Origin: Candidatus Eiseniibacteriota bacterium
GTDB taxonomy: Bacteria; Eisenbacteria; RBG-16-71-46; JAFGJU01
Length of the DNA: 64,000 nt
Assembly (NCBI GenBank): GCA_020349905.1
Contig: CP070702.1
Span: 1,900,047-1,964,046 of the forward strand
Direction of reading: 5' to 3'
Shown here: positions 1-64,000 of the stretch, piece by piece
Layout: every line of letters starts with the position of its first letter
Position numbering within the stretch: position 1 is the first letter of the stretch
Notes under the pieces: generated by a model
Told to the model about the DNA's origin: nothing
Seen by the model: only the letters and a program-made list of their open reading frames with translations
Databases searched by the model: none
Made by a program: the position numbers and the translations under genes

Positions 1-70
1 GGTCGTGTTGCAAGGGCTTTCGGAATAGTAAGAAAGACCGCGCAACTACCATGGTCAAAGGAGGAATCTC

Positions 71-1585
71 ATGCTTTGCGCCTGGCGAAAGCGGTCCAAC
101 CTTGCCTTCCTTCTGGCCGTCTTGGCCCTCTTCGTCCTGGCCTCTCCTGTTCTGGGGGGAACTTTCGAGGACTTGGAGAACGAGGTGGTCGAGAAAGTGC
201 TTCCCAACGGGCTGAAGGTCATTCTGCTCCCCAGGCCTGTCGCCCCCGTGGTCTCGATGGCGACGTACGCCAACGTTGGCTCTTCAGACGAGCACACGGG
301 CATCACCGGCCTGGCCCACATATTCGAACACATGGCTTTCAAGGGCACGGAGAGCATAGGCACGAAGGACTACAAGAAGGAGGAGGAGGCCATAAGAAAG
401 GTGGACCAGGCCTTCCTGGCACTCAAGGCCGAAAGAAACAAACGCCACCTGGCTTCGCCGGAGAAGCTGGAGAAGCTCGAACAGGCTTTCAAACAGGCCC
501 AGGACGAGGCGGCGGAGTACGTGGTTTCGAACCAGCTCGGAGAGGTCCTGGAGAAGCAGGGCGCCGCGGGTCTCAACGCCTATACCAGTTTCGACCAGAC
601 TGTCTACCACTATTCCCTTCCCTCCAACAAGCTGGAGCTCTGGGCGGCGGTTGAGGCCGACAGGTTCACCAATCCCGTGCTTCGAGAGTTCTACAAAGAG
701 ACCAGCGTGATACGCGAGGAGAGGAGGATGGGCATCGAGAGCTCCCCGAACGGCAAGCTCTTCGAGGAGGCCCTGGCCGCAGCCTACAAGGCGCATCCCT
801 ACCACGTCCTGGTCATAGGGCACATGTCCGACCTGGAGTCGATAACCCGTGAGGAAGCCAGAGCGTGGTTCAGGAAGTATTACTGCGGCAGCAATCTCAC
901 CGCCTGCGTGGTGGGTGACGTGAATCCCAAGACCGCGATGTCCTTGCTTGAGAAGCACCTCGCACGAATCCCCTCCGGGGAAAGACCGGTTCCGGTTGAG
1001 ACCGTGGAGCCGGCCCAGCTGGGTCTGAAGAGAATCAACGTGGAGGACCCTGCCCAACCCTTCCTCGCGATGGCCTACCACAAGCCCGACGCCAACGACC
1101 CCGACAATGCCACGTACGAGGTCATCACCACGCTCATGGGTCAGGGCAGGACGTCCCGGCTTTACAAGAGACTGGTCAAGGAGGACAAGCTGGCGCTCGC
1201 CGCTGGATGCATGAGCCTCGGGGAGAAATACCCCGGACTATTCATCTACTTCGCGCTTCCGAACAAGGACAAGACTACCGCCGAGAATGAGGCGGTCATT
1301 CTCGAGGAAATAGAACGTCTCAAGACCGAACCCGTCTCCGAGGACGAATTGAACGGAGTGAAGACGCGAAAGAAGGCGGAGTTCATCAACTCTTTAGACA
1401 GCAATATGGGCCTCGCCATCAACCTCGCGAATTTCGAGAATCTGACGGGCTCGTGGAGAAACATGTTTAGGCAGTTGGAACAGATAGAAAGCGTGGCGGC
1501 CGAGGACATACAGAGAGTGGCCAAGAAGTGTTTCGTCAAGAAGAACTGCACGATCGCGGAGATAGTGAAGCCAGAGAGCGAGTAG
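71..1585 (+). CDS. M16 (pitrilysin/insulinase) family zinc peptidase, predicted active subunit, secreted
   Basis: HxxEH inverted zinc motif 'HIFEHMAFKGTE'; N-terminal signal peptide 'LAFLLAVLALFVLASPVLGG'; RBS aaGGAGGaatctcATG directly upstream; 504 aa is typical for two-domain M16. Confidence 0.85.
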   Translation: MLCAWRKRSNLAFLLAVLALFVLASPVLGGTFEDLENEVVEKVLPNGLKVILLPRPVAPVVSMATYANVGSSDEHTGITGLAHIFEHMAFKGTESIGTKDYKKEEEAIRKVDQAFLALKAERNKRHLASPEKLEKLEQAFKQAQDEAAEYVVSNQLGEVLEKQGAAGLNAYTSFDQTVYHYSLPSNKLELWAAVEADRFTNPVLREFYKETSVIREERRMGIESSPNGKLFEEALAAAYKAHPYHVLVIGHMSDLESITREEARAWFRKYYCGSNLTACVVGDVNPKTAMSLLEKHLARIPSGERPVPVETVEPAQLGLKRINVEDPAQPFLAMAYHKPDANDPDNATYEVITTLMGQGRTSRLYKRLVKEDKLALAAGCMSLGEKYPGLFIYFALPNKDKTTAENEAVILEEIERLKTEPVSEDELNGVKTRKKAEFINSLDSNMGLAINLANFENLTGSWRNMFRQLEQIESVAAEDIQRVAKKCFVKKNCTIAEIVKPESE

Positions 1586-1640
1586 CTGCCCCGGGGGCAC
1601 GGACGATGACTCCGGTGTCCTCTGCCGAAAGGAGTAAATC

Positions 1641-3776
1641 ATGAAACGCACTGTCGAGATGATTAGCCCGTCGATCATCTTGTTGCTTCTGGTTTCTCTT
1701 CCGGCTCTGGCGCTGGGCGCAGAGCTGAACGTGGAGAAACTGAAATACCCGAAGCTGAATGAGATCGTGATGCCCGAGGTGCAGGAGATCACGTTGCCCA
1801 ACGGAATGACCGTGATGCTGGTCGAGGACCACGAACTCCCGCTCGTCAAGATGAAGGCCCTAATAAGGGCCGGAACCGTGTACGAGCCTACTGGAATGGC
1901 CGGACTCACGGAGATGTTCGGCGAGGCATGGAGGACCGGAGGCACAGCTTCGTGGACCGGCGACGAGATCGACGAAATCCTGGAGTCGATCGGAGCAACG
2001 ATCGAGGGCGGCATAGGCGAAGGAAGCGCCACTCTCTCAGCGAATACCATGACCGAAAGCTTCGACCAGGTGCTGGACATCTTTAGAGAGATCCTTATGA
2101 CCCCCGTCTTCAGCGAAGACAAGGTTGACCTCGCCAGGACGCGGCTTTCCAGCATAGTCTCCAGGCGTAACGACGAGCCGATGAGCATCCTGATGCGTGA
2201 GTACAGGAAGCTCATATACGGCCCTGCATCCCCGTACGCCAGGCAGTACGAGTACGAAGGCCTGAACAAGCTGGCCAGAGAGGACATGCTGGAATTCCAC
2301 GGCAGGTATTTTCATCCCAACGCGGTCATCTTGGGTGTGTGGGGAGATTTCAAGACGTCGGATATGAAGAAGAAGCTCGAGCAGTCCTTTGCAGAGTGGA
2401 ACTCCGCCGACATCGATTATCCCGAAGTGGCCGAGGTCGACCTCACGCTCAGACCCTCGGTCAACTATGCCGAGAAGAAGGACATCGAGCAGTGCTTCGT
2501 CCTGACCGGCCATCTCTGCATGAGATTGGACGACCCCGACTATCCGGAGTTCTACGTGATGTCCGAGATACTGGGTGGCGGATGGACCTCCCGGATATTC
2601 AAGAAGGTCAGAACCGAGTTGGGGCTGGCCTACGGTGCAGGCGGCGGCCTCATGTCCAGGTACGATTATCCCGGTCCCTTTTATACCTTCTGCTCCACGA
2701 AATTCGCCTCCACTCACCAGGCCATCTCGGCCATGCTGGACGAGGTCAAGAGGATAAGGGAGACGGAAGTCACCGACGCAGAACTGGCGCTGGCCAAGGA
2801 ATCCTACTTGAATTCCTTCGCGTTCAACTTTGACTCCGTGGGAAAGATCCTCTCCAGGCTGATGACTTACAGGTACCACGGCTACCCTCCCGACTTCCTG
2901 CAGAAGACGAGAGCGGCGATCGAGAACGTCACGAAGCAGGACGTTCTGAGAGTGGCCAGGGAGCGCCTGCATCCTGACAAGCTGGTCATCCTGGCCGTGG
3001 GCGACGCCGAGAGGTTTGACAAACCGCTCTCCTCGTTCGGCGCGGTGACCACGCTGGACATAAGCATTCCCGAGCCCGGAGAGGCGGTTCCAGAGCCGAC
3101 CGAGGCCTCTGCAGAGAAGGGGGACGAGATAATGCAGAAGGCGCTGGCCGCCATGGGGGGCGCGGAGAGAGTGCTCTCGTTAAACTCCATCAGCAGCGTC
3201 CTCACTGCTTCCATGAGCACTCCTGCCGGAGACATGACCATCGATATGACGCTGGTGCTTGTCTATCCGGACAGGTTCCGCCTCGACATGCAGACTCCCA
3301 TGGGCGCCGTGGTCCAGACGCTGGACGGGGACTCGGGATGGATGAGCACGCCGCAGGGAGTGATGGCGCTGCAGGGAAGCCAGGCAGCAGAACTGAAGAA
3401 GATGGTCAGGTTCGAACTCTTCAGCGTGCTGAAGGCCTTCGTTAGGGGAGAGGCAGAGATACAGTACCTGGGGGACACCCAGCTGGACGGACACGACGTG
3501 TTCGAGCTCCTTGTGTCTCTGGGGGACGACGCGTCGAGCCGCATGTTTGTGGACAAGAAGGATTACACCATCGTCGGCAATTCCAGAAGGGCGAACACGA
3601 TGGAGGGCCCCGCCGAGATCACCGAGATACTCTCCGACTTCAGAGACGTGGAAGGGCTGAAGGTGAGTTTCGCCTCTGCTCAGAGAGCAGGCGACAAGGA
3701 GGTTTCTTCGTCCTCCATTTCCGAGTTCAAGATAAACCCGGAAGTGGACCTTTCCATATTTGCGAAACCTGAGTAG
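1641..3776 (+). CDS. M16-family peptidase-like protein (no HxxEH, probably the non-catalytic partner) fused to a C-terminal ~250-aa LolA-like/DUF4292-like beta-barrel domain
   Basis: N-terminal 450 aa align in pattern to M16 but the zinc site is replaced ('GLTEMFGEAWRTGG'); signal peptide 'IILLLLVSLPALALGA'; C-terminal region 'MQKALAAMGGAERVLSLNS...FRLDMQTP...DGDSGWMSTPQG...VDKKDYTIVGNSRR' resembles LolA-like lipoprotein-sorting fold proteins; RBS gaaAGGAGtaaatcATG. Confidence 0.75.
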   Translation: MKRTVEMISPSIILLLLVSLPALALGAELNVEKLKYPKLNEIVMPEVQEITLPNGMTVMLVEDHELPLVKMKALIRAGTVYEPTGMAGLTEMFGEAWRTGGTASWTGDEIDEILESIGATIEGGIGEGSATLSANTMTESFDQVLDIFREILMTPVFSEDKVDLARTRLSSIVSRRNDEPMSILMREYRKLIYGPASPYARQYEYEGLNKLAREDMLEFHGRYFHPNAVILGVWGDFKTSDMKKKLEQSFAEWNSADIDYPEVAEVDLTLRPSVNYAEKKDIEQCFVLTGHLCMRLDDPDYPEFYVMSEILGGGWTSRIFKKVRTELGLAYGAGGGLMSRYDYPGPFYTFCSTKFASTHQAISAMLDEVKRIRETEVTDAELALAKESYLNSFAFNFDSVGKILSRLMTYRYHGYPPDFLQKTRAAIENVTKQDVLRVARERLHPDKLVILAVGDAERFDKPLSSFGAVTTLDISIPEPGEAVPEPTEASAEKGDEIMQKALAAMGGAERVLSLNSISSVLTASMSTPAGDMTIDMTLVLVYPDRFRLDMQTPMGAVVQTLDGDSGWMSTPQGVMALQGSQAAELKKMVRFELFSVLKAFVRGEAEIQYLGDTQLDGHDVFELLVSLGDDASSRMFVDKKDYTIVGNSRRANTMEGPAEITEILSDFRDVEGLKVSFASAQRAGDKEVSSSSISEFKINPEVDLSIFAKPE

Positions 3777-3819
3777 CGGGACCTCTGCTCCCTCTCGACG
3801 AACTCAAGAAGTCTTGTCG

Positions 3820-5604
3820 ATGGCCAAGAGGAAACGAGAAGCCGGGAAGCCGAGCGCGGCCAGGTCCGCTAAGCGCGCTCCCTCCGCTCGGAGTAGTCGG
3901 GCGACCGGGCCACTCCCCGAGGTGGCCGCGATCGCCCTGATTGTTCTGATGGTAGTTCTTGTCTACCACAGGGCTCTCCAGTATTTCTTCTTTCAAGACG
4001 ACTTCGTGAGCCTCTGGATAGCCCGGGAGGGCCCGGGCACACTCTGGAGGGTGCTTTCCAGCTACGCCTACTTTGGCCTCGCCCGCGCAGTATTCGGACT
4101 GAACCCCACCGCCTTTCACTTGCTTTCGATGCTGTTCCACGTGGCGAGTGCCGTCCTTGTGTTCTTCATAGCCAGGGCCCTTTCTTGTGGAAGAGGTCCC
4201 TCCCTGTTCGCATCGTCCCTCTTCGCGGTACATCCTTCGCTCTTCGTGCCGCTTTACGCCATCTCCTCCATCGGGGAGATCCTCTCGTGCTTCTTTGCCC
4301 TCTCGGCTGCGCTGTATTTGCTGGTTTCGATAAGGCCGTGGGCTCCGGGAGCGATAATCGCGGTCTCGGCCCTGTTCGTGGCCTCGCTTCTTTCCAAGGA
4401 GACAACGATTCTCTTCCCGCTACTCGTGCTTCCTGTCTTTGCAGCGCGAAGCATGCCGCTCAAGCGAGCCGTTCCCCTGCTGGCGGTCCTGGTGGCCATC
4501 GCGGCGGGCTACGGGGGCTTTCTCTATGCGCAGAACGTGTTCGGAATCCGTGAAGCGGCTCCAGAGACCGGACCGTATCATCTGGCCGTAGGACCCGAAC
4601 TGGTGACTAGTCTTCAGACTTACTTCAAGTGGGCCTTCAACGTCGTGGAGTCTTGGAGAAACAAACCGTTCAACGTCCTGGATGAGGAGGCCCTGCCCTG
4701 GCTTCTGGCGGGCGCAGGTGTGTTGGCGGCCCTCCTGGCCGGCTCCGGAGCTGGAAGAAGGCGAGTGGGATTCTGCCTCATATGGTTCTTCGTCATGCTG
4801 CTACCCGTGGTTCCTCTAGCCGGCCACCCCTATCACTACTATCTTTACATTCCCCTTGCCGGACTCGCGCCGGCTGTCGGGGTATTCCTGACGGAGCGAC
4901 TCAAGAAGGGCCAGATGCAACTGGCGGTCTCAGCCGCTCTCACCGTTGTCATGGTGATTCATTCCGCGCTCCTCGTCGCCAGAATCGAGAGCGCCACGGT
5001 CGACCAGAGTCGCACGCGGCAAGAGCCCACTTTCGACAGGGCCATCGTCTCAGGGAATCTCATCTCGGACCTCACACCCCGGCAGCTTCCCGATGGGGCG
5101 AAGCTCCTTCTGATAAGCCCACTCGATGACTTAAGAGCCGGAAGACTCACCGAGCACCCGCACATTCTGAAGGGAGGCCCGTATTGGGACTCCAACCTGC
5201 GCTCAGCCGTAGCGGAGGGCATCGGCATAAGGCTCTTCTTTCCGCAGGTGGACACGGTGGCCTTTTCAGAGAGGATGAGCCCGGAATTCGAGGGCTTCCT
5301 TCCCCTCCTCTATACGTGGGACGGCCACCTGAGAAGAGTGAAGCCGGCCCAGACGTGGACGGAGGCGGGTCTCCGATACATGCACGAGAACCCTGCGTTC
5401 GCGCGCACCTGTTTCAGAAACGCCGTGGAGGACGACAGTCTTTACGCGGACGCCTACTATCAGCTGGCCCGCATGTCTCTGTCCGAAGCCAGATTCTCTG
5501 AGGCGGCCGATGCGCTCAGGAAGTTTCTCTCGACCGCAGGGACGGACGTGCGAAGGGAAGGAGCCCGGAAGGTCCTCAGAGGCCTTGAGGCACGCGGCTA
5601 CTAG
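3820..5604 (+). CDS. GT-C superfamily membrane glycosyltransferase (PMT_2/GT39- or TMTC-like, candidate protein O-mannosyl/glycosyltransferase) with C-terminal TPR-like repeats
   Basis: Basic cytoplasmic N-terminus, then TM1 followed immediately by 'FFFQDDFVSLWIA' (DD/DE motif in first extracytoplasmic loop typical of GT-C enzymes); ~11 predicted TM helices; C-terminal soluble region with TPR-like 'AYYQLARMSLSEARFSEAADALRKFL'. Start moved to ATG 3820 (MAKRKRE) to avoid overlap with upstream gene. Confidence 0.6.
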   Translation: MAKRKREAGKPSAARSAKRAPSARSSRATGPLPEVAAIALIVLMVVLVYHRALQYFFFQDDFVSLWIAREGPGTLWRVLSSYAYFGLARAVFGLNPTAFHLLSMLFHVASAVLVFFIARALSCGRGPSLFASSLFAVHPSLFVPLYAISSIGEILSCFFALSAALYLLVSIRPWAPGAIIAVSALFVASLLSKETTILFPLLVLPVFAARSMPLKRAVPLLAVLVAIAAGYGGFLYAQNVFGIREAAPETGPYHLAVGPELVTSLQTYFKWAFNVVESWRNKPFNVLDEEALPWLLAGAGVLAALLAGSGAGRRRVGFCLIWFFVMLLPVVPLAGHPYHYYLYIPLAGLAPAVGVFLTERLKKGQMQLAVSAALTVVMVIHSALLVARIESATVDQSRTRQEPTFDRAIVSGNLISDLTPRQLPDGAKLLLISPLDDLRAGRLTEHPHILKGGPYWDSNLRSAVAEGIGIRLFFPQVDTVAFSERMSPEFEGFLPLLYTWDGHLRRVKPAQTWTEAGLRYMHENPAFARTCFRNAVEDDSLYADAYYQLARMSLSEARFSEAADALRKFLSTAGTDVRREGARKVLRGLEARGY

Positions 5605-5698
5605 GCTTCGAGTTAAGACCTTTGTTGCGCCACCTGACTGCTCCCGCCCGCGCGGTGACCCTCCACCCGGCCGCTTATCACTTTCCCTCGTGAGCCTC

Positions 5699-8608
5699 TC
5701 AGTCCAGGACCACGAGCTTTCTCGTCAGGGTGTGCATGGCAGAGGAGAGCTTGAGGAAGTAGACACCGGGAGCCACATCACGCCCCCTCCAGTCTCTGCC
5801 GTCCCAGCTCAGCAGACGGCCGCCCGACACGGGAAGTCCAGAGTAAACGCGTCTCACCACCGCTCCGCGCACGTTCACGACATCCACGGTCACGGGAGTT
5901 CGGGCCTCGACATCGAACGTAACCTCTCCAGGAAATACGGCGGGGTTGGGAGTGGGAAGCCCCAGGTGAAAGCGGCCGGCGCTCCCCGCGGCGTCCACGG
6001 CCCCGAACTCGAAGACCAGGAGACTCCCGCCCGTTGTGGCGCACAGGAGCCGGTAATAAGGAACGACCGCCGCGGCCTCCTCGTCCACCCAGAAGTAGTC
6101 CCCCGCGCCCGAGGCCGGCAGCGATGCAAGTGTCTCCCACGACCCTTGCGACTGTCGCCTCCTCTGCACGTCGAACCTCTGGAAGAACCCGGGAAGAGCT
6201 CTCCAGGAGAGCCTCACGCCTTCCTCCACCCTTTCCGCGGTCAGCTCCCAGACAGGAGGAAAGGCAGGAGTCAGTTCACTCCAGGCCCCCAGCTTTCCCC
6301 AGATTCGGTAGGCCTCGTAAGGCGGGCCGCTCACGCCGGACCACACTATCAGGAACGCGCCGCCACCCTGCTCCGAAAGAGCAGGAGACTCCTCAGGGTC
6401 GGGGCTCTTTGAAACACCGGCTCCTCCTGGGTCCACCACGTCCCCCGCGCTGGCCAGGGGTGTGCCGTAGACATCAGTGTTGCCGCAACGAGTGTCGGTC
6501 CACACAGCCAGGTACCCTCCGACGTCCGAGGCCACGTCCGGTTCGAACTGAAGCCCGGACGCCTGGCTCACGGCCACGGAAGAGGTATCCAGCAGCTCCC
6601 CGGAACGGTTGAGGCGGGCGCCCCGGACGTCTGAATCTGTCGGACCGCTCGAACGTTCCTCCCAGAGCACCAGACACTCCTCTCCAAAACAGCTGACAGA
6701 GGGAGCCATGTCAGGCTTGGGCGAGCTGGAAATCCGTATTCCGGAGCTGTCCAGCACTTCTCCCTGCCGAGTCACTCTGGCGGCGTAGATGTCTGAGTCA
6801 CCGTTGCGGTCATCCTCCCAAACCACGACGTAGGTCGTGTCCAGGAAATCCACTCGCGGGCTCGTCTGGGAATGCTCCGCACCCTGGACAGAGACGAGGA
6901 GGCCCGAGCTTTCCAGCACGAGGCCAGAGCTGGAGACGCGTGCTCCGTAAATGTCGCCGTTCCCGTCCCGATAGTCCTCCCAGACGCAGAAGTACGTCGC
7001 GCCATCGTTAGCCACCGAGGGCGCACCCTGCATCCCATCGTAGGTTGAGACGGGGATGGGCTGGTCCTCCAGCACCTCGCCGGAGCTGTTCACCCTGTGA
7101 CCGTAGATGTCCGTGGGAACCCTATCGTCTGTCCAGACCACCAGGAAATTGGAGCCGTTCGAGGAAACGTCCGCCCAGTATTGATTGCCAAAGAGACTGG
7201 CCACGGCGATCCCCAGCGTGTCCATCACCTCTCCTGAGGGCGACACTCTGGTGGCGTATATGTCCCGGTGTCCCGCCCTGTAATCTTCCCAGACAACAAG
7301 ATGATTGGCTCCACCGTATGCGGCCCTGGGATTGCGCTGCGCATTGCCGGTCATCGACACGAGAAACCCGCAGGGGTCCTGCGGAGTTCCTCCTGCAGAC
7401 ACCCGGCAGGCGTACACGTCGTCATCGATTCCCGAACGGAAGTCCATCCACGCCACCAGCCACTCGCCGCCGGCCACACAGACGGACGGCGCCTGCTCAA
7501 GCTCCCCGACCGTACAGAGTGTGGCCGCAGTCCCTCCGGCCAGTAAGGTATCCAGCCGGCATACCATGACGTTCTCGAACACGCTCACGTCCCTCCAAGC
7601 TGCGAGCAACGTGTCGGCGTGGCAGGAGACCGCGGGGTCGTACTGCCCGCCCGGAGAGGAACAGACTTCCACACCCGTACCGTCCAGAACCGCGCCCGAC
7701 ACGCTGACCCGGGTCCCAAAAAGCTTCTCCTGCACGTTGCGGCCGTCCTGCCAGAGGACTGCGTAGCTGGTGCCGCCGTACGTAACGTCGGGCACCGTCC
7801 TGGCGTTCCCGTCGAGCAGGTTGCAAACAGGGATTCCGAAGACGTCCAGGACCCCACCGGACGCATCGACGCGGGAACCGTATATGCTCCAGTTTGCGAG
7901 CCGCCTGTCCTGCCAGATGACCAGGAAGTCGGTGCCGTCGCTCGCCACTGCGACCTCGGTCTGCTCGTTGCGTTCACCGCAGATGAGAAAGCCGCCCGGG
8001 TCCAGCACATCTCCCGAGAAGGTGACCCTGGCTCCGTAGACGTCAGTTTCTCCTCCTCTTATATCGTGCCATACTACGAGGAAGTGTGAATCGGAAGAAG
8101 CCACCGCGGGAGAACGGGCGTCCGTGCCGCCGCAAACGACAAACGGTTCCGCCCCCAGCGTCTCACCGCCCGGAGAAACGCGTCTGGCCATTATCCGGTC
8201 GAGCCCCTCTTGCCAGACTACCAGGAAGCTGCCACCGCCGAACGCGCAGGCAGGGAATCTCTGGGTGTCCTGGCCGGAACCCACAGGGAACCCAGAGGGG
8301 TCAAGAACTTCGTTTCCCGAGACGCGAGCAGCGTACACCTCTGTTGCGCCCCACCTGCCGTCTTCCCAGACCGCGAGCGCCACTCCGTCTCCGAACGCCA
8401 GCTCAGGGAACCACTGGTCGCCGGACGCACGGCCATATTCGGGGACGCCTCCGAGGTGCGTGGCCGGGCTGCCGTTGCTCAAAAGCGGCAGACGGACGGC
8501 AGGCGCTTCGCCGGTCCTGGAGGCGGCTTCGAGTGGTGGAGACGCAAACACCACGCAGAAGGTCAAGACGATCCAGAGGATTGCAGCGCGCACTTCACCT
8601 GGCCTCAT
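5699..8608 (-). CDS. Large secreted repeat protein: signal peptide, 14 tandem ~50-aa 'W-x-D-x-R...DIYG-x-RV...SGEVLD' repeats (probable beta-propeller), FN3-like domain, T9SS/FlgD-Ig-type C-terminal sorting domain
   Basis: N-terminal 'ILWIVLTFCVVFASPPLEAAS'; 14 units each starting VW/IW/LW-(E/Q/H/T)-D-x-R; C-terminal 90 aa '...VVNVRGAVVRRVYSGLPVSGGRLLSWDGRDWRGRDVAPGVYFLKLSSAMHTLTRKLVVLD' matches T9SS type-A CTD / FlgD Ig-like pattern. Confidence 0.7.
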   Translation of the reverse strand: MRPGEVRAAILWIVLTFCVVFASPPLEAASRTGEAPAVRLPLLSNGSPATHLGGVPEYGRASGDQWFPELAFGDGVALAVWEDGRWGATEVYAARVSGNEVLDPSGFPVGSGQDTQRFPACAFGGGSFLVVWQEGLDRIMARRVSPGGETLGAEPFVVCGGTDARSPAVASSDSHFLVVWHDIRGGETDVYGARVTFSGDVLDPGGFLICGERNEQTEVAVASDGTDFLVIWQDRRLANWSIYGSRVDASGGVLDVFGIPVCNLLDGNARTVPDVTYGGTSYAVLWQDGRNVQEKLFGTRVSVSGAVLDGTGVEVCSSPGGQYDPAVSCHADTLLAAWRDVSVFENVMVCRLDTLLAGGTAATLCTVGELEQAPSVCVAGGEWLVAWMDFRSGIDDDVYACRVSAGGTPQDPCGFLVSMTGNAQRNPRAAYGGANHLVVWEDYRAGHRDIYATRVSPSGEVMDTLGIAVASLFGNQYWADVSSNGSNFLVVWTDDRVPTDIYGHRVNSSGEVLEDQPIPVSTYDGMQGAPSVANDGATYFCVWEDYRDGNGDIYGARVSSSGLVLESSGLLVSVQGAEHSQTSPRVDFLDTTYVVVWEDDRNGDSDIYAARVTRQGEVLDSSGIRISSSPKPDMAPSVSCFGEECLVLWEERSSGPTDSDVRGARLNRSGELLDTSSVAVSQASGLQFEPDVASDVGGYLAVWTDTRCGNTDVYGTPLASAGDVVDPGGAGVSKSPDPEESPALSEQGGGAFLIVWSGVSGPPYEAYRIWGKLGAWSELTPAFPPVWELTAERVEEGVRLSWRALPGFFQRFDVQRRRQSQGSWETLASLPASGAGDYFWVDEEAAAVVPYYRLLCATTGGSLLVFEFGAVDAAGSAGRFHLGLPTPNPAVFPGEVTFDVEARTPVTVDVVNVRGAVVRRVYSGLPVSGGRLLSWDGRDWRGRDVAPGVYFLKLSSAMHTLTRKLVVLD

Positions 8609-8636
8609 GCCTCACCCCTGTGTTGCAGTAGATTTC

Positions 8637-10580
8637 TCAGAGGGAACCGGGCCGACCCCCTACCCGAACTCTCCTGGCGGAAACCCAGAAGAGGATGCAG
8701 GCGGCCAGGCCGAATAGAAGAAGCGAGGCCCAGTCGCTCTCGTGCAGCACTTGAGGCAGCTCGAACTTCGCGTATATGAGAGCGGCAACTATGATCCCGG
8801 TTATGGACTCACCTGCTATCAAGCCCGAGCTGAAAAGAACTCCGTTGTGAATCGCGCCTCGGGCCTGGTTCTCCCCTCTTGTTCTCACTATCAAGGAGGC
8901 AACGTGGTTTATTATGCCTCCGAACAGTATCGGGGTCGAGAGACTGACAGGAAGATAGATGCCGACCGCAACCGGCATGACGTGCGCTCTGAACGAGCAG
9001 TTTCTCTCCTTGAGAAAAATGTCGAGCACCAGGAGAAGAAGACCGATGGCAGCACCTATGCCGACCATGGTCCAGGGAAGGGCCATGTCTGAGAACATGG
9101 CCTTCACTATGCTGGCAAAGAGAGTCGCCTGCGGCGCTCGCAGGAACGGCACGCCCTCTTTCACCGGGACGCCGATTCCGTGAGCCGAGTGAAGGACCGT
9201 GAGTACCGGGGCTATGATGAAGGCAGGAATCACGACGCCAATGACCTGAGACAGCTGCTGCCGCCTCGGAGTGGCTCCCACGAGATATCCGGTTTTCAGA
9301 TCCTGGGACACGTCTCCCGCCGTGCACGCGGCGCAGCAGACCACGCCCGCCACTCCCAGCGCAGCGATGATTCCCGACGCCCCCGTCATCCCCATGAGCA
9401 GAAGCAACGCAGACGAGAAGAGCACCGTGCATATGGTCATACCGGACACCGGGTTGTTGGAGCTTCCCACTAGCCCCACTATGTAGCTGGACACCGCCAC
9501 GAAGAAGAATCCGGTCACGACCATCGCCACGCCGGCCACGATGGCCGTGGGGACGTTTGAGGTCAGATAGCCGTACAGGAAGAACGTCGGCACTATTGCG
9601 GCCGCGGCGATGACGGCTATCATCTTCGTCCCCATGTCCTGTTCTGTGCGCTTCACCTGTCCCACTCGGCTCGAGCCGGTGTAGCCCAGTATTGTGCTGC
9701 GCATTCCGTCGGCGATTCCGCGTCGCACCTTTATGATGGAGGCGATACCGCCCACGACCATCGCCCCAACCCCCATGTATCGTATCTGGCTGCTCCACAT
9801 CTCCTCGAGCGAGCCGATGAGCGTGTCCCCCGCCGGGATGCCCTGGACCGCCCCGAGTATCGGGATCCCTACCAGCCAGCCTATGGCCCCTCCGATGAAG
9901 ACCAGAGCAGCCACGTTGGGGCCCACCACGAAGCCCACGCCGATGAGAGCCACAGACATGTCGCTTCCCGCGTAGAACGCGGTCCGGCCGGCCTCCCACG
10001 CCCATTGCACCGTCCCCTTTATGACCGAGTATGCGGACACGAAGAACTTGAAGACCACGCTCAGCAGCATGGCCGAGAAGACATAGAGCACACCCGACCC
10101 GCCTCGTTCACCCGTCTCGAGCACTTCTGCGCAGGCCAGTCCCTCCGGGTAGACCAGCTCCTTCTCCTCCACTATGAGAGACCTTCTCAACGGGATCATG
10201 AAGACCACACCGAGAAGACCCCCGAACATCGCAATGAGTGTCACAGGCCAGTACTTGAAGTCCAGCCACACGCCGGCTATCACGAGAGCAGGGACCGTGA
10301 AGATAATACCCGCGGCGAGGGACTCTCCCGCAGACGCGATGGTCTGCACTATGTTGTTCTCGAGGATGGTCCCCCTTCTGAGCAGTCCCCGCAGCACACC
10401 CATGGAGATGACGGCAGCCGGAATGCTGGCCGACACCGTCATTCCGGCGTAAAGACCCAGGTAGACGTTTGCCGCAGTCATGACGAGGCCCAGCAGAAGG
10501 CCCAGCACGACCGCCTTCAGGGTGAACTCGCTGATGCTCTTCTCTGCGGGAACAAAGGGGCCGGAGTGTTCGTTTCGCAT
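8637..10580 (-). CDS. OPT-family oligopeptide transporter
   Basis: 647 aa polytopic membrane protein with N-terminus 'FTLKAVVLGLLLGLVMTAANVYLGLYAGMTVSASIPAAVISMG' characteristic of bacterial OPT family; RBS AAGGAG 8 nt upstream. Confidence 0.8.
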   Translation of the reverse strand: MRNEHSGPFVPAEKSISEFTLKAVVLGLLLGLVMTAANVYLGLYAGMTVSASIPAAVISMGVLRGLLRRGTILENNIVQTIASAGESLAAGIIFTVPALVIAGVWLDFKYWPVTLIAMFGGLLGVVFMIPLRRSLIVEEKELVYPEGLACAEVLETGERGGSGVLYVFSAMLLSVVFKFFVSAYSVIKGTVQWAWEAGRTAFYAGSDMSVALIGVGFVVGPNVAALVFIGGAIGWLVGIPILGAVQGIPAGDTLIGSLEEMWSSQIRYMGVGAMVVGGIASIIKVRRGIADGMRSTILGYTGSSRVGQVKRTEQDMGTKMIAVIAAAAIVPTFFLYGYLTSNVPTAIVAGVAMVVTGFFFVAVSSYIVGLVGSSNNPVSGMTICTVLFSSALLLLMGMTGASGIIAALGVAGVVCCAACTAGDVSQDLKTGYLVGATPRRQQLSQVIGVVIPAFIIAPVLTVLHSAHGIGVPVKEGVPFLRAPQATLFASIVKAMFSDMALPWTMVGIGAAIGLLLLVLDIFLKERNCSFRAHVMPVAVGIYLPVSLSTPILFGGIINHVASLIVRTRGENQARGAIHNGVLFSSGLIAGESITGIIVAALIYAKFELPQVLHESDWASLLLFGLAACILFWVSARRVRVGGRPGSL

Positions 10581-11197
10581 TCCGTTTCTCCTTTCTTTGT
10601 CCGTTAGGTCCGGGGAGCTCCTGGACAGTCAGCGGCAGTGCAGAATGCGACTCAGCTCGCAAGAATCGACGCCCCTTGAAGGCCGGGGCAGACGTAAAAT
10701 AGCATTATATCTGAAGACCGTCAACGTGTAAACCGGCCTCCCCGCAGGCAGTGGCGGTGGCCGCGATGCAGTTCTTCCTGAGGCAGTGACACACAGTCCC
10801 ATCCGCAGCCCCTCCGCCTTTCGACGACCTCCTCCCTTCTTCTCCCTCGCCCAGCGCAAGCCCGGACAAAAAAAGTTCCCCGCAGATGCCGTGTGCCAGG
10901 TCAAGATGAAACTGCACCTTCTGTGTTGGGGGATCAGCCCTCTACCGGGTCAAGCACGGGCATAGCAGGGAACCAAACCACGTCTTTGTTTGTCTGGAGC
11001 ACACAAAGAGCAAGCGGCATGCCATCCCGGGGAGGGAACCGCGGGAAGCGTGGCGTCGCTGGAGAAAGCGGCTCGGAACTCCAAGTTCCTGGCGTGTTGA
11101 GGAGTACGGAATCCGGGCCTTTCCCCTCGAGCCTGGAATTCACTGGCAGCGGCACGAGGCCAACGACGGACGGACCGAAGGCCAAAAGAAGTGGGAG

Positions 11198-12094
11198 TTA
11201 TTTCCCAGTGAGGTGGGTAGATTCTCCGACCTCGGGAGCAGGATGGGCTTTCCCCTCGACCCGCACCGAGCGCACGAAGCCCATCATGGAGAGAAGAAAC
11301 ACCGCGGCCATAAGAACCACGAAACTTATCGGCAACGACACTTCCGTGCCCGCCTTGATGCCGAACAGGTTACCCCCGGCCACACTCGTGGCATTTGTGA
11401 CGGCGTGGGCGACCATTCCGTAGTAGACGCTGCCTCCCCTGGAGACCAGGTAGCCCAGAAGCCCTCCCACGAAGAAGATGGGCACGAAGCGCCATGGGTC
11501 GTGAAGCAGGGCAAAGAGCAGCGACGTGAGCAGTATGCCGCGCCACCTTCCGTACCTCTTCTCGAGAGAGCCCTGAAGGAATCCTCTGAAGAGTAGCTCC
11601 TCTGCCACGGCGGCCGCCACCACGACTCCGCTGGCCACCCTCAGGAATTCCAGGAAGCTGCGCACCCTGGTTATCTCGAGAAGAAACTCCTGAATCCAGA
11701 CAGGCATGGGGAATATCTTATCGATGAGACTGGCCACGTTGTACTGAAGCACGATGAAGCTGAAGGACGCGCCGATACAGAACAGTACGCCGCCCGCGCG
11801 AACCGAAGACAACCTGAGCGAGACCTTCACCGATGAGGTGAGCCACCGGGCCGCCAGCAGGATGGGAACGATACCGCCTACCACGAAGGCCGGAGCCACG
11901 GCGTAGTGGATGCCCAGGATCGCGGAGAAGACCAGGGTGAAAACTTGAAGCAGCAAGAAGCATATGAGCACGACTGCCACGGCAAAGAGTGGACGCGGAT
12001 ACGGACCCGGTCCCTCCTGGGTCTCGTGGGCCTGCGGGACCGTGCTCGGGCGCGTTGGTGTCGATTCAGGCCTCTGACCTATCTCTTCTCGCAA
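11198..12094 (-). CDS. CPBP-family (CAAX/Abi) intramembrane metalloprotease
   Basis: Motifs 'EELLFRGFLQ' (EExxxR), 'FALLH' and 'HAVTN' in successive TM helices; start uncertain because the ORF overlaps the upstream gene by 29 nt. Confidence 0.75.
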   Translation of the reverse strand: MREEIGQRPESTPTRPSTVPQAHETQEGPGPYPRPLFAVAVVLICFLLLQVFTLVFSAILGIHYAVAPAFVVGGIVPILLAARWLTSSVKVSLRLSSVRAGGVLFCIGASFSFIVLQYNVASLIDKIFPMPVWIQEFLLEITRVRSFLEFLRVASGVVVAAAVAEELLFRGFLQGSLEKRYGRWRGILLTSLLFALLHDPWRFVPIFFVGGLLGYLVSRGGSVYYGMVAHAVTNATSVAGGNLFGIKAGTEVSLPISFVVLMAAVFLLSMMGFVRSVRVEGKAHPAPEVGESTHLTGK

Positions 12095-12902
12095 CGATGT
12101 TCCTTTTCTCGAGCGCTCGCTCGCTAATCAGTCTTTCCTCGTGTGAAGAGAGCTTTCCCTCGCGGAACGAAAGGCCGAAACACTCCTCGAAGCCCTCCTT
12201 CAGCACCCGCCCTGCCTCTTCGAAGGAAGGCACGCATTCCAGAAGCTCGGACAGAGACACACAACCTTCCCTCACGGCTAAGAAATCGGCACGCGGGACC
12301 CCGGGCCTGAGAAGTTCCAGGACGCGAAGGTGGGCCGGGCCGACCATTACGGAGCCGTGCGAGAAGTACGTTCGGTCCGAAACCCTGTGGGCGCAGCCGG
12401 CCAGCTTGCGGCCCTCAACCGCTATCTCGTTCTCCGCTCCCCTCGTGAAGCAGAGAGGAGAGTTCCCTGCACGCACGCGCGCCTCTCTTCCCCTCACGCG
12501 CGCCTCTCTCCCCCTGGAGACGACCGACGCCTCAACTCCCAGGCGCACGAGAGCACGCCCGACCGCGGCCGCGGCCAACCCTGCGAATTCTCTGGGCCGC
12601 AAAGGGAGGGGTAGGAACTCCTCTCTTGCCACGAAGCAGTACGTGATTTCCTCCCAGTGCAGCAGGGCACCTCCGCCCGTTACTCGTCGCACTACGTCAA
12701 CGCCCGCGGCTTTGCAGTTCTCAACGTCCAGGAGATCCGGGCCCTGCGAGTAGCCGAGTGAGACAGCTGGAGGCTCCCACCTATAGATTCTCAGGGCGGC
12801 GCCCACAGTCCCATCCTTGCACCCATCGAGAAGGATTTCGTCGACGGCCATGTTGCGGAATCCGTCTGCTGGCTCGCAGAGAAGAAGACGAGGTGTTTCC
12901 AT
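12066..12902 (-). CDS. Lipoate-protein ligase family protein (LplA catalytic domain only; LipM/LipL-like octanoyl/lipoyl transferase)
   Basis: 'ALRIYRWEPPAVSLGYSQ' and overall BPL/LPL catalytic domain pattern; start placed at ATG 12902 (METPRLLL); contains an in-frame 21-bp tandem duplication (RGREARV x2). Confidence 0.7.
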   Translation of the reverse strand: METPRLLLCEPADGFRNMAVDEILLDGCKDGTVGAALRIYRWEPPAVSLGYSQGPDLLDVENCKAAGVDVVRRVTGGGALLHWEEITYCFVAREEFLPLPLRPREFAGLAAAAVGRALVRLGVEASVVSRGREARVRGREARVRAGNSPLCFTRGAENEIAVEGRKLAGCAHRVSDRTYFSHGSVMVGPAHLRVLELLRPGVPRADFLAVREGCVSLSELLECVPSFEEAGRVLKEGFEECFGLSFREGKLSSHEERLISERALEKRNIVARRDRSEA

Positions 12903-13047
12903 TGTACCTTCAGACTCTGAGCAGATGAGAAAGCCCGCGATAACCCATCTACGTCTGCGGAACCCGGAGTCCGAGTGGCCAGGTAAAAGTAGCTGCTCGT
13001 CAGTGCGTCGGGAAGGCAAAAGCCCTGAGGAGCGGAACAAGGGAGAA

Positions 13048-13683
13048 CTAGCGGATGAGCTCTATCCCGAGCGAAGCGGGCCAATCCACCAACAGGAACA
13101 GAAGCCTTCCCACCAGAAGAGAAATCCTGGCCATCACGGTGAAACCGTAGGAGGCCCCGAAGGAGACCATCAAGAACCAGATGCCCAACTTGGCAGTGGC
13201 TCCCAGCGCTCCCTTGTGTTCTTTGGAAAAGAAAAAGTAGACCAGGGTAGCGAGGACCCCGACCACGATGACCCAGTTCGTGAACGTGTCTATCAGAGAC
13301 CCTGCCTTCAGCGGAAGCATGTTCGCCTGTATCTGGGCAACCAGGTCTCCCTGCGCGAAGCCGATGATGGCCAGTCCCGAAAAAGTCCCCACCATGAGCC
13401 CGATGGCCCATCTACTGAGCCAGTTGAAGCGGACCGTGAATCTGGAGAACATCAGCACTCCCAGCAGAAAGGGGATGACCAGCTTGTAGTCGCCAGCAAG
13501 GAGCGGTCTCCACAGGTTGGGAAGGAAGACGTTCTGGAACTCTATGGCCACTATGTAGCCTGCTGCGATACCCACGAATATGTGCTCGGCGAACTTGTAT
13601 ACAGGATTGTCCCTGTAGAGAAAGCTGAAGATGGCAATCGTGAGGAGGGCCGCCATGGTGTGTAGGACTGGAGACGGAAGCAA
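13048..13683 (-). CDS. Polytopic integral membrane protein (module B' of duplicated pair), function unknown
   Basis: 211 aa, ~6 hydrophobic helices; weak similarity to the 14506..15126 product (e.g. 'PNLWRPLLAGDYKLVIPFLLG' vs 'SKDWPYAFPLLAGLGFMLTVG'); 4-nt spacing to upstream gene. Confidence 0.55.
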   Translation of the reverse strand: MLPSPVLHTMAALLTIAIFSFLYRDNPVYKFAEHIFVGIAAGYIVAIEFQNVFLPNLWRPLLAGDYKLVIPFLLGVLMFSRFTVRFNWLSRWAIGLMVGTFSGLAIIGFAQGDLVAQIQANMLPLKAGSLIDTFTNWVIVVGVLATLVYFFFSKEHKGALGATAKLGIWFLMVSFGASYGFTVMARISLLVGRLLFLLVDWPASLGIELIR

Positions 13684-13687
13684 GTCG

Positions 13688-14509
13688 CTACCTCCTCTTG
13701 CCTCCGGCCTTCACGGACCGGAAGTAGAGCACGTTTCCGACTATTATGAACACTATGATGGCCAGGTGACCCAGCGATTGGGCGTCCATGCCTCTCGTTG
13801 CGGTTCCCGCCACTCCGACGAGCTTCTCGTACTCGGCCGCGCCCGCAAGCCCACCCAGCAGGCCCACGAGCTGCCCGGACTGGTAGTAGGGATAGTATTC
13901 CGGAGCGCTCACCGCGGTGCATCCCGCAGCTATCGTCACGTGAAACCTGGACTGCACCTGCTGCACCCATTCCTTGGTCCCCGGGTAGCCGGCCGAAATG
14001 TTGACTATCATCGCCACGTCGCTGAAGTTGCGTACGCCGTCCATTATCGGCAACTCGCTCACAGGAGTCCCATAGAAATCAGCAGGAAAGGTGCCGGGGA
14101 TGCTCTTTCCCAAACTCACCATCACGACTTCGCGTCCCTCCTTATAGCCCAGGTTCACGAAGTCCACCCCGTACTTCTTTCCGAACTTCTCTTCTCCGAC
14201 CCTGGTCAGCACCTCCTCCAACAGAGGTGGCCCTCCGGGCCACAGGCACGCCCCTATCACCTTGATGTCACGCGAGAACAGGTGGTTTAGCGTAGCGTAG
14301 CTCATTGGATGCACTTCGGGAAGAGTTGCGGGGTCGTAGTCGCAGGCGAAGTAGACCGTCGAGCCCTCGGGCACCCGGTCGATGGCATCGTAGGCTCCCA
14401 GCACTTCCTTGCTGACCCGAATGGGCAGCCCCAGCGGGATTATCAGAGGTATCAGGACCACCAGCAGGATGACAAGGAACACGTATCTTCTATCGAAACC
14501 TTCCATCAA
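13688..14509 (-). CDS. Membrane protein: N-terminal TM, ~200-aa extracytoplasmic domain, C-terminal TM (module A'), function unknown
   Basis: 273 aa; same topology and faint sequence echo of the 15193..16137 product; start overlaps upstream stop (ATGA). Confidence 0.55.
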   Translation of the reverse strand: MMEGFDRRYVFLVILLVVLIPLIIPLGLPIRVSKEVLGAYDAIDRVPEGSTVYFACDYDPATLPEVHPMSYATLNHLFSRDIKVIGACLWPGGPPLLEEVLTRVGEEKFGKKYGVDFVNLGYKEGREVVMVSLGKSIPGTFPADFYGTPVSELPIMDGVRNFSDVAMIVNISAGYPGTKEWVQQVQSRFHVTIAAGCTAVSAPEYYPYYQSGQLVGLLGGLAGAAEYEKLVGVAGTATRGMDAQSLGHLAIIVFIIVGNVLYFRSVKAGGKRR

Positions 14510-15126
14510 TCACCGCCGAGATAATTGCGTTCGATGCCCAGGATGACCTTGAGCCCCGTTGATATCGCGCCCAACGCTGCCCCTATGAGGATGGCCCGCT
14601 TGGCGGCCATCTGCGGGGCGTTCATAATCCAGTCCGATATTACGGGGAGCTTGTCCCATATTTCGGTGCCGACGGGGACCCTGCCCAGCATCACGATGAC
14701 GGCCGCCACGGCCAGCAGGCCGGCTTCGAGCGTCCTTATTCGGAAGGCCCTGAAGGCCGCAGAGGCGATGAAGAACGCCAGAAGCGAGAACATGGTGCCC
14801 GACATGGGAGCGTAGGCGTAGAGGTAGAAATCGCTGAAGAGGGTTCCGTTTCCAACGCCGAACACGACTCCGACGGTCAGCATGAAGCCCAGACCCGCCA
14901 GAAGGGGGAACGCGTACGGCCAGTCCTTAGAGCGCTTGGATATCTTCTCTCCGTTGATGCGCACAATGTTGGCCACACCCAGCACGTAAGCAAAGGCCAC
15001 CACTATGATGGCCCATTGTTGGAGCATCTCTCCGAAGCCGGTGACGGAGGGATGAGGAACGAAATACTCTATCACCATGAAGGAGCCGAAGATGGCCGTT
15101 ATGATGAGCGGGACCTCTCGCCTCAA
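14506..15126 (-). CDS. Polytopic integral membrane protein (module B), function unknown
   Basis: 206 aa, ~6 TM; paralogue-like to 13048..13683. Confidence 0.55.
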   Translation of the reverse strand: MRREVPLIITAIFGSFMVIEYFVPHPSVTGFGEMLQQWAIIVVAFAYVLGVANIVRINGEKISKRSKDWPYAFPLLAGLGFMLTVGVVFGVGNGTLFSDFYLYAYAPMSGTMFSLLAFFIASAAFRAFRIRTLEAGLLAVAAVIVMLGRVPVGTEIWDKLPVISDWIMNAPQMAAKRAILIGAALGAISTGLKVILGIERNYLGGD

Positions 15127-15192
15127 TCCGTTTCCCCTTTCAGAACGAACCTTCTCACGTTGTCCGACTTGAAGCGGGTATCCATTGTTCCC

Positions 15193-16137
15193 CTATTGCA
15201 CGGTGAGCCACCGGGTGAAGGCCGTCACCCCGAAGGTCTCCAGGATGGCTCCCACTATCAACGCCCCCATCACGAACACTTTCATCCAGTCCGAACCCTT
15301 CAAAGTTCCCACCAGCTTCGGTTCGTCGGAGAGGTAGGCCGTGGCAGCGAAAAACTCCTCGCCTATCAGGGTGTAGTCGCACGCCACTACGAAAAAGGGA
15401 AGCTGGTGTATGTTTGCGGTTCCTGCTATCTGAATGGCACCCGTGCTGAAGCCGGTCTCGGCAAGGATCAATGACTCGGCGAAGAAGGAGCCCAGAAAAA
15501 GGTTGGCGGCCGGCTTCTCCCTCAGCATTATGCCGTCCACGCCGGCAGTGAAGGCGAACTGTTCATCGGAGAGATATCTTATGTTGTCGGGGTTGTATGC
15601 ATCCGGATGCCCGGCGTCCAGGTAGCCCTGCTTCACGGTTTCCTCTGCCAGAGGGACCACGAAGGCCTTGCAGACAGGCACGATGAGGGGGGTCTCATAC
15701 CGGGCCACGAGCTTGGCCACGGTTCCCAGAATGACCATGCTGTAAATCGTCTGTATGTTGTTGACGTCGTCGATGCCGGGCACGTACAGCACGGCCTTCC
15801 CCATCTCGGTGGCCCTTCCGATGGCTTCCTCGATGGCGCTGAGGCCGGTTATCTTCCTGACGTAAAGGGATCTCCCCCTCACCGCTTTCCTGATGAACAG
15901 CAGAACAAGGAAGAAGAAGAGCCCGATTATGACGAGCAAGTTCACCCGGCGGGGATCAAACCACACCGCGGCCTGGCTTGCGGGGTCGGCTGGTGCACCT
16001 GCCTGGGCACTTGTGGTGTCGGGAAGAATCTCTTCCGGAGAAGCGTCAGATTCGGCACGGGCCATCGCGGGCGTCCCGGCCAGGCTGGCAAAGAGGAGAA
16101 ACGTGGCGATGATGAGAAGACACTCGACTCTGTTCAC
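15193..16137 (-). CDS. Membrane protein with cleavable-looking signal peptide, low-complexity linker, TM anchor and ~200-aa domain plus C-terminal TM (module A), function unknown
   Basis: 'LLIIATFLLFASLAGTPAMARA' signal; 'LLVIIGLFFFLVLLFI' TM; C-terminal TM 'VFVMGALIVGAILETFGV'. Confidence 0.55.
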   Translation of the reverse strand: MNRVECLLIIATFLLFASLAGTPAMARAESDASPEEILPDTTSAQAGAPADPASQAAVWFDPRRVNLLVIIGLFFFLVLLFIRKAVRGRSLYVRKITGLSAIEEAIGRATEMGKAVLYVPGIDDVNNIQTIYSMVILGTVAKLVARYETPLIVPVCKAFVVPLAEETVKQGYLDAGHPDAYNPDNIRYLSDEQFAFTAGVDGIMLREKPAANLFLGSFFAESLILAETGFSTGAIQIAGTANIHQLPFFVVACDYTLIGEEFFAATAYLSDEPKLVGTLKGSDWMKVFVMGALIVGAILETFGVTAFTRWLTVQ

Positions 16138-16168
16138 TGTCCCTACCAGGTCCGCTTTCTATGCCACA

Positions 16169-17299
16169 CTACCCCTCTATCATCTCCACGTTGGCTCTGG
16201 GCAACGTGGCCCTGCTTCCGTCTTCAAACTCCACCTCCAGCACCCTCACCTTGGCTTCAGTTTCCAGAACTCGCAGCTCCGACGGGAGGTCGACGACCTT
16301 TCCCAGCTTTCCGAAGTGCGGCTCTCTGATTACGCGGATGGCACCCCCGACCTCGAGGCCCGATGCGGAGAAGATACTGCCGGTGTCCCCGGCCGACCTC
16401 CCGGCGCCGTCTGCGGCCACGATGACCTCGGGTCTCATGACCCCAGCCCTTATCTGGGTGGCCCCGCTCATGGAAGCGCGTTTTCCCTCCAGTGACTTGA
16501 GAAGTGAGAACGTCTTCTCCGCCATTCTCATTCTCCCGAACCCTTCGGTCACTATGAGGGATATCCCTTTCTCCTCGGAGCCAGTTATGGCGACACCCAG
16601 ATCGTAGCCCAGGAACTGCCTCAGGTCCTTGTCGTCTATTCCGCCGGCCACGACTCCCCTTACCCCCAGGGAGGCAGCCCTGGTGAGAAACTCGCTGTCC
16701 ACCTTCGAGCCACCGATGAGAATCTTGTCGCGGCAGGATTCGTCCAGACTCTTGACGGCGAGCGGCTCGTCGCCCGCGCTCACAAGTAGCTTGATCTCTC
16801 CCCACGTCTCCCCACCGATTCCGAAGATGCCCTGGATGAAGGAGCCCTCGGTCTCCACCTTGACTCCCTCCTTCTCCATGCGCTCTATCACTCTCCCGTC
16901 CAGGTATGCGTGCACCTCGACAGGAATGGGAGGCTCTCGAAGGATGGCCTGGCCCGTGATGGTAGACGCGCTCTCGAGCGTTCCGTCGACGGGACTCTTG
17001 CACCTGGACTTGAACAGGCCGAAGAAGCTGCTGCTCATCGCGAAGACTTCGCCCTTCTGGAGCGGAGAACCGATGGGCTTCGTGAGAGCTCCCCCGATGT
17101 CTTCGGGCAGAAGGCTCAGGATGTTCGCAACGTTTACGGTCTGCACGTTTCCCGGCAGCTCTGTGCGGGCCACCACCTGCTCGGCACTGACCTGGCTTCC
17201 TTCCTCCACCAGGACGGAGCCAGAGAGAGGAAGTCTCCTCTCTCTCACGAGTCTAGTCCTGGCAGTTACCGTGACCCCTGGTGTGTAAGCGTGAGCCAC
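16169..17299 (-). CDS. Hypothetical soluble protein (376 aa), no family recognised; GTG start
   Basis: Long ORF with GGAGG RBS 9 nt upstream of GTG 17299; glycine-rich 'KILIGGSKVD...VRGVVAGGIDDKD' segment; codon usage consistent with neighbours. Confidence 0.5.
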   Translation of the reverse strand: MAHAYTPGVTVTARTRLVRERRLPLSGSVLVEEGSQVSAEQVVARTELPGNVQTVNVANILSLLPEDIGGALTKPIGSPLQKGEVFAMSSSFFGLFKSRCKSPVDGTLESASTITGQAILREPPIPVEVHAYLDGRVIERMEKEGVKVETEGSFIQGIFGIGGETWGEIKLLVSAGDEPLAVKSLDESCRDKILIGGSKVDSEFLTRAASLGVRGVVAGGIDDKDLRQFLGYDLGVAITGSEEKGISLIVTEGFGRMRMAEKTFSLLKSLEGKRASMSGATQIRAGVMRPEVIVAADGAGRSAGDTGSIFSASGLEVGGAIRVIREPHFGKLGKVVDLPSELRVLETEAKVRVLEVEFEDGSRATLPRANVEMIEG

Positions 17300-17333
17300 T
17301 TTCTGATTACCTCCGTATCGCGCGTCACCCGCG

Positions 17334-19184
17334 CTACTTTCTTTCCGGGTAAACGTTCAGAGCGGCGTTCCATTCGCTCAGTTTCTTGACCCTTTCCCCC
17401 TCGTTCGAGGGCAACTGGAAAGGCCGCCGTCCCCTGCAGTCCAAGACGACTCCCACGACGCCGCCGTCGACTTTCGTCTCGAGTGACCTGCCGCTGCCCG
17501 CCCCCACGTCGAATCCTTTCGATGGGTTGAGCACGAGTCTGCCACGTTCTCCCACGCCCAGAGGTAAGACCGCCATCTGGCCGAACTTGAGCGAGAGACT
17601 CTCGGTCGTACCCTTGGCCTTCGCGGCTTTTCCTTCAGAGGCAGCGCCCTCTTCCCTCTCCAGTCTCACCTGCAGACACTCGACCCCCTCCTTGCCCGCG
17701 CCGATCGGTGCCACGCAGGGACCGAGATGAATCAGGCAGTCCTTCTTGAACACTTCCGTGGCGGCTTTGGGATGCACCTCGGAGAGCACTCCGAGCTGCG
17801 GCATCATGAATATGCTGTCCACCGCCAGGTGCGTCACGCACTCAGGCAAAAAGCCGTCTATCAGCATGAAGGCCGCCTGTGCCCTGCGAGGAGCGTGAGA
17901 GAGCACTCCCCCGCTTCCTACGAGCATGCCGAGCTGCCTGAGATCCACGAGGGTCTCTCCGCTGGAACTCTGCTCGAACGTGTCGGAGATTGTCCTCTCC
18001 TGCTGCACGCCCTTCAGTCCCACGGCCAGGGACTTGTGTTGCTCGAAGGCCAGCCTCAAGGCCTCCCGGGCGATGCCCTGCTCTATCATCAGCTCTTCCA
18101 GGCTCTGGGGAATCGTGGTGGGCCTTATCATCTTGTTCTTGATCCTGTTCCTGAGGTCTTTCTCCTCCACGCGGAACGGTATCCACCTCATTATGTTCTC
18201 CAGCCCCGCTTCGGCCAGCACGTTGGAGATGCTGTAGCTCATGCCCAGGTTCGCGCTGACCGTCCTGTTGAACACGGTCTGGAACACCGAGAAGACGTCC
18301 GTGGTGGCGCCACCGATGTCCACGCCGATGGCCTGGATTCCTTCCTCTCTGGCGATGGTCTCTATGATTTTGCCCACCGCCGCAGGGGTAGGCATCACGG
18401 GCACGGGCGTCCAGTTCATGAGTTTCTTATACCCCGGCGCGTGTGCCATGACGTGTTCCATGAAGAGGTCGTGTATCCTGTGCCGGGCGGGCTGAAGGTT
18501 CTCCCTTTCCAGAACCGGGCGGATGTTCTCGGTGAGAACGAGCGCGGTTTTCTCTCCCAGTCTCTCGGAGACGATGTCCCTGGCGTCCACGTTCCCCGCG
18601 TAAATGACGGGCAGCATGTAACCCGCTCCCAGCCGCGCCTTCGGGTCCGCCGCGGAAAGGAGTTCGGCCAATTCGGCCACGTGCGCCGTCGTTCCGCCGT
18701 CGATGCCTCCTGAGAGAAGTATCATGTCGGGTCTCAACTGTCTTATGCGACGTATCTTCTCGTGAGGCAGCCGCCCGTCGTTCGAGGCGATCACGTCCAT
18801 CACGATGGCTCCCGCTCCCAGCGCGGCCCTCTGCGCACTCTCACCGGTCATGGCCTTCACGACTCCAAACACCATCATCTGGAGCCCGCCGCCTGCGCTG
18901 GAAGTGGAGATGTAGATGTCCGCTCCCTCGCCGTCTTCTGCCTTGGACAGAATGCTCTCGCCACTGAGCAACTTTCGCCCCGCCAGCTCCTCCACCTCCC
19001 GGACCGCATTGAGGACCCCCTTCGTCACGTCTTCGAACGGCGCCTCTACGGTGGTGGGCGCCTCTCCACGCACGATGAGCCGGTACTCGTCACCCTTCTT
19101 CTCTATCAAAATGGCCTTGGTCGTCGTGCTTCCGCAGTCGGTGGCCAGTATCGATGTGACATCCTCGGGCTTTGGAACGCTCAT
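17334..19184 (-). CDS. GlmL/MutL-family ASKHA-fold ATPase (glutamate-mutase-L-like, hydantoinase branch) with ~150-aa C-terminal extension
   Basis: Phosphate-1 motif 'ATDCGSTTTKAIL', 'SSAGGGLQMMVFG...AQRAALGAGA', 'DMILLSGGIDGGT', 'MPTPAAV', second-half 'GVDIGGATTDVFSV', all in the order expected for GlmL/MutL-family proteins; 616 aa vs ~460 aa for classical GlmL. Confidence 0.7.
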   Translation of the reverse strand: MSVPKPEDVTSILATDCGSTTTKAILIEKKGDEYRLIVRGEAPTTVEAPFEDVTKGVLNAVREVEELAGRKLLSGESILSKAEDGEGADIYISTSSAGGGLQMMVFGVVKAMTGESAQRAALGAGAIVMDVIASNDGRLPHEKIRRIRQLRPDMILLSGGIDGGTTAHVAELAELLSAADPKARLGAGYMLPVIYAGNVDARDIVSERLGEKTALVLTENIRPVLERENLQPARHRIHDLFMEHVMAHAPGYKKLMNWTPVPVMPTPAAVGKIIETIAREEGIQAIGVDIGGATTDVFSVFQTVFNRTVSANLGMSYSISNVLAEAGLENIMRWIPFRVEEKDLRNRIKNKMIRPTTIPQSLEELMIEQGIAREALRLAFEQHKSLAVGLKGVQQERTISDTFEQSSSGETLVDLRQLGMLVGSGGVLSHAPRRAQAAFMLIDGFLPECVTHLAVDSIFMMPQLGVLSEVHPKAATEVFKKDCLIHLGPCVAPIGAGKEGVECLQVRLEREEGAASEGKAAKAKGTTESLSLKFGQMAVLPLGVGERGRLVLNPSKGFDVGAGSGRSLETKVDGGVVGVVLDCRGRRPFQLPSNEGERVKKLSEWNAALNVYPERK

Positions 19185-19218
19185 GTTCTTCCCTTTCCCT
19201 GTTCCTTCCTTTCAGCTT

Positions 19219-19641
19219 TCAGCTCTGTCTGCGGCTCTCCTTTTCTCGCTGGCGCTCTATCTGCTTTTCCCTCTTCTTCTCCCTCTTTCTCTGGGCCCGT
19301 TCCTCCTTCTGCTGCTCCTCCAAGTCCTCCACCCTCTGGATCAGTTTCTCCACGTTATCTCTGTTCTCCATGAGAGTGTAGAATCTGTCGTAGCTCTTGA
19401 TGTCGAAGAAGGTTTTCACGAAGGGCTCCAGAAACACCAGGAGTTGACTTCCAAGGAAGCTCAAGGGCTTCGAGGATTCCAGAAAGAATATCGCGGGCAC
19501 GCCGAGACCCATCCGGACCACTCTGTTGGCCACGGCATCGATGAGGGCATCGTCGTCTTTCTCCTCCCCGTTTGCCTCAGGTTCTTCCTTAAGGAACGGC
19601 CGTAACCCTCTATCCACGTTGGGACTCCTTTCCCATTGCAT
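19219..19641 (-). CDS. Small protein with one hydrophobic/amphipathic segment and a highly charged K/R/E-rich coiled-coil C-terminus; start uncertain (possibly ATG 19512)
   Basis: 'GVPAIFFLESSKPLSFLGSQLLVFLEPFV' followed by 'EDLEEQQKEERAQRKREKKREKQIERQREKESRRQS'; sits in operon between membrane gene and GlmL-like gene. Confidence 0.4.
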   Translation of the reverse strand: MQWERSPNVDRGLRPFLKEEPEANGEEKDDDALIDAVANRVVRMGLGVPAIFFLESSKPLSFLGSQLLVFLEPFVKTFFDIKSYDRFYTLMENRDNVEKLIQRVEDLEEQQKEERAQRKREKKREKQIERQREKESRRQS

Positions 19642-20053
19642 GCGTCACGAAATCCACCACCTCGCCCCTGTTCCCCGAGACCAGCAGCCTCATTCCTCTG
19701 TAATGCTCCAGCCAGGAGCGTCTTCTAAACGGACTCAGGCTCACGCCCCCCGAGTCAACCCAGAAGCTCTTGAAGCTACTCCACTCCTTCTTCTGGGTGC
19801 CGAAGAGACCTCTTATCTCCACACCCTTTGAGCTCAACGAATAAGTCGAAGCGAAGAAGTAGTTGTGAAGAGAGCCGACAAGTATCACCACCGAGAGCAG
19901 GGCCAGAAACGGATCGTGCCAAAGAAGGAGCACGATGAGGCCGAAGCCCACAATGACGGCGACGACAAATGTGCATTTTCTGAGGTCCATTGTACACGGT
20001 CTGAGACGCCAGGTCAACGTCAGACGCGGCTCGTCTGTAGGAGTTTCTTCCAT
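19610..20053 (-). CDS. Small membrane protein, two TM helices plus bacterial PH-like (bPH_2/YdbS-like) domain; true start probably ATG ~19990
   Basis: 'FVVAVIVGFGLIVLLLW...LALLSVVILVGSL' twin TM then 'YSLSSKGVEIRGLFGTQKKEWSSFKSFWV' resembling bPH_2. Confidence 0.4.
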   Translation of the reverse strand: MEETPTDEPRLTLTWRLRPCTMDLRKCTFVVAVIVGFGLIVLLLWHDPFLALLSVVILVGSLHNYFFASTYSLSSKGVEIRGLFGTQKKEWSSFKSFWVDSGGVSLSPFRRRSWLEHYRGMRLLVSGNRGEVVDFVTHAMGKESQRG

Positions 20054-20110
20054 GGCGCGGCGTGCAATCTCCTATGGTCAAGCCAGTTGTGTGAGCGCCC
20101 TCGCAAACGC

Positions 20111-21607
20111 CTACCACTTGAGCCTGAGCTCGCGCGCGGCCTTGCCCTCGTCGAGCCTGCCCACAGGCGTGGCGACCGGCGCCAGCTTCACGACCTCGGG
20201 CGTTTTCCGGGCCTCCTCCGCAATGGCCTGCATGGCCTCCGCAAACCTGTCCAGCTCCCTCTTCGTTTCGGTCTCGGTCGGCTCTATCATCAGTGCTTCG
20301 TCCACTATGAGGGGAAAGTACACCGTCGGCGCGTGGAATCCGTAGTCAAGAAGTCTCTTTGCCACGTCCAGCGTGCGCACGCCGGCCTCCTTCTGCCTGG
20401 AGCCGGACAGCACGAACTCGTGCATGCAGGGCCTGTCGTAGGGTAACTCGAAATGCGGCGCCAGAAGAGCCTTCAGGTAGTTGGCGTTCAGGGTTGACTC
20501 TCTGGAAACCGCTTCCAGCCCCTCCCCTCCCAGAGACAGTATGTATGCGTATGCTTTCACCATGACGGCGAAGTTCCCGTAGAAACTGTGAATGCGCCCG
20601 ATGCTCTTTGGCTCGTGGTCTCTGAGCACGAAGCGCGTGCCCTCCTTTTCCACCCGGGGCACAGGAAGAAACGGCCGCAGCTTCTCGTTCACCCCCAGAG
20701 GGCCGGAACCGGGCCCGCCGCCCCCGTGAGGTGTGGAGAAGGTCTTGTGCAGATTGATATGCACGACGTCGAATCCCATGTCGGCCGGCTTCGCTACCCC
20801 CAGAAGGGCATTGAGATTCGCCCCGTCAAGGTACATGAGTCCGTCCAGGCCGTGCAGCACCTCCGCCAGCTCCAGTACTTCTTCTTCGAAGAGCCCGAGC
20901 GTGTTGGGATTGGTGAGCATCAGGGCGGCCGTGCGCTCGTCAGCCACTTGCCTCAGCGACTCTGCGCTCACGCAGCCGTTCTTTCCTGACTTCACCTCGG
21001 CCACCCTGTATCCTGCCAGGTTCACGCTGGCCGGGTTGGTTCCGTGAGCCGAGTCCGGGATTATGACCGTGTCTTTCTCGTTCTTCTTGTCTCGGTGATA
21101 GGCAGCCACCATCATCATTCCGGCCAGCTCACCGTGAGCCCCCGCAGCCGGGTGCAGACAGAATTGGCTCATCCCGGTGACTGCCCGGAGTGCCTCGTCC
21201 AGAAGACACATAAGCTCCAGGGCACCCTGAGCTCCGACCAACGGACTCAAGGGATGGAGACCAGCGAAGCCGGGCCAGGAGGCCACTTCCTCGTTGAGCT
21301 TGGGATTGTATTTCATCGTGCAGGAGCCCAGAGGATACATGCCCTTGTCCACGTGGTAGTTCATCGAGGAGAGTCGCGTGAAGTGTCTCACCACTTCCGG
21401 CTCGCTGAGCTCGGGAAGGCCCTGACTCTCCTTGCGCAAAAGATGCGAGGGAATCGCATCTTCCGCGCGCACGGCGGGCACGTCCAGTGCCGGGGCCACG
21501 AACGAGCCGTGCCCCTGGCTGTGAAGCTCCGACAGTAGTGGCTCGGCCTCGAGGCGCGGACCCTCCCCTTGTGGCTCACCGTGTGTTTTTCTCTTCAGCT
21601 CGTCCAT
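20111..21607 (-). CDS. gcvPB: Glycine dehydrogenase (aminomethyl-transferring) subunit 2
   Basis: 498 aa; 'PEVSEPEVVRHFTRLS', PLP-enzyme pattern, 'FHAPTVYFPLIVDEALMIEPTETE' typical of GcvPB. Confidence 0.9.
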   Translation of the reverse strand: MDELKRKTHGEPQGEGPRLEAEPLLSELHSQGHGSFVAPALDVPAVRAEDAIPSHLLRKESQGLPELSEPEVVRHFTRLSSMNYHVDKGMYPLGSCTMKYNPKLNEEVASWPGFAGLHPLSPLVGAQGALELMCLLDEALRAVTGMSQFCLHPAAGAHGELAGMMMVAAYHRDKKNEKDTVIIPDSAHGTNPASVNLAGYRVAEVKSGKNGCVSAESLRQVADERTAALMLTNPNTLGLFEEEVLELAEVLHGLDGLMYLDGANLNALLGVAKPADMGFDVVHINLHKTFSTPHGGGGPGSGPLGVNEKLRPFLPVPRVEKEGTRFVLRDHEPKSIGRIHSFYGNFAVMVKAYAYILSLGGEGLEAVSRESTLNANYLKALLAPHFELPYDRPCMHEFVLSGSRQKEAGVRTLDVAKRLLDYGFHAPTVYFPLIVDEALMIEPTETETKRELDRFAEAMQAIAEEARKTPEVVKLAPVATPVGRLDEGKAARELRLKW

Positions 21608-21641
21608 TCCGCCTCTCTATCTCGTCTGTCCATGCTCCGCG

Positions 21642-23003
21642 CTACGCCCGCGGCAAACGCTCTGAGGCCCGGCGCGTTGCATCGACGAAGCACTCTATCT
21701 CTTTCCGGGTCCTCTTCTCCGTCACGGCCACAAGGAGAAGCTCCGCACGGCCGGAGAAGCGGGAAAGCGGCACGCCCCCCAGTATCCCCTCGTCAAAAAG
21801 CGCCTCGACCAGCGCCTCCGCGCTCACCGGACACTCCAGCAGAAATTCCTTGAAGAAGGGCCTGTCGTACTTGAGCGAGAATCCCTTCAGCTGAGAAAGG
21901 CACTCGGCGGCGAAGTGACTCCTCGAAAGGCACTGCTCTGCCACCTCTCTCATCCCCTCCTCTCCCAGAAGCGAGACGTGGACGGTGGCGGCAAGTGCGA
22001 CCAGTGCCTGATTCGTGCATATGTTGGAGGTGGCCTTCTCGCGCCTTATGTGCTGCTCCCTGGTCTGAAGCGTCAGAACGAAGCCGCGCCTTCCGCGCAC
22101 GTCTGAAGTCAGCCCCACGATTCGGCCGGGCAGCTTTCTCACGTAGTCCTTTCGGGCAGCGAAGAAACCCAGCAGCGGTCCCCCGAAACTCATGGCGTTA
22201 CCCAGACCCTGTCCCTCGCCCACAACGATGTCCGCCCCGTAGGTGGACGGAGGCTCAAGCAGGGAGAGTGAAATCGGGTCCACGCAAGAGACGAGGAGGG
22301 CCTTGCTCGAGGACAGGAGCCTTCCTATACCCGAAGTCTCCTCCACGACCCCAAAGAAATTGGGCTGCTGGTGTATGAAGCACGCCGCCCCCAGGCCCAG
22401 GGCAGATTCCAGCTCTGCCAGGTCCGTCACCCCAGCGTCTTCAGGAATCTCGACCATCTCGATGTTCGTCGGAGTGCAGTATGTCTTGAGGACGTCTACG
22501 TAGTGCGGATTAAGACAGGCGGAAACCAGAATCCGACGCTCGCCGGTGGCGCTCACCGCCAGAAGCGCTGCCTCCGCCACGGCCGTGGCGCAGTCGTACA
22601 TGGACGCGTTGCACACGTCCATGCCCGTAACAGCGCACATCAGGGACTGAAACTCGAAAATGGCCTGAAGCGTTCCCTGGCTCACCTCCGCCTGATAAGG
22701 CGTGTAGCACGTCGAGAACTCGCTCCGCGAAAGCAGGTGACGCACGGCGGCGGGTACGAAGTGGTCGTAGACTCCTGCCCCGGCAAAACACGAGACTCCA
22801 TCCGGATCGATGTTCCTGAGAGACAGCTCTCTGAGGCGCCTTCTCACGTCCAGCTCGGACATTGCCCCAGGTAGTTCTATCCTGGCCTTGGCCCTCAGCG
22901 CAGCCGGAACCGGGTCGAGCAGGTCTTCCATCGACCCGACGCCGATCGCATGCAGCATCTCCTTCCGTTCGGCTTCGCTTCGCCCCACGTAGGAGGTCAT
23001 CAT
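21642..23003 (-). CDS. gcvPA: Glycine dehydrogenase (aminomethyl-transferring) subunit 1
   Basis: 453 aa; 'TCYTPYQAEVSQGTLQAIFEFQ' GcvPA signature region; 4-nt overlap with gcvH. Confidence 0.9.
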   Translation of the reverse strand: MMTSYVGRSEAERKEMLHAIGVGSMEDLLDPVPAALRAKARIELPGAMSELDVRRRLRELSLRNIDPDGVSCFAGAGVYDHFVPAAVRHLLSRSEFSTCYTPYQAEVSQGTLQAIFEFQSLMCAVTGMDVCNASMYDCATAVAEAALLAVSATGERRILVSACLNPHYVDVLKTYCTPTNIEMVEIPEDAGVTDLAELESALGLGAACFIHQQPNFFGVVEETSGIGRLLSSSKALLVSCVDPISLSLLEPPSTYGADIVVGEGQGLGNAMSFGGPLLGFFAARKDYVRKLPGRIVGLTSDVRGRRGFVLTLQTREQHIRREKATSNICTNQALVALAATVHVSLLGEEGMREVAEQCLSRSHFAAECLSQLKGFSLKYDRPFFKEFLLECPVSAEALVEALFDEGILGGVPLSRFSGRAELLLVAVTEKRTRKEIECFVDATRRASERLPRA

Positions 23004-23386
23004 AGCTCCTTACCTACGAGCTTCTCGTAGTCCTGAGGACCCAGAAGAGAACCAAGCTCACTCGTGTCAGACATCTTTATCTTTATCATCCAGCCGTCCT
23101 CGTACGGGCTCTTGTTTACGATACCCGCGTCCGTGGAGAGCGCCTCGTTCACGGCAGCTATCTCTCCCGAAACCGGAGAGAAGAGGTCGCTCACGGTCTT
23201 GACCGCCTCCACCACTCCGAAGGGCGTAGCGGCTTTGGCCTCATCTCCCACCGAAGGAAGCTCCACGTAGACGACGTCACCAAGCTCACGCTGCGCGTAG
23301 TCGGTAATTCCCACTACGGCCGTATCCCCTTCGATGCGCACCCACTCATGCTGCTCGGTGTACTTGAGATTCTCCGGAATCTTCAT
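23000..23386 (-). CDS. gcvH: Glycine cleavage system H protein (lipoyl carrier)
   Basis: 128 aa; 'VGITDYAQRELGDVVYVELP' and lipoyl-lysine context 'VEAVKTVSDLFSPVSGE'. Confidence 0.9.
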   Translation of the reverse strand: MKIPENLKYTEQHEWVRIEGDTAVVGITDYAQRELGDVVYVELPSVGDEAKAATPFGVVEAVKTVSDLFSPVSGEIAAVNEALSTDAGIVNKSPYEDGWMIKIKMSDTSELGSLLGPQDYEKLVGKEL

Positions 23387-23428
23387 CTGCTGCCTTCCTT
23401 TCGCCCGGTGTTCGTGTCGATAGTGCGA

Positions 23429-24520
23429 CTACTTTCGGCTGCCTCTCCTGTAGAACGGTAGCTTCGTCACCGAGGCCCGGTGCTCTTTTCCCCGCACCAG
23501 GACCGTAACTTCTGTTCCAGGCTTCGACGCCTCCACGGGCAGATACGCCATGGCCAGTCCCTTTTTCAGGGAAGGTGAGAACGTCCCGCTGGTCACGCGG
23601 CCTATCTCTTTTCCTCCCGAGGTTACCGGATAACCGGTGCGAGGAATCGCGTTCTCGAGCATCTCCAGTCCCACGAGCTTCCTTCGAACTCCTTCTTGCT
23701 TCTGCCGGACCAGAAACTCCCTGCCCAAGAACTTCTTCTTCTGAAGCTTTACAGTCCAGCCCAGGCCTGCCTCAAAAGGGGTCGTGCTCTCGTCGATGTC
23801 GTTTCCGTAGAGGCAATAGCCCATCTCGAATCTGAGCGTGTCGCGCGCGCCCAAACCCACCGGCTTCAATCCGAATCCGCGCCCCGCCTCGAAGAGCAGG
23901 TTCCAGAGACGGTCGGAATCGCGTGTGTCGTGATATAACTCGAAACCGTCTTCGCCGGTGTAGCCGGTGCGCGAGGCCAGGACTTGAAGCCCCTCGATCT
24001 CTATGCTCACGTGCCCGTTGTGCGGAAGGGACAGAAGCTCAGCCATTCCCGCTTTCTTAAGCACGTCCTCCGCCCTGGGACCCTGCAGAGCCACCTGGAC
24101 CGTCTTCTCGGAGAGGTCCTCAACGTGTGCCTCTTTTTCGGTATGAGAACGTATCCACCTGAAGCCCTTCTCGGTGTTTGAGGCGTTCAGGACGAAGAGC
24201 ACTTCGTCTCCGACCCTGTAAGCCAGAAAGTCGTCCACGATGCCTCCCCGTTCTGTGCACATCGTGGTGTATAGAACCTGGCCCGACCGGAGCGACGAGA
24301 TGTCGTTGGTGACAAGACCGTCGGCAGCATCAATCGCACCGGGCCCTCGAAACCATATCTCCCCCATGTGCGAGACGTCGAAGATACCCGCGGCCTCCCT
24401 GACCGCGGTGTGCTCCTCTACGAGTCCCGAGTACTGGACGGGCATGAGCCAGCCAGCGAACTCAACAAAACGGGCACCGAGTTCACGGTGCTTCTGGGCG
24501 AGCGGAGTTTCTCTGGGCAT
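23429..24520 (-). CDS. gcvT: Glycine cleavage system T protein (aminomethyltransferase)
   Basis: Start set to ATG 24520 ('MPRETPLAQKHRELGARFVEFAGWLMPVQYSG', canonical GcvT N-terminus); the longer ORF to 24613 is an unsupported extension. Confidence 0.9.
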   Translation of the reverse strand: MPRETPLAQKHRELGARFVEFAGWLMPVQYSGLVEEHTAVREAAGIFDVSHMGEIWFRGPGAIDAADGLVTNDISSLRSGQVLYTTMCTERGGIVDDFLAYRVGDEVLFVLNASNTEKGFRWIRSHTEKEAHVEDLSEKTVQVALQGPRAEDVLKKAGMAELLSLPHNGHVSIEIEGLQVLASRTGYTGEDGFELYHDTRDSDRLWNLLFEAGRGFGLKPVGLGARDTLRFEMGYCLYGNDIDESTTPFEAGLGWTVKLQKKKFLGREFLVRQKQEGVRRKLVGLEMLENAIPRTGYPVTSGGKEIGRVTSGTFSPSLKKGLAMAYLPVEASKPGTEVTVLVRGKEHRASVTKLPFYRRGSRK

Positions 24521-24616
24521 TGGCCTTCTCAGGCAGTCTCTTATGATACTCCGTCCTGCGGGACCGCCGCCTTCCCCACGTCTCTTCACTGCCCGCAGTT
24601 CAGGTACAATCACATC

Positions 24617-24644
24617 ATAATAGCACAGGTTTGCCGTCTGTCAA
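24617..24644 (-). promoter_or_regulatory. Near-consensus sigma70-type promoter for the gcvT-H-PA-PB operon
   Basis: Minus strand reads TTGACA-16 nt-TATTAT about 95 nt upstream of gcvT ATG. Confidence 0.45.
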
Positions 24645-24852
24645 GTTTACCGAGCTTGATCTGGTCTAAGGGATTAGGGTTGAGCGGACGGTATGGCTTC
24701 GGTACTGCTGCGTTCCCACGAGAAGGGCAACCGGCACTCAGGTGAGCCACCGCCTGGGCCTCTTTTCGTCACTGGACTCATCAACCGGTGCAGATGCCAC
24801 CCCACTCATCGGGCTGGTGGCCGTGGAACAGCCCGGGTCTCGCCAGGACTGG

Positions 24853-25251
24853 TCAACCAGGTACGTTGACGCCGATGACTATGGGCTCATCGCCGAAGCT
24901 ATCACGGAACTCGAACTCCCACGCTCCCGGCGCGCTGACCGTGACCACGATCGTGGTCCGGTGAGAAGCGATTACCTGGATACAGATTGTGTCCCGGCGT
25001 ATGCGGCTCCTCATCTGAACGGTTACGCGCCTCTCGGGCACTTCTTCCGTTACAGCGGGGTCAATCACTTCGTGGCACGGCGTTGGCTTTGCCCCGAACA
25101 CCTCGAATTCGACTGAAAGCCCTTCAACTGACAACACTTCAACTGAATCCGCGGAGGCCCAGCTTGTCAGGTACTCGGGAGTTGAATCCTCGTGAAGGCA
25201 ACCGGCCAGCACGAGGGTCGACAAGATAACACCGACATACGCTGCCTTCAT
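24853..25251 (-). CDS. Small lipoprotein (~133 aa), unknown function
   Basis: 'MKAAYVGVILSTLVLAGC' signal peptide with lipobox LAGC; GGAGG RBS 6 nt upstream of ATG 25251; longer ORF to 25425 is an unsupported extension. Confidence 0.5.
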   Translation of the reverse strand: MKAAYVGVILSTLVLAGCLHEDSTPEYLTSWASADSVEVLSVEGLSVEFEVFGAKPTPCHEVIDPAVTEEVPERRVTVQMRSRIRRDTICIQVIASHRTTIVVTVSAPGAWEFEFRDSFGDEPIVIGVNVPG

Positions 25252-25617
25252 ATCGTCCTCCCCTCTGTTCGGCGCACGTACTCCATGCAAGAACGGCGTC
25301 AAATGCTTTGGAGGCGGTTTCGAAGCGGACTCAGCGTCCTCATCCTGCTGCGGATCGGCGGCCGTGCCAAGACCCATTGGAGCGAGGCGCCGGGCCTCAC
25401 TCACTCGGCAGCGGGACGATGGCAACTACGTCGCGGGACCTCCTTATCCTGGCGCGCGGCACATAGAGAACGAAACCGTCCGTCGTGACGTTAAAATCAA
25501 CGTACGTGTCGCCCTCTCTGGCCCCTGAGGAGAAGGAATCCAGCCTCAATCTTTGAGCCCCTCTCGCACCACCGGCCCGTCAGGAGCCGTCACCAGTCCA
25601 TCATCTGGTGACTGTGG

Positions 25618-26163
25618 CTACGATTGGTGCTTTCTGCGCATCTCGGCGTTGAAATCCTCTGACTTGCCGGGCGCAACACTCAGGCATCGCCACTGCCCTG
25701 ACCTGAAATGCTTACACAAGAACACGATCTGTCCAACGTGATACGCGCTGTGAGACAGGCTGCGGTCGATGGCCTTCACGACAGAATGAGGCTCTGCGCG
25801 AATCAGAACCGTTCTGCCCAAATCCTCCGGCGTGAGCGAAGCGAGTGCGTCGAAGGCGCAGCGCCAACCGGCTTCCCATCGATCGAAGAGCGCAGCCCTG
25901 TCTTCCGAAACCTCGATCCCGAACTCGCTGTCACGATCTCGGTCAGGCTTCTCGCCGTCAGAACTCAGGAAGTCCGTCCATCGAGAGCGCAAGTTTCCGG
26001 ACACATGTTTCACGATGACTGCAATGCTATTGTCTCCCTCGCCAACCGCAGCGAAGACCTGTTCGTCGCTGACCTGGGCCAGGGCGTCATCGGCCAGGGA
26101 CTTCAATTTGCGGAACTGGAGCAAAACGTCCGCCAAGTAGTCGGCTCCGAAAGAACTCTCCAT
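25618..26163 (-). CDS. DinB_2/DUF1572-like (DinB/YfiT four-helix-bundle) family protein
   Basis: Start placed at 'MESSFGADYLADVLLQFRKL'; 'HVSGNLRSRW' and 'HSAYHVGQIVFL' histidine motifs typical of DinB_2 metal-binding bundle. Confidence 0.5.
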   Translation of the reverse strand: MESSFGADYLADVLLQFRKLKSLADDALAQVSDEQVFAAVGEGDNSIAVIVKHVSGNLRSRWTDFLSSDGEKPDRDRDSEFGIEVSEDRAALFDRWEAGWRCAFDALASLTPEDLGRTVLIRAEPHSVVKAIDRSLSHSAYHVGQIVFLCKHFRSGQWRCLSVAPGKSEDFNAEMRRKHQS

Positions 26164-26439
26164 GGTTGGCTCCGGCTTCAGCAAGCAGCCTCTGGGTTCA
26201 GACATCCCACAAGGGGACTCGGAGAGCCACTCTTCCAAAAAATAGCTCCGCCTGGCCTCTCTGTCAAGCCGCGGATCTGGAGCGCAGCAGTGGATGTGTA
26301 ATCGCCAGCCTTCCTGGAGGGACGGGCACATCCGGCCGGAATAGCGGAGGCGTGGACCCAGATCTGGACAAGGTATCCTCACATCCGTGTCGCTGCCGAG
26401 GAGTTGATTGGAGAGGGGGACAAGGTGGTGGCGCGTCCG

Positions 26440-26793
26440 TCATTTCTTCAGAAAGCTCATGGCTTCGTCCAGTTCGGTGAACAGGCGTAGCGGAATGCCC
26501 CGGTTCTTAGCAACCGTTTCAAAGAACTCTGCATTCTTGTCATCGGGTTTTGCCAGGAGGGCAATCCTGGAGGAGGTGGGAAGCTGGATAGTGGATGCAA
26601 AGGAGTAGATGTCGAACGTGGACATGCTGAAGTCCATTTTCCGCATGTCGACCAGAACGTTCCGCGTCGGATCCTCTTCCAGAAGACGACGGACTTCCAG
26701 GCGCGTGTCTCCGAGTTGAGCCACGTCCACGGCCCCTTCAAAACGCAGCTCAACGACTCCGAGTTCGCTCCTGACCGTAATACTGAATGCCAT
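26440..26793 (-). CDS. Small STAS-like/anti-sigma-antagonist-like domain protein (117 aa)
   Basis: Start at ATG 26793 with GGGGAGG RBS; 'ITVRSELGVVELRFEGAVDVAQ...VLVDMRKMDFSMSTFDIYSFAST' resembles the STAS fold; no firm family assignment. Confidence 0.35.
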   Translation of the reverse strand: MAFSITVRSELGVVELRFEGAVDVAQLGDTRLEVRRLLEEDPTRNVLVDMRKMDFSMSTFDIYSFASTIQLPTSSRIALLAKPDDKNAEFFETVAKNRGIPLRLFTELDEAMSFLKK

Positions 26794-26964
26794 GCTTACA
26801 CCTCCCCGAGCACGTAGCCCGATTCGGAGACCGAATGGCACAGAATCACCGGCGGCTGCTCGTGAATGAATTGACTCTGAGTGTAAAAGCGACTCTCGTT
26901 CGTATGCCGCGGTCACCATACCTGTCCGCGGCACTGCTGTCAAGCAGGATGTGGAATTTCTGCC

Positions 26965-27804
26965 TCACGGCAAGTCTGCTGAGGAAATGTTTGCCCTGAA
27001 ATCCTCCCACATTGCTTTCACGCCGACCCCAAAGTGTTCCTGAAAGACGGGGGCAAAGGGCTCTCCGTCCTGCAGGTCAAGCAACAGTCTCCGAAAGGCG
27101 TCCGGCTTCTTGTTCCGGATGAACCCGACAAACATCTTGCTTTGCTTATGAAACATTAGAGGAGTTAGCCCTGCGGCGGCAACGGACTTTCGCACTGAAC
27201 CTGCAAAACTCCCCTTCTCCTCCACGACGAAGTGCCTTCCGCTCACTATGGAAGCTATCGCGACCTTGTCCGATATGCCCTCCCCACCACTCCCTGCAAG
27301 ACAGTTCGCGAGTCCTTCCGTGAGCCAGGAGGGTATTTCCCCCCGCCCAAGGAATCCGAGCTGCTGAGCCAGGTGCAGATGGGATAGTTCGTGGACCAGA
27401 GTTTCTCTGTGCGTGTCTCTCCCTTGGAAGTCGAAGGCGCTCGGAGCAACCAGCACGCTGCCCAGAACCGCGGTCCCTCTAATTGGATACAGTGAACGTT
27501 CCCCTACGAACTTGTTGTGACTCTCCTGCGTAGCGCACACGTATACCTTGAACGGCTTCTTGAAGTTTCTGAAGTGCCCTTCTTCCACGACCCTGATGGC
27601 CTGCGGAAGAAAACGAGCAATCTTCTTTGCCTCTGATTCGGCGCCGGGCTCGTACAAGACTGCGCGGTTCTCCCCACAGGGCACAAAGTGGCTCTTTGGC
27701 CTGAGAAGTGCGACTCCGACAGGACTTCTGACGAACGCTATCAAAGCGATTACGATAAGAAGCCCAACGAAACCCAGTATGACGGCGTGCTTTCTGAGTT
27801 TCAT
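26965..27804 (-). CDS. Membrane-anchored putative zinc metallopeptidase (HExxH)
   Basis: N-terminal TM 'AVILGFVGLLIVIALIAFV'; 'LVHELSHLHL' HExxH motif. Confidence 0.55.
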   Translation of the reverse strand: MKLRKHAVILGFVGLLIVIALIAFVRSPVGVALLRPKSHFVPCGENRAVLYEPGAESEAKKIARFLPQAIRVVEEGHFRNFKKPFKVYVCATQESHNKFVGERSLYPIRGTAVLGSVLVAPSAFDFQGRDTHRETLVHELSHLHLAQQLGFLGRGEIPSWLTEGLANCLAGSGGEGISDKVAIASIVSGRHFVVEEKGSFAGSVRKSVAAAGLTPLMFHKQSKMFVGFIRNKKPDAFRRLLLDLQDGEPFAPVFQEHFGVGVKAMWEDFRANISSADLP

Positions 27805-27966
27805 TCTCGATCACTGTCCTGTCTCAGAACCGTGGCACGGCACCCTCCCCCTGCCCAGCCCGCCGCGTCCCGGTCCGCTCAGACGGTAACCGACCGAACC
27901 TGACCACAAAGTAGGGGGTCGACTGGCCCGCACACCCGCGCCTCGGCTCCGCCAGACGGTAACTGC

Positions 27967-28260
27967 CTAAGCCCGGACCAGCGTCCAGATGCCGATGCAG
28001 ATGAAGCCGATGCCAGCTACGTAGTGCAGATGCTTTGCGCTTACGTACTGGGAGAGAGTGCTTCCGGCCAGGACTCCGATCCCAGATGCGACCATGAGCG
28101 CCAGTGAAGCAGCCACGAAAACTGTGAGCTTGCTGACCTGCTTGTTTGCGGCGAAAAGCAGCGTGGCAAGCTGTGTCTTATCCCCCAGCTCTGCCACGAA
28201 AACCGCTCCAAACACTGTCAGGAATACCTTGATGTCCATACGAATCCCCTCATCCGGCAA
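27967..28260 (-). CDS. UPF0016 (GDT1/TMEM165) family membrane protein, single-repeat form
   Basis: '[14 protein letters not shown]' E-x-G-D-K-T signature; 97 aa, 3 TM; 11-nt overlap with uvrA end. Confidence 0.65.
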
Positions 28261-31111
28261 CGGTCACGTCGGCCCCTACACCCACCACTTCTCTCAGCGC
28301 TTTACCGGTGTAAGAGCCTTCAGACGCGACTATCTCTTCGGGCGTCCCCGTCGCGACGACGCGCCCCCCATCGTCACCACCTTCGGGTCCCAGGTCGATG
28401 ATGTAGTCAGCTGCCTTAACAACGTCCAGGTTGTGTTCAATGACGATAACTGTATTCCCTGCCGTGACCAGACGATTGAGCACGCCCAGCAGAAGTCTTA
28501 CGTCGTCGAAGTGAAGTCCGGTCGTGGGTTCGTCCAGAATGTAAACGGTGCGCCCCGTTGCCACCTTCGAGAGCTCGGTCGCCAGCTTGACTCTCTGGGC
28601 CTCTCCACCGGACAGCCTCGTGGCCGGCTGACCCAACCTCAGATAGCCCAGGCCCACGTCCCTCAGGGCCTCCAGCTTTCTTCGCACAGGAGGTATCTGA
28701 AGAAAGAACTGATAGGCGGTCTCGATGGTCATATCCAGTACGTCGGCGATGCTCTTCCCTTTGTAAAGCACCTCCAGAGTCTCCCGGTTGTACCTCCTGC
28801 CGTCGCAGGTGTCGCATCTAACGTAAACGTCGGGCAGAAAGTGCATCTCTATCTTCACGACCCCGTCTCCGTGACACGCTTCGCAGCGGCCGCCGTGGAC
28901 GTTGAAGCTGAACCGCCCCGGCTTGTATCCGCGCACCTTCGACTCGGGAAGCTGCGCGAACAGCGACCTCATAAAGGTGAAGGCGCCCACGTACGTCGCG
29001 GCGTTAGAGCGCGGGGTGCGCCCAATTGGAGACTGGTCGATATCCACGACCTTATCGATGTGCTCCAGGCCCTTTATCGCCTTGTGCTCTCCCGGAGACT
29101 CCGTGGAGGAATAGAAGTGCCTCGCGAGGGCCCTATGGAGAATGTCATTCACCAGAGTGCTCTTTCCAGAGCCTGAAACTCCGGTCACGCACACGAAGAG
29201 TCCGAGGGGAAACGACACGTCGATGGACTTGAGGTTATTGGCGGCGGCGCCCCGCACGGTGAGATTTCCTCCCCGGGGTCGCCTCCTGGAACGCGGTACC
29301 TCCACGTCTTTCTTGCCCGAGAGATATAGCCCGGTCAGAGACTCGCTGTTCCCCGCCACGTCGCCCGGCAGGCCCGTGGCCACCACCCATCCACCACCCT
29401 CACCAGCGCCCGGTCCCAGGTCTATCACGTAATCCGCGGAGAGGATGGTGTCTCTGTCGTGTTCGACGACCAGGACGGTGTTGCCCATGTCTCTTAGCTC
29501 GAAAAGGGTGGCCAGAAGCCGTCTCTGGTCCCTGTGATGCAGGCCGATGCTGGGTTCGTCCAGAACGTAAAGGACACCGCTCAGCTTGGAGCCTATCTGG
29601 GTGGCCAGTCTCAACCGCTGCGCCTCGCCGCCTGCAAGGGTCGAGGCGCTTCGCTCCAGCGTGAGATAGTCCAGACCCACGTCACACAGGAACTTCAGTC
29701 GCTGCGAAATCTCTTTCAGAACGGGCTCCGCAACGGGAACTTCCCCGGCACGAAACTTGAGCTTCCCGAAAGCCTCGCGCGCTTCCTTCACAGAGACAGC
29801 CGCGAAATCTGCTATGCTCCGGCCCCCGACCCTCACGGCTAGACTCTCGGGTTTAAGTCTCCGCCCGCCGCACCCGGGGCATTGACCCGGAGCCATGAAA
29901 CCCTCTATCCACTCGCGCACTGCCTCCGAGGTCGTGGCGCGGTACCTGCGGGAGAGGTCGGCAACAACACCCGAGAACTTCGTTCTGTGCTTCACGGTGA
30001 ATTTGCGGCTCTTGTATGTGACGTCCAGTTCTTCCTTCCCCGTTCCGAAGAGAACGGCCCGCTTGGCCCGCTCGGGAAGGTCTTGAAACGGGGTATTCAG
30101 GTCGAACCCGTAGTGCCGCGAAAGCGCCCTCATCTGCGTGCTGAACCAGCCCTTGGTCACGGGACCCCAGGGAGCCACGGCACCGTCCTTGATGGAAACC
30201 TGCGCATCCGGAACCACGAGCGAGGGGTCTATCTCGAGCCGGCTCCCCAGTCCGTCGCAGACAGCGCATGCACCGTAGGGGCTGTTGAAGGAGAAGTTTC
30301 TGGGATTGAGCTCGTCGAAACCGATACCGCACTTCACGCAGGCTCTCTTCTCGCTGAACAGGAGTTGCTTCTTAGCGCCCACGAGCACGCTCACCGTACC
30401 CGAGGCTACACGGAGAGCGGTCTCGACCGAATCCGCCAACCGAGAGCGGTTCTTCCTGGCGGCCGTCAAACGGTCCACCAGCACTTCTATCGTGTGCTTT
30501 CTGGTCTTCTTCAGGGACTCGACTTTCTCCAACTCCACGAGTTCCCCGTCTATGCGCGCGCGCAGAAATCCCTGCCGCCTGGCCTGTTCCAATTCCTTCT
30601 TGTACTCACCTTTTCTGCCCCTGACGATGGGGGCCATTATCTGAACCGACTTGCCGAGCGCAGTCTCCAGCAAGGAATCTACTATCTGGGAGGGCGATTG
30701 GGCGCCGACGGGCGTGCCGCATTTATGGCAGTGCTGAACGCCGACGCGGGAAAAGAGAAGCCTGAGGTAGTCGTAGAGTTCGGTCACCGTGGCGACCGTC
30801 GAACGCGGGTTGGAACCTGCGGTCCGCTGTTCGATGGAGATTGCCGGGGAGAGCCCCTCTATGGAATCCACGTCCGGCTTCTCCATCTGTCCCAAAAACT
30901 GCCGGGCGTATGCCGAAAGGGACTCGACGTAACGCCTCTGCCCTTCCGCGTAGATAGTGTCAAAGGCAAGTGAGCTCTTGCCCGAGCCGCTCACTCCGGT
31001 AATGACAACGAGTGAGTTTCGAGGGATGCTCGCGTCTATGTTCTTGAGATTGTGTTCCCTGGCTCCCTTGACAAGAATGAAACCGGGAGAGGAGCCAGGA
31101 AAAGTCTTCAC
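28250..31111 (-). CDS. uvrA: Excinuclease ABC subunit A
   Basis: Two ABC ATPase modules ('[20 protein letters not shown]', second Walker A '[13 protein letters not shown]'), zinc-finger cysteines; start set to GTG 31111 ('VKTFPGSS...[12 protein letters not shown]'), which overlaps the upstream TGA as GTGA. Confidence 0.92.
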
Positions 31112-34100
31112 CTCGAGAGTCTCTGAAGCCTTTCTCTTGCCATGCTTCCCCACTGCGAATTCTCCCCTTCCCTTTCCAGCAGGATCGTGTATTGCTTGGC
31201 CGCGGCCTCCACGTCTCCGGACTGTTCGAACGCCATCCCTGCCTTGAAGCGAGCAGTCACCGCCCACAGAGAGCCTTCTCCATAGAGAAACGGAACCTTC
31301 AGAAACTCCGAAGCCGCCCTCTCGAACTCTCCCATCGCGGCGTGGGCCTCGCCCAGCCAGTACTGAATCTCGGGCTTCTCCTCTCCCTCGGCCGTCTCAA
31401 GCGCCTGCCTCAGTTTCTCGATCGCCCGACGGTGACGTCCAGCGTTCAGGTCGCAGTACCCGCTCTTGAACGCCGCGGCGCGTGCCTGCTCACCCGTGCA
31501 TCCGGTTCGTATCTCCTCATACAGGGAAGCGGCTTCGGACCACTTCTCCGCCCTTTCGAGACAGAGGGCGGAATTTGACCAGGCGTCGCAGCGGCTCGTG
31601 GCGTCGGAGGCCACCCGCGAGGCGTCCAGATAGGAACGAGAGGCCTCCAGGTACCTGGATTGCGCGTAGAGAGACGTACCCAGTTTGAAATGCGCTGTGA
31701 AATTCAGTGTGCTGTCCGAAGAGGCCAGCTTCACGGCCTGCCCGAAATGGGCGGACGCAGCAGCGAAATCGTTCTGCCGCAGCTTGGAGAGCCCCATCGT
31801 AACAAGCGCCTTCTTCCTTGGCTCTCCCCGCAAGCCTCCGAGTGCCTCTGCCAGACGCGCGTGCGCTCCGGCCATATCGCCGGCCTCGTACAGAGCCAGG
31901 CCCCTCTCCAGAGCCAGCTCCGAAGCCAGAGTAGTATCTGAGGGGAAGCTCTTCACGAACTCCCCGAGCCGTTTCTGCGCCTTGGAGTCTTCTCCAAGCT
32001 TGGCAAGGGACAGCACGATCCTGCGCGCCGCCTCCCGATGCGAGGCCTGGCCCCTGGTCAATGCCAGCGCCCGCTCGTAGGCCTCGAGGCTCGAGGAGAA
32101 ATCTCCCGATTCAAAGCTCGCCCGGCCGAAAGAGAGCATTACCGTGGAATCCGAACGCACCTCTGGAAACTGTTTAGCCAGCCCTGCGTAGGTGACGGCG
32201 GCCTTGCCAGACTCTCCGACCCGCGTTTCGACGCCGGCCTTCCTTATGAGAACGTCTCTGAGCAGCGGACTCCCCGGGAACTGCGCGGCGAGACGTTCCA
32301 CGGGAACAGACGCCTCTTTCAGCATTCCTCTGTCCAGATACGCCCTGGCTTCTCGCGCGAGCAGGTCGTCCGCGAACGGACCGGTGGGATCGTGTTTCAG
32401 AATGTACTCGTACTCTGCGACGGCCTTTTCCAGCTCCCCGCTTACCAGATGGCAATCTCCCCTCCGGGAAAGGGCCCTCTCCCTGAGGATTCGTGTTCTG
32501 CCATTCTGGAAGGCAAACGAGTAGAGTGAGATCGCTCTGTCGAGGTCCCTCCTCGCAAGCTTGCACTCTCCGAGCTCGTATGCCGCCTCGGCAGCAGCAG
32601 GGCTCTCTGAGTAACGCGACACGACTATCTCCAGCTCCCGCTCCGCCGCGTCCAGGTTGCCCGCCTTGCGCAACAAGTATCCCCTCCCGAGCCGGGCCCC
32701 GGCCAGCAGCGGGCTGTCAGGGAATTCGTCGATGAGTTTCTGATAGCTGGCCATGGCCTCTGTGTAGAGTTCGTCGCCCGCGGTACCCGACAGCTCAGCC
32801 AGGGCCTGAGCTCTCCGGAGAAGAGCCGCTTCAAACCGGTCGGTGTCAGGGAAGCCCTGCAGAAAATCCGTATACAGAGACACGGCCGCTCTGTGCTTCT
32901 GAGGGGGATTGAGCTCTGAAAGCTCCTCTTCTATGAGTGCCATTCTGGCGTCGTCCGCCAGCTGGGTCCTGCCGTATTGAGTAAGAAGGTCCCTCAGGTA
33001 CCGGAGCGCCAGACCCTTGTGCTTCGCGGCGTCCTTTCTCTCACCCTCGAAGGCAAGCTTCCTCGAGAGCAGATTGTGCACGTTGGCCAGTCTCCAGAGC
33101 AGCAGGTGCTTTCTGTCCGCAGGAGAGCTCAGCATGGCCTTCGTGAGCATGACCTCGGCCTCGTCGAAGGAACGCAGCCTGCTCTCGAAGAGGATCGCCG
33201 CTTGCTCGAGCAGCCTTTCGCCGGCCACAGAGCCCTCGGCCGCGGACATCAGAAGAACTCGCAGCCTCTGCAAGTCCTCCTTTCCCACCTTCGCGGGAAA
33301 GAGCATTTCTAGGAGGCTTGCTCGCTCCGCGGCCTCGTCCGCTCTTGGACTCAGAGGGAAATCGCGCGCCAGCCTACGGTAGGCCCCCGCGGCCTCGGAG
33401 TACTCGCCGAGGGTTTCGTGAGACCTGGCCAGCTCCCAGACAGCCGGCTCCACACTTTCCGATTCCGGATAGAGGTCAGCAAGCAAGGTGTAATAGGCCG
33501 CGGCCCGTCCTCTCCCAACTGTCTCCTCTGTGCGGGCCTCGGCTCCGGAGAGACGGGCCAGCCGCATGAGGGCAGTGGCGCGGAGCTCGTCCGGACCGGG
33601 CAGTGTCAGCGCCCGCAAATAGGCAGCCACGGCCCCTTCCCTGTCCTCGAGCTCCTCTCTCACCATACCTTCTTCGATACTCACGAAGAGACAAAGGGAA
33701 TCCGCACGCCCGACACACTGTATCTTCTCGAGAAAACCTAGCGCGTCCCTGAGCGCATTCCGAAAGCGCGCGGCACGCGCGCGCGTAAAAAGAGAGGCAC
33801 GCTGCGCCGCCTCCGTGGCCCCTCTCGAAAGCAACTTCTCCGCCAGCAGGTTCGCCTGGCCGTACTCCCCCGCTGCAAGAAACGCGGACTGGGCTCTCAG
33901 ATTGCACTCTTCCGAAAGGAGAGAATCGGGAGACAACCGAGCGCATTCGGAGTAGGCCACCGCCGCGTCTGCGGTTCGCCCCATGCTGTCAAGCAGGCGC
34001 GCCTTCTCAACCAGGGCCTCGCTCAGGAGCTCCTTTCCAACTTTGAACGACAACGCCTCGTCTAGCACGCCCAGAGACCCGAGAGTGTTCCCCTCGGCCT

Positions 34101-34764
34101 GGAGCAGGCGGGCCAGCTCCACGGACCCCCTGAAGGCGGCTTCGCTACCGCGATGAGCCTTGCGCAGGAGTTCAAACGTGCTCCTGGCCCTGACCGCATC
34201 CGTTCGGGTGAGCGTGGAACCCAGAAGATACAGCAGCTCCGCTTTCCACTCGTCATCCGCGCAGAGAGCCAGTCCTCTTTCGAACTCCTTGGCCGCCTGC
34301 ACCGGGTCACCGCGCTCCACGAAGCTGAGACCCACGTTGCGAAGAGCCGCACAGAATCGCGGGCACTCCGGGAAGCGTGCCACGACCTGGGAGAAGGTCG
34401 AACCTGCCTCCCTGTGACGACCCAGTTTCACCTCGCATCCGCCGGCCCTGTACAGGGCCTCGCAGGCCCTTTCGCCGCGCGGGTCGGCCTCGTAGGCCCG
34501 AAAGTAGAGCCGTTCAGCTTCCGCGAACTGCGAAAGGGAACTCCTTATGTCTCCCAGAAGAAGAGTGGCGTGCTGGCGAGACTGCGGAGAGACGTCGCCC
34601 TCCAGGAACCTCTGCAGTTCCTCCTGGGCAGGTTGGAGCATCCCGTCTTCGATCAACTTCTCGGCGTAGTCCAGCTCCCGGGGACCCGAAGGAGTCGCTG
34701 ACTGTGGACCATACACTATTGCTGCAATCGCAATACTAACAATCAATAGTGCGCGTTTCTTCAT
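31108..34764 (-). CDS. Very large (1218 aa) secreted/periplasmic tetratricopeptide-repeat protein
   Basis: Signal peptide '[19 protein letters not shown]'; TPR-like 34-aa units along the whole length (A/L/Y/G/E periodicity). Confidence 0.8.
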
Positions 34765-34780
34765 CTTACTTCTAAAGTCC

Positions 34781-36016
34781 TCATTCGTACCTGAGGGCCA
34801 CGACCGGATCCAACCTCGATGCCTTCACCGCCGGGTACATTCCGAAGAAGAGCCCGACCGCAGACGAGAAGGCGAAGCCCAGGGCCAGGGACCAGAAGGG
34901 CGCCGCCGAGGGGATGTGCACTAGCTTCTCGACCAGCCAGCCGATGAAAACACCGATGGCGATACCGATGACCCCACCGGTGGCTGTGAGAACCACTGCC
35001 TCCGTCAAGAACTGTACCATGACGTCTGTTCTGCGGGCGCCCACCGCCATGCGGAGGCCTATCTCCCTGGTCCTCTCGGTGACGGACACGAACATGATGT
35101 TCGTTACACCCACCCCTCCGACCATGAGTGCGATGGAGGATATGGCTATCATCACGATGTAGAAGGTCCCGGTTATCCTGTGGTAGAGGTCCATGAGAAC
35201 GTCCTCGGTGAAGACGGCGAAGTCCTCTCCGCGGTTCGCAGGGATGCCTCTCCTGCGCCTCATGAGTTCGGTTATCTCCTCTATTGCCTGCTCGGTCGCC
35301 TCCACGGTCACCGGCTTCGCATCCACGAATATCTGCAGGTCGGGTCCGAACCTCTTACCCAGGGTCGAGTGGGGCATGATGACGAAATCATCCAGGCTCT
35401 GCCCCAGGAAATTGCCCCGCTTCTCCAGCTCTCCGACGATGAGAAACCGCTTCCCCCCGATGGAAACCCAGCGTCCCACGGAGGAGGTGTGAGGAAAGAG
35501 CGTCTCCAGAAGCTCCTGTCCCATGACGCACACGTCCGCACTGTGGAGCACCTCTTCCTCTGTGAAGCACCGGCCGCTCGAGATGCCCAGCTCGTGTATC
35601 TCCAGGTAGTCGGGTGCGCTCCCCAGCACCTGCGTGAGCCGGGTTTCCCTGTCCCTGTATTTCAGAGGGACCGCCGTGAAGTTGAGGGGAACAGCCGCCT
35701 TGACAGAGGGACACAGCCTCTCGATGGCGACGGCGTCCTCTACGCTGAAATCTCTCCTGTGACGCAAGCTCTCCGGAAGAGAACCCACGAACAGGCCGGG
35801 CTCGAACTTCCTGACGTACACCACGGACGTGCCCAGCGAGCGAATCTGCCTCGCCATGCTGCGGTTGAGCCCCTGGACCAGGGATACCATTCCGACGACC
35901 GTCGTAATGCCGATGACGACGCCCAGAATCGTCAGAATGGCTCTCAATTTGTGGGTCCAAAGCGAAGAGAGAGCCATCACCATGCTCTCCCTCAGAAGTC
36001 CTGTTCGTAGTCCCAT
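34781..36016 (-). CDS. ABC transporter permease, FtsX/MacB/LolCE family
   Basis: Four TM with large periplasmic domain between TM1 and TM2, C-terminal 'RTREIGLRMAVGARRTDV' FtsX signature; start set to ATG 36016. Confidence 0.8.
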   Translation of the reverse strand: MGLRTGLLRESMVMALSSLWTHKLRAILTILGVVIGITTVVGMVSLVQGLNRSMARQIRSLGTSVVYVRKFEPGLFVGSLPESLRHRRDFSVEDAVAIERLCPSVKAAVPLNFTAVPLKYRDRETRLTQVLGSAPDYLEIHELGISSGRCFTEEEVLHSADVCVMGQELLETLFPHTSSVGRWVSIGGKRFLIVGELEKRGNFLGQSLDDFVIMPHSTLGKRFGPDLQIFVDAKPVTVEATEQAIEEITELMRRRRGIPANRGEDFAVFTEDVLMDLYHRITGTFYIVMIAISSIALMVGGVGVTNIMFVSVTERTREIGLRMAVGARRTDVMVQFLTEAVVLTATGGVIGIAIGVFIGWLVEKLVHIPSAAPFWSLALGFAFSSAVGLFFGMYPAVKASRLDPVVALRYE

Positions 36017-36041
36017 CGATGCTCCGATCCCGTGCGCCAGG

Positions 36042-37268
36042 CTACTCGTAGCGCAGCGCAACTATCGGGTCAAGTTTCGCGGCCCTTGCCGCGGGATAAA
36101 TGCCGAAGAACGTCCCCACACCACACGCCACCGCCAGACCCATCAGTATTGCCCAGGCCCGGATGGCGGCGGGCAGCGGGCTCACACCCGAGACGAACAG
36201 GGCGATTGCCACGCCCAGCAGCACCCCGATCAGACCCCCCGTGCCTGAAAGAATCAGCGATTCGATGAGAAACTGGACCATTATCTCTCCGCGTCTGGCA
36301 CCGATGGCCTTCCTTATGCCTATTTCTCTGGTCCTCTCCGTGACAGAGACCAGCATTATGTTCATTATCACGATTCCGCCCACGATAAGGGAAATTGCGG
36401 CGATTCCCACGGTGACCAGGTACGCCGTGGAAGTGAAGCTCCTGTATAACTCCATGAACGTCTCGGCGCCCATGATGCTGAAATCGTCGGGCTCGGAAAA
36501 AGGTACCTTCCTCCTGGCCCTCAAGACGGCCCTGGTCTCATCCTGTGCAAGATCGTAGCTGGCCTGGTCGCGTGCCTTCACGACCAGGTACACGGGGTTC
36601 CTCGTACCGTAGGCCTTCCTGAATGCCGAGATGGGAACGGTGACGTAACTGTCCTGGCTCATCCCCAGGAGACTACCCTTCCGCTCGCCCACGCCCACGA
36701 TTCTGAACCTGTGCCTCCCTGCTCTGATTTCCTTCCCGATCGGGTCCACCCCGGTGAATAGCTTGTCTTTGACATCCTGACCGATTACGCATATGGCCTT
36801 CCTTCGGAGCACGTCTTCGCGTGAGATTTCCCTCCCTGATTCCACACCGACCGCCTCGCCCGATTCGACGAATCGATACTTCTCGTCCACCCCCTGCACG
36901 TTCACCCCGGAGACGCTCTTGGCTCGGTAGCGCACGGTCTTCTGGGTCTCGGATACGGCTCCTGCAGCAAGAACAGAGGGGGAAAGCCGCTCCACGGCCC
37001 GGGCGTCCTCGGGTGTGAAGTCTTCCCTCTTGAGGGCCTCCAGATACTCCTCGTAATCGGTTATCATCCCGAATTTGTCGACGTAGAAAGTGTTGGATCC
37101 CTCGGCCACGAGCCTCTCTGAGACGTACTCGTTCATGCCCTCGATGATAGACACGATGGTCACGACGGACATGACGCCTATCACCGTGCCCAGCACCGTG
37201 AGAAGAGAACGAACCTTGTGCACACCAAGGGTGGAGACTGCTATCCGGAAGTTCTCAGAGAGCTGCAA
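36042..37268 (-). CDS. ABC transporter permease, FtsX/MacB/LolCE family (second paralogue)
   Basis: Same architecture; 'RTREIGIRKAIGARRGEI'. Confidence 0.8.
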   Translation of the reverse strand: MQLSENFRIAVSTLGVHKVRSLLTVLGTVIGVMSVVTIVSIIEGMNEYVSERLVAEGSNTFYVDKFGMITDYEEYLEALKREDFTPEDARAVERLSPSVLAAGAVSETQKTVRYRAKSVSGVNVQGVDEKYRFVESGEAVGVESGREISREDVLRRKAICVIGQDVKDKLFTGVDPIGKEIRAGRHRFRIVGVGERKGSLLGMSQDSYVTVPISAFRKAYGTRNPVYLVVKARDQASYDLAQDETRAVLRARRKVPFSEPDDFSIMGAETFMELYRSFTSTAYLVTVGIAAISLIVGGIVIMNIMLVSVTERTREIGIRKAIGARRGEIMVQFLIESLILSGTGGLIGVLLGVAIALFVSGVSPLPAAIRAWAILMGLAVACGVGTFFGIYPAARAAKLDPIVALRYE

Positions 37269-37286
37269 GACTCACCCCCGCAGTCT

Positions 37287-37970
37287 TCAGACAAGTTCGT
37301 CGGCCTCGATCAGGCCGTCCCTCAACCTGATGATGCGCCTTGCGTGCTTTGCTATGTACTCTTCGTGTGTTACCAGGACGATGGCGTTTCCGGCTCTGTG
37401 AATCTTCTCCATGGCCTGCATGATTTCCTCGCCCGTCTTGCTGTCGAGGTTGCCGGTAGGTTCGTCGGCGAGTATCACGGAAGGCTCGTTCACGAGCGCC
37501 CGTGCGATCGCTGCGCGCTGTCGCTGGCCGCCGGAGAGCTCGGAAGGACGGTGTCTGGTTCTGTCCTCGAGCCCGACGGCCTTTAGAGCTGCGTCCACCT
37601 TGGTCCTTCTCTCGGCCCGTGAAACACCAGCATAAATGAGGGGGAGTTCTACGTTGTGGGAAGCGTCGGCCCTGGGAAGAAGATTGAAGGTCTGGAAGAC
37701 GAACCCTATCTCCTTGTTCCTTATCCGCGCCAGTTCGTCGTCCGAGAGGTCTTTGACTTCCTGGTCCTTGAAGCGATAGGAACCGCTCGTGGGAGTGTCG
37801 AGACAACCGATGAGGTTCATCAGCGTGGATTTGCCCGAGCCCGAAGGCCCCATGATGGCAAGGTACTCGTTTGAGGTCAGGTCCAGGTCTATTCCGTTCA
37901 GCGCGTGCACCTCCTCCGCGCCGACCTGGTACACCTTCGTCACGCCCCTAAGTTCTATGAGATTGTCCAT
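37287..37970 (-). CDS. ABC transporter ATP-binding protein (MacB/LolD-type)
   Basis: Walker A '[10 protein letters not shown]', signature '[15 protein letters not shown]', Walker B '[11 protein letters not shown]'. Confidence 0.9.
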
Positions 37971-37996
37971 CCGTTCTCCTGTATTGAGCGAGTCTG

Positions 37997-39409
37997 CTAG
38001 TCGCTCTCTTCGTCTCGCCCCTCACCCTCTCCCTTCTTCTCCTTCTTCTCTTCTCTTATGCGCTGACCGTCTTTCAAATCTCTCAACACCCTGAAAGGAC
38101 CCGTTACCACGCGGTCTTCTTCAGAGAGACCCTCCAAAATCTCTACCTCCGTCTCACTCATTATGCCTGTCTTGACAGGCACGAACTTGGCCTTCTCTTC
38201 CTCCACGGTAAAGATACCCGTTATTTCCTCGACCTTCTCTTCCTCAGCGGTTGACACGGAGTCAGCCGCCTCCGCCTCCGGCTTCTCGCCCGCACCCGCT
38301 TCTACATCTGTCGTCTCGTCGGCCGCGGAATCCGGCTCTTCACCGGCCGTCTTCTGTTTCGTCCCGTCCCTCTTCTTTCCCAGCTTCTTGTCCTTGTCGC
38401 GCTCTGATATCCACTTCTCCACGGTCTTCTTCTCTCGCACTACGATGGCCTGGATAGGGACCTTCAAGGCGTCGGTGTGAGTTGCGGTTTCTATCTCGGC
38501 GTCCGCGGTCATCCCGGGCTTCAGATTCTCTATCCCGGGCTCAAGCGTGAGCTTGACCTCGAAGTCGGTGGCGGTACCTTCGGCACCTGCCGACGCTCGC
38601 TTTCCGGAACTGCCTATTTCCACGACGGTCGCCTCGAAGACGGTGTCCGGAAACGCGTCAACGAAGATCTTGGCCTTCTGTCCCTTTCTCACGCTGACCA
38701 CGTCGGTCTCGTCCACCGCACATTCCACCTGCATGTGCGCCAGGTCCGCCACGGTCATTATGACGGTGCCGGGGACGTTCATCGTACCGACGACCACGAT
38801 CTCACCTTCTTCGACGTTGAGCTCGGAGACCACGCCGGACTGAGGAGCAACAAACGTCGTCTTACTCAGGTTGTCTTCCGCTATGTTGAGAGCAGCCCTG
38901 GCCTCGGCAATCCTCTCTGCCGCGGCCTCAACCTCCGCCTCCTGAACGTCGTACTGAGTCCTTGCGGCCTCGAGCTCCTCGTCCGAGGCCAGACCCCTTT
39001 CAGACAGGGCCTTCTTGCGTTCGTAGACAGACCTGATCTGTTTCAATGAGGCCACGGCAAGTCGGTGGCTGGCTTCGGCGGTTCTCAGCGTGGCCCGCCT
39101 CTGCTCCACCTGCGCCAGATACTCTGACTTGTCCAGCTGCAGCAGCAGCTGACCCTGCTCGACGGGGTCTCCTTCCTTGACCGCAAGGTTCACTATCTCG
39201 GCGGGCACGCTGGCGCTTATCTGCACCTCCTTCTCAGGTCTTATGCTGCCGGGGGCACGCACGGTCGAAGTTATGCTGCCGACGCTAACGTCTGCTGCCT
39301 GGATCTTAAGGCCCTTATCAGAACTGCGCCCCATGTTCCCAAGGACGATCAGCAGCACCACGGCCGCGACCCCTCCCACAATCAATATGATCTTACGCTT
39401 TCGACTCAT
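37997..39409 (-). CDS. HlyD/MacA-type periplasmic adaptor subunit with an acidic low-complexity insertion
   Basis: N-terminal TM anchor, long coiled-coil hairpin ('[20 protein letters not shown]...'), lipoyl/beta-barrel segments; ~75-aa D/E/K-rich insertion before the final membrane-proximal domain. Confidence 0.8.
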
Positions 39410-39436
39410 ATCTACTGCGCCTCCGTTACAGCACCG

Positions 39437-40798
39437 CTAATGGACCGGCTCTCCCGTAGCTTTCTCGAGCAACGCTTCGGCCACTCTGAGGCTCGCCAGC
39501 GCCTCCACGTGAGAATTCCTGGCCCTGGAAAGACTTACCTCGGCGTCAAGCAGCTCCAGCATTGTTCCGGAACCCACGTCGTATCTCTCGCGCGAAAGCC
39601 TGTAGTCCTCCTCCGCGCTTTCCAATCCGCTCTTGGAAGCCGCGATCCTCCTCGTGGCCTCTTCGAGTATCAGCAGGGCCTCCTTGACTTCCAGGGCCGC
39701 CTGCAGCTCCGTATCTCTAAGCTGGTTTTCGGCCATCGCCGCACGCGCGGTGGCCTGCCGGATACCGGCACTAGTGCTCAGACCGTCGAATATGGGTAGG
39801 TCGACGCCCAGTCTCACGTTCCATGCGTAGTTCTTACTGTGAGAATCCCAGGTTTCGGGAAAGGTGTTGTCCGACCAACTGTATTGCAGGCTGGAATAGA
39901 GGCTCGGAAATCTGGCTGCCTTGGAAGCGAACCTTGACGCGTTGGCTCCCTTCAGGTCCTCCCTGGCAGCCAGCACGTCCGGCCTGCGCTTCAGTGCGAG
40001 AGACAACGGTGCCTCCACCTCCACGCCAGGCAACTCCGCCCCGAGGTCTTCCACTATCTGAATTGGAGTATCCACCGACAACCCCATCAGCTTCGCCAGC
40101 CGTGAGCGCTCCAGCTTCACCCTGTTCTCAGCAGCGATCAACTCCAGCTCGCTCTGCGACACGCGCACCTTCGCTTTGAGAACGTCTCCCTTCGCCACGG
40201 AGCCCACCTCGAACATGGCGTTGGCCCTGCGCAACTCGTCCTGGCTGAGTTCCATGGCCGCCTGGCTCACTTCTGCGAGCTTCGTCGCCTTCAGAAGTTC
40301 GTAGAACTGTGCCTTGACCTGGTAGGCCACCGACTGTCTCGCCAGCTCCAGAGAATAGCGAGCGGCCCGGACGGAATGGTTCGCGCTGGAGACGTTGGCC
40401 CAGTCCCTGACGTTCAGGAGATTTTGGGTTGCCTGGATGTTGTACGAATAGGTGTCGGAAGAGAGCCTGTCGGTTTCGAACGTCCAGTCGAACTCCGCCA
40501 CATAGAATTCCTGAGGGCCCTGGATGCGCCTAGCGAAACTGCCGCCGGAACTTACGTGGGGAGCAAAACTGCTGATTGCTCCGAGCTGGGCCCCCTCCGA
40601 CTCCCTCACGCCTTCGCGCGCGTTGATGATGGAGAAGTTCCTGCCCAGCGCTATGTTCACGCAGTCCCGGACGGTGAGCGGACCTTCTGGCAACGAGGAA
40701 TCTAAAGCCGGCACAGCCCCCGCCAGCCCTGACGAGACAATCCCACACGAGAGAATGAACAGAGAGAGGAATACGGAAACGCGCACTCTAAGGCACAT
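39437..40798 (-). CDS. TolC-family outer-membrane efflux channel
   Basis: Two internal repeats with coiled-coil/beta segments; start set to ATG 40798 (MCLRVRVSVFLSLFILSCG, AGGAGG RBS 7 nt upstream). Confidence 0.8.
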   Translation of the reverse strand: MCLRVRVSVFLSLFILSCGIVSSGLAGAVPALDSSLPEGPLTVRDCVNIALGRNFSIINAREGVRESEGAQLGAISSFAPHVSSGGSFARRIQGPQEFYVAEFDWTFETDRLSSDTYSYNIQATQNLLNVRDWANVSSANHSVRAARYSLELARQSVAYQVKAQFYELLKATKLAEVSQAAMELSQDELRRANAMFEVGSVAKGDVLKAKVRVSQSELELIAAENRVKLERSRLAKLMGLSVDTPIQIVEDLGAELPGVEVEAPLSLALKRRPDVLAAREDLKGANASRFASKAARFPSLYSSLQYSWSDNTFPETWDSHSKNYAWNVRLGVDLPIFDGLSTSAGIRQATARAAMAENQLRDTELQAALEVKEALLILEEATRRIAASKSGLESAEEDYRLSRERYDVGSGTMLELLDAEVSLSRARNSHVEALASLRVAEALLEKATGEPVH

Positions 40799-40921
40799 CA
40801 AAATCCCTCCTGGCGGTAGTGTCATGAACTTGAGGACCCGCGGTCGCAGTATGCTTCCTACCGCTCCTATATACGCCCGACCGGTGCCGCTGGTTTCAGC
40901 CCCTGACAAACTTGCAGCCCG

Positions 40922-41722
40922 CTACCTCTGCATGAGCGCCCCAACCGCGGAGCTGCCCAGAAGCCAGATCACCCAGAGGACACCCACGGTATAGTATGAC
41001 TTGGGCCTCGAGAACTTGAAGATGACGGAGAGCCCGATGGCTAGAAGGATAACCTCCCACACGTTGAACACGTCGACCTGAGCCAGGAAATTGTATGAAA
41101 AGCGCTGCCCGAAGCCGGCCCCCGGTTCTGGAGAGGAAACGAGCAGGCCCAGACCGGCATGCACTTGCGTGGTCTTCTTAATCAGCTGAAGCGGCACCTT
41201 GACTATGGCGCCAGGCAGAATGACCATGGCCGCGTGAGCCATGACGGAAAAGGTCCTGGAGAAAGTCGACTGCCCGCCCAGAATCAGAGCACACACAAAA
41301 TGCAGAACCGCCGCCACCACAAGGACCGCAAGAGGGATCAACACAACCGGACTCAATACGGCAAGGAAGAACATGATCTTGCTGTCGAAGAACTGAGTCG
41401 CCCTCTCGAGTTGCTCCTCGGTCATTCCCTGCTGTTCGAACCGCTTCTCCATCTGCTCCCGCTGCTCGGGAATCGTGACGGGAGTGAAGATGATCCAGGA
41501 GCTGATTGCGGTAACCAACACACAGATGAGCAGCGGGGCCAGCCAACCGGGACGCTTATCGAGCGTCTGGAAGACTTCGGTAGGGGAAAAGAGAACGCGT
41601 ATCGCTCTTCCTAAGGATTCACCCATGCCCCCGGTCCCCTCCTCTCTGAGGCCAGTTCCAGTGAGGTCACTCATCGTATCCTCCTTGTCTGCGTGGTCGC
41701 ACGTTCCCACACGGCTTGCCAC
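40922..41722 (-). CDS. Yip1-domain membrane protein (start uncertain, possibly internal ATG near 41626-41674)
   Basis: 'LGRAIRVLFSPTEVFQTL' followed by five TM helices in Yip1/DUF1282 arrangement. Confidence 0.55.
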   Translation of the reverse strand: MASRVGTCDHADKEDTMSDLTGTGLREEGTGGMGESLGRAIRVLFSPTEVFQTLDKRPGWLAPLLICVLVTAISSWIIFTPVTIPEQREQMEKRFEQQGMTEEQLERATQFFDSKIMFFLAVLSPVVLIPLAVLVVAAVLHFVCALILGGQSTFSRTFSVMAHAAMVILPGAIVKVPLQLIKKTTQVHAGLGLLVSSPEPGAGFGQRFSYNFLAQVDVFNVWEVILLAIGLSVIFKFSRPKSYYTVGVLWVIWLLGSSAVGALMQR

Positions 41723-41740
41723 TCGAAGGGCTCAAGAATG

Positions 41741-41781
41741 CCCCAGAAAACTCAAAGAGGCAGTGTGACACCCACACTGCC
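41741..41781 (-). terminator. Putative rho-independent terminator after tonB
   Basis: 9-bp perfect stem GGCAGTGTG/CACACTGCC with 5-nt loop followed on the minus strand by TCTTTGAGTTTTCT. Confidence 0.45.
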
Positions 41782-41859
41782 CCGTTCATCTCAGGTCGCT
41801 CGATTCCCCAAGCTGACACTCGCCGGCTGCTTGACCAACGGGCGCCTACGTCCCGTCTC

Positions 41860-42477
41860 TCAGTCAAGGGTGAAGCGGAAGGGAATGACAATCCTACACT
41901 TCACGGCAACGTCCCGCTGTTTTGCGGGCTTGAAGAGGAACTTCTTAGCAGCCTCCAACGCCGCCTGGTTGAGACTCTCTATCGTGTCGCTGGCCACCAC
42001 GCGGGCGGATATCACTCGACCGGTTTCGTCGATTGTCACCTCTACCTGGACAACTCCCTCCGCCTCGGCCTCAGACGCAAGCTCTGGATACTGGGGACTC
42101 ACGCTTCTTATCACCTGGGGCGGCGAGTCGTAAGCGAAAAAGACCTCCGGCATGTCGGGCTGCGAAGGGATGACGGGGGGCTCAAAGGGGTTGAACTCCG
42201 TAGGGGCGATCGTTTCCTCTTCGCTGACGTCGTCCGATATCTCGGCTTCCTGGGGAAGCTGAGGCCGTTCTATCTCCTCGGGAGGCGGCGGAATCTCTAT
42301 GTTGTCAGGCAGATTCAGAACCTCCATCTTCCGCTCCTTCAAAGTGTAAGGACGCGGCACGTAAGGAGGCGAAAAGTAGAAGATTGCAGCGTGGATGAGC
42401 ACCGCGCCGGCCAGCGCCACCTCCAAATACTTGGTGTACTTCTTCTTAAACATGGCGTTCGCCGTAGGACTCATCAT
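41860..42477 (-). CDS. tonB: Energy transducer TonB
   Basis: N-terminal TM, proline-rich spacer 'PPPPEEIERPQLPQE', C-terminal TonB domain 'GVVQVEVTIDETGRVISARVV...VIPFRFTL'. Confidence 0.8.
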   Translation of the reverse strand: MMSPTANAMFKKKYTKYLEVALAGAVLIHAAIFYFSPPYVPRPYTLKERKMEVLNLPDNIEIPPPPEEIERPQLPQEAEISDDVSEEETIAPTEFNPFEPPVIPSQPDMPEVFFAYDSPPQVIRSVSPQYPELASEAEAEGVVQVEVTIDETGRVISARVVASDTIESLNQAALEAAKKFLFKPAKQRDVAVKCRIVIPFRFTLD

Positions 42478-42893
42478 CGTTCCTTCCCACCTCCTGTCTT
42501 CTTGGGGGCCGTGAAGGAAACTCGCAACGCATTAGCGTTCTTCAAGTACTCCATGGCGTCAGAAACCACGCTGTACGGACATCTCGTGTCCGTGTTGAAG
42601 GCAACTATGAGCGAGGGATTCCTGCTCAACTTGTCGGCAATGATGGGCTCGATGTCGGGAAGTGAAATCAGGTTATCATCGATGGAAACACTTCCGAGGG
42701 CATCGATCCATATCCGCGCGGAGTTCTCCCTCGGAACCTTCTCTCCGGCCTCCGAGCGAGGAAGCCTGACGGGGAGGCCTGCCTCCATCCGAAAGATAAC
42801 CGTGGACATGAAGAATATCAGGAGCAACATCGCAATGTCGCCCATCGAAGCCGTCGGAATCCGGCTCGCAATTCTCAGTCTTCGTCCTGCCAT
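42474..42893 (-). CDS. exbD: Biopolymer transport protein ExbD/TolR
   Basis: Single TM 'IAMLLLIFFMSTVIF' then ExbD periplasmic domain; 4-nt overlap with tonB. Confidence 0.85.
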   Translation of the reverse strand: MAGRRLRIASRIPTASMGDIAMLLLIFFMSTVIFRMEAGLPVRLPRSEAGEKVPRENSARIWIDALGSVSIDDNLISLPDIEPIIADKLSRNPSLIVAFNTDTRCPYSVVSDAMEYLKNANALRVSFTAPKKTGGGKER

Positions 42894-42920
42894 TTGACAA
42901 TACTCCTGCCGGGATTACCG

Positions 42921-43328
42921 CTAGTCCGCTTTCAAGGCTCGCAAGGAGAATCGGGTCGCATTGGCCAGTTTGAGCTGGTCCAGCACACTAACCATGACCC
43001 CGTATTCACATCTCGGATGTGTCTCGAGAGAGATAACCAGCTTGTCGTTTTCGGCTATCCTCATCCTCACCTCATCCTCGATGTCCTCGATCGCGATGGG
43101 CTGCTTATCGATCGTGACATTCCCATACTCGTCCGCCACGATACGGGCAACGTTCTTCACGTTGACTTTCACTATCTTCGACCCCTTGGTCGGAAGAAGA
43201 ACGGTGAGTCCCTCCTCCATGCTGAAGACAGTGGTGGCGATGAAGAATATGAGAAGCAGGAACGCCACGTCCGCGGTCGAGGCCAGCGGAATCTCCGGCG
43301 CATCTCTCTTTTTCTTCTTGAATACCAT
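42921..43328 (-). CDS. exbD: Biopolymer transport protein ExbD/TolR (second copy)
   Basis: 'VAFLLLIFFIATTVF' TM and ExbD domain. Confidence 0.85.
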   Translation of the reverse strand: MVFKKKKRDAPEIPLASTADVAFLLLIFFIATTVFSMEEGLTVLLPTKGSKIVKVNVKNVARIVADEYGNVTIDKQPIAIEDIEDEVRMRIAENDKLVISLETHPRCEYGVMVSVLDQLKLANATRFSLRALKAD

Positions 43329-43349
43329 TGGCTCTAGCCCTCTACGTCT

Positions 43350-44192
43350 CTATTCCGAAGCGGCCTGACGGGCGCTGGCGGCAGCCAGAGCGTCCAGAAG
43401 GTCGGCGCTCGACTCTTCCATCTCAACCGTGAACCTGTCGATCTTCGACACGAAGAAGTTGTAGGCGGCCTGCGTCGGAATTGCGATGATGAGACCCGTG
43501 GCCGTCGTGATAAGCGCCTCGGAGATACCGGACGCGACCAGCTTGGCGCTTACCTGCTCGGCAGCTGCAATGGCCTCGAAGGCGTGTATCATTCCAGACA
43601 CCGTGCCGAGAAAGCCCACCAGAGGGGCAATGTTCGCAACGGTCGCCAGCCATATCAGCCCTCTCTCGAGGAAGGAAGTCTCAATCGAGGCCGCGGTTTC
43701 GATCGCCTTCTCGACAGCATCAGAACCCTTCTCCACCTTCAACAGGCCGGCGTGAAGCACGGCGGCAATCGGGCCCTTGGTCTTCTCGAGCATCGTGCGC
43801 GACGCGTCTGCACCGTCCGACTTGAAAGTCCTGAGCAGATTAGCCATGAGCCTCTTCGTGTCGGTGGTCGCCTTGCTGAGCGTGAAGACTCTCTCCAGAA
43901 TGACCGCCACTCCCAGGATGGAGAGTATGAGCAGGGCGTGCATGAACACCCCGCCCCTATCGTAGAGGTCTACCACACCGCTTCGCTTCATCCTGTCGAG
44001 CCAAGTCTCTTCCACGTCCTCGACAAACGGAGCCGTTTCCTCTATCAAGGCAGTGTCGCTCTCGGCGGCCGCAGTGTCACCCATGATGGGGGTCGTTTCG
44101 GGCTCTTCCTGGGCGCTGGACGAAAACAGAAAAGCAGACAGGCCAACACTCACACACACAAGCAACAAGACCGCGAACCTTCTCTTCGACAT
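43350..44192 (-). CDS. exbB: MotA/TolQ/ExbB proton-channel family protein
   Basis: Signal/TM then conserved C-terminal 'IAPLVGFLGTVSGMIHAFEAIA...ISEALITTATGLIIAIP'. Confidence 0.85.
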   Translation of the reverse strand: MSKRRFAVLLLVCVSVGLSAFLFSSSAQEEPETTPIMGDTAAAESDTALIEETAPFVEDVEETWLDRMKRSGVVDLYDRGGVFMHALLILSILGVAVILERVFTLSKATTDTKRLMANLLRTFKSDGADASRTMLEKTKGPIAAVLHAGLLKVEKGSDAVEKAIETAASIETSFLERGLIWLATVANIAPLVGFLGTVSGMIHAFEAIAAAEQVSAKLVASGISEALITTATGLIIAIPTQAAYNFFVSKIDRFTVEMEESSADLLDALAAASARQAASE

Positions 44193-44490
44193 GAAACTAA
44201 CTCCTTCCTAAACCATCCAGCCAGAACACGTTGGGAATATCTCAAGGGTAGCGGTGAAGACCTCTCAGGCTCCACCCCCTCTCATTTCCCGGGAAAAAAA
44301 TCGCGCCGCAGGGCAGCCTCGTCTCGCAAGAAGCCGGTTACACACGGCACCACTTTGGAGTCTAAGTCCGCCCGCACAAGTTGTCAATACTTTTTTGTGC
44401 CGCCTCCCGTCCCCTGCCGGAGCACGGAATCCCCCTATCCTGTTGTGCGTTCAGCCACAAAGCTCCAGGCACTCTCTTCGTCTTCGGCTC

Positions 44491-45792
44491 TTAAGGTCCC
44501 AGACGGTGGAGCATCCTGGGGAACGGAATGGCCTCCCGAACGTGCTCTATCCCACATATCCAGGCCACCGTCCGCTCCAGCCCCAGACCGAATCCCGAGT
44601 GCTCAACGCTGCCGTATCTTCTGAGGTCCAGGTACCACTCGAAGGCCTCGCGGGGAAGCCCTGCCTTCTTCACCTTCTCCTCCAGGACCTCCAGGCTGTC
44701 CTCTCTCTGCCCGCCCCCTATGATCTCACCGTATCCCTCCGGAGCTAGCAGGTCCACCGAGAGCGTGGTACGGGGGTCGTCTGGTGAGGACTTCATGTAA
44801 AAGGCCTTACATTCTGAAGGGAAGTATCGGACGAACACGGGCCTATCGTAGGACTTGGAGAGTTCTGCTTCCTCGACGGCCCCGAAGTCGTCGCCCCATT
44901 TGATGTCTAACCCCTTAGATTTGAGCACGTCGACCGCGTCCCCGTAGGTCACACGGGGGAAGGGAATCTCTATCTGCTCCAGGGCCTCGAGGCTGCGACC
45001 CAGCGTCTCCAGCGCATCCCTGCGTTGTTCCAGAACGCTCCTCACGACAAAAGCAACGAGCTCCTCTCCGAGAGTCGTCACGTCGTCCAGCGTGGCGAAG
45101 GCCACCTCGGGTTCCAGCATCCAGAACTCTATGAGATGCCTTCTGGTCTTTGAGCGCTCTGCCCTGAACGTGGGACCGAGGCAGTATACCTTGCCGAAAG
45201 CCATGGCGGCCGCCTCCATGTACAGCTGACCGCTCTGGCTGAGATAGGCCAAGGAGCCGAAGTAGTCGGTCTGAAAAAGGGTCGTCGTGCCTTCGCACGC
45301 CGCGGGGGTCAAGATGGGAGCGTCTATCAGCATGAAACCGCGAGAGTCCAGAAAGTCCCTGCAGGCCTTCTCCACGCAGCTGCGTACCGAGAGAACGGCA
45401 TGCTGGCGCGAAGACCGCAACCAGAGGTGCCTGCGGTCCAGAAGGAACGACACCCCGTGCTCCTTGGGCGTGAGGGGATAATCCGAAGAAAGGTGAACGA
45501 TCTGAAGCTCGGACAGGACCATCTCGTAGCCACCCGGGGCCCTGCGCTCTTCGCGGACGGTGCCCTTCGCTATGAGAGAACTCTCCTGGGTGAGCTCTTC
45601 ACACCTTGCGAACATCTCGTCCCCTACAGACGCCTTGTCCGCGATCACCTGAATCGTTCCCGTGCCGTCCCTCACGAGCAGGAAATACAGCTTTCCGCTG
45701 GACCTCTTGTTATAGAGCCACCCGCGTATCTCCACGTCCCGGGAGACGAACCCGGCGATCTCGCTGATGTAGGCCTTCATGATTGTTCTCAC
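44491..45792 (-). CDS. asnS: Asparagine--tRNA ligase
   Basis: 433 aa; N-terminal OB-fold '[29 protein letters not shown]', class II aaRS motifs ('FRAERS', '[10 protein letters not shown]'). Confidence 0.9.
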
Positions 45793-45877
45793 CTCGTTAT
45801 GTTATCAGAGAACATTACTTTCCCTTCGACCTCACGTCAACGAAAAACTGGGCGCAGCATCGCGCAGAGCTTTTCTC

Positions 45878-45906
45878 TTGACACGCCTGTGCCCACCGAA
45901 TAGCTT
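45878..45906 (+). promoter_or_regulatory. Possible sigma70-type promoter for the plus-strand TPR/zinc-ribbon gene
   Basis: TTGACA-17 nt-TAGCTT about 30 nt upstream of a strong RBS (GAAGGAGG) and ATG 45940. Confidence 0.35.
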
Positions 45907-45939
45907 CGTGTTGATTCTAGACGTGAAAGAAGGAGGAAT

Positions 45940-47859
45940 ATGTCGAGGGGGATCCTGACTGCCCTTTTTTTTGCAGCGTTCGCGCTCTCTACGTCGGTCT
46001 CTCTGTCCCTTCCTGCCGGCGGGCAGCCCATCGGCGCTACGGCAGGCGATCCCCTTTCCGAAGAAGTGCTCACCTCCCGGGCAGAGTTGAGACTTAACAA
46101 CGGAATTCCGTCTCTTCCCCCTGACGCTCACGCCTACTACAAGCTGGGAATCGAGGAAAGGAAGCTCGGTAACTCCTCGAGAGCCATCCTGGCATTTCGC
46201 GCCGCTTCGGAGTCCGACCCCTACTTTCTGGACCCGCACTTCTCCCTGTTCAGGGCGTTCCTCTTTCGTGACCCGGGGCAGGCCATGGCCGAGCTCTCTG
46301 CTGCTGCTCGAATAGTGCGGCGTGACTTCGTGGCCCAGTACTTCTTCCTCAAGAACACGGCCGTCATGGGGTGGATTGCTCTGCTCATGTCCGTGGCGCT
46401 TCTGACAGCGTCTGCATGTTTGAGGCACGTAACAAGGCTAAAGCACGCGCTCTCCGAGCGCCTCGCACTCCAGATTCCCTCCAGGGCGGCGGGCGTGCTC
46501 GCATTTCTGGCTATTCTTCAGCCGTTCCTCTGGGGCCTGGGCGTTGCGGGAACGGTGCTCTGTTACAGCGGCGCTCTGTGGAGATGCCTCAGCAGGAGAG
46601 AGAGGTTCTTCGCGGTGACACTTCTTCTCCTGGCAGTGACCACCCCCTTCGTTTCGGGCGCGGTGGCTTCCAGGTTTCCTCCGTTGGACGGGGGCTCCCC
46701 CACGCTCATTTCGTACATGGCTCTGCACAGGGGATGGAGCGATGAACTCGAGAGGTCGCTGCGCGAGTCCCTCGAAGCCGCGCCTGAAGAGGCCGCTTAC
46801 CGCTTCGCTTACGGAACCATGGCGCGAAGAGCAGGCAAACTCGGGATTGCCAGAAAGGAGCTGGCGGCTGCCGTCGAGCTCTCGCCGGAGGACGCCATCT
46901 ATCTCAACAACCTGGGGAACGTCTATTTCAACCTGGGTGACCTGAACAGCGCTGAGGAGCTGTACGACAAGGCTACCCGGCTGAGACCCTCCCTGCCTGA
47001 ACCTCATTACAATCTGGCCCAGGTGTTCACGAAGAGGATGGCCTTTGAGAGGGCAAACGAAGAACTGGAACGTGCCAACAGCATAGATTCGGAACTCATA
47101 AGCGAGTTCTCCATGAACAGCCGGGAACAACTCAACCGAAGTGTTATCGACGCTTCTGTCTCCCCGCGCCGCTTCTGGAGAAGCCTGGCCCACGAAGGAA
47201 AGGACGCGACCTCGGCCGATGTATTGATGAGCGCCTCCGGGTACATCGGCATAGGCACACCCGAGAGGAGTGCCATCATCGTCGTCTTGTTCGCCGTGTG
47301 TGTCGTAAGCGGCTTCATGGTCTTCAGGAACTTCTACACATACAGATGCAGCAACTGCGGCAAGGTGGTTTGCAGAAAATGCCTGAAGCGAGTGCACCGC
47401 ACCATCTTCTGTGAGGCGTGCGGCTCCACGGCCGGCTCTCTGAAGTCAGAGGAATTCGCCAAGCTCCTCTTCACGAAGCAACTGAAGGCGGAGGCCAGAA
47501 AGACTCTGCCGGTGTCGTTGCCTTTGCGCCTGCTCTTTCCGGGTTTCGCGCTGGCCGAAAGAGGCGATTCCGTGAGGGGTTTTCTCCTGCTCCTCTGGAC
47601 CTCGGTAGCAGCCGTTTATCTCTGGGGACAAGGATATCTCTTCAACTATGTGCCTTCGCTGCACTATCAGCAGGAGTACGTTTTGAGGTACATCGTGATA
47701 GTGGCTCCTCTGCTCTTGTTACACGTGTTGGTGTTGGCTCACATTTCGCGTCAGTCGGCCTCGGCGCCAATGTCACTGAGAGTGTTGAAAGCCGAGGCGG
47801 ACAGGAAACGGGTGAAAGATGGCATTGCAGGGAAGCCTGGAAGACTTCAGTCTGGCTGA
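45940..47859 (+). CDS. Membrane protein with TPR repeats and a CxxC...CxxC zinc-ribbon between TM segments
   Basis: Signal/TM 'ILTALFFAAFALSTSVSL'; TPR-like 'AYYKLGIEERKLGNSSRAILAFRAASESDP', 'YLNNLGNVYFNLGDLNSAEELYDKA'; 'YRCSNCGKVVCRKCLKRVHRTIFCEACGS'; multiple TM. Confidence 0.65.
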   Translation: MSRGILTALFFAAFALSTSVSLSLPAGGQPIGATAGDPLSEEVLTSRAELRLNNGIPSLPPDAHAYYKLGIEERKLGNSSRAILAFRAASESDPYFLDPHFSLFRAFLFRDPGQAMAELSAAARIVRRDFVAQYFFLKNTAVMGWIALLMSVALLTASACLRHVTRLKHALSERLALQIPSRAAGVLAFLAILQPFLWGLGVAGTVLCYSGALWRCLSRRERFFAVTLLLLAVTTPFVSGAVASRFPPLDGGSPTLISYMALHRGWSDELERSLRESLEAAPEEAAYRFAYGTMARRAGKLGIARKELAAAVELSPEDAIYLNNLGNVYFNLGDLNSAEELYDKATRLRPSLPEPHYNLAQVFTKRMAFERANEELERANSIDSELISEFSMNSREQLNRSVIDASVSPRRFWRSLAHEGKDATSADVLMSASGYIGIGTPERSAIIVVLFAVCVVSGFMVFRNFYTYRCSNCGKVVCRKCLKRVHRTIFCEACGSTAGSLKSEEFAKLLFTKQLKAEARKTLPVSLPLRLLFPGFALAERGDSVRGFLLLLWTSVAAVYLWGQGYLFNYVPSLHYQQEYVLRYIVIVAPLLLLHVLVLAHISRQSASAPMSLRVLKAEADRKRVKDGIAGKPGRLQSG

Positions 47860-48907
47860 GATACTCCAGCTCATCGCCCTTCAGAAGAAGTCTGGCGTCC
47901 TGAGGCTGACTTCTCCGGAGGCCAGCGCCGTGCTTTTCTTCGAGAGGGGCGTTGTTGTCTCCCTGACTGACAGGCGCGAGAGAAAGAGCGATCCACTTCT
48001 GGAATACCTGCACGGCACAAACAGGCTCACGACGGAGCAGGTCGAACAGATTTACGCCATCCGAGCACAGAGCAAGAAGGAGTTCGCCGAGGTAATAATC
48101 ACCGGCGGATATCTTACGTCCAAGCAGCTTGCCCAGGCCGTGGAGCTGCACGCCAGAGAGCTGCTTCCCAAGCTGCTCAGCTGGAAGAAGGGAGTCTACC
48201 ATTTCTCCGGCGACGAGAAGACCGTTGCCCGGCTTTACTTCAAGGTGCCCATGAGAACCGAGGCACTCTTGATGGAGAGCATGAGGAGGATCGACGAGAG
48301 CGACCGAATCAAACAGCTCTATTCCCCTGCCGCCGTACTCAGACGCAGGGAACCCACCGAGAAACTGGAGCTGGCCGACGAGGAGAAATGGGTGCTGGGT
48401 CTCATAGACGGCAGTCGGCCCATCCGTGAGATACTCGGGAAGTCAAGACTCGGAGAGTTCGAAACCTACGAGATTCTGAGCGACCTGATACAGGCCGGAG
48501 CTGCCGAAGTCGCCCAGTGGACCTCCGATGGCGAACCAGAGGCGGAGCCGGCGGTTCCCGTCCGCAAGACTTCGGGACTGGCTCCCATTCTGGGCATAGG
48601 CGTGGCAGTCATCCTCATCGCGGGAGCCTCGTTCGGCATAAGGTGGGTCCTGAAGACGCTTGGCGAAGGGCCTGCAGTCTCGCGTGCCACGGCCACTCTC
48701 CGCGTCGAAGCGAGCAGAGAGGAGAACATACGGTTCGCGGCCGAGGTCTTCAGAGCCGCCCAGGGCTCGTACCCAGAGGAGCTGTCAGAGCTGGTGGCCC
48801 GCGGCCTCCTGGCTGACAGAGACATCGAAGGCTTCAGCTACTCGAGGCTCAGTGACGGCTTCGAGCTCCACAGGCGGCAGGGACCCCAATCCCGAGTGTC
48901 TCCGTGA
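47819..48907 (+). CDS. DUF4388-domain protein with C-terminal TM segment
   Basis: N-terminus 'MALQGSLEDFSLAEILQLIALQKKSGVLRL' is the hallmark DUF4388 motif; TM 'LAPILGIGVAVILIAGASFGI'; overlaps the upstream gene by 41 nt. Confidence 0.65.
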   Translation: MALQGSLEDFSLAEILQLIALQKKSGVLRLTSPEASAVLFFERGVVVSLTDRRERKSDPLLEYLHGTNRLTTEQVEQIYAIRAQSKKEFAEVIITGGYLTSKQLAQAVELHARELLPKLLSWKKGVYHFSGDEKTVARLYFKVPMRTEALLMESMRRIDESDRIKQLYSPAAVLRRREPTEKLELADEEKWVLGLIDGSRPIREILGKSRLGEFETYEILSDLIQAGAAEVAQWTSDGEPEAEPAVPVRKTSGLAPILGIGVAVILIAGASFGIRWVLKTLGEGPAVSRATATLRVEASREENIRFAAEVFRAAQGSYPEELSELVARGLLADRDIEGFSYSRLSDGFELHRRQGPQSRVSP

Positions 48908-48938
48908 GCGCCGCCGGCGGGCTGCTCTTCCCTCCCTT

Positions 48939-49907
48939 TTATCTACCTGTCACAGAGGGATAATCAAGCGCAAACCTTCTCGAGTAATACACCCGCGACA
49001 GCCCCAGCAACGCCAAAACCACCACAAGGAACAAGGGGTGAAGAACTCCCACAAGCAGGACGAAGACCGCAGAACTGCACCGGTACGCGACCCTTACCGA
49101 GCGAGGGTCCACTCTGAGTGAAGCAAACGCAAAGAAGGGCAAGGCAAGAAGAGAACCAGCGGCAGCGATTCGATTCTCGACCACAAGCGCCACGGGCAGG
49201 GCCAGGGCGACGAGACAGAGCGCCAGAAGTGTTCCCCCTCGAAGAGTCAGAACGACACCGGCCGACCTGAAGCCGCTCTTCGCGTCACCCTCCTTGTCCG
49301 CCAGGGCAGTGAGGACGAAGACCGCTCCCACGCACAGGGCGTAGGGCATCGCTCTCCAGACGTCAGGCTGAGCGCCCTGCCCCTTCACCACGACCCATCC
49401 CGCGGAGTAGGCCAGTATGCCGTACCCTATCGCGTTGGCCACAAGGTCAAAGGGGAAACGTCTCTTAAGAGCGATCGGCGGAACCGAGTAGAGGAGTCCC
49501 AGCACCAGCGAGAGGATGAAATAGAGAGGCAGCCTCCCCCCTATCACCAGGGCACCTACGACGGCGTGCACCGCGAGGACGATGGACGCCGTGACGGCTT
49601 CTCTCCTCTTCACGATCCCCTTGGGCAACAGAAACAGCTTGTCGTTGGCCCTGTCGGTCTCGATGTCTGATATCTGGTTGACGACGTAGACGGAGCCCAT
49701 CAGCATGGCGTAGAAGACGGCGGCAATCACGAACGGGCCTTGCCCCTGCTCCACTCCTTCGCGGGCGTCGTAGTGACCCAGGAGAAAGAACGTCACCGCG
49801 GGCACCAGCACCAGCGGCCTGAGGAGAAAGAATCGGTCAGCCACGGTCAGGAGGATTCGCTTCATTACTCCGGCACCTGGGTCAGCCTGTGAGTTCGCCG
49901 CGCGCAC
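48939..49907 (-). CDS. UbiA-family prenyltransferase
   Basis: 'NQISDIETDRAND' Asp-rich motif in a polytopic membrane protein. Confidence 0.7.
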   Translation of the reverse strand: MRAANSQADPGAGVMKRILLTVADRFFLLRPLVLVPAVTFFLLGHYDAREGVEQGQGPFVIAAVFYAMLMGSVYVVNQISDIETDRANDKLFLLPKGIVKRREAVTASIVLAVHAVVGALVIGGRLPLYFILSLVLGLLYSVPPIALKRRFPFDLVANAIGYGILAYSAGWVVVKGQGAQPDVWRAMPYALCVGAVFVLTALADKEGDAKSGFRSAGVVLTLRGGTLLALCLVALALPVALVVENRIAAAGSLLALPFFAFASLRVDPRSVRVAYRCSSAVFVLLVGVLHPLFLVVVLALLGLSRVYYSRRFALDYPSVTGR

Positions 49908-49916
49908 GGGTCGAAC

Positions 49917-50501
49917 TCAGCGTGTTCGCTCATCTCCGCATCTCTGTTTCAGTATCCACTCGATGGCCTGTGTCGAGTTCTCGCACACCTTGTCCGCAAA
50001 GCCCAGAACCTCGTCCCCGTCCTTCTCCAGCTCCCCGCTCCCGAAGCCAGTCCGCACGAAAACCGTCGAAGTTCCGGCCGCCTTGCCGGCCTGCAAGTCG
50101 GTCAGCTTGTCACCGACCATGAAGCTGCGAGAGAGGTCGATGTCCAGCTCTTCGGCGGCCCTGAGAAGAAGTCCCGGTCTGGGCTTCCGGCAATCGCACT
50201 CCACGTCGTAGTCCGGGTGATGTACGCAGTAATAGACCGCATCCAGCGAAGCGTCCTGCGCGGCAAGAAGCTGTCTTAGTCGCTCGTTCACTGCCTCGAT
50301 ATCCTCGACAGTGAAGAGTCCCCTCGCCACGCCTGCCTGGTTCGATACGACGACCACGGGCACGCCCAGTCTGTTGAGGTGCGCGATCGAGGAGGCGACA
50401 TTCCCCAGCAGCTTGACCTTCGCAGGGTCCGAGATGTAGCCTGTCTCTTCGATAATCGTTCCGTCACGGTCAAGAAAGATCGCCCAGTCTGCCCTGCTCA
50501 A
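49917..50501 (-). CDS. gmhB: D-glycero-D-manno-heptose 1,7-bisphosphate 7-phosphatase (HAD-IIIA)
   Basis: 'AIFLDRDGTI' DxDGT motif, 'VVVSNQAG', 'CDCRKPRPG', 'FMVGDKLTDLQAG'. Confidence 0.8.
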   Translation of the reverse strand: MSRADWAIFLDRDGTIIEETGYISDPAKVKLLGNVASSIAHLNRLGVPVVVVSNQAGVARGLFTVEDIEAVNERLRQLLAAQDASLDAVYYCVHHPDYDVECDCRKPRPGLLLRAAEELDIDLSRSFMVGDKLTDLQAGKAAGTSTVFVRTGFGSGELEKDGDEVLGFADKVCENSTQAIEWILKQRCGDERTR

Positions 50502-52738
50502 TCGTCTCCTCCTTCTGTCTTTTTCAGGCTGCCTTCACTGTCGCCGCTCCGGCTCAGCTCCATGGCGGCGCGGTAGACGTCCTCGACTCCGATGCGGCCC
50601 AGGCACTCGAGCTCGTAGGGACATGTCTTGCGAAAACACGGCGAGCAAGACAACTTGTCGTACAAGACCCGTACCGCCTTGCCCCGCGGTGCGGTCCAGT
50701 AAGGATCCGAGGAGCCAAAGACGACCACAACGGGGCACCCAGACGCCGCTGCGACGTGGACGGCCCCCGAGTCGTTCCCGACAAAGACAGCGCCCCGCGA
50801 TGCCACGGCGGCCAGCTCGCGAAGACCCGTCTTCCCGGAGAGGTCCACCACCGGAGCATCCGACCTTTCAGCGATTTCCCGGCAGAGCTCTCTCTCCACC
50901 CGGCTGCCCACCAGAACAGCCTGAAACCCCCCTCCACTGCAAAGCATCCCCGCGAGGCGAGCGAAGTTCTCGGCCGGCCACCTCTTGGTCTCGCCATACG
51001 TGGCGCCGGGCGCAAGAAGAACCACCGAAGCCGATTCCCCCACGCCTGCATCTCTGAGCAGTTGCCGCGCGCGCCCGAGCTCCCCGGCCGAGAAAAACAG
51101 GCGAGGCCCCCGGGGCACAATGCATCCGGCCGGAACAAGCTGCGCATACTGTTCACACAGGTGACTCCATCTCTGGCGCTCCAGGCAGACGGCAAGCATC
51201 CTGTCTCTGAGTTCTCCCCCGAACCCAACGATCTTCTTCACCCCGCCCAGCCGGAGCATGACCGCAGAGGAAAACGAGTCGGGCATGGCAACTCCCGCCT
51301 CGCAGTGGTTTCTCCTCAACGTCACGGCCCCACTGATGACACCGGCAACCCCCCCGCGACGGAGGCGCACCAACTTCCCCGCGACCTTACTCTGTTCCAG
51401 GATGCCGACCACACGCTCGTGGGCCACCACAACCAGTTCCCCTCCACGCATACACTCCTTCAAGGCTTCCAGCGACGGGCAAGCCATCACAGCATCTCCC
51501 ACCCAGTTCGGGGCGCGGACTGCGAGGGAGCCAGGATGCGGAGCGCTCCACGCCCGGGGGCTCGCACCCCCTCGTTCTCCTCCGAGTACGAAGCGAGGCA
51601 ACTGGAGCCGCCGGTGGGACGCGAGGTCGGCCGCTCTTGGCTCGCTCAGAATCCGCTGCACCTCCTCTGCCACCAGCGCCACGTCTATCGATTCCATGCA
51701 ACGCATGTCGCCCTCGTTGCAGGAATCCTTACCGTGGACGTCGCACGGTTTGCAGTCGAAGGAATTGGATATCACGCTGGAGCAGGAATCCGGCGGATAG
51801 AATCCGAACTCCGGCACCGTCGAGCCGAACAGCGCCACGACCGGTGTGCCCACGGCGTGAGCCACGTGCATGAGACCGGAATCATTAGAAACCACGCAGT
51901 CGCAGCGCGCCAGCAGTGCAGCTGAGCTCCGTAGCCCTCCTACGTGGAACCTCACGCCTTCGAGTCTCTCACACGACTTCTCGACGTCCTGAAGAACCGC
52001 CGCGTCCACTTCTCCCCCAACAACGCACACGTCGAGGTCCCTTTCGCGAAGCTCCTGGGCCAGAAGCCCGAAGCGCTCCGCGCTCCAGATCTTCGTTTTC
52101 CACTTGGCTCCGGGACACAACCCCACGAGGGGCCGCCTTCCCTGCCCGGGAAGAAGAGCTAAGAACTCCTCTGCCAGGTTCTTCTCTTCATCTGCCAGAA
52201 ACATCCGGGGCCTTGAGGCGGGTACCGGGCCGCACGCCCTTTCGGCGGCGCGCAAGAAGCGTTGGACGGAATGCCTGACCCGCCGGGGGCGATACCTCTT
52301 GAACCGAACCATGGCGTGTCTGGCAACGGCGTCTCTGTCACCGGTCTTGCGGTCCCCGGATGGCGCCAGACGGCAGACCAAGGCTGTGCGGGGAGTGGAC
52401 TGCAGGTCCAGAACGACGTCGAACTTTCTCGACCTCACCTCAGCAGCAGTCGCAAAGATACCGCTCACCGAGTCCACCCCACGAGGAGGGTAGGAAAGGA
52501 CCTCGTTCACAGCGGGATTATGCTTGAAAACGTCGGCAAAAACGTTCCTGGTGAGGAACGTAATCCTGGCCTCGGGAATGGCTTCCTTGACCGCGAGGGG
52601 TACGGAAGAGGCCAGAACCACGTCTCCCAGTGAGCTCAATCGGATCACCAAGATTTTCGGGGAAGAATCCGGCTTCACTGGACCGCCTGGATGTGCCCGG
52701 GACCGGGTAGAAGTGAACGCGGAGTGACGAACCGTCAC
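50498..52738 (-). CDS. Fused tandem GT9 heptosyltransferases (WaaC-like + WaaF-like); GTG start overlapping msbA stop
   Basis: Domain 1 'KILVIRLSSLGDVVLASSVPLAVKE'; domain 2 'AVRAPNWVGDAVMACPSLEALKE...MPDSFSSAVMLRLGG'; 746 aa. Confidence 0.8.
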   Translation of the reverse strand: MTVRHSAFTSTRSRAHPGGPVKPDSSPKILVIRLSSLGDVVLASSVPLAVKEAIPEARITFLTRNVFADVFKHNPAVNEVLSYPPRGVDSVSGIFATAAEVRSRKFDVVLDLQSTPRTALVCRLAPSGDRKTGDRDAVARHAMVRFKRYRPRRVRHSVQRFLRAAERACGPVPASRPRMFLADEEKNLAEEFLALLPGQGRRPLVGLCPGAKWKTKIWSAERFGLLAQELRERDLDVCVVGGEVDAAVLQDVEKSCERLEGVRFHVGGLRSSAALLARCDCVVSNDSGLMHVAHAVGTPVVALFGSTVPEFGFYPPDSCSSVISNSFDCKPCDVHGKDSCNEGDMRCMESIDVALVAEEVQRILSEPRAADLASHRRLQLPRFVLGGERGGASPRAWSAPHPGSLAVRAPNWVGDAVMACPSLEALKECMRGGELVVVAHERVVGILEQSKVAGKLVRLRRGGVAGVISGAVTLRRNHCEAGVAMPDSFSSAVMLRLGGVKKIVGFGGELRDRMLAVCLERQRWSHLCEQYAQLVPAGCIVPRGPRLFFSAGELGRARQLLRDAGVGESASVVLLAPGATYGETKRWPAENFARLAGMLCSGGGFQAVLVGSRVERELCREIAERSDAPVVDLSGKTGLRELAAVASRGAVFVGNDSGAVHVAAASGCPVVVVFGSSDPYWTAPRGKAVRVLYDKLSCSPCFRKTCPYELECLGRIGVEDVYRAAMELSRSGDSEGSLKKTEGGDD

Positions 52739-54642
52739 TGAACGGCTTCAGAGGTCCGGGCCGATTCTGGCGCCGTGAATTGCAGCTCGTACAGCCTCCT
52801 GTACATTCCTTCCTCAGAGAGCAAGCTCTCGTGTGTCCCTCGCTGGACTATCCTGCCGCGATCCAACACGATTATCTGGTCGGCACGCTGAACAGTGGAG
52901 AGTCTGTGAGCTATCACGAACGTCGTCCTGTTGCGCATCAATCGCTCTATGGCCTGCTGGACCAGGAGTTCGGACTCAGTGTCCAGCGCAGAGGTGGCCT
53001 CGTCCAGAATCAGGATGGGCGGGTTCTTCAGGACCGCCCGGGCGATTGCGATTCTCTGTCTCTGCCCGCCTGATAGGCGCACGCCCCTTTCGCCCATGAC
53101 CGTCTGATAGTCCGAGGGCATCATGGCTATGAATTGGTGGGCGTTGGCGGCTCTGGCGGCACGCACGACCTCTTCTTCCGGAATGTCCTCGCAACCGTAC
53201 GCAATGTTATTCCATACGGTGTCGTTGAAGAGAATGGTCTCCTGAGTCACGATGCCCATGAGGGCACGAAGTGAATCAGTCTTGATATCCAGAACGTCCA
53301 CCCCGTCAAACAGGATGCTGCCCGAGGTGGGAGCGTAGAACTTCGGCAGCAGGTCGACCAGAGTTGACTTGCCCGCCCCGCTGGGTCCGACGATCGCCAG
53401 AACCTGACCGACCTCCACCGTGAAGCTGACGTCCTTCAGGACGTCGGCCGCCCCGTCGTAGCTGAAACACACGTTTCGGAATTCTATCGAGTTGCGAAGC
53501 GAGGTGAGTCCGGTGGCACGTGGGCTGTCGAACATCTGGGGTTCGGTGTCCAGCAGCTTGAAGACCCTCTTTGCCGCCGCCAACCCCTCCTGAATCTTGG
53601 TGTTCACCTGGCTGAGACTCTTTATCGGGGTCATCATGGAGAACATTGCGAGCATGAATACGAAGAACCTGTCCGGCTGGAGAGTCTGTTCCTGCAGAAT
53701 CTGCCTGCCCCCGAACCAGAGCACGACGGTGCCCACCACGACTCCCACGTACTCCGAGAGAGGTGCAGCCATCGCCCCTATGCGCCTGAGCCTCAGGAAG
53801 GAAGATAGATACGCCTTGGTGAAGCGGAAGAACTTGTTCTGTTCGAAGGACTCCATACCGAACGACTTCACCACCCTTATGCCTGATATCGTTTCCTGCA
53901 GCACGGCGGTGATATCTCCCATCCTTTCCTGGATGAGAGTGCTGTCTCTTCGGAGCTTCTTGCTTATCGTAACTATTAGGAACATGCTCGGTGGCAGCAC
54001 CGCGAGCGAGACAAGTGCCAGGTGCCAGCTCGCCCAGAAGACCAGGAACAGGCAGACGAACAGCAGAAGCGTGTCCCGCACGACATTGCTGAACACTGCC
54101 GTTATGGTCCCCCTAATCATGCTCACATCGTTGGTGATTCTGGAGATGAGCCTACCTGTCCTCTGGCTGTGAAAGAAGGACAACGGCAGCGCGTGGAGAT
54201 GTGAATACAGGCGGTCCCTCAGATCCTTGATCACCTTCTGTTCCACGGAGGCAATCAGGTAGGTCTGCCCGTAATTGAAGAGGGTCTTTATTAGCATCAC
54301 TATGAGGATGACGAAACAGATCCGCTCAAGCGACACCAGTGGCCGGGAGGAGAGAAGATACTTCTGCGCCTTCAACTTCACGTAGTCCTTCATCTTCCCG
54401 AGGTCGTCCGGTGAAGAAATGTCGAGGGATGGCTCTTCCAGCGTCTGCGCTTGCTGTAGCGCCACGGGGTCTCTGAAAAGCACCTGGATGAACGGAGAGA
54501 CCATCCCGATCGAGAATCCGCTGAAGATGGCGAACATGACCATGCACGCGAGCGCGACGAGCAGGCTTCGCCAATGAGGTTTCACGCACGCCATCAATCT
54601 CCAAAACGGACTCATCACTACCTCGCGCGCAGGCTCGACCAC
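52735..54642 (-). CDS. msbA: Lipid A export ABC transporter, fused permease/ATPase
   Basis: Six TM then NBD with 'GPSGAGKSTL', '[14 protein letters not shown]', 'LILDEATSALD'; located in LPS operon. Confidence 0.85.
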   Translation of the reverse strand: MVEPAREVVMSPFWRLMACVKPHWRSLLVALACMVMFAIFSGFSIGMVSPFIQVLFRDPVALQQAQTLEEPSLDISSPDDLGKMKDYVKLKAQKYLLSSRPLVSLERICFVILIVMLIKTLFNYGQTYLIASVEQKVIKDLRDRLYSHLHALPLSFFHSQRTGRLISRITNDVSMIRGTITAVFSNVVRDTLLLFVCLFLVFWASWHLALVSLAVLPPSMFLIVTISKKLRRDSTLIQERMGDITAVLQETISGIRVVKSFGMESFEQNKFFRFTKAYLSSFLRLRRIGAMAAPLSEYVGVVVGTVVLWFGGRQILQEQTLQPDRFFVFMLAMFSMMTPIKSLSQVNTKIQEGLAAAKRVFKLLDTEPQMFDSPRATGLTSLRNSIEFRNVCFSYDGAADVLKDVSFTVEVGQVLAIVGPSGAGKSTLVDLLPKFYAPTSGSILFDGVDVLDIKTDSLRALMGIVTQETILFNDTVWNNIAYGCEDIPEEEVVRAARAANAHQFIAMMPSDYQTVMGERGVRLSGGQRQRIAIARAVLKNPPILILDEATSALDTESELLVQQAIERLMRNRTTFVIAHRLSTVQRADQIIVLDRGRIVQRGTHESLLSEEGMYRRLYELQFTAPESARTSEAVQ

Positions 54643-54688
54643 GAGCCCAGGTTCCGTCTCGCGGACGGTGTCTATCTTGCCCTCAGAG

Positions 54689-55057
54689 TCACCAGGGGTA
54701 TTTCTTTACGAATTCCTCGTCGAAATCGTACACGTCGCTGAAGTCCTCTATCTTGTCTTCATCCGTCTTACCGAGAAGCTTGTTCTCTACCAGGTTGAAG
54801 ACAATCTCCCCGAAATCTCGGGTGGTGTGCACGCCCCAGTAGTCAAACACGGTCTTGGTCATGGGCCCGTACTGGGCAAGAGCGAACTCCCTGATGCCCT
54901 CGAGCAACTCCTTGCCCGTCACATGTCTTGACTCACCGAGCTTCGAGAGCGTGTAGTTGAGGGCCAGCATGACGAACGCGTACGCCGCCACCTTGTAACG
55001 AGGGTCTTTGTCCGTTATCTGTTCGACCTTCTCGTAGAAATCCGAATCCCGTTCCAT
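54689..55057 (-). CDS. Small conserved hypothetical protein (~122 aa)
   Basis: Start placed at 'MERDSDFYEKV'; acidic soluble protein, no family assigned. Confidence 0.4.
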   Translation of the reverse strand: MERDSDFYEKVEQITDKDPRYKVAAYAFVMLALNYTLSKLGESRHVTGKELLEGIREFALAQYGPMTKTVFDYWGVHTTRDFGEIVFNLVENKLLGKTDEDKIEDFSDVYDFDEEFVKKYPW

Positions 55058-55164
55058 ATCACTCCGGTGCGGACCGCAGCCCAGATTAACGGTCCACATT
55101 CTACGTTGTCAGCACTCGGCCCGTGCACGGCGACTCCCGGTCGGACCGCGACGGCCGGTCAATA

Positions 55165-56811
55165 CTAGAGGTTCCACGCCCTGAACGAAGCCCTTCGCGC
55201 AAACCCTCCATCCTTGGAGAGAACCGTGTCTCTTTTCCATTTTCTATCATCTCTCCTAGGATGGTCAAGGTTGTAGTGCAGGCCTCTGCTTTCCTTCCTC
55301 TGAAGTGCACACCTGATTATGAGTTCAGCCACCAGCCCGATGTTCCTCAGTTCTATGAGGTCGCTGTCAAGTGCGAATCTCATGTAGTAGTCTTCGATTG
55401 TCTCCCGCATTACCGCCGCCCGTCGAGACGCAATCTGAAGGCGCTCGTCCCGGCGCATTATTCCCACGTAATCCCACATCAGCTTTCTCAGGGCCTGCCA
55501 ATCGTGCTTCACCGAGACGCTCTCGAACGGTGTGCGCGACTCACCGGCCTCCAACGGGGCCACGTGAGGAGGCTTGTCCGTCTGGCGGCCCAGGGCGGAG
55601 TTGGCGGCGCGCTCTGCGAAAACGAGCGCTTCCAGGAGGGAATTGCTGGCCAATCTGTTGGCACCGTGCACCCCCGTGCAGGCCACCTCGCCGCACGCGT
55701 ACAGGCCGGGAACCGTCGTCCTCCCTTCGAGGTCCGTGACGACTCCTCCACACATGTAGTGTGCGGCGGGAACAACGGGGACGGGCTCCCTCGCAGGGTC
55801 AAACCCCAGCGAGACGAGCTTCTTGTGTATGTTCGGGAAGCGCTTCTCTATCCTGCTCTTCCCTATGGGCCTCATGTCCAACATCACGTGCAGGTCCCCC
55901 CGTCGCTTCATCTCCCGGTCGATGGCTCTTGCGACAACGTCCCTGGGGGCAAGGCTCGCACGCTTGTGGTATTTCTCAAGAAAGGCGGAGCCGTCGTTCG
56001 TAGTCAGTACCGCGCCCTCGCCGCGTACCGCCTCGGAAATCAGGAAAGACTTTGCCTCGGGATGAAACAGGCAGGTGGGGTGAAACTGGACGAACTCGAG
56101 ATTGGCGACGGCCGCGCCGGCTCTGTAGGCCATGGCTATCCCGTCACCTGTTGCGATGTCTGGATTCGACGTATAGAGATACACCTTGCCACACCCCCCG
56201 GTTGCCAGCAGGGTGTTTCGAGCGGCGAAAGTGACTATTCTGCCCGTTTTCGTGTTCAGGGCATGCGCGCCCCAGCAGACCGGCCTCGTGCCCCGCCCCG
56301 CCCTTACACGGCTCCTTTCGACAACGAGCTCGACTCCGATGTGGTCTTCCACAAGCGCGATCGCAGGATGACGCATCACCGCTGCCAGCAGAGCCCGCTC
56401 TATCTCTCTTCCGGTGAGGTCGTCGGAATGGACTATCCTCCGTGCAGAATGACCGCCCTCGATGCCCAGCGCGAATCCGGAGGGCGCTTGTTCGTCTCTG
56501 GAGAACTTCACGCCGAGGTCAACAAGCTCCCTGACCAGCCTCGGGCCTTCCCTCACGAGCATCTCGACAGCCTTCCTGTTCCCGAGGCCCACTCCGCAAC
56601 GCAGCGTGTCGCGAACGTGAAGCCCGTAGGTGTCTTCCTGGGAGAGGACACAGGCCACGCCTCCCTGAGCGTAGTTCGTGGTAGATTCGTAGTCCTCTTT
56701 CTTGGTCACTATCGTCACGGTCCCCCTGTCAGCGACTTTGAGGGCGAACGTGAGACCGGCAATGCCGCTACCCAGGACGAGAAAATCGGTTTTTCTAGTT
56801 GTTGGCACCAT
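55165..56811 (-). CDS. nadB: L-aspartate oxidase
   Basis: FAD-binding 'VLGSGIAGLTFA', 'TNYAQGGVA', 'RPVCWGAHALNTKTGRI', succinate-dehydrogenase/fumarate-reductase flavoprotein fold, 548 aa. Confidence 0.9.
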   Translation of the reverse strand: MVPTTRKTDFLVLGSGIAGLTFALKVADRGTVTIVTKKEDYESTTNYAQGGVACVLSQEDTYGLHVRDTLRCGVGLGNRKAVEMLVREGPRLVRELVDLGVKFSRDEQAPSGFALGIEGGHSARRIVHSDDLTGREIERALLAAVMRHPAIALVEDHIGVELVVERSRVRAGRGTRPVCWGAHALNTKTGRIVTFAARNTLLATGGCGKVYLYTSNPDIATGDGIAMAYRAGAAVANLEFVQFHPTCLFHPEAKSFLISEAVRGEGAVLTTNDGSAFLEKYHKRASLAPRDVVARAIDREMKRRGDLHVMLDMRPIGKSRIEKRFPNIHKKLVSLGFDPAREPVPVVPAAHYMCGGVVTDLEGRTTVPGLYACGEVACTGVHGANRLASNSLLEALVFAERAANSALGRQTDKPPHVAPLEAGESRTPFESVSVKHDWQALRKLMWDYVGIMRRDERLQIASRRAAVMRETIEDYYMRFALDSDLIELRNIGLVAELIIRCALQRKESRGLHYNLDHPRRDDRKWKRDTVLSKDGGFARRASFRAWNL

Positions 56812-56937
56812 CTGCTGTCCTCAATCGTAGCGAGTGCGGGGAGCGCGTCCCCGAGCCAGCGGGCTGCACCGACAGGCACACCTCCCTTGCCTTCACTATA
56901 TTGACGTACGGGCCCGTCCGCAAGCTTCCCCGCGCCT

Positions 56938-58074
56938 TCAGCGCACCCGCCCTTCTCTCCGTGGTTTCGGCCCTGTTTCCAGGGCGCTGAGCAGGGCACG
57001 CTGGAGGGCCTCAGTTCCTTCCGCAGTCCTCAGCTCTATTCCCACCGCCAGGAGCGGGATTCCCAGCCGTGGCATCTCACCCTCGACGGGCAATCTCATC
57101 GCGTCCTTCTCAGTCGTGACGAGAAACTCCGTCTTCACGTGCGACGCTTCCTCTCGTATCGCCTCCAGATCGTGCGCGGAAAAGAAATGGTGGTCGGAGA
57201 ATCTCTTGGACCCCACCAGACGGACTCCCGTTTCGCGGAGCGTCTGCTCGAATGACTCCGGGTTCGCCACACCCGAGAAAGCATACACGGCCGCCTTCTC
57301 CAGCACCTCCGGCTTCGCCTCCTCCCATGAGTCCACCTTCCAGACGCCTCTCAAGACGTGCTCTCCCCTGACTATGGGAGCCCGTGTGAGCCTGCGAATC
57401 TCGCTCTCAAGGGCCTGCGTGTTCTGGACCTGATTGCAGCGAGTGATCACGACTACGTCGCCGCGCGAGAGGTTCTGCTTCGGCTCCCTGAGACGCCCCC
57501 GCGGTAGAAGATGCCCGCTTCCCCAAGGATTGGTGGCGTCTACGAGCACGATCTCCAGGTCTTTCCGAATCGAGATGGATTGGAAGCCATCGTCCAGGAC
57601 GATGACCTGAGGCCTCAGGGCTCTCCAGGTCCTCCGGACGGCAGAGGCCTTGGTCCACCCCGAGGCGACGGGAACCGAACCCAGCAGGTGCGACAGCAGC
57701 ACCGCCTCATCGCCAGCCACACTCGAAACTCGGGGCGAAGGATCCTGCTCCCTGAGCAGCACGTAGCTCCCCGAGGTTCTCGCCCCGTACCCGTGGCTCA
57801 CCACCGCTGTGCGCACGCCCATTCTGTGGAAGAACTGCGCCACCCAGGCGACCATCGGCGTCTTTCCTGTCCCCCCCACCGTCATGTTACCGACGCTGAC
57901 TACCGTGCAGGGCACTGCCAGCTTGCTCCTGAACTCCTCAAGGCTCCATCTCAAACTGAGCGCCAGGCCGTAGCACCAAGACAAGGGGACAAGCGGAGCC
58001 GCAAGCGCGTTTACAAGCGACGAGTCCCTTCTGGACTCCAGATAGTGAAGAGCTCCCTCCAGCACGTCTTTCAC
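56938..58074 (-). CDS. lpxK: Tetraacyldisaccharide 4'-kinase
   Basis: 'VSVGNMTVGGTGKTPMVAWVAQ' P-loop typical of LpxK. Confidence 0.8.
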   Translation of the reverse strand: MKDVLEGALHYLESRRDSSLVNALAAPLVPLSWCYGLALSLRWSLEEFRSKLAVPCTVVSVGNMTVGGTGKTPMVAWVAQFFHRMGVRTAVVSHGYGARTSGSYVLLREQDPSPRVSSVAGDEAVLLSHLLGSVPVASGWTKASAVRRTWRALRPQVIVLDDGFQSISIRKDLEIVLVDATNPWGSGHLLPRGRLREPKQNLSRGDVVVITRCNQVQNTQALESEIRRLTRAPIVRGEHVLRGVWKVDSWEEAKPEVLEKAAVYAFSGVANPESFEQTLRETGVRLVGSKRFSDHHFFSAHDLEAIREEASHVKTEFLVTTEKDAMRLPVEGEMPRLGIPLLAVGIELRTAEGTEALQRALLSALETGPKPRREGRVR

Positions 58075-59441
58075 AGTACACCCACTTTCTCCAGGTGCTC
58101 CAGAGTTAGCGAGGAGGCGACCGGTCTGGAACGGAAGAAGGTTCGTGCTTCGCGCCCTCGCTCGCCACGCTCCTCGGGCGAGGCGGCCAACCTGGACACT
58201 TCACGCTCCACGTCAGAGGAGTCCCGTACCGTCAACAAAGCTCCGGAGTTGCCGAGCGCCACGCAATCGTCCTCAATGTTCTCCCTGGAAGGCCCGGCGA
58301 GTATCGGCAGACCAGCTGCCGCGGGCTCCAGCACGTTGTGGCCTCCGTGGCCCGAAAGTGTGCCTCCAATGAACGCGATGTCCGACTCCCGGTATGCGGC
58401 CACCAGTTCACCGATGGTGTCAAGCACCAGGACTTCGGTTCCCTCTCCGGGGACCGCAACCACCGCCTGTGGCCTGCCCCCTGAGGGCTGGGCCCTGAGG
58501 CTGCTCAGCTCTGCGGTCGCAAGACCGAAAGACCTCGCCACCCTGGATACGTGAGAGGACCGTTTGAGATGTCTGGGGGCCAGGACGAGGCGAAGTTCGG
58601 CCACCTTCTGTTTGGCCCGGGCGAAGCCTTCGCAGATTATCCGCTCCTCCCCCGGTCGCGTGCTTCCGGCCGTGAGAACCACGTCGGACTCAGACCAGCC
58701 CGTGCGCTGCCTCAGCGCCAGCTTCCCGCACGGAGGAAGTTGCGCGTCCTGCTTCGTGCTGCCTGTCACGAACATGCGTTCCCGCGAGACCCCCAGGCTC
58801 TCGTAGTTGAGCGCCTGTCTCTCGCTCTGCACCATGACCGCATCCAACTTGCGCAGGAGGGGTTCGAAGATGAATTTGAATCTCCTGTATCCCCTGAGCC
58901 CGGCGGCGCTGAGCTTGCCGTTCACAATTGCCACCTTCATGTCCCTCTTCTTGGCCTCCAGGATGAGAGACGGCCAGAGTTCAGTCTCGACAAGCAGAAG
59001 CGCGTCGGCCTTTATGCGCTCAAGCGCAGCTGCCACCACGAACGGGACGTCGAGCGGCAGGAAGAAAAAGTGTGATGGTTGACTCAGGGAAGCCCTGGCC
59101 ACCGACTGCCCCGCGAAGGTCATCGTGGAGAAGACGACCTCCACTCCGTACTTGCGATGCATCTCCTTGACAAGCCTGGTGGCTGCCCTCACCTCGCCCA
59201 CGGAGGAGGCGTGGACCCAGATCCTGGAAGGTTCATGCGCTTGCCTCGGAAGCAGACGGGGCACGAGCCCCAACATCCCTCTCCAGCGCTCGGAACGAGC
59301 CAGCAGGCCGAGCCCCAGGATGGGGCTGACGATGAAGAAGGCGACCGTCACGGCAAGTCTGTATGCAAGAGGTCCGAAATTGCCTGCTATTGAACCCAAT
59401 TTTGCCCTTCGCTTTCGAATGACGGGTCCCGAGCGTTGCAC
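58071..59441 (-). CDS. waaA: 3-deoxy-D-manno-octulosonic acid (Kdo) transferase
   Basis: N-terminal TM then 'IWVHASSVGEVRAATRLVKEM' characteristic of KdtA; 4-nt overlap with lpxK. Confidence 0.85.
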   Translation of the reverse strand: MQRSGPVIRKRRAKLGSIAGNFGPLAYRLAVTVAFFIVSPILGLGLLARSERWRGMLGLVPRLLPRQAHEPSRIWVHASSVGEVRAATRLVKEMHRKYGVEVVFSTMTFAGQSVARASLSQPSHFFFLPLDVPFVVAAALERIKADALLLVETELWPSLILEAKKRDMKVAIVNGKLSAAGLRGYRRFKFIFEPLLRKLDAVMVQSERQALNYESLGVSRERMFVTGSTKQDAQLPPCGKLALRQRTGWSESDVVLTAGSTRPGEERIICEGFARAKQKVAELRLVLAPRHLKRSSHVSRVARSFGLATAELSSLRAQPSGGRPQAVVAVPGEGTEVLVLDTIGELVAAYRESDIAFIGGTLSGHGGHNVLEPAAAGLPILAGPSRENIEDDCVALGNSGALLTVRDSSDVEREVSRLAASPEERGERGREARTFFRSRPVASSLTLEHLEKVGVL

Positions 59442-59519
59442 GTCTAAGGAACCGGCCCGGGTGCCTGTCCCTGGCCGCTCTGCCCAACTGGGGACCCTTC
59501 GGAGAACCTGGCGCGAGAG

Positions 59520-60665
59520 TCAAGACCCCACGGCCGGCAGCATGCTCAGAGCCAGAGCAGCGGCCCTCTGTGAAGCCCCCGGCCGTCCAAGGGAGCTCTC
59601 TACCAGGGCCAGACTTGCGATAAGCTCCCGTCTCTTCTCTTCGTCGAAGACCAGCTCTCCCAGTTCCTCCGAGATCCTCGACGGGTCGATGTCGTTCTGA
59701 AGATACTCAGAAACTATCTTCTTCCCGGCAACAATGTTCACCAGGCCTATTGTGTCAATCGCCACCAGTCTCCTGGCGATCGCCCACGAAAGAGGAGACA
59801 CACGATAGACGATTACCATCGGAGTCCCCAGAATCGCTGCTTCCAGCGTGGCGGAACCCGATGCGATGACGGCCGCGCTAGAGACGTAGAGCAACTCAGA
59901 ACTTCTCCCCTCCAGGACGCGCACCGGCAGATCTAGCTTGGCTATCATCTTCTTTATCTCGCTCGACAGGGCACCGTCGGCCGCGCACACGGCCAGCTCC
60001 ACCGACCGCTTCTCACTCAATTTGACGCCCGCGGCAAGCATGCTGGGCAGAAGCCTGCGCACCTCCTGCCGCCTGCTTCCGGGCAGAAGGGCCACCACCG
60101 GAAGCTCGGACGAAAGGCCCAGCCTTCGTCGCACCTCCGCCTTCTCTCCTTCGACGCGCACCGATTCCAGGAGAGGGTGCCCCACAAATTCTACCTCCAG
60201 TCCGTGGCCCCGAAAGAAATCCACCTCGAACGGAAACACGACCGCTATTCTGTCAATGTTCGACGCCATGAACTTGACTCTGCCCTGGCCCCACGCCCAC
60301 ACCTGGGGAGCGATGTAGTACATCACCGGAATGCCCAGGCGTTTCGCGTACCTGCAAAGTCTGAGATTAAAGCCGGGAAAATCGACGGCAATAAGTAGTT
60401 GTGGGCGCTCATGTTTCATCAGTTTCTTCAACTTCCACATGAGGCCTATGAACGAATGCAGTTTCGAGATCACCTCTGTGAATCCCATCACTCCCATGTG
60501 CTCCAGCGAGACCACCATGGTGGTCCCTGCCTCGCGCATCCTGGGACCCCCCACCCCCAGCACCTCAAGGTCCGGGGCCTTGTCTCTCAACGCACGCACC
60601 AGCCTGGAGGCGTGAAGGTCACCGGAAGGCTCCCCGGCCACCACCAGGACTTTTCGTCGATTCAC
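59520..60665 (-). CDS. lpxB: Lipid-A-disaccharide synthase
   Basis: 'KVLVVAGEPSGDLHASRLVRAL' canonical LpxB N-terminus; start set to GTG 60665 overlapping the upstream TGA (GTGA); the longer ORF to 60911 is an unsupported extension. Confidence 0.85.
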   Translation of the reverse strand: MNRRKVLVVAGEPSGDLHASRLVRALRDKAPDLEVLGVGGPRMREAGTTMVVSLEHMGVMGFTEVISKLHSFIGLMWKLKKLMKHERPQLLIAVDFPGFNLRLCRYAKRLGIPVMYYIAPQVWAWGQGRVKFMASNIDRIAVVFPFEVDFFRGHGLEVEFVGHPLLESVRVEGEKAEVRRRLGLSSELPVVALLPGSRRQEVRRLLPSMLAAGVKLSEKRSVELAVCAADGALSSEIKKMIAKLDLPVRVLEGRSSELLYVSSAAVIASGSATLEAAILGTPMVIVYRVSPLSWAIARRLVAIDTIGLVNIVAGKKIVSEYLQNDIDPSRISEELGELVFDEEKRRELIASLALVESSLGRPGASQRAAALALSMLPAVGS

Positions 60666-61693
60666 CTCGGCTGATCTCCCACCGGCGGCTCCTCCGTCTG
60701 GAAGGAGAGAGCTTCGATTCCCTCTCTGATCTTCTCGCTGACTCTCAGAGCTGCCTCCATGGCCCGCAGTCCCGCCGTTCCGTCCACGGGCGGCTTCTCC
60801 CCGGTCAGGGCGCATCTGACGAAACACTCCATCTCCAGCCTCAGGGGTTCCTCCCCTCCGGCAGTAATCTTCCGCCTGACGATGCCAGGAGCAATCTCCG
60901 TCTCTTCCCACCCCGCGGCCCCGTTTTCGGACCTGACCGGGGCGCCCTTTCTATAGACCTCTGCCTTGCCTGCCAGGCAATCGATGGAGATGTAGGAATC
61001 TCGTCCAAAGAACCTTATCTTCCGCAGTCTCTCCTTGGATACCCTGCTCGCGGTCAGATTGGCGACCGCGCCGTTCTCGAAGAGAATTCGAGCGTTCGCG
61101 ATGTCCACGTTGGAGGACAGAATAGGGACTCCCGTCGCCTCCACCGAACGAACGTCGCTGTGCACGGTGGCCAGGACCAGGTCGATATCATGTATCATCA
61201 GGTCCAGGATGACGTCCACGTCGGTGCTGCGCCCCAAGAAGGCGGAGAGCCTGTGTCCCTCTATGAAGAGCGGCTGGCGTATCAGAGACAGAGAGGCCTG
61301 CACCACCGGATTGAAGCGTTCCACGTGCCCGGTCTGGACAATCACGGAGTGTCTTTCGGAGAGCTCGATCAGGGCTCGCGCCTCTTCGACGGTTGCAGTC
61401 AGCGGCTTTTCCACCAGGACGTGGATGCCAGAGGACACACATTCGGAAGCAACCGCGAAATGCGCCGTGGTGGGAACGGCCACAGTGACAGCGTCTGCCG
61501 CGGAAATCATCTCCCGGAGGGACGAGAAGGCCCTGGTGTCCGTCTCTTCTGCGACCTTCCTGCCAACGTCGGGATTCTTGTCGTAAACTCCGACGAGCTC
61601 CGCCTGTCCCAGCGAGGCGACCACACGAGCGTGCTGCCTGCCGAGGTGACCTACCCCAGCCACACCTACTCTCAGCCGTCCTGATTCACTCAC
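60662..61693 (-). CDS. Gfo/Idh/MocA-family NAD-dependent oxidoreductase embedded in the lpx cluster (GnnA-like candidate)
   Basis: Rossmann N-terminus 'RVGVAGVGHLGRQHARV', 'EKPLTATVEEARALIE' family signature. Confidence 0.8.
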   Translation of the reverse strand: MSESGRLRVGVAGVGHLGRQHARVVASLGQAELVGVYDKNPDVGRKVAEETDTRAFSSLREMISAADAVTVAVPTTAHFAVASECVSSGIHVLVEKPLTATVEEARALIELSERHSVIVQTGHVERFNPVVQASLSLIRQPLFIEGHRLSAFLGRSTDVDVILDLMIHDIDLVLATVHSDVRSVEATGVPILSSNVDIANARILFENGAVANLTASRVSKERLRKIRFFGRDSYISIDCLAGKAEVYRKGAPVRSENGAAGWEETEIAPGIVRRKITAGGEEPLRLEMECFVRCALTGEKPPVDGTAGLRAMEAALRVSEKIREGIEALSFQTEEPPVGDQPR

Positions 61694-61829
61694 GTTCTAC
61701 CACTCCTTGAGTCATTCGCGTTGTCTCAGCTGGAACAAGAGGCCGGCGGCACCTGTCCTGCAACACGGCCTCTAATCGACATCTGAATCATCCGTCAGCG
61801 GAGAAGAAAGGTCTACGGGATGATATCGC

Positions 61830-62603
61830 TCAGCTGGAGATTCCCCTGTCGGACTGACGGACGAAATCCAGGAAATGCTCCACCTCGGGAAAGGGGTGCA
61901 GTTCAGACGTGGCTCTCTCGACCGCCTGACTGGTGTTCAGACCTGACCTGTAGAAGAGGCGGTGCAGTCTCTTCAGCTCGAGCCTGACATCTGGGGGAAA
62001 TCCACGCCTCAGCAATCCGACCGAGTTGAGCCCCACCACTCTGAGAGGGTTGCCGGCGGCCCTTACATACGGCGGAACGTCCTTCGGGACCCTGGAACCC
62101 CCGCCTATGAAGGCGTGCCGTCCTATCTTCACGAACTGGTGCACCGGGGTCACGCCTCCGACTATGGCGTTGTCATCGATGACGACGTGGCCCGCGAGGT
62201 TTACCGCGTTGGCCAGGATGACGTTGTCCCCGATTATGCAGTTGTGGGCCACGTGTACGTATGCCATGAGAAGATTGTCGTTTCCGATCCTGGTCTCCTC
62301 TCCCTCGTTAGTGGCCCTGTTTATCGTGACGAACTCGCGGATCGTGTTTGAGTCGCCTATGTCAACGAGGCTGGGAGCGCCGCGGTATTTAAGGTCCTGG
62401 GGTGGAGTACCCACGACCGCGTGGTGGAGGATACGACAGTTTCTTCCTATTCTGATGGGACCTTCCACGACCACGCCACTTCCCAGGACGGTCCCGGAGC
62501 TCAGCTCTGCCCGCCCTGAGATGACGCAGTAAGGGCCCACGATCACGTCTTCTGCTATTGTTGCCTCAGGATCCACGACGGCGGTGGGGTGAACTTGAGG
62601 CAT
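61830..62603 (-). CDS. lpxA: Acyl-ACP--UDP-N-acetylglucosamine O-acyltransferase
   Basis: Left-handed beta-helix hexapeptide repeats, 'IHPTAVVDPEATI', 257 aa. Confidence 0.9.
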   Translation of the reverse strand: MPQVHPTAVVDPEATIAEDVIVGPYCVISGRAELSSGTVLGSGVVVEGPIRIGRNCRILHHAVVGTPPQDLKYRGAPSLVDIGDSNTIREFVTINRATNEGEETRIGNDNLLMAYVHVAHNCIIGDNVILANAVNLAGHVVIDDNAIVGGVTPVHQFVKIGRHAFIGGGSRVPKDVPPYVRAAGNPLRVVGLNSVGLLRRGFPPDVRLELKRLHRLFYRSGLNTSQAVERATSELHPFPEVEHFLDFVRQSDRGISS

Positions 62604-62627
62604 AGTCTCCTCTGGCGAGCTGAGGAA

Positions 62628-63947
62628 TCAGCGATCCACGATGGTAGAAAGTAGATCTGCCTCCGCCACCAGCTCCCCGTCTACAAAGGCCTTCCCCTTC
62701 ATCTTGCAGATCTTGTGTCTGAGTCGCACGAGCTCCAGTTCGAATCTGAGTTGATCACCGGGCAGAACAGGCTTCCTGAATTTCGCGTTGTCTATCCCCA
62801 TGAAATAGACCAGCTTCTCCCTCGGATCATCGACCGTGCTGAGAAGAAGCACCCCTCCCACCTGTGCCATTGCCTCGATGATGAGAACGGCAGGCATGAT
62901 CGGATGGCCAGGGAAGTGCCCCTGGAAGAACGGCTCGTTGATAGTGACGTTCTTGATGCCCACCACCCGCTTCCTGTCCTCCAGCTCAAGGATTCTATCC
63001 ACCAGGAGAACAGGGTACCTGTGGGGCATTATCTGCTGTATCGCGTCTATGCCGAGATGGCCCCTGCCTCCCCTCGAGGGAAGACCCAGAAAGCCGTCCG
63101 GCTTGATCTGTTCGTTGAGTTTCTTGACGAATTTCACGTTGCTCTCGTGACCGGACCTGACCGCTATGAAGTGCCCCATCAGAGGTCTACCGAGAAGGAA
63201 CAGGTCACCCAGGAAATCCAGAATCTTATGACGCACGAACTCGTTGGCGAACCTGAGGGGCTCGTCGTCCATGATTCCGTCGTCCTGAACCACGACCGCG
63301 TTCTCTGGGCTGCCCCCCTTGATCAAGCCTCGAGCCCTTAGTTCGTCCACGTCCTTGAAAAGGACGAAGGTCCTCGCCGGAGCGATCTCGTCGGCAAAGA
63401 CCTCGTCATCGAGCTCAAAAGAGGCGTGCTGCGTTCCGACCCAGGGATTCTCGTACTCTATGGTGAAACTTATCTTGAGACCGTTATAAGGAACGGCGAG
63501 AAGCTCCACGTCGTCATCCTGTAGAAACACCGGCTTCGTTACCTTGAAGTACTTCTTCGGCGCGCTCTGCTTCACCAGGCCGGCGCCCCTCAGAAGCTCG
63601 ACGAAAGGAGCGGCACTCCCATCGGCGGCTTCGGCGGCCTCCAGGGAATCCAGCTCGATTATGACGTTGTCAATGCCCAGACCCGCCAGCGTCGCCAGGA
63701 TGTGCTCGACGGTGTGTACCTCGGTCGAGCCGTCTGCGAGTATCGTTCTCCGTCCTGCAGAATCCTCGTACTTGGCGTTCTTCGCGCTCACGAGAACCTC
63801 GGGCCTTCCGGGCAGGTCTATCCTTACGAATCGGATTCCGTGGTCCACCGGAGCGGGCTTGAAAGTGGCAACACATTTCCGCCCGGTGTGGAGACCCGTA
63901 CCCTCGTAGGACACCTCTCTTTCAATCGTCCTTTGATGCTTCAGCAT
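62628..63947 (-). CDS. lpxC/fabZ: Bifunctional UDP-3-O-acyl-GlcNAc deacetylase / 3-hydroxyacyl-ACP dehydratase (LpxC-FabZ fusion)
   Basis: N-terminal LpxC '[17 protein letters not shown]...HTVEHILA'; C-terminal FabZ hot-dog '[23 protein letters not shown]'. Confidence 0.9.
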
Positions 63948-64000
63948 CCTCTTTCTCTCTCTCCAGGCCTTGCACTCGCTTGTCCAGCTCCTTGAACTGC

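What the first reader, a model, noticed from the sequence alone, without database searches (positions are those of the whole stretch)
5699..8608. 969-aa secreted protein with 14 copies of an unfamiliar ~50-aa 'WxDxR...DIYGxRV...SGEVLD' repeat and a T9SS-type C-terminal sorting domain
Reading the translation shows 14 consecutive units, each beginning (V/I/L)W-(E/Q/H/T)-D-x-R. Each is followed about 9 residues later by D(I/V)YG-x-RV and then SG-x-VLD. The spacing of ~48-52 aa is compatible with two 7-bladed beta-propellers. These are followed by an FN3-like segment and a ~90-aa C-terminal domain matching the T9SS type-A CTD / FlgD Ig-like pattern.

The repeat consensus does not match the propeller repeats I know (WD40, PQQ, NHL, Kelch, YVTN, TolB). 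It may be a new repeat family exported by a T9SS in this lineage.
Basis: seen in the sequence. Interest (0 to 1): 0.7.

Follow-up and report, generated by a model that had tools for sequence, protein, structure and literature searches.

The report
Secreted double beta-propeller, lectin-like surface protein
This gene encodes a secreted protein predicted to form two seven-bladed beta-propellers plus a cell-surface sorting tail; its repeat is not new but belongs to a very large, already catalogued and functionally unstudied family that is distantly related to bacterial sugar-binding propeller lectins.

Summary
The ORF at 5699-8608 (-) encodes 969 aa: a signal peptide, 13 clear and 1 degenerate ~52-aa units, an FN3-like domain and a C-terminal Ig-like domain. 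It is identical to a hypothetical protein of a Candidatus Eiseniibacteriota MAG.

The "new repeat family" reading is only partly right. No Pfam model fits. However, the repeat is the curated NCBIfam/TIGRFAM repeat TIGR04275 (beta_prop_Msarc). This protein scores 56 bits against a cut-off of 85, while its homologues (96-118 bits) and the family consensus pass.

The family is very large (at least 13,800 50%-identity clusters at E<=1e-30) and spans many phyla, including Myxococcota members without the sorting tail. A single-blade profile hits the fucose/mannose lectin CV39L in all seven of its blades (E 9e-8). Conservation is purely repeat-periodic.

The tail passes TIGR04183 marginally and carries the conserved Gly and Lys of T9SS CTDs. 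T9SS genes could not be checked.

Best reading: a Sec- and T9SS-exported, surface-displayed multivalent lectin or adhesin. New member of a known kind; modest interest.

The parts
5699..8608 (-). Complete ORF, 969 aa plus stop codon (5699-5701)
   Evidence: 100% identical to NCBI MAG protein JSW03_08325. Orthologues at 52-67% identity are in conserved synteny.
8525..8608 (-). Sec-type signal peptide, about aa 1-28 (cleavage after VFA22 or LEA28; no lipobox)
   Evidence: Read directly from the sequence. AF2 shows a helix at 4-20 followed by a disordered 21-45. The cleavage site is inferred, not predicted with a dedicated tool.
7331..8437 (-). Propeller 1: repeat units 1-7, about aa 58-426 (units 2 and 6 degenerate)
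6284..7330 (-). Propeller 2: repeat units 8-14, about aa 427-775 (unit 14, aa 743-775, is a degenerate closing blade)
   Evidence: TIGR04275 scores 54.1 bits with 4 stretches on this half. The degenerate 14th unit is conserved in the family consensus.
5999..6268 (-). FN3-like beta-sandwich spacer, about aa 781-870
   Evidence: Seven strands in AF2. Foldseek match to 3mpc_A Fn3-like protein, TMt 0.65, 25% identity over 88 columns. phmmer against 3mpc_A gives only E 0.74.
5702..5971 (-). C-terminal Ig-like sorting domain (T9SS type-A CTD-like / FlgD_ig-like), about aa 880-969
   Evidence: TIGR04183 scores 23.4 bits against a cut-off of 23. PF13860 scores 23.4-26.1 and PF18962 13.3-17.9, both below their cut-off of 27. 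Motifs PNP 887-889, G915, WDG 935-937, GVYF 948-951 and K963-LVV are conserved in the alignments. The family profile hits solved T9SS CTDs 8glk_D, 5hfs_A and 5ag8_A.
8637..10580 (-). Upstream OPT-family oligopeptide transporter gene, 28 bp away on the same strand; possible co-transcription partner, not shown to be functionally linked
   Evidence: PF03169 at 5e-99. A sigma70-like site at 10732-10704 (11 of 12 matches) lies upstream of OPT and none lies directly before the propeller gene. The adjacency is kept in the close relatives P0002 and P0004.

Best explanation
The gene encodes a cell-surface or extracellular protein.

Shown:
- An N-terminal Sec signal peptide.
- 14 four-stranded ~52-aa blades.
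- An FN3-like spacer.
- A C-terminal Ig-like domain that meets the NCBIfam T9SS type-A sorting-domain model.

Inferred from the model and fold matches:
- The 14 blades close into two seven-bladed beta-propellers.

Inferred mechanism:
- Sec export to the periplasm.
- Recognition of the C-terminal domain by a type IX secretion system and passage across the outer membrane.
- Removal of the CTD, followed by attachment to the surface or release.

The rigid double propeller would then act as a multivalent binding platform. Glycan binding (lectin or adhesin) is the most likely activity, with one potential site per blade junction, as in the distantly homologous seven-bladed lectins CV39L/BP39L and the analogous PLL lectins.

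The repeat is a divergent copy of the catalogued TIGR04275 'beta_prop_Msarc' repeat, not a new one.
For: - ORF, signal peptide and units.
- AF2 model with pLDDT 90.3 and pTM 0.75, four strands per unit.
- Foldseek matches tandem 7+7 propellers such as Elp2.
- Sequence link to lectins. The single-blade profile hits 6gxs_A (CV39L) at E 8.6e-8, with seven stretches about 52 aa apart on the motif DGxxYLVxWQD.
- Reciprocal link. NF052350 (CV39L family) hits the family consensus at 62 bits, E 5e-17, over profile positions 100-329 of 334, and hits 4 of 48 natural members.
- CV39L and BP39L are classed as L-Fuc/Man-binding PropLec7C lectins (PMC11186620).
- PLL lectins carry up to seven polar plus seven hydrophobic sites between blades (PMC6943638).
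- All columns conserved at >=80% across 97 homologues fall on repeat-phase positions. No blade-specific residues are conserved, which argues against a single active site.
- TIGR04275: 48 of 48 homologues hit it, 7 of 10 tested exceed the cut-off, and the consensus scores 89.6 bits.
- CTD: TIGR04183 at 23.4 against 23; 29 of 48 homologues hit it, best E 1.4e-12; the family profile hits solved T9SS CTDs.
- The conserved Gly in the beta3-beta4 loop and the Lys in the last strand match the two functional CTD motifs described in PMC11285876.
- The window carries LPS genes, so the organism has an outer membrane.
Against: - No ligand, binding site or activity is shown for any member of the family.
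- The similarity to CV39L is confined to about 11-15 residues per blade (strands A/B), and the window protein itself does not hit NF052350.
- The window protein is a divergent member: 56 bits on TIGR04275, with several blades having lost consensus residues.
- The best structural neighbour is an enzyme (CylK), not a lectin.
- The Pfam CTD models are below threshold and TIGR04183 passes by 0.4 bit.
- The separate fold search of the C-terminal 193 aa gave only generic tandem FN3/Ig matches.
- No T9SS core gene lies among the 40 window ORFs scanned, and the rest of the 2.69-Mb contig could not be read.
- Eisenbacteria are not among the phyla listed as having T9SS in the paper read.
- The 7+7 partition was not verified on coordinates.
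Confidence: 0.55

Rival explanations
1. The propellers are catalytic, as in CylK-type alkylating enzymes, Vgb-type lyases or seven-bladed polysaccharide lyases and glycosidases. The protein would then be a secreted enzyme acting on an extracellular substrate.
Against: The CylK active site lies at the interface with an N-terminal RTX-like Ca-binding domain (Arg105, Tyr473, Asp440; PMC8916777), and that domain is absent here. Conservation across 97 homologues is strictly repeat-periodic, with no blade-specific polar residues. There is no sequence hit to CylK or to any lyase or hydrolase family. The GH43 hit has no significant stretch.
Confidence: 0.12
2. It is a protein- or peptide-binding surface scaffold working with its neighbours. 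It would capture proteins or peptides that the adjacent M16 peptidases degrade and the co-transcribed OPT transporter imports.
For: The OPT gene ends 28 bp upstream on the same strand, with the only good promoter-like site upstream of OPT. The block of propeller, membrane/TPR protein and two M16 peptidases is kept in relatives down to 52% identity. Propellers gate substrates in tricorn and prolyl oligopeptidases, which are among the fold hits.
Against: The synteny is seen only among close relatives, where the whole neighbourhood is collinear, so it carries little functional weight. In 77 other family loci the recurrent neighbours are paralogues or other CTD-bearing proteins, not OPT or M16. 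The M16 genes are convergent, not co-transcribed.
Confidence: 0.13
3. It is not a T9SS cargo. The C-terminal domain would be an ordinary FlgD-type Ig domain, and the protein would stay in the periplasm (TolB-like) or leave the cell by another route.
For: PF18962 and PF13860 are both below their gathering scores, and TIGR04183 passes by only 0.4 bit. FlgD (3osv_A) is the best PDB sequence hit of the tail. No T9SS gene lies in the window. Some homologues are named 'TolB family protein', and myxobacterial homologues lack the tail altogether.
Against: The domain sits at the extreme C-terminus. It has seven strands, the conserved Gly in the beta3-beta4 loop and the Lys in the last strand. 29 of 48 homologues hit TIGR04183, best E 1.4e-12, and many are named T9SS type A sorting domain proteins by NCBI. 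The family profile hits solved T9SS CTDs. The TolB model scores only 13.9 bits against a cut-off of 343.
Confidence: 0.12
4. It is the first reader's reading: a previously unrecognised propeller repeat family specific to T9SS export in this lineage.
For: No Pfam-A family reaches threshold, even with the consensus as query. No solved structure of a member exists. Most members are named hypothetical.
Against: The curated model TIGR04275 covers the repeat and is passed by homologues and by the consensus. The family is very large and spread over many phyla with different anchors. It has detectable homology to the CV39L lectins.
Confidence: 0.05

Closest known systems
TIGR04275 'beta_prop_Msarc' beta-propeller repeat (NCBIfam/TIGRFAMs)
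   Same: It shares the core of the unit (strands A-C: PxVAxDGxxYLVVWxDxRxGxxDIY). Profile positions 2-34 of 40 align in homologues. Seven stretches are found per consensus propeller, and homologues and the consensus exceed the curated cut-off.
   Different: The window protein reaches only 56.1 bits against a cut-off of 85, with 24 bits on propeller 1 and 54 on propeller 2. The model is a bare repeat model with no function attached. There is no Pfam counterpart.
CV39L / BP39L seven-bladed propeller lectins (PropLec7C, NF052350; PDB 6GXS, 6GXR)
   Different: The lectins are single ~360-aa propellers without an FN3 or CTD. Here two propellers sit in tandem with sorting domains. The sequence similarity is limited to strands A/B, and the score is far below the equivalog cut-off (62 against 350). 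The window protein itself gives no hit. Sugar binding (L-Fuc, Man) is untested here.
CylK (PDB 7RON), C-terminal propeller of the cylindrocyclophane Friedel-Crafts alkylating enzyme
   Different: CylK needs an N-terminal RTX-like Ca-binding domain that forms the active site with the top face of the propeller. That domain is absent here. No sequence-level hit was found. CylK has a Ca2+ site at each blade junction, which could not be assessed here.
PLL/PHL family lectins of Photorhabdus (PDB 5C9O and others)
   Different: No sequence similarity was detected. They are cytoplasmic or released soluble oligomers, not CTD cargo. This is an analogy for the mechanism, not family membership.
T9SS type-A CTD cargo proteins (e.g. 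RgpB, F. johnsoniae cargo in 8GLK)
   Same: Signal peptide, functional domains, Ig-like spacer and a C-terminal 7-stranded sandwich with the conserved Gly (beta3-beta4 loop) and Lys (last strand). TIGR04183 is passed.
   Different: The host is an Eisenbacteria MAG, outside the phyla for which T9SS is documented in the paper read. The tail scores better on FlgD_ig than on Pfam Por_Secre_tail. The secretion machinery was not verified.

Membership tests
TIGR04275 beta_prop_Msarc repeat protein | Whole-protein HMM score at or above the curated cut-off of 85 bits | tested here: not met
   The window protein scores 56.1 bits, E 2.1e-15. By half, propeller 1 scores 24.1 and propeller 2 scores 54.1.
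TIGR04275 beta_prop_Msarc repeat protein | Homologues of the protein are bona fide members (family-level membership) | tested here: met
   48 of 48 homologues hit the model, best E 5.2e-39. 7 of 10 tested score 96-118 bits. The family consensus propeller scores 89.6 bits with 7 stretches.
CV39L family lectin (NF052350 / PropLec7C) | Equivalog HMM score at or above 350 bits | tested here: not met
   No hit for the window protein at E<=10. The consensus scores 62 bits. 4 of 48 members hit, best E 8.3e-18.
CV39L family lectin (NF052350 / PropLec7C) | Seven-bladed propeller fold with a per-blade DGxxYLVxWQD motif at a period of about 52 aa | tested here: met
   [not shown]
CV39L family lectin (NF052350 / PropLec7C) | Single-domain ~360-aa soluble lectin architecture | tested here: not met
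   Here there are two propellers plus an FN3-like domain, a CTD and a signal peptide.
CV39L family lectin (NF052350 / PropLec7C) | Binding of L-fucose or mannose | not testable with these tools
   The specificity is taken from review PMC11186620.
T9SS type-A CTD cargo | C-terminal sorting-domain HMM above the curated cut-off | tested here: inconclusive
   TIGR04183 scores 23.4 against 23 and passes by 0.4 bit. Pfam PF18962 scores 13.3-17.9 against 27 and PF13860 scores 23.4-26.1 against 27; both fail.
T9SS type-A CTD cargo | Seven-stranded Ig-like sandwich at the extreme C-terminus, with a conserved Gly at the start of beta4 and a Lys in the last strand | tested here: met
   AF2 strands at 894-967. 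G915 is conserved in 84% of sequences and K963 is near-invariant. The motifs are as defined in PMC11285876. The fold search itself was generic.
T9SS type-A CTD cargo | N-terminal Sec signal peptide | tested here: met
   Read from the sequence: basic n-region, 15-residue hydrophobic core, AxA-like site. Helix 4-20 in AF2. No dedicated predictor was run.
T9SS type-A CTD cargo | T9SS core machinery (SprA/Sov, PorV, GldK/L/M/N, PorU) encoded in the genome | not testable with these tools
   Only 64 kb of a 2.69-Mb contig is available. None of the 40 ORFs scanned is a T9SS component.
CylK-type alkyl-halide-activating enzymes | N-terminal RTX-like Ca-binding domain forming the active site (Arg105) with the propeller | tested here: not met
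   The propeller starts about 30 residues after the signal peptide, with no extra N-terminal domain. The definition is from PMC8916777.
TolB / PD40 propeller | TIGR02800 or Pfam PD40 match | tested here: not met
   TIGR02800 scores 13.9 bits against a cut-off of 343. There is no PD40 hit at E<=10.
Pfam propeller repeats (WD40, Kelch, NHL, PQQ, YVTN/SBBP, FG-GAP) | Any Pfam repeat model hit | tested here: not met
   None is listed at E<=10 for the protein or for the family consensus. The only trace is a TRIM71 NHL similarity at E 0.07.

The most novel reading that the evidence does not exclude
Probability: 0.3. Interest if true: 0.5.

Novelty: new member of a known kind. Interest (0 to 1): 0.3.

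Why it matters
The finding matters mainly for annotation. Tens of thousands of 'hypothetical', 'TolB family' or 'FlgD Ig-like domain' proteins in candidate phyla and in cultured Myxococcota share this double propeller. None has a Pfam domain, a structure or a known function.

Linking the blade to the CV39L/BP39L lectins gives a testable function: multivalent glycan binding at the cell surface. It would help explain what these abundant, paralogue-rich surface proteins do in sediments and soils, for example attachment to polysaccharides or to other cells.

Cultured Archangium and Cystobacter strains carry homologues, so genetics is possible. For this particular gene nothing is out of the ordinary.

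Tried and rejected
- **Pfam hits are spurious.** DUF3659, PurS, Peptidase_M23_N, GH43, DUF6322 and Ago_N_3 hit the protein or consensus as sums of short per-repeat matches with few or no significant stretches (at most 3, for DUF6322).
- **PF27743 is irrelevant.** It appears in the precomputed lists but is 'CTXL_C (faint)'.
- **Sequence searches of the PDB gave nothing for the repeats.** The protein, the full family profile and the consensus propeller were all tried. The only hits were a phage virion-associated protein (8jou_D, about one blade, E 1.9e-4) and TRIM71 NHL (E 0.07). Only the single-blade profile found CV39L.
- **The C-terminal fold search did not discriminate.** A separate model of the last 193 aa gave generic tandem FN3/Ig matches. 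PorU was at rank 18, so it does not separate T9SS CTD from FlgD-type Ig.
- **Neighbourhood analysis found no partner.** OPT and M16 synteny is conserved only in close relatives. In 77 loci elsewhere the recurrent neighbours are paralogues or other CTD proteins.
- **No paralogue or other CTD gene lies in the window**.
- **T9SS could not be settled.** Literature searches for T9SS in Eisenbacteria or WOR-3 found nothing. A search for TIGR04275 found no paper. The CV39L primary paper is not held.
- **Tool limits.** The NCBIfam scan of the 97-member alignment exceeded the size limit, so 48 members were used. P0073 is not on record for context look-up.
Full report
**Observation**

The minus-strand ORF at 5699-8608 encodes 969 aa. 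It is 100% identical to the hypothetical protein JSW03_08325 of a Candidatus Eiseniibacteriota MAG, on a 2.69-Mb contig.

Anchoring on the Trp of the motif gives 13 canonical units. The anchors are W81, 132, 180, 232, 286, 338, 387, 440, 492, 543, 597, 649 and 703, spaced 48-54 aa apart. A degenerate 14th unit (aa 743-775) follows and is conserved as a degenerate closing unit across the family.

The anchor motif occurs 13 times, against a mean of 0.56 and a maximum of 5 in 2000 shuffles. Units share 15-44% identity, and Tandem Repeats Finder sees no DNA-level repeat. The array is therefore old, not a recent amplification.

**Structure**

AlphaFold2 was run with 97 homologues and gives pLDDT 90.3 and pTM 0.75. 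The model shows:
- a signal-peptide helix and a disordered linker;
- four strands per unit across aa ~58-775;
- a seven-strand sandwich at ~786-869;
- another sandwich at ~880-967.

Foldseek on the whole chain prefers tandem-propeller proteins such as Elp2. I conclude the layout is 2x7 blades. I could not inspect coordinates, so the exact boundary, placed at aa 426/427, is an inference.

**Is the repeat new?**

Pfam-A has nothing above threshold for the protein or for the family consensus. The listed hits (DUF3659, PurS, GH43 and others) are sums of tiny per-repeat matches.

NCBIfam, however, has the curated repeat model TIGR04275 'beta_prop_Msarc':
- the window protein scores 56.1 bits (E 2e-15), below the cut-off of 85;
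- all 48 homologues tested hit it, best E 5e-39;
- seven of ten myxobacterial-type homologues score 96-118 bits, aligned over profile positions 2-34 of 40;
- one consensus propeller scores 89.6 bits with seven stretches.

The repeat is therefore a divergent instance of a catalogued repeat, not a new family.

The family is also very large and not specific to this lineage:
- A profile search of 1.84 billion cluster representatives finds 13,800 proteins at E<=1e-30 and 35,764 at E<=1e-10.
- A scan of species-representative genomes confirms 363 loci. They come from WOR-3, TA06, Stahlbacteria, Edwardsbacteria, Zixibacteria, Eisenbacteria, Gemmatimonadota, Myxococcota (Archangium, Cystobacter), Actinomycetota, Planctomycetota and others, often with several paralogues per genome.

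Two architectures exist. One has a signal peptide, 14 blades, an optional FN3 domain and a CTD. The other, in Myxococcota, has a 230-290-aa N-terminal extension and no CTD.

**A characterised relative**

A profile of the single blade (44 units) hits the solved lectin CV39L (6gxs_A) with E 8.6e-8. It does so through seven stretches about 52 aa apart, each on DGxxYLVxWQD.

The reciprocal search agrees. The CV39L-family HMM NF052350 hits the family consensus propeller at 62 bits (E 5e-17) over profile positions 100-329 of 334, and it hits 4 of 48 natural members.

CylK is the closest fold. Its active site needs an N-terminal RTX-like domain that is absent here (PMC8916777), and there is no sequence signal linking the two.

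**Function**

Across the 97 aligned homologues, every column conserved at >=80% in the repeat region falls on a repeat-phase position. Nothing blade-specific is conserved. This is the pattern of repeat lectins and scaffolds rather than of propeller enzymes with a single active site.

PLL-type lectins bind ligands between adjacent blades, with up to 7+7 sites (PMC6943638). They offer a concrete model for how such a regular propeller could work. I therefore favour a multivalent glycan-binding surface protein. This step is inferred, not shown.

**Export**

The N-terminus is a Sec-type signal peptide without a lipobox (sequence).

Evidence on the C-terminal domain is mixed but leans towards a T9SS sorting signal:
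- it passes TIGR04183 marginally (23.4 against 23);
- it fails the Pfam models PF18962 and PF13860;
- in the alignments it keeps PNP, G915, WDG, GVYF and K963;
- the Gly in the beta3-beta4 loop and the Lys in the last strand are the two CTD motifs shown to matter for secretion (PMC11285876);
- the family profile hits solved T9SS CTDs (8glk_D and gingipain CTDs);
- 29 of 48 homologues hit TIGR04183, best E 1e-12.

A separate model of the last 193 aa gave only generic tandem FN3/Ig fold matches, with PorU at rank 18.

The window encodes LPS biosynthesis genes, so an outer membrane is present. None of the 40 ORFs scanned is a T9SS component, and the rest of the genome was out of reach. T9SS export is plausible but unproven.

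**Context**

An OPT transporter gene ends 28 bp upstream on the same strand. The only good promoter-like site lies upstream of OPT.

A membrane/TPR protein and two M16 peptidase genes lie convergently downstream. This block is kept in relatives of 52-67% identity, where the whole neighbourhood is collinear. Elsewhere, family members sit next to paralogues or other CTD proteins. I give the peptide-capture idea low weight.

**Verdict**

The structural and export parts of the interpretation are largely supported. The novelty claim is not.

The protein is a divergent new member of a known, catalogued but functionally unstudied repeat family. Its most useful lead is distant homology to propeller lectins. 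Interest is modest (0.3).

Noticed in passing
window 3760-5604 (+): A 614-aa polytopic membrane protein with a weak C-terminal TPR signal and no Pfam family. It is convergent with the propeller gene and syntenic in relatives down to 52% identity. An FFQDDF motif near the first loop is reminiscent of GT-C glycosyltransferases; this comparison is from memory and was not tested.
   Followed up: partly
window 71-1585 and 1641-3776 (+): Two adjacent M16 (insulinase-type) peptidase genes, conserved next to the membrane protein in related contigs.
   Followed up: partly
window 8637-10580 (-), promoter-like site 10732-10704: The OPT oligopeptide transporter gene ends 28 bp before the propeller gene. 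An 11-of-12 sigma70-like site lies upstream of OPT, so a two-gene operon is possible.
   Followed up: partly
window 62628-63947 (-), 59520-60911, 58071-59441, 56938-58074, 50498-52738 (-): An LPS cluster: an LpxC-FabZ fusion protein, LpxB, WaaA (Kdo transferase), LpxK and a 746-aa heptosyltransferase with two GT9 stretches. The organism is therefore a diderm with LPS.
   Followed up: partly
PDB 8jou_D versus the family profile (window aa ~90-160 equivalent): A 93-aa 'virion-associated phage protein' matches about one blade of the family consensus (YDI..AR..P.G.VL...G..I...G...SPA...DGT..VW) at E 1.9e-4 to 4e-3. This may be chance or a single-blade relative.
   Followed up: no
[not shown]
   Followed up: partly
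window 13048-19184 (-): A conserved block of small unannotated ORFs, DUF6754 (15193-16137) and a PF13941 'MutL' (glutamate-mutase-associated type) protein (17334-19184). The stretch up to the ORF just beyond DUF6754 is syntenic in related contigs, whose fetched loci end there; the PF13941 gene lies outside them.
   Followed up: no
window 55123-56904 (+) versus 55165-56811 (-): The 593-aa plus-strand ORF has no family hit and overlaps nadB (L-aspartate oxidase, 666 bits) on the opposite strand. It is a high-GC shadow ORF.
   Followed up: yes
loci L007-L083 (genome contigs): Family members are often tandem paralogues or sit beside other giant CTD-bearing proteins, for example the YVTN-repeat protein at L062 4480-6852. 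90 family ORFs were found in 77 loci. Representatives of up to 4,921 aa with up to 9 matched stretches also exist.
   Followed up: partly

What the first reader, a model, noticed from the sequence alone, without database searches (positions are those of the whole stretch)
13048..20053. Eight-gene membrane operon built around an orphan GlmL/MutL-family ASKHA ATPase with a tandem-duplicated pair of membrane proteins
The 616-aa protein at 17334..19184 carries the full motif set of GlmL/MutL (DxGSTxTK, SSAGGGL..AALGAGA, LLSGGxDGG, MPTPxAV, VDxGGATTDV) plus a ~150-aa C-terminal extension. GlmL classically sits between the B12-dependent glutamate mutase subunits. No mutase, B12-binding (DxHxxG) or radical enzyme is present here.

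Instead it is translationally linked to seven other genes on the same strand: a 2-TM bPH-like protein, a charged coiled-coil protein, an unassignable 376-aa soluble protein, and four membrane proteins. Gaps are 4-66 nt and one junction is an ATGA overlap. The four membrane proteins look like a duplicated two-gene module, A-B-A'-B'. A/A' are bitopic with a ~200-aa extracytoplasmic domain. B/B' are 6-TM proteins of ~210 aa.

None of the membrane components matches a family I recognise. The cluster sits between the glycine-cleavage operon and an LplA-like ligase and CPBP protease. This looks like an undescribed ATP-dependent membrane machine (assembly, reactivation or transport) using a GlmL-type chaperone-like ATPase.
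Basis: partly seen in the sequence, partly recalled or inferred. Interest (0 to 1): 0.8.

Follow-up and report, generated by a model that had tools for sequence, protein, structure and literature searches.

The report
Conserved ATPase-plus-membrane-module system, function unknown
Eight co-directional genes encode a very highly conserved actin/kinase-fold ATPase, a partner protein and a four-protein membrane unit; the set recurs across many mostly uncultured bacterial phyla, matches no described system, and is probably a new kind of ATP-driven membrane machine.

Summary
The eight genes are real, and the cluster is conserved far beyond this genome, a Candidatus Eiseniibacteriota MAG.

- **ATPase (g3).** The 616-aa protein is a full-length PF13941 (MutL) ATPase. 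It scores below every curated GlmL threshold and has no B12 mutase nearby. It defines a separate ~600-aa clade with 65-82% identity across phyla, more conserved than the neighbouring glycine-cleavage P protein.
- **Partner (g4).** In 57 of 74 assessable loci g3 is followed by the 376-aa protein. Its model shows barrel-sandwich, swivelling β/β/α and KOW domains. Two natural g3-g4 fusions exist.
- **Membrane genes (g5-g8).** The claimed A-B-A'-B' duplication is not supported by BLASTP or profile comparison, and the two "A" proteins have opposite topologies. The true unit is the whole four-gene block. It is all-or-none, keeps a fixed order and occurs in 1-3 tandem copies elsewhere.
- **Context.** The cluster sits inside a gcvT-H-PA-PB … lplA gene array. 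gcvPB lies directly upstream of g3 in 42 of 67 loci.
- **Prior knowledge.** No structure, Pfam function or paper describes the system.

My best reading, which is inferred, is a cytoplasmic g3/g4 ATP engine driving modular membrane units, most likely for transport. The function remains unproven.

The parts
19610..20053 (-). g1: 147-aa protein with two membrane spans followed by a weakly bPH-like cytoplasmic domain
   Evidence: ORF and hydropathy. The bPH_6 match is below threshold (E = 0.051). 4 of 35 orthologues hit bPH_6 (best 1.8e-5) and 4 hit YcxB. Orthologues sit upstream of g2-g3 in 39 of 82 loci, median identity 35%.
19219..19641 (-). g2: 140-aa protein (start uncertain; orthologues have a median of 127 aa) with a conserved amphipathic core (P.IFFLE..KPL) and a charged K/E/R tail
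   Evidence: No Pfam or NCBIfam family. Immediately upstream of g3 in 61 of 77 assessable loci.
17334..19184 (-). g3: 616-aa ASKHA-fold ATPase of the MutL/GlmL family (PF13941), in a distinct ~600-aa clade with a 133-aa C-terminal extension
   Evidence: PF13941 E = 4.7e-127 over residues 12-483. Below the GlmL, Or-4 and TIGR01319 cut-offs. More than 8000 homologues, and 65-82% identity in 82 loci from many phyla. Nucleotide-binding motifs are invariant. No solved-structure relative by sequence.
16169..17299 (-). g4: 376-aa soluble partner with an N-terminal barrel-sandwich-hybrid β region, a swivelling β/β/α domain and a C-terminal KOW/SH3-like domain
15193..16137 (-). g5: 314-aa DUF6754 protein, made of a signal peptide, a short variable ectodomain, a membrane span, a conserved cytoplasmic α/β domain and a second membrane span
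14506..15126 (-). g6: 206-aa polytopic membrane protein (about 5-6 spans) with no family
   Evidence: No Pfam or NCBIfam match, and none for any of 37 orthologues. No PDB relative. Always follows g5.
13688..14509 (-). g7: 273-aa protein with its N terminus inside, a membrane span, a periplasmic domain of about 200 aa, a second span and its C terminus inside
   Evidence: No Pfam family for any of 36 orthologues. No PDB relative. Not related to g5 by BLASTP or hhalign.
13048..13683 (-). g8: 211-aa polytopic membrane protein (about 6 spans) with invariant polar residues (D25, N26, Y29, E33, R81, R91, Q117, R186, R193)
   Evidence: No Pfam family. No PDB relative. Not related to g6.
20111..24613 (-). 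Context: gcvT, gcvH, gcvPA and gcvPB directly upstream on the same strand, 57 nt from g1. Probably the same transcription unit.
   Evidence: ORFs, homology. gcvPB lies within 3.2 kb upstream of g3 in 42 of 67 loci. Promoter-like site at 24644-24617, 11 of 12 matches plus TG.
12066..13040 (-). Context: LplA-like lipoate/octanoate protein ligase gene directly downstream of g8
   Evidence: PF21948 E = 6.5e-24. An LplA-like gene is present in 26 of 82 g3 loci. It lies directly after g3 in L039, between gcvPB and g2 in L036, and after the second module in L044.

Best explanation
**What it is (well supported).** This is an ancient, widespread multi-protein system of the inner membrane.
- Its cytoplasmic part is a pair: g3, a MutL-family ASKHA ATPase with an intact nucleotide site, and g4, which has a barrel-sandwich region, a swivelling domain and a KOW domain.
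- Its membrane part is an indivisible four-protein unit. g5 has a conserved cytoplasmic domain and a variable ectodomain. g7 has a periplasmic domain. g6 and g8 are polytopic.
- Two small membrane-associated accessory proteins, g1 and g2, complete the set.
- It is not a glutamate-mutase accessory protein.

**How it most likely works (inferred).**
1. g3 binds and hydrolyses ATP, with the domain closure typical of ASKHA proteins.
2. g4, bound or fused to g3, passes this movement through its swivelling domain to the cytoplasmic DUF6754 domain of g5.
3. From g5 the movement reaches the g6/g8 helices.
4. g7 and the g5 ectodomain handle the cargo on the periplasmic side.

One g3/g4 engine would serve one to three paralogous membrane units. 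This resembles the way one ECF energising module serves several substrate-specific components. I therefore read it as a new type of primary-active transporter or translocator.

Its embedding in the gcvTHP…lplA array, and its position next to peptide transporters, suggests a role in amino-acid (glycine) catabolism or in supplying that pathway. The cargo is unknown.
For: **Shown**
- Family assignment and intact ATP motifs of g3.
- Conservation over 82 loci: g3 median 69% identity and g4-g8 53-58%, against GcvPB 56%, GcvPA 51% and GcvT 48% in the same loci.
- g3-g4 adjacency in 57 of 74 loci, and two natural g3-g4 fusions.
- The g4 swivelling domain matches the mobile domains of PEP-utilising enzymes and of DdrA.
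- g5-g8 are all-or-none: 31 of 50 loci have 4 of 4 downstream of g3 and 19 of 50 have none, with no partial sets. Their order is invariant in g5-anchored loci.
- Whole-module tandem copies (2-3) stand behind a single g3/g4.
- g5 and g7 have opposite, complementary topologies.
- g5 homologues carry variable ectodomains, including fn3.
- gcvPB, lplA and peptide-transporter (Opp, OPT) genes are recurrent neighbours.

**Inferred:** physical coupling of g3/g4 to g5, transport as the output, and the link to glycine metabolism.
Against: - No component resembles a known transporter. Pfam, NCBIfam and PDB profile searches are all negative.
- No ASKHA-powered transporter is known.
- The swivelling domain of g4 lacks a conserved His or other obvious phospho-acceptor.
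- About 40% of g3 loci and about half of g5-anchored loci do not hold the other half within 10 kb. Genome-level co-occurrence could not be tested.
- The most conserved part of g5 could not be modelled, and its fold search gave nothing.
- The gcv linkage is absent in Zixibacteria, Ignavibacteria, Gemmatimonadota and Planctomycetota loci, so it may be inherited synteny rather than a functional link.
Confidence: 0.35

Rival explanations
1. A membrane-anchored reactivase or cofactor-exchange chaperone. g3/g4 would work like DdrAB, PduGH, EutA or GlmL, using ATP to pry open a partner enzyme and swap a damaged cofactor or subunit. The client would be either the g5-g8 complex itself or the neighbouring glycine decarboxylase, for example exchanging PMP for PLP after abortive transamination.
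For: - g3 belongs to the same Pfam family as GlmL.
- gcvPB lies immediately upstream in 42 of 67 loci. In several WOR-3 loci gcvPB alone stays beside g2-g3.
Against: - No B12, radical or other cofactor-dependent enzyme is in the cluster.
- g5-g8 have no conserved Cys or His clusters that suggest a cofactor.
- No reactivase is known or needed for the P protein.
- 65-82% identity across phyla is far more constraint than I would expect for a chaperone of this kind. That expectation rests on my own knowledge, not on a test here.
- This reading does not explain 1-3 tandem membrane modules or the variable ectodomains.
Confidence: 0.17
2. A membrane-tethered cytoskeletal or scaffolding system. g3 would be a polymerising or ring-forming actin-fold ATPase, anchored through g5 (cytoplasmic domain), g7 (periplasmic domain) and polytopic g6/g8. 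This is comparable to MreB-RodZ-MreC-MreD or PilM-PilN-PilO. It would organise envelope synthesis or a surface structure.
For: - Sequence conservation of g3 is extreme, with a plateau near 67-70% between phyla. From my own knowledge, this is typical of proteins whose whole surface is constrained.
- The part list is analogous: an ASKHA protein, span-domain-span proteins on both faces of the membrane, and small polytopic proteins.
- Envelope-related genes lie next to or inside some modules: a GT2 glycosyltransferase and DUF2270 between g4 and g5, LiaF-like and STAS genes between g6 and g7, plsX-fabH after g3 in WOR-3, and lptB, polysaccharide-export and LPG-synthase genes beside orphan modules.
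Against: - g3 matches no actin-like family. MreB-like_C gives E = 0.019, below threshold. Its relatives are enzymes and chaperones, not filaments.
- Those neighbours are heterogeneous and lineage-specific.
- Nothing here tests polymerisation.
Confidence: 0.15
3. Two unrelated systems that merely sit together. g1-g4 would be a soluble ATP-dependent enzyme, hydantoinase-, oxoprolinase- or acetone-carboxylase-like, tied to glycine metabolism. g5-g8 would be an independent membrane complex.
For: - g3 also passes the Hydant_A_N threshold (27.1 against 25.2 bits).
- 19 of 50 g3 loci have no module within about 10 kb.
- About 18 of 32 long g5-anchored loci show no g3/g4, and their neighbours are unrelated housekeeping genes.
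- In WOR-3, g2-g3 sit between gcvPB and plsX without g4-g8.
Against: - The adjacency recurs in Eisenbacteria, WOR-3, Zixibacteria, Ignavibacteria, Gemmatimonadota, Sumerlaeota and Armatimonadota with different outer flanks and different module copy numbers. It even occurs with the module upstream of g3 (L076, L082) or divergent from it (L124).
- Clustering all ORFs of 166 loci found no other recurrent partner for either half.
Confidence: 0.15
4. One reading: a GlmL-type chaperone serving a membrane machine made of an internally duplicated two-gene module (A-B-A'-B').
For: Sizes and rough architectures are similar: two span-domain-span proteins of 273 and 314 aa, and two polytopic proteins of 206 and 211 aa.
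Against: - BLASTP gives E >= 1 for both pairs.
- hhalign on 36-39-sequence profiles gives 1.7% and 0.2% probability.
- The g5 domain is cytoplasmic and the g7 domain periplasmic.
- Duplications seen in nature always copy all four genes together.
- g3 fails the GlmL equivalog thresholds.
Confidence: 0.05

Closest known systems
GlmL / MutL, the accessory protein of glutamate (methylaspartate) mutase (Pfam PF13941; NCBIfam NF040745; TIGR01319), and the Or-4 protein of ornithine degradation (NF040744)
   Same: Same Pfam family over the whole 450-position model (E = 4.7e-127). Same ASKHA nucleotide-binding motifs.
   Different: - Scores are about half the equivalog cut-offs (236 against 475, 214 against 600) and below the TIGR01319 subfamily cut-off.
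- It is about 600 aa with a 133-aa C-terminal extension.
- It is never next to mutase subunits in the loci examined.
- It is instead paired with g4 and with membrane modules.
- It is far more conserved, 65-82% across phyla.
Diol or glycerol dehydratase reactivase DdrAB / PduGH, and EutA
   Different: - Here the swivelling domain is on a separate protein (g4), or fused C-terminally rather than inserted.
- There is no DdrB-like small subunit.
- There is no Pfam match to the DDR or EutA families.
- There is no B12 enzyme nearby.
- The partners are membrane proteins.
Mobile (swivelling) domain of PEP-utilising enzymes: PTS Enzyme I, PPDK, PEP synthase and rifampin phosphotransferase
   Different: - No conserved phospho-acceptor His. 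The equivalent position is variable (T, S, D or N).
- No ATP-grasp or PEP-binding domain.
- No Pfam PEP-utilizers match.
ECF-type and other ABC importers that share one energising module among several membrane components
   Same: Functional analogy only. One cytoplasmic ATPase set (g3/g4) stands beside 1-3 paralogous membrane units that differ most in their extracytoplasmic parts.
   Different: - No ABC ATPase and no Walker A/B or signature motif.
- No EcfT or S-component, or any ABC-2 or BPD permease family match.
- Each unit is four proteins of about 1000 aa in total.
MreB-RodZ-MreC-MreD and PilM-PilN-PilO
   Same: An ASKHA-fold cytoplasmic protein combined with single- or double-span proteins that carry cytoplasmic or periplasmic domains, plus small polytopic proteins.
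   Different: No sequence-family relationship to any of them. g3 belongs to an enzyme/chaperone branch of the ASKHA superfamily, not to the actin-like filament formers.
Hydantoinase A, 5-oxoprolinase and the acetone carboxylase β subunit
   Same: g3 also passes the Hydant_A_N threshold and weakly hits Hydantoinase_A. These are ATP-dependent ASKHA enzymes.
   Different: Only the N-terminal subdomain matches. There is no HyuB-like partner, and the MutL model explains the whole core much better.

Membership tests
MutL/GlmL superfamily (Pfam PF13941) | Full-length match to the PF13941 model above the gathering score | tested here: met
   424.9 bits against a cut-off of 27. Residues 12-483 match profile positions 1-450 of 450.
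GlmL proper (methylaspartate mutase accessory protein, NF040745) and TIGR01319 glmL_fam | Score at or above the curated equivalog or subfamily cut-off | tested here: not met
   NF040745 235.6 < 475. NF040744 (Or-4) 213.6 < 600. TIGR01319 172.8 < 204.05.
GlmL proper | Gene located between or next to glutamate mutase S and E subunits, or another B12-dependent mutase or aminomutase | tested here: not met
   No such gene in the window within about 10 kb. No B12 motif in six frames. None in the Pfam-annotated neighbourhoods of L001, L002, L083, L085 and L086.
ASKHA ATPases | Conserved phosphate-1, phosphate-2 and adenosine motifs (DxGxT…, DxGG.T.D) | tested here: met
   D16-C-G-S-T-T-T-K23 and V288-D-I-G-G-A-T-T-D296 are invariant in 30 and in 82 orthologues.
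DdrA/PduG/EutA reactivases | Sequence membership (Pfam DDR or EutA), a swivelling domain inserted in the ATPase, a small β subunit, and an adjacent B12 enzyme | tested here: not met
PEP-utilising enzyme mobile domain (PF00391) | Conserved phospho-histidine in the GGxTSH motif | tested here: not met
ABC / ECF transporters | ABC ATPase with Walker A/B and signature motifs, and a permease of a known family | tested here: not met
   No ABC_tran, ABC-2, BPD_transp, EcfT or S-component match for any of the 8 proteins or their orthologues. There are only scattered hits at E > 0.005.
Rnf / Nqr complexes | RnfA/E-NqrD/E family polytopic subunits, an FMN-binding RnfG/NqrC and a cofactor-bearing RnfC/NqrA-F | tested here: not met
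DUF6754 (PF20539) | Match above the gathering score | tested here: met
   g5 scores 376.5 bits against 27, over residues 57-310. The family has no assigned function and no paper in the library.
Bacterial PH domain proteins (bPH) | Match to a bPH Pfam model above threshold | tested here: inconclusive
   The window's g1 scores 14 bits against a cut-off of 22. 4 of 35 orthologues hit bPH_6 (best E = 1.8e-5), 1 hits bPH_7 and 4 hit YcxB.
   BLASTP E >= 1. hhalign probability 1.7% and 0.2%. Opposite topology of g5 and g7.
Anti-phage defence systems (PADLOC) | Match to any defence-system model | tested here: not met
   The only hit is a Cmr5 match to the charged tail of g2 at E = 0.0039, which I take to be spurious.

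The most novel reading that the evidence does not exclude
This would be the first example of a primary-active membrane machine powered by an ASKHA-fold (actin/Hsp70/kinase-type) ATPase instead of a P-loop or P-type ATPase. A g3/g4 engine would drive interchangeable four-protein membrane modules. The system would be ancestral to the FCB superphylum and neighbouring phyla, and functionally coupled to the glycine cleavage system.
Probability: 0.3. Interest if true: 0.9.

Novelty: categorically new. Interest (0 to 1): 0.78.

Why it matters
- **Unusual conservation for proteins of unknown function.** Six of the eight proteins have no functional family, yet g3-g8 are as conserved as, or more conserved than, the glycine decarboxylase encoded next to them.
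- **Size and breadth.** g4 alone has 3179 clusters at 50% identity. The system occurs in Eisenbacteria, WOR-3, TA06, Zixibacteria, Fermentibacteria, Cloacimonadota, Ignavibacteria, Gemmatimonadota, Sumerlaeota and others. A core piece of the cell biology of many uncultured phyla is therefore undescribed.
- **If the engine-plus-module reading is right,** it adds a new energy-coupling principle for membrane processes.
- **It reassigns a large set of annotations.** These genes are labelled "glutamate mutase L" or "methylaspartate mutase" in public MAG records, and that label misleads metabolic reconstructions.
- **It is testable.** The recurrent link to gcvTHP and lplA gives a concrete physiological handle.

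Tried and rejected
- **Paralogy of the membrane proteins.** Tested by BLASTP and by profile-profile comparison; rejected.
- **Known-family searches.**
  - Pfam and NCBIfam on all eight proteins found only MutL, DUF6754 and a sub-threshold bPH match.
  - Pfam on every orthologue of g1, g6, g7 and g8 added only sub-threshold bPH and YcxB hits for a few g1 orthologues.
  - PADLOC gave nothing credible.
  - Rfam found no riboswitch or other RNA in the window.
- **PDB sequence and profile searches** for g3, g4, g5, g6, g7 and g8 returned no credible hit.
- **Literature** searches on DUF6754, PF13941, TIGR01319, 'glutamate mutase L', GlmL-like, 8xMP and phylum names plus glycine cleavage found nothing relevant.
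- **Additional recurrent partner genes.** All-against-all clustering of ORFs from 166 loci found none beyond g1-g8, gcv, lplA and uvrA. The other large clusters were antisense shadow ORFs.
- **An alternative engine next to orphan modules.** ptsI and pgi lie upstream in one clade, and heterogeneous housekeeping genes elsewhere. I judge this to be coincidental synteny.
- **g4 as a biotin or lipoyl carrier or a phospho-His carrier.** Rejected, because it has no conserved Lys at the hairpin and no conserved His.
- **Source contig.** Looking it up through the 100%-identical g5 entry P0241 failed, as it is not on record.

Full report
**1. Observation**

All eight ORFs exist on the minus strand at the stated coordinates. 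I call them:
- g1: 19610-20053
- g2: 19219-19641
- g3: 17334-19184
- g4: 16169-17299
- g5: 15193-16137
- g6: 14506-15126
- g7: 13688-14509
- g8: 13048-13683

Junctions between them are -32, 34, 34, 31, 66, -4 and 4 nt. The tight array does not stop at the finding's borders. gcvT, gcvH, gcvPA and gcvPB lie upstream, 57 nt before g1. An LplA-like gene and a CPBP protease gene lie downstream, 7 nt after g8. That makes 14 same-strand genes with no gap above 66 nt, followed by a 293-nt gap. The only strong promoter-like site on that strand outside a gene lies upstream of gcvT (24644-24617, 11 of 12 matches plus TG). Rfam finds no RNA element in the window. The g5 protein is 100% identical to a GenBank entry from a Candidatus Eiseniibacteriota MAG on a 2.69-Mb contig (P0241).

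**2. The ATPase (g3)**

g3 matches Pfam PF13941 (MutL) over the complete model, residues 12-483, E = 4.7e-127. These motifs are invariant or nearly so in 82 orthologues.

g3 nevertheless fails all three curated NCBI models:
- GlmL equivalog: 235.6 bits against a cut-off of 475
- Or-4: 213.6 against 600
- TIGR01319: 172.8 against 204

It is therefore a member of the MutL superfamily but not a GlmL. The extra C-terminal 133 residues are real but much less conserved than the core (35-52% against 72-82% identity to the window sequence). Neither the sequence nor a 30-sequence profile finds any PDB chain.

No mutase, B12-binding or similar gene lies within about 10 kb. The canonical B12 motif is absent from all six frames of the window. 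g3 passes the Pfam family threshold and fails the specific GlmL ones.

**3. Distribution and conservation**

The protein search hit its ceiling of 8000 homologues. The top 120 were all about 600 aa and at least 69% identical. The best 80 loci came from Eisenbacteria, WOR-3, TA06, Zixibacteria, Fermentibacteria, Cloacimonadota, Edwardsbacteria, Ignavibacteria, Gemmatimonadota, Sumerlaeota, Planctomycetota, Armatimonadota, Chloroflexota and Dormibacterota MAGs. g3 was 65-82% identical in them.

Median identity to the window proteins over these loci:

| Protein | Median identity |
|---|---|
| g3 | 69% |
| g5 | 58% |
| g4 | 56% |
| g6 | 55% |
| g7 | 54% |
| g8 | 53% |
| g2 | 47% |
| g1 | 35% |
| GcvPB | 56% |
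| GcvH | 54% |
| GcvPA | 51% |
| GcvT | 48% |
| LplA | 35% |

The uncharacterised proteins are thus as constrained as, or more constrained than, a central metabolic enzyme in the same genomes.

**4. Linkage**

In the 82 g3-anchored loci:
- g4 lies immediately downstream of g3 in 57 of 74 assessable cases.
- g2 lies immediately upstream in 61 of 77.
- gcvPB lies within 3.2 kb upstream in 42 of 67.
- The four membrane genes are all-or-none: 31 of 50 loci have all four downstream, 19 of 50 have none, and there are no partial sets.

In 80 metagenome loci anchored on g5, g6, g7 and g8 follow g5 in that order in all but two of the loci of at least 9 kb (L126 ends too soon after g6; L103 departs from the order). 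About 14 of the 32 such loci also hold g3 and/or g4.

The module sometimes lies upstream of g3 (L076, L082), divergent from it (L124), or separated from g4 by 3-5 kb of unrelated genes. The association is therefore maintained through rearrangements. Clustering all ORFs of 166 loci found no further recurrent partner apart from gcv, lplA and uvrA.

**5. The duplication claim**

g5 against g7 and g6 against g8 show nothing by BLASTP (E >= 1). Profile-profile comparison of 36-39-sequence alignments also shows nothing (probability 1.7% and 0.2%).

Positive-inside counts over the families place the g5 globular domain in the cytoplasm. K+R is 4.4 after the first span against 2.0 before it. The g7 domain is placed in the periplasm, with K+R 3.0 and 3.4 at the two termini against 1.7 and 1.2 on the domain side.

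What is duplicated in nature is the whole block. Two or three tandem g5-g6-g7-g8 copies, 40-55% identical to the window genes, stand behind a single g3/g4 in the following loci:
- WOR-3: L044
- Ignavibacteria: L047
- Zixibacteria: L052, L053
- Others: L058, L062, L080, L089, L093, L124 and L159

g5 homologues differ most in their N-terminal extracytoplasmic part. The window protein has about 35 low-complexity residues there. Others have an fn3 domain or about 650 residues of unknown sequence.

**6. g4**

The alignment shows no conserved Lys at the hairpin, so it is not a biotin or lipoyl carrier. It shows no conserved His at the position of the phospho-His of PEP-utilising enzymes.

A profile search of 1.84 billion representatives found 3179 clusters (925 at E <= 1e-30). 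Among them were two proteins of 995 and 1003 aa in which a complete g3, including its C-terminal extension, is fused to g4. Their g3 parts are 57% and 52% identical to the window g3. I take this as Rosetta-stone evidence that g3 and g4 work as one unit. The caveat is that these are gene calls from metagenomes.

**7. The membrane proteins**

g5 is DUF6754 (E = 6.7e-113). g6, g7 and g8 belong to no Pfam family, even when every orthologue is scanned. None has a PDB relative.

g1 has two spans and a domain that is only weakly bPH-like.

**8. Context**

The gcvTHP genes precede the system, and an LplA-like gene follows it, in Eisenbacteria and relatives. Other arrangements:
- Fermentibacteria L036 has gcvPB-lplA-g2-g3-g4.
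- WOR-3 L044 has an LplA-like gene after the second module.
- L039 has an LplA-like gene directly after g3.
- Several WOR-3 loci have a lone gcvPB, then g2-g3, then plsX-fabH.
- Opp or OPT peptide transporters follow in L083, L086 and the window.
- Zixibacteria, Ignavibacteria, Gemmatimonadota, Sumerlaeota and Planctomycetota loci lack the gcv link.

The link is too recurrent to ignore, but it is not universal.

**9. Mechanism**

*Shown:* a conserved ATP-site-bearing ASKHA protein; a partner with a swivelling domain that is adjacent to it or fused to it; an indivisible four-protein membrane unit with one cytoplasmic and one periplasmic domain; variable ectodomains; and variable module copy number against a single engine.

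*Inferred:* g3 and g4 form an ATP-driven engine that docks on the g5 cytoplasmic domain and drives conformational change in g5-g8. The most economical output is transport or translocation, with module copies providing different specificities. This parallels, but is not homologous to, shared energising modules in ECF and ABC systems.

I put about 0.35 on this reading. The rivals, detailed in their own section, are:
- a DdrAB-like reactivase or cofactor-exchange chaperone (0.17)
- a membrane-tethered cytoskeletal scaffold (0.15)
- two unrelated systems in synteny (0.15)

**10. Comparison with what is known, and novelty**

The ATPase is a new clade of a known superfamily. g4 combines known folds in an undescribed arrangement. 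g5 is a DUF. g1, g2, g6, g7 and g8 have no assigned family (g1 is only weakly bPH-like). No known system has this composition, and no ASKHA-powered membrane transporter is known to me. The paper library holds nothing on DUF6754, TIGR01319, PF13941 in this context, or GlmL-like proteins.

Public records label these genes 'glutamate mutase L' or 'methylaspartate mutase', which is misleading. I rate the system as categorically new in composition, with its function unproven.

Noticed in passing
window 12474-12515 (inside the LplA-like gene 12066-13040, minus strand): A perfect-frame 21-bp tandem duplication (2.0 copies, 95% match) gives the repeated peptide RGREARV-RGREARV inside the ligase catalytic domain.
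   Followed up: partly
window 12066-13040, minus strand: The longest LplA-like ORF starts at a TTG 7 nt after g8, but the Pfam ligase domain begins only at residue 59. An internal ATG (METPRLLL, about position 12902) may be the real start. That would leave a gap of about 145 nt after g8.
   Followed up: no
window 24644-24617, minus strand: A near-consensus sigma-70-like promoter (TTGACA, 16 nt, TATTAT, with an extended -10 TG) sits just upstream of gcvT. It is the only strong candidate on this strand outside a gene for the 14-gene array from gcvT to the CPBP gene. No glycine riboswitch was found.
   Followed up: partly
P0383 (995 aa) and P0453 (1003 aa), from the representative library: Natural fusions of a complete g3-type ATPase, including its C-terminal extension, to a complete g4.
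   Followed up: yes
L140, L144, L149, L158 (metagenome loci): In one clade the module is directly preceded by PTS Enzyme I (ptsI) and a PGI/SIS gene. A STAS-domain gene, a LiaF-like gene and a small ORF are inserted between g6 and g7. Enzyme I carries the same swivelling fold as g4. This may be coincidence.
   Followed up: partly
L047:11823-12233 (Ignavibacteria): A 136-aa gene lies between g3 and g4, in a locus where tblastn found no g1 or g2. It weakly matches the Pfam 'octameric membrane protein' family 8xMP (E = 1.4e-6, just below the cut-off). It shows no similarity to g2.
   Followed up: partly
L024 and six similar WOR-3 loci (L025, L029, L032, L033, L034, L045): A lone gcvPB-like gene, with no gcvPA, gcvH or gcvT within 10 kb, stays immediately upstream of g2-g3. 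plsX-fabH follow g3 in L024, and ORF clustering finds plsX-like and fabH-like genes in 6-7 loci. g4-g8 are not in these loci.
   Followed up: partly
L077:13012-15747 and L077:15925-18660: Two tandem 911-aa DUF6754 proteins each have an N-terminal region of about 650 aa that matches no Pfam family.
   Followed up: no
window 5699-8608 and 8637-10580, minus strand: A 969-aa protein has a C-terminal FlgD_ig-like domain, just below the Pfam cut-off (23.4 against 27 bits). From my own knowledge, such domains occur at the C termini of secreted proteins of this group. An OPT-family oligopeptide transporter lies just downstream of the array.
   Followed up: no
L083 and L086 (between g4 and g5): Lineage-specific insertions separate g4 from the membrane module. 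L083 has a GFO/IDH/MocA oxidoreductase, an unknown 295-aa protein and DUF2270. L086 has DUF2270, an unknown 137-aa protein and a GT2 glycosyltransferase.
   Followed up: no

Follow-up and report, generated by a model that had tools for sequence, protein, structure and literature searches.

Tripartite exporters of the MacAB-TolC type, from E. coli, Acinetobacter, and Aggregatibacter, have the NBD fused to the N-terminus of a permease that acts as a homodimer. YknWXYZ, the SDP toxin exporter of Bacillus, combines a Yip1-family membrane protein with an adaptor, a MacB-type permease, and a free-standing ATPase. Spr0693-0694-0695 of S. pneumoniae and DevBCA-HgdD of Anabaena, with its paralogues, are split MacB-like pumps that have a separate NBD, an adaptor, and one permease gene; the Anabaena system also has a TolC-like outer-membrane factor (OMF). 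LolCDE is built from a single ATPase gene and a pair of paralogous type VII permeases; it lacks both adaptor and OMF and partners with LolA. Reviews have already covered split NBDs, heterodimeric type VII permeases, and the accessory protein YknW (PMC5985334, PMC8277102).

The pump described here shares features with each of these systems. As in MacAB-TolC, both permeases carry the MacB periplasmic core and the FtsX four-helix domain, with MacB as their best match, the adaptor most closely matches MacA, and the operon includes a gene for a TolC-like OMF; unlike in that system, the NBD is separate, the permeases are two paralogues (39.6% identical to one another), an extra Yip1 membrane protein is present, and all equivalog scores of the pump fall under their cut-offs. 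Components resembling those of YknWXYZ are also found, together with YknX-specific Pfam families on the adaptor orthologues (Beta-barrel_YknX and YknX_C, detected on the orthologues only) and a PDB match to the YknZ periplasmic domain, but the arrangement here is that of a diderm, adding a TolC-like OMF and a second permease gene. The Spr and Dev pumps differ in their single permease, and the DevC, DevB, and DevA models score far under cut-off here. LolCDE has the same formal count of ATPase and permease genes, although its sequence models are unmet.

We analyzed a 64-kb window (64,000 nucleotides) from a Candidatus Eiseniibacteriota MAG; the literature searched yielded nothing specific to efflux systems of Eisenbacteria. 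Every gene named in the initial annotation was found, and these genes indeed form a tightly packed, co-directional string on the minus strand, with gaps of 27, 26, 18, 25, and 16 nt from the OMF through the adaptor, ATPase, permease A, and permease B to a giant TPR protein gene. With Pfam E-values of 1e-20 to 1e-64, these cannot be chance ORFs. The gene list itself was incomplete, in that the pump unit opens with a Yip1/YknW-like gene that had been missed. Upstream of it on the same strand lie ExbB (43350-44192; Pfam MotA_ExbB), two ExbD genes (42921-43328 and 42474-42893; Pfam ExbD), and TonB (41860-42477; Pfam TonB_C). Between the TonB stop and the Yip1 start we located a terminator-like hairpin (41757-41783, minus strand) with an 11-12 bp stem and a T-rich tail (12 pairs, 7 of them GC; centroid -20.3 kcal/mol, z = -2.65). 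The ExbB-ExbD-ExbD-TonB genes (41860-44192) are a neighboring TonB-system operon outside the pump transcript, and they also precede the pump in six relatives (L001-L003, L015, L020, and L021). GC3 is even over the pump, the TPR gene, and the backbone, so recent horizontal transfer of the pump is unsupported. The window contains no further FtsX or MacB-type permease.

The first gene of the pump unit (40922-41674, minus strand; SD AAGGAGG) encodes a 250-aa Yip1-domain membrane protein resembling YknW, with 67 bits to Pfam Yip1 (cut-off 28.6) and 78.8 bits to NCBIfam YknW_fam, under the cut-off of 110. This gene also lies upstream of the pump in relatives; the order here is Yip1-OMF-adaptor-NBD-permease, and many metagenome loci likewise have Yip1 ahead of adaptor and permease genes. 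The TolC/NodT-like OMF (453 aa; 39437-40798, minus strand) starts at the ATG at 40798, with AGGAGGG just ahead, and carries a signal peptide along with a putative lipobox (ILSC); it scored 217 bits to Pfam OEP, 170 bits to TIGR01844 (cut-off 225), and 137 bits to TIGR01845. The periplasmic adaptor (470 aa; 37997-39409, minus strand), of the HlyD/MacA-like group and similar to MacA and YknX, contains an acidic low-complexity insert at residues ∼335 to 400. It exceeds the cut-off of the RND_mfp subfamily model TIGR01730 (157 versus 94.9 bits), and MacA is both its top equivalog (126.7 bits, cut-off 342) and its top PDB match (97 bits). The free-standing ATPase of the MacB-NBD/LolD/YknY type (227 aa; 37287-37970, minus strand) gave 119 bits to Pfam ABC_tran, and its best NCBIfam match was the N-terminal half of MacB, at 262 bits.

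Permease A (408 aa; 36042-37268) and permease B (411 aa; 34781-36016), both on the minus strand, consist of MacB_PCD (132 and 140 bits, respectively) and FtsX (78 and 73 bits) domains. Permease B starts at the ATG at 36016, which yields the 411-aa length seen in relatives, and not at the ORF-maximal TTG at 36061. The two proteins scored 188 and 222 bits to the MacB model NF007826, and three full-length MacB structures aligned with them end to end at 156 to 191 bits (E ∼1e-54); the Spr0695 structure (5xu1_M) scored 147 to 152 bits. The initial annotation had named clustering with DevC and the heterocyst glycolipid exporters as a competing outcome, and no such kinship emerged: the DevC model reached 20.8 bits for permease A and did not match permease B (cut-off 290), and the DevB and DevA models gave 54.8 bits (cut-off 129) and 198.9 bits (cut-off 295.8). 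Permease B has 6751 database relatives at E ≤ 1e-60, and every related metagenome locus that shows both permease genes has the A-type paralogue first and the B-type second. The split heterodimeric layout, with a free ATPase and two paralogous permeases, is widespread, and being standard in those loci it carries no special meaning. The earlier description of the pump as MacAB-TolC-like, its ATPase being a separate protein and its two permeases distinct, is supported; judged by its sequence matches, the pump is a common split exporter of the MacAB-TolC/YknWXYZ type.

The protein encoded downstream (1218 aa; 31108-34764, minus strand) has one N-terminal hydrophobic segment, either a signal peptide or an anchor, and no other hydrophobic stretch. 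An AlphaFold2 model of its 1200-aa mature part (mean pLDDT 88.4) was all-alpha, and ∼64 helices forming ∼32 TPR-like repeats account for the protein, with no other domain. That it is exported or membrane-anchored and contains TPR-like repeats only, as had been proposed, is borne out by hydrophobicity, homologue N-termini, and domain searches. Pfam and NCBIfam returned TPR families together with YbgF/CpoB modules in four stretches; the 213 bits to TIGR02795 arise only as a sum over these four repeated stretches. In a PDB profile search, designed TPR proteins came first, and CpoB, YbgF, and BamD were among the matches. Foldseek against the PDB retrieved generic long TPR scaffolds (IFT-A, Ski3, Ctr9, and OGT) at TM-scores of ∼0.2 and yielded no functional lead.

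CpoB/YbgF proteins are ∼260 aa long, carry a coiled coil at the N-terminus and a single TPR domain at the C-terminus, and are encoded in the tol-pal operon. The protein studied here resembles CpoB/YbgF, BamD, and TtpD-type proteins in its TPR_6/YbgF-type modules and periplasmic export, but it is ∼5 times longer, has no coiled-coil trimerization domain and no lipobox, and its closest orthologues adjoin uvrA, not tol-pal. Identity with CpoB/YbgF itself was rejected, given a continuous 1218-aa solenoid encoded between the pump and uvrA rather than in a tol-pal operon. We also rejected PorW/SprE of the T9SS (PorW 64.9 bits, cut-off 250) and a BamD/PorW-type lipoprotein, the signal region being devoid of cysteine and the 101.7 bits to BamD covering two partial stretches. 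Most likely, the protein is a general scaffold of the envelope, built from repeats of the CpoB/YbgF/BamD type. A profile of the mature part recovered 96 cluster representatives at E ≤ 1e-30, most of them ∼1,200 to 1,240 aa long. When the alignment was scanned against genome contigs, two loci only were found, on a short Eisenbacteria contig and in an Anaerolineae bin, the latter encoding a 1752-aa protein of different architecture.

The gene that follows is canonical uvrA (953 aa; 28250-31111, minus strand), with 1468 bits to NF001503 (cut-off 1147) and the UvrB-interaction and DNA-binding insertion domains (PF17760 and PF17755). Because the canonical equivalog is passed and the UvrB-interaction domain is present, a drug-resistance UvrA of the UvrA2/DrrC type was rejected. 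The reported overlap of the TPR stop codon (TGA, 31110-31108) with the uvrA start (GTG, 31111-31109) in the motif GTGA is real and recurs in relatives; overlap or close abutment was seen in L001, L003, L004, L008, L014, and L092. An in-frame GTG at 31153 has a better SD, yet homologue N-termini and the gene calls of relatives (953 aa) favor the start at 31111.

We compared the neighborhood among metagenomic fragments whose taxonomy was deduced from a few MAG names, and the pump-TPR string proved to recur in one set of loci and to be absent from another. The order pump-TPR-uvrA was present in all eight loci with at least 72% permease B identity and readable downstream sequence (L001-L003, L008, L010, L011, L014, and L015, with L001, L002, and L015 being near-identical copies), and the adjacency persists in this clade down to ∼50% TPR identity. 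At 45 to 55% permease B identity, the pump runs straight into uvrA with no TPR gene at the locus in 13 of 13 loci with readable downstream sequence (L017-L022, L024-L029, and L031), across gaps of ∼25 to 190 nt; these loci also have ExbBD-TonB-Yip1 ahead wherever the contig extends far enough. None of the loci at ∼40% identity has a TPR gene downstream. Conversely, TPR-uvrA-gcvTHP without the pump occurs in two remote lineages, L004 (TPR protein of 1222 aa, 25% identity) and L092 (1223 aa, 27% identity end to end). L004 is collinear with the window on either side of the missing ExbB-to-PermB cassette, sharing DUF4388, a 632-aa TPR gene, and AsnRS upstream and uvrA and gcvTHP downstream. The occurrence of pump without TPR and of TPR-uvrA without pump indicates that TPR-uvrA, embedded in a collinear backbone, is the old conserved unit and that the pump is a lineage-specific neighbor. 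The pump-uvrA tie that had seemed odd reflects an old TPR-uvrA-gcvTHP backbone block, and the proposal that the TPR protein is a component of the pump was not supported by the comparison. From synteny it follows that the adjacency can do without the TPR protein, not that an interaction is absent.

The initial annotation had favored a Lol-like machine, and a divergent LolCDE-like lipoprotein extractor would share the count of one ATPase gene and two permease paralogues, with the ATPase reaching 233.4 bits to the LolD model TIGR02211. That score, however, is under the cut-off of 307.75; the LolCE model TIGR02212 gave 49.0 bits for permease A and 29.3 for permease B against 362, the LolC and LolE exception models gave at most 28 bits, and the E. 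coli LolC and LolE chains were absent from the PDB matches of the permeases, among which LolF reached only 26 bits, over the C-terminal FtsX domain. The permeases match MacB instead, and the cognate adaptor and OMF encoded alongside are efflux-pump features. We regard a Lol-type extractor as extremely unlikely, the family scores effectively refuting such an identity. It is also quite unlikely that in this lineage the TPR protein assists the MacB-type pump in the periplasm, as an accessory or as a scaffold that handles cargo, making up a seven-component envelope export machine. The 16-nt gap between permease B and the TPR gene, the absence of a terminator consensus from it, and the adjacency in the ≥72% clade speak for such a role, and type VII ABC systems are described with periplasmic partners such as EnvC, LolA, and TesA; the orthologous pump of the next clade nevertheless lacks the TPR gene, as do the loci at ∼40% identity, the TPR orthologues of the two remote lineages keep uvrA without a pump, and in some members of the ≥72% clade the gap is 104 to 181 nt, long enough to accommodate a separate promoter. 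Permease B and the TPR gene are only 13 to 16 nt apart in the window and its closest relative, and neither a terminator nor a promoter consensus was found between them, so co-transcription, and hence some functional association in this lineage, may exist.

The TPR protein could instead be a scaffold of a Tol/Ton-type motor, multi-CpoB or TtpD-like, serving the upstream ExbB-ExbD-ExbD-TonB rather than the pump, an assignment that we consider unlikely. Its CpoB/YbgF-type modules and the PDB matches to CpoB, YbgF, and BamD are compatible with this role, Foldseek also matched, at a low TM-score, the periplasmic TPR scaffold belonging to the flagellar stator of Campylobacter, and five of the seven remote giant-TPR relatives inspected (P0014, P0015, P0016, P0017, and P0019) are co-directionally upstream of MotA_ExbB-ExbD (TolQ/ExbB-ExbD) genes, with a PD40 TolB-like protein also present in P0015 and P0016. 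A precedent is Vibrio TtpD2, an essential TPR protein encoded by the last gene of the tonB2 operon (PMC6957404). Against it, the closest positional orthologues, L004 and L092, have no ExbB or ExbD within 10 kb, six pump genes and the terminator-like hairpin lie between the TonB operon and the TPR gene, and TPR-TPR similarity of 20 to 27% identity is weak evidence of orthology. There is, further, a slim chance that either the TPR-uvrA coupling, which extends down to 25 to 27% TPR identity, represents genuine co-regulation of an envelope scaffold with nucleotide-excision repair, or the TPR protein has been recruited as the periplasmic partner of the MacB-type pump in the clade of the window.

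We consider it probable that three separate units stand side by side, that their juxtaposition is lineage-specific, and that the TPR protein is no obligate component of the pump. The ExbB-ExbD-ExbD-TonB operon, ended by the strong hairpin, would be the first. The second would be a six-gene tripartite exporter composed of the Yip1/YknW-like protein, the TolC-like OMF, the MacA/YknX-like adaptor, the free ATPase, and the two MacB-type permeases. If it works as MacAB-TolC and YknWXYZ do, the permease A/B heterodimer would be driven through mechanotransmission by a dimer of the ATPase, and a periplasmic or outer-leaflet substrate (perhaps a peptide, toxin, or lipid-like molecule) would be pushed through the adaptor and the TolC-like duct, while the Yip1 protein may modulate the adaptor. 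The older third unit would pair the gene for the ∼1,220-aa periplasmic TPR solenoid with uvrA, at the head of a TPR-uvrA-gcvT-gcvH-gcvP1-gcvP2 block. In this lineage, the pump lies directly upstream of that block, 16 nt away, and given so short a gap transcription from the pump promoter probably continues through TPR and uvrA.

The string of pump, giant TPR gene, and uvrA is therefore best described as a widespread split MacB-type exporter beside an older backbone block. This result should stop the string from being read as a new envelope machine and has little import beyond annotation. If true, either co-regulation of the scaffold with uvrA or recruitment of the TPR protein by the pump would be a new accessory relationship for uvrA or for a type VII ABC system. 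YknW-like Yip1 proteins accompany TolC-containing MacB-type pumps in uncultured diderm phyla, and Eisenbacteria-like genomes possess a length-conserved family of ∼1,220-aa TPR proteins that is tightly coupled to uvrA.

Twelve co-directional genes occupy the minus strand of the window from 44192 to 28250. They comprise ExbB, ExbD, ExbD, and TonB (41860–44192), a YknW-like membrane protein with a Yip1 domain (40922–41674), a TolC/NodT-like outer-membrane factor (OMF; 39437–40798), a MacA/YknX-like adaptor (37997–39409), a free ABC ATPase (37287–37970), two permeases of MacB_PCD+FtsX architecture that share 39.6% identity (PermA, 36042–37268; PermB, 34781–36016), the 1218-aa TPR protein (31108–34764), and a canonical uvrA (28250–31111). 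The intergenic gaps from the OMF gene to the TPR gene are 27, 26, 18, 25, and 16 nt, and the TGA stop of the TPR gene overlaps the GTG start of uvrA (GTGA). The initial annotation had described the genes and this overlap correctly; it had missed the Yip1 gene and a terminator-like hairpin between TonB and Yip1, and its interpretation of the string as a Lol-like extractor with the TPR protein as a subunit was not supported by the analyses below.

The hairpin (41757–41783, minus strand) is strong, with an 11–12 bp stem, a T-rich tail, and a centroid energy of −20.3 kcal/mol, and lies past the TonB stop and ahead of the start codon of Yip1. Combined with the Shine-Dalgarno motif (AAGGAGG) that comes after it and precedes Yip1, it marks Yip1 as the gene that opens the pump unit. 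The hairpin thus forms a boundary between the ExbBD-TonB and pump operons, though both clusters travel together in relatives. The 16-nt gap between PermB and the TPR gene contained no terminator consensus, so in this lineage the pump transcript probably extends through the TPR gene and uvrA, and the GTGA overlap makes translational coupling of these two genes plausible. An in-frame GTG at 31153, 42 nt upstream of 31111, is preceded by a better Shine-Dalgarno motif (AAGGGGAG, 8-nt spacing); the N-termini of UvrA homologues favor 31111 as the start.

Profile searches and sequence searches of the PDB were used to place the pump. The MacB equivalog model gave the two permeases 188 and 222 bits, three full-length MacB structures (Aggregatibacter, Acinetobacter, and Escherichia coli) aligned with them end to end at 156–191 bits, and Spr0695, a split permease of Streptococcus pneumoniae, scored 147–152 bits. 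The LolCE model, which has its cut-off at 362 bits, gave 49 and 29 bits, the DevC model gave 21 bits for one permease and no match for the other, and neither permease retrieved the E. coli LolC/LolE structures in the PDB search. The ATPase was nearest to the MacB nucleotide-binding domain and scored under the LolD cut-off; MacA proteins were the top matches of the adaptor, and YknX-specific Pfam families were found on its orthologues. By these scores both permeases are MacB-type, which together with the sub-threshold LolCE and LolD results effectively rules out the proposed Lol-like extractor. We thus classify the pump from its sequences as a relative of MacAB-TolC and YknWXYZ of the diderm kind, with MacB-type permeases, a MacA/YknX-like adaptor, a TolC-like OMF, and a YknW-like Yip1 protein. 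By analogy with those systems, the pump is expected to use an ATPase dimer that drives a PermA/PermB heterodimer by mechanotransmission; a periplasmic or outer-leaflet substrate would be expelled through a hexameric adaptor and the TolC-like duct, with the adaptor modulated by the Yip1 protein. This adaptor carries a long acidic low-complexity insert (residues ∼335–400) and a K/E-rich C-terminal tail, and its orthologue in one metagenome locus (L002) is longer still (525 aa). The signal peptide of the OMF ends in ILSC, a possible lipobox, which would suggest a NodT-like lipoprotein rather than a non-lipidated TolC-type protein.

The split two-permease layout is not unusual: PermB matched 6751 database proteins at E ≤ 1e-60 and the A-type permease preceded the B-type in every locus showing two permease genes among the 79 metagenome loci recovered with PermB; several of these 79 also have a Yip1 gene ahead of the adaptor. 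Reviews of type VII ABC transporters already cover separate nucleotide-binding domains and heterodimeric permeases, and they present YknW as a fourth part of the MacB-like pump in Bacillus (PMC5985334, PMC8277102). In six loci (L025, L026, L028, L031, L067, and L068) the permease pair is doubled in tandem (A-B-A-B) behind a single ATPase gene, giving four MacB-type permease genes per operon.

The TPR protein has a single N-terminal hydrophobic segment with no lipobox found in its N-terminus, and its relatives have typical signal peptides. AlphaFold2 (12-sequence alignment) predicted a confident all-alpha solenoid (mean pLDDT 88.4) that, as modeled, has about 64 helices in ∼32 pairs and no other domain. 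Sequence models identified repeated YbgF/CpoB-type and BamD-type TPR modules; PDB profile matches were generic TPR proteins plus CpoB, YbgF, BamD, and LapB, and Foldseek returned generic long TPR scaffolds. An exhaustive phmmer search yielded 96 cluster representatives at E ≤ 1e-30, mostly of 1,190–1,260 aa and many aligned end to end at 21–30% identity, the named members coming from Eiseniibacteriota and Latescibacterota MAGs; by these alignments the protein belongs to a length-conserved family. A role as a Tol/Ton-motor scaffold is a reasonable secondary hypothesis because co-directional MotA_ExbB-ExbD genes lie downstream of five of the seven remoter relatives inspected (∼950–1,200 aa; a 1752-aa relative of different architecture in L009 was set apart) and Vibrio TtpD2 offers a precedent (PMC6957404). 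The other two relatives lack such genes, and a large PD40 (TolB-like) protein is also near two of the five. Against this role, MotA_ExbB-ExbD genes are missing from the surroundings of the closest positional orthologues. Distant multi-YbgF TPR proteins of ∼950–1,060 aa are upstream of MotA_ExbB-ExbD in L005, L007, L090, L006, and L091, accompanied by a 1,240–1,718-aa PD40 (TolB-like) protein in L005 and L007 and by a SPOR-domain protein in L006 and L091, an arrangement that may represent an uncharacterized Tol-like gene cluster.

Comparative synteny revealed three states. Pump, TPR gene, and uvrA were contiguous in all eight loci with PermB of ≥72% identity (L001–L003, L008, L010, L011, L014, and L015), a count covering readable downstream sequence and including near-identical copies (L001, L002, and L015). 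At 45–55% PermB identity (L017–L022, L024–L029, and L031; names, where given, mostly Candidatus Eisenbacteria), uvrA directly followed the last permease gene of the orthologous pump after ∼25–190 nt in 13 of 13 loci, TPR-family sequence was absent from all 13, and ExbB-ExbD-ExbD-TonB-Yip1 preceded the pump where the contig was long enough. Two loci with remote TPR orthologues retained the order TPR-uvrA-gcvT-gcvH-gcvP1-gcvP2 with no pump found within 10 kb upstream of the TPR gene: L004 (P0007, 1222 aa, 25% identical) and L092 (a 324-kb contig; P0167, 1223 aa, 27% identical end to end). On both flanks the gene order of L004 matches that of the window, with DUF4388/PatA_N, a 632-aa TPR protein, and AsnRS upstream and uvrA followed by gcvTHP downstream; all that is missing is the ExbB-to-PermB cassette. 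At ∼40% PermB identity the downstream genes were unrelated housekeeping genes (EF-G-like and frataxin-like, from translations judged by eye).

Among relatives with PermB of 50–90% identity, where the contig reaches, the ExbB-ExbD-ExbD-TonB genes stand directly ahead of the Yip1-led pump in both pump-bearing clades (including L020, L021, and L001–L003), and the TonB system and pump are missing together in L004, a pattern of cassette-like co-inheritance. On the plus strand at 45940–48907, the genes for a 639-aa TPR protein and for DUF4388/PatA_N diverge from AsnRS, a trio kept in remote L004 and thus part of the same backbone collinearity. The minus-strand region 24640–28250 holds additional genes between uvrA and gcvT, namely a DinB/DUF1572 protein (25618–26382) and two ORFs with no Pfam match (26440–26943 and 26965–27804). 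They are absent in L004, L020, and L092, where gcvT follows uvrA within 85–790 nt, and look like a lineage-specific backbone insertion.

By the comparative synteny, the TPR protein is not an obligate part of the pump. The hard linkage to uvrA that the initial annotation had singled out is real, and overlapping stop and start codons or close abutment are seen again in L001, L003, L004, L008, L014, and L092; the linkage involves the TPR gene and the backbone rather than the pump, and is a curious, probably non-functional synteny. Together, the three states indicate that TPR-uvrA is a conserved old unit heading the block that continues into the gcv genes, and that the pump is a neighbor whose position relative to this block varies between lineages.
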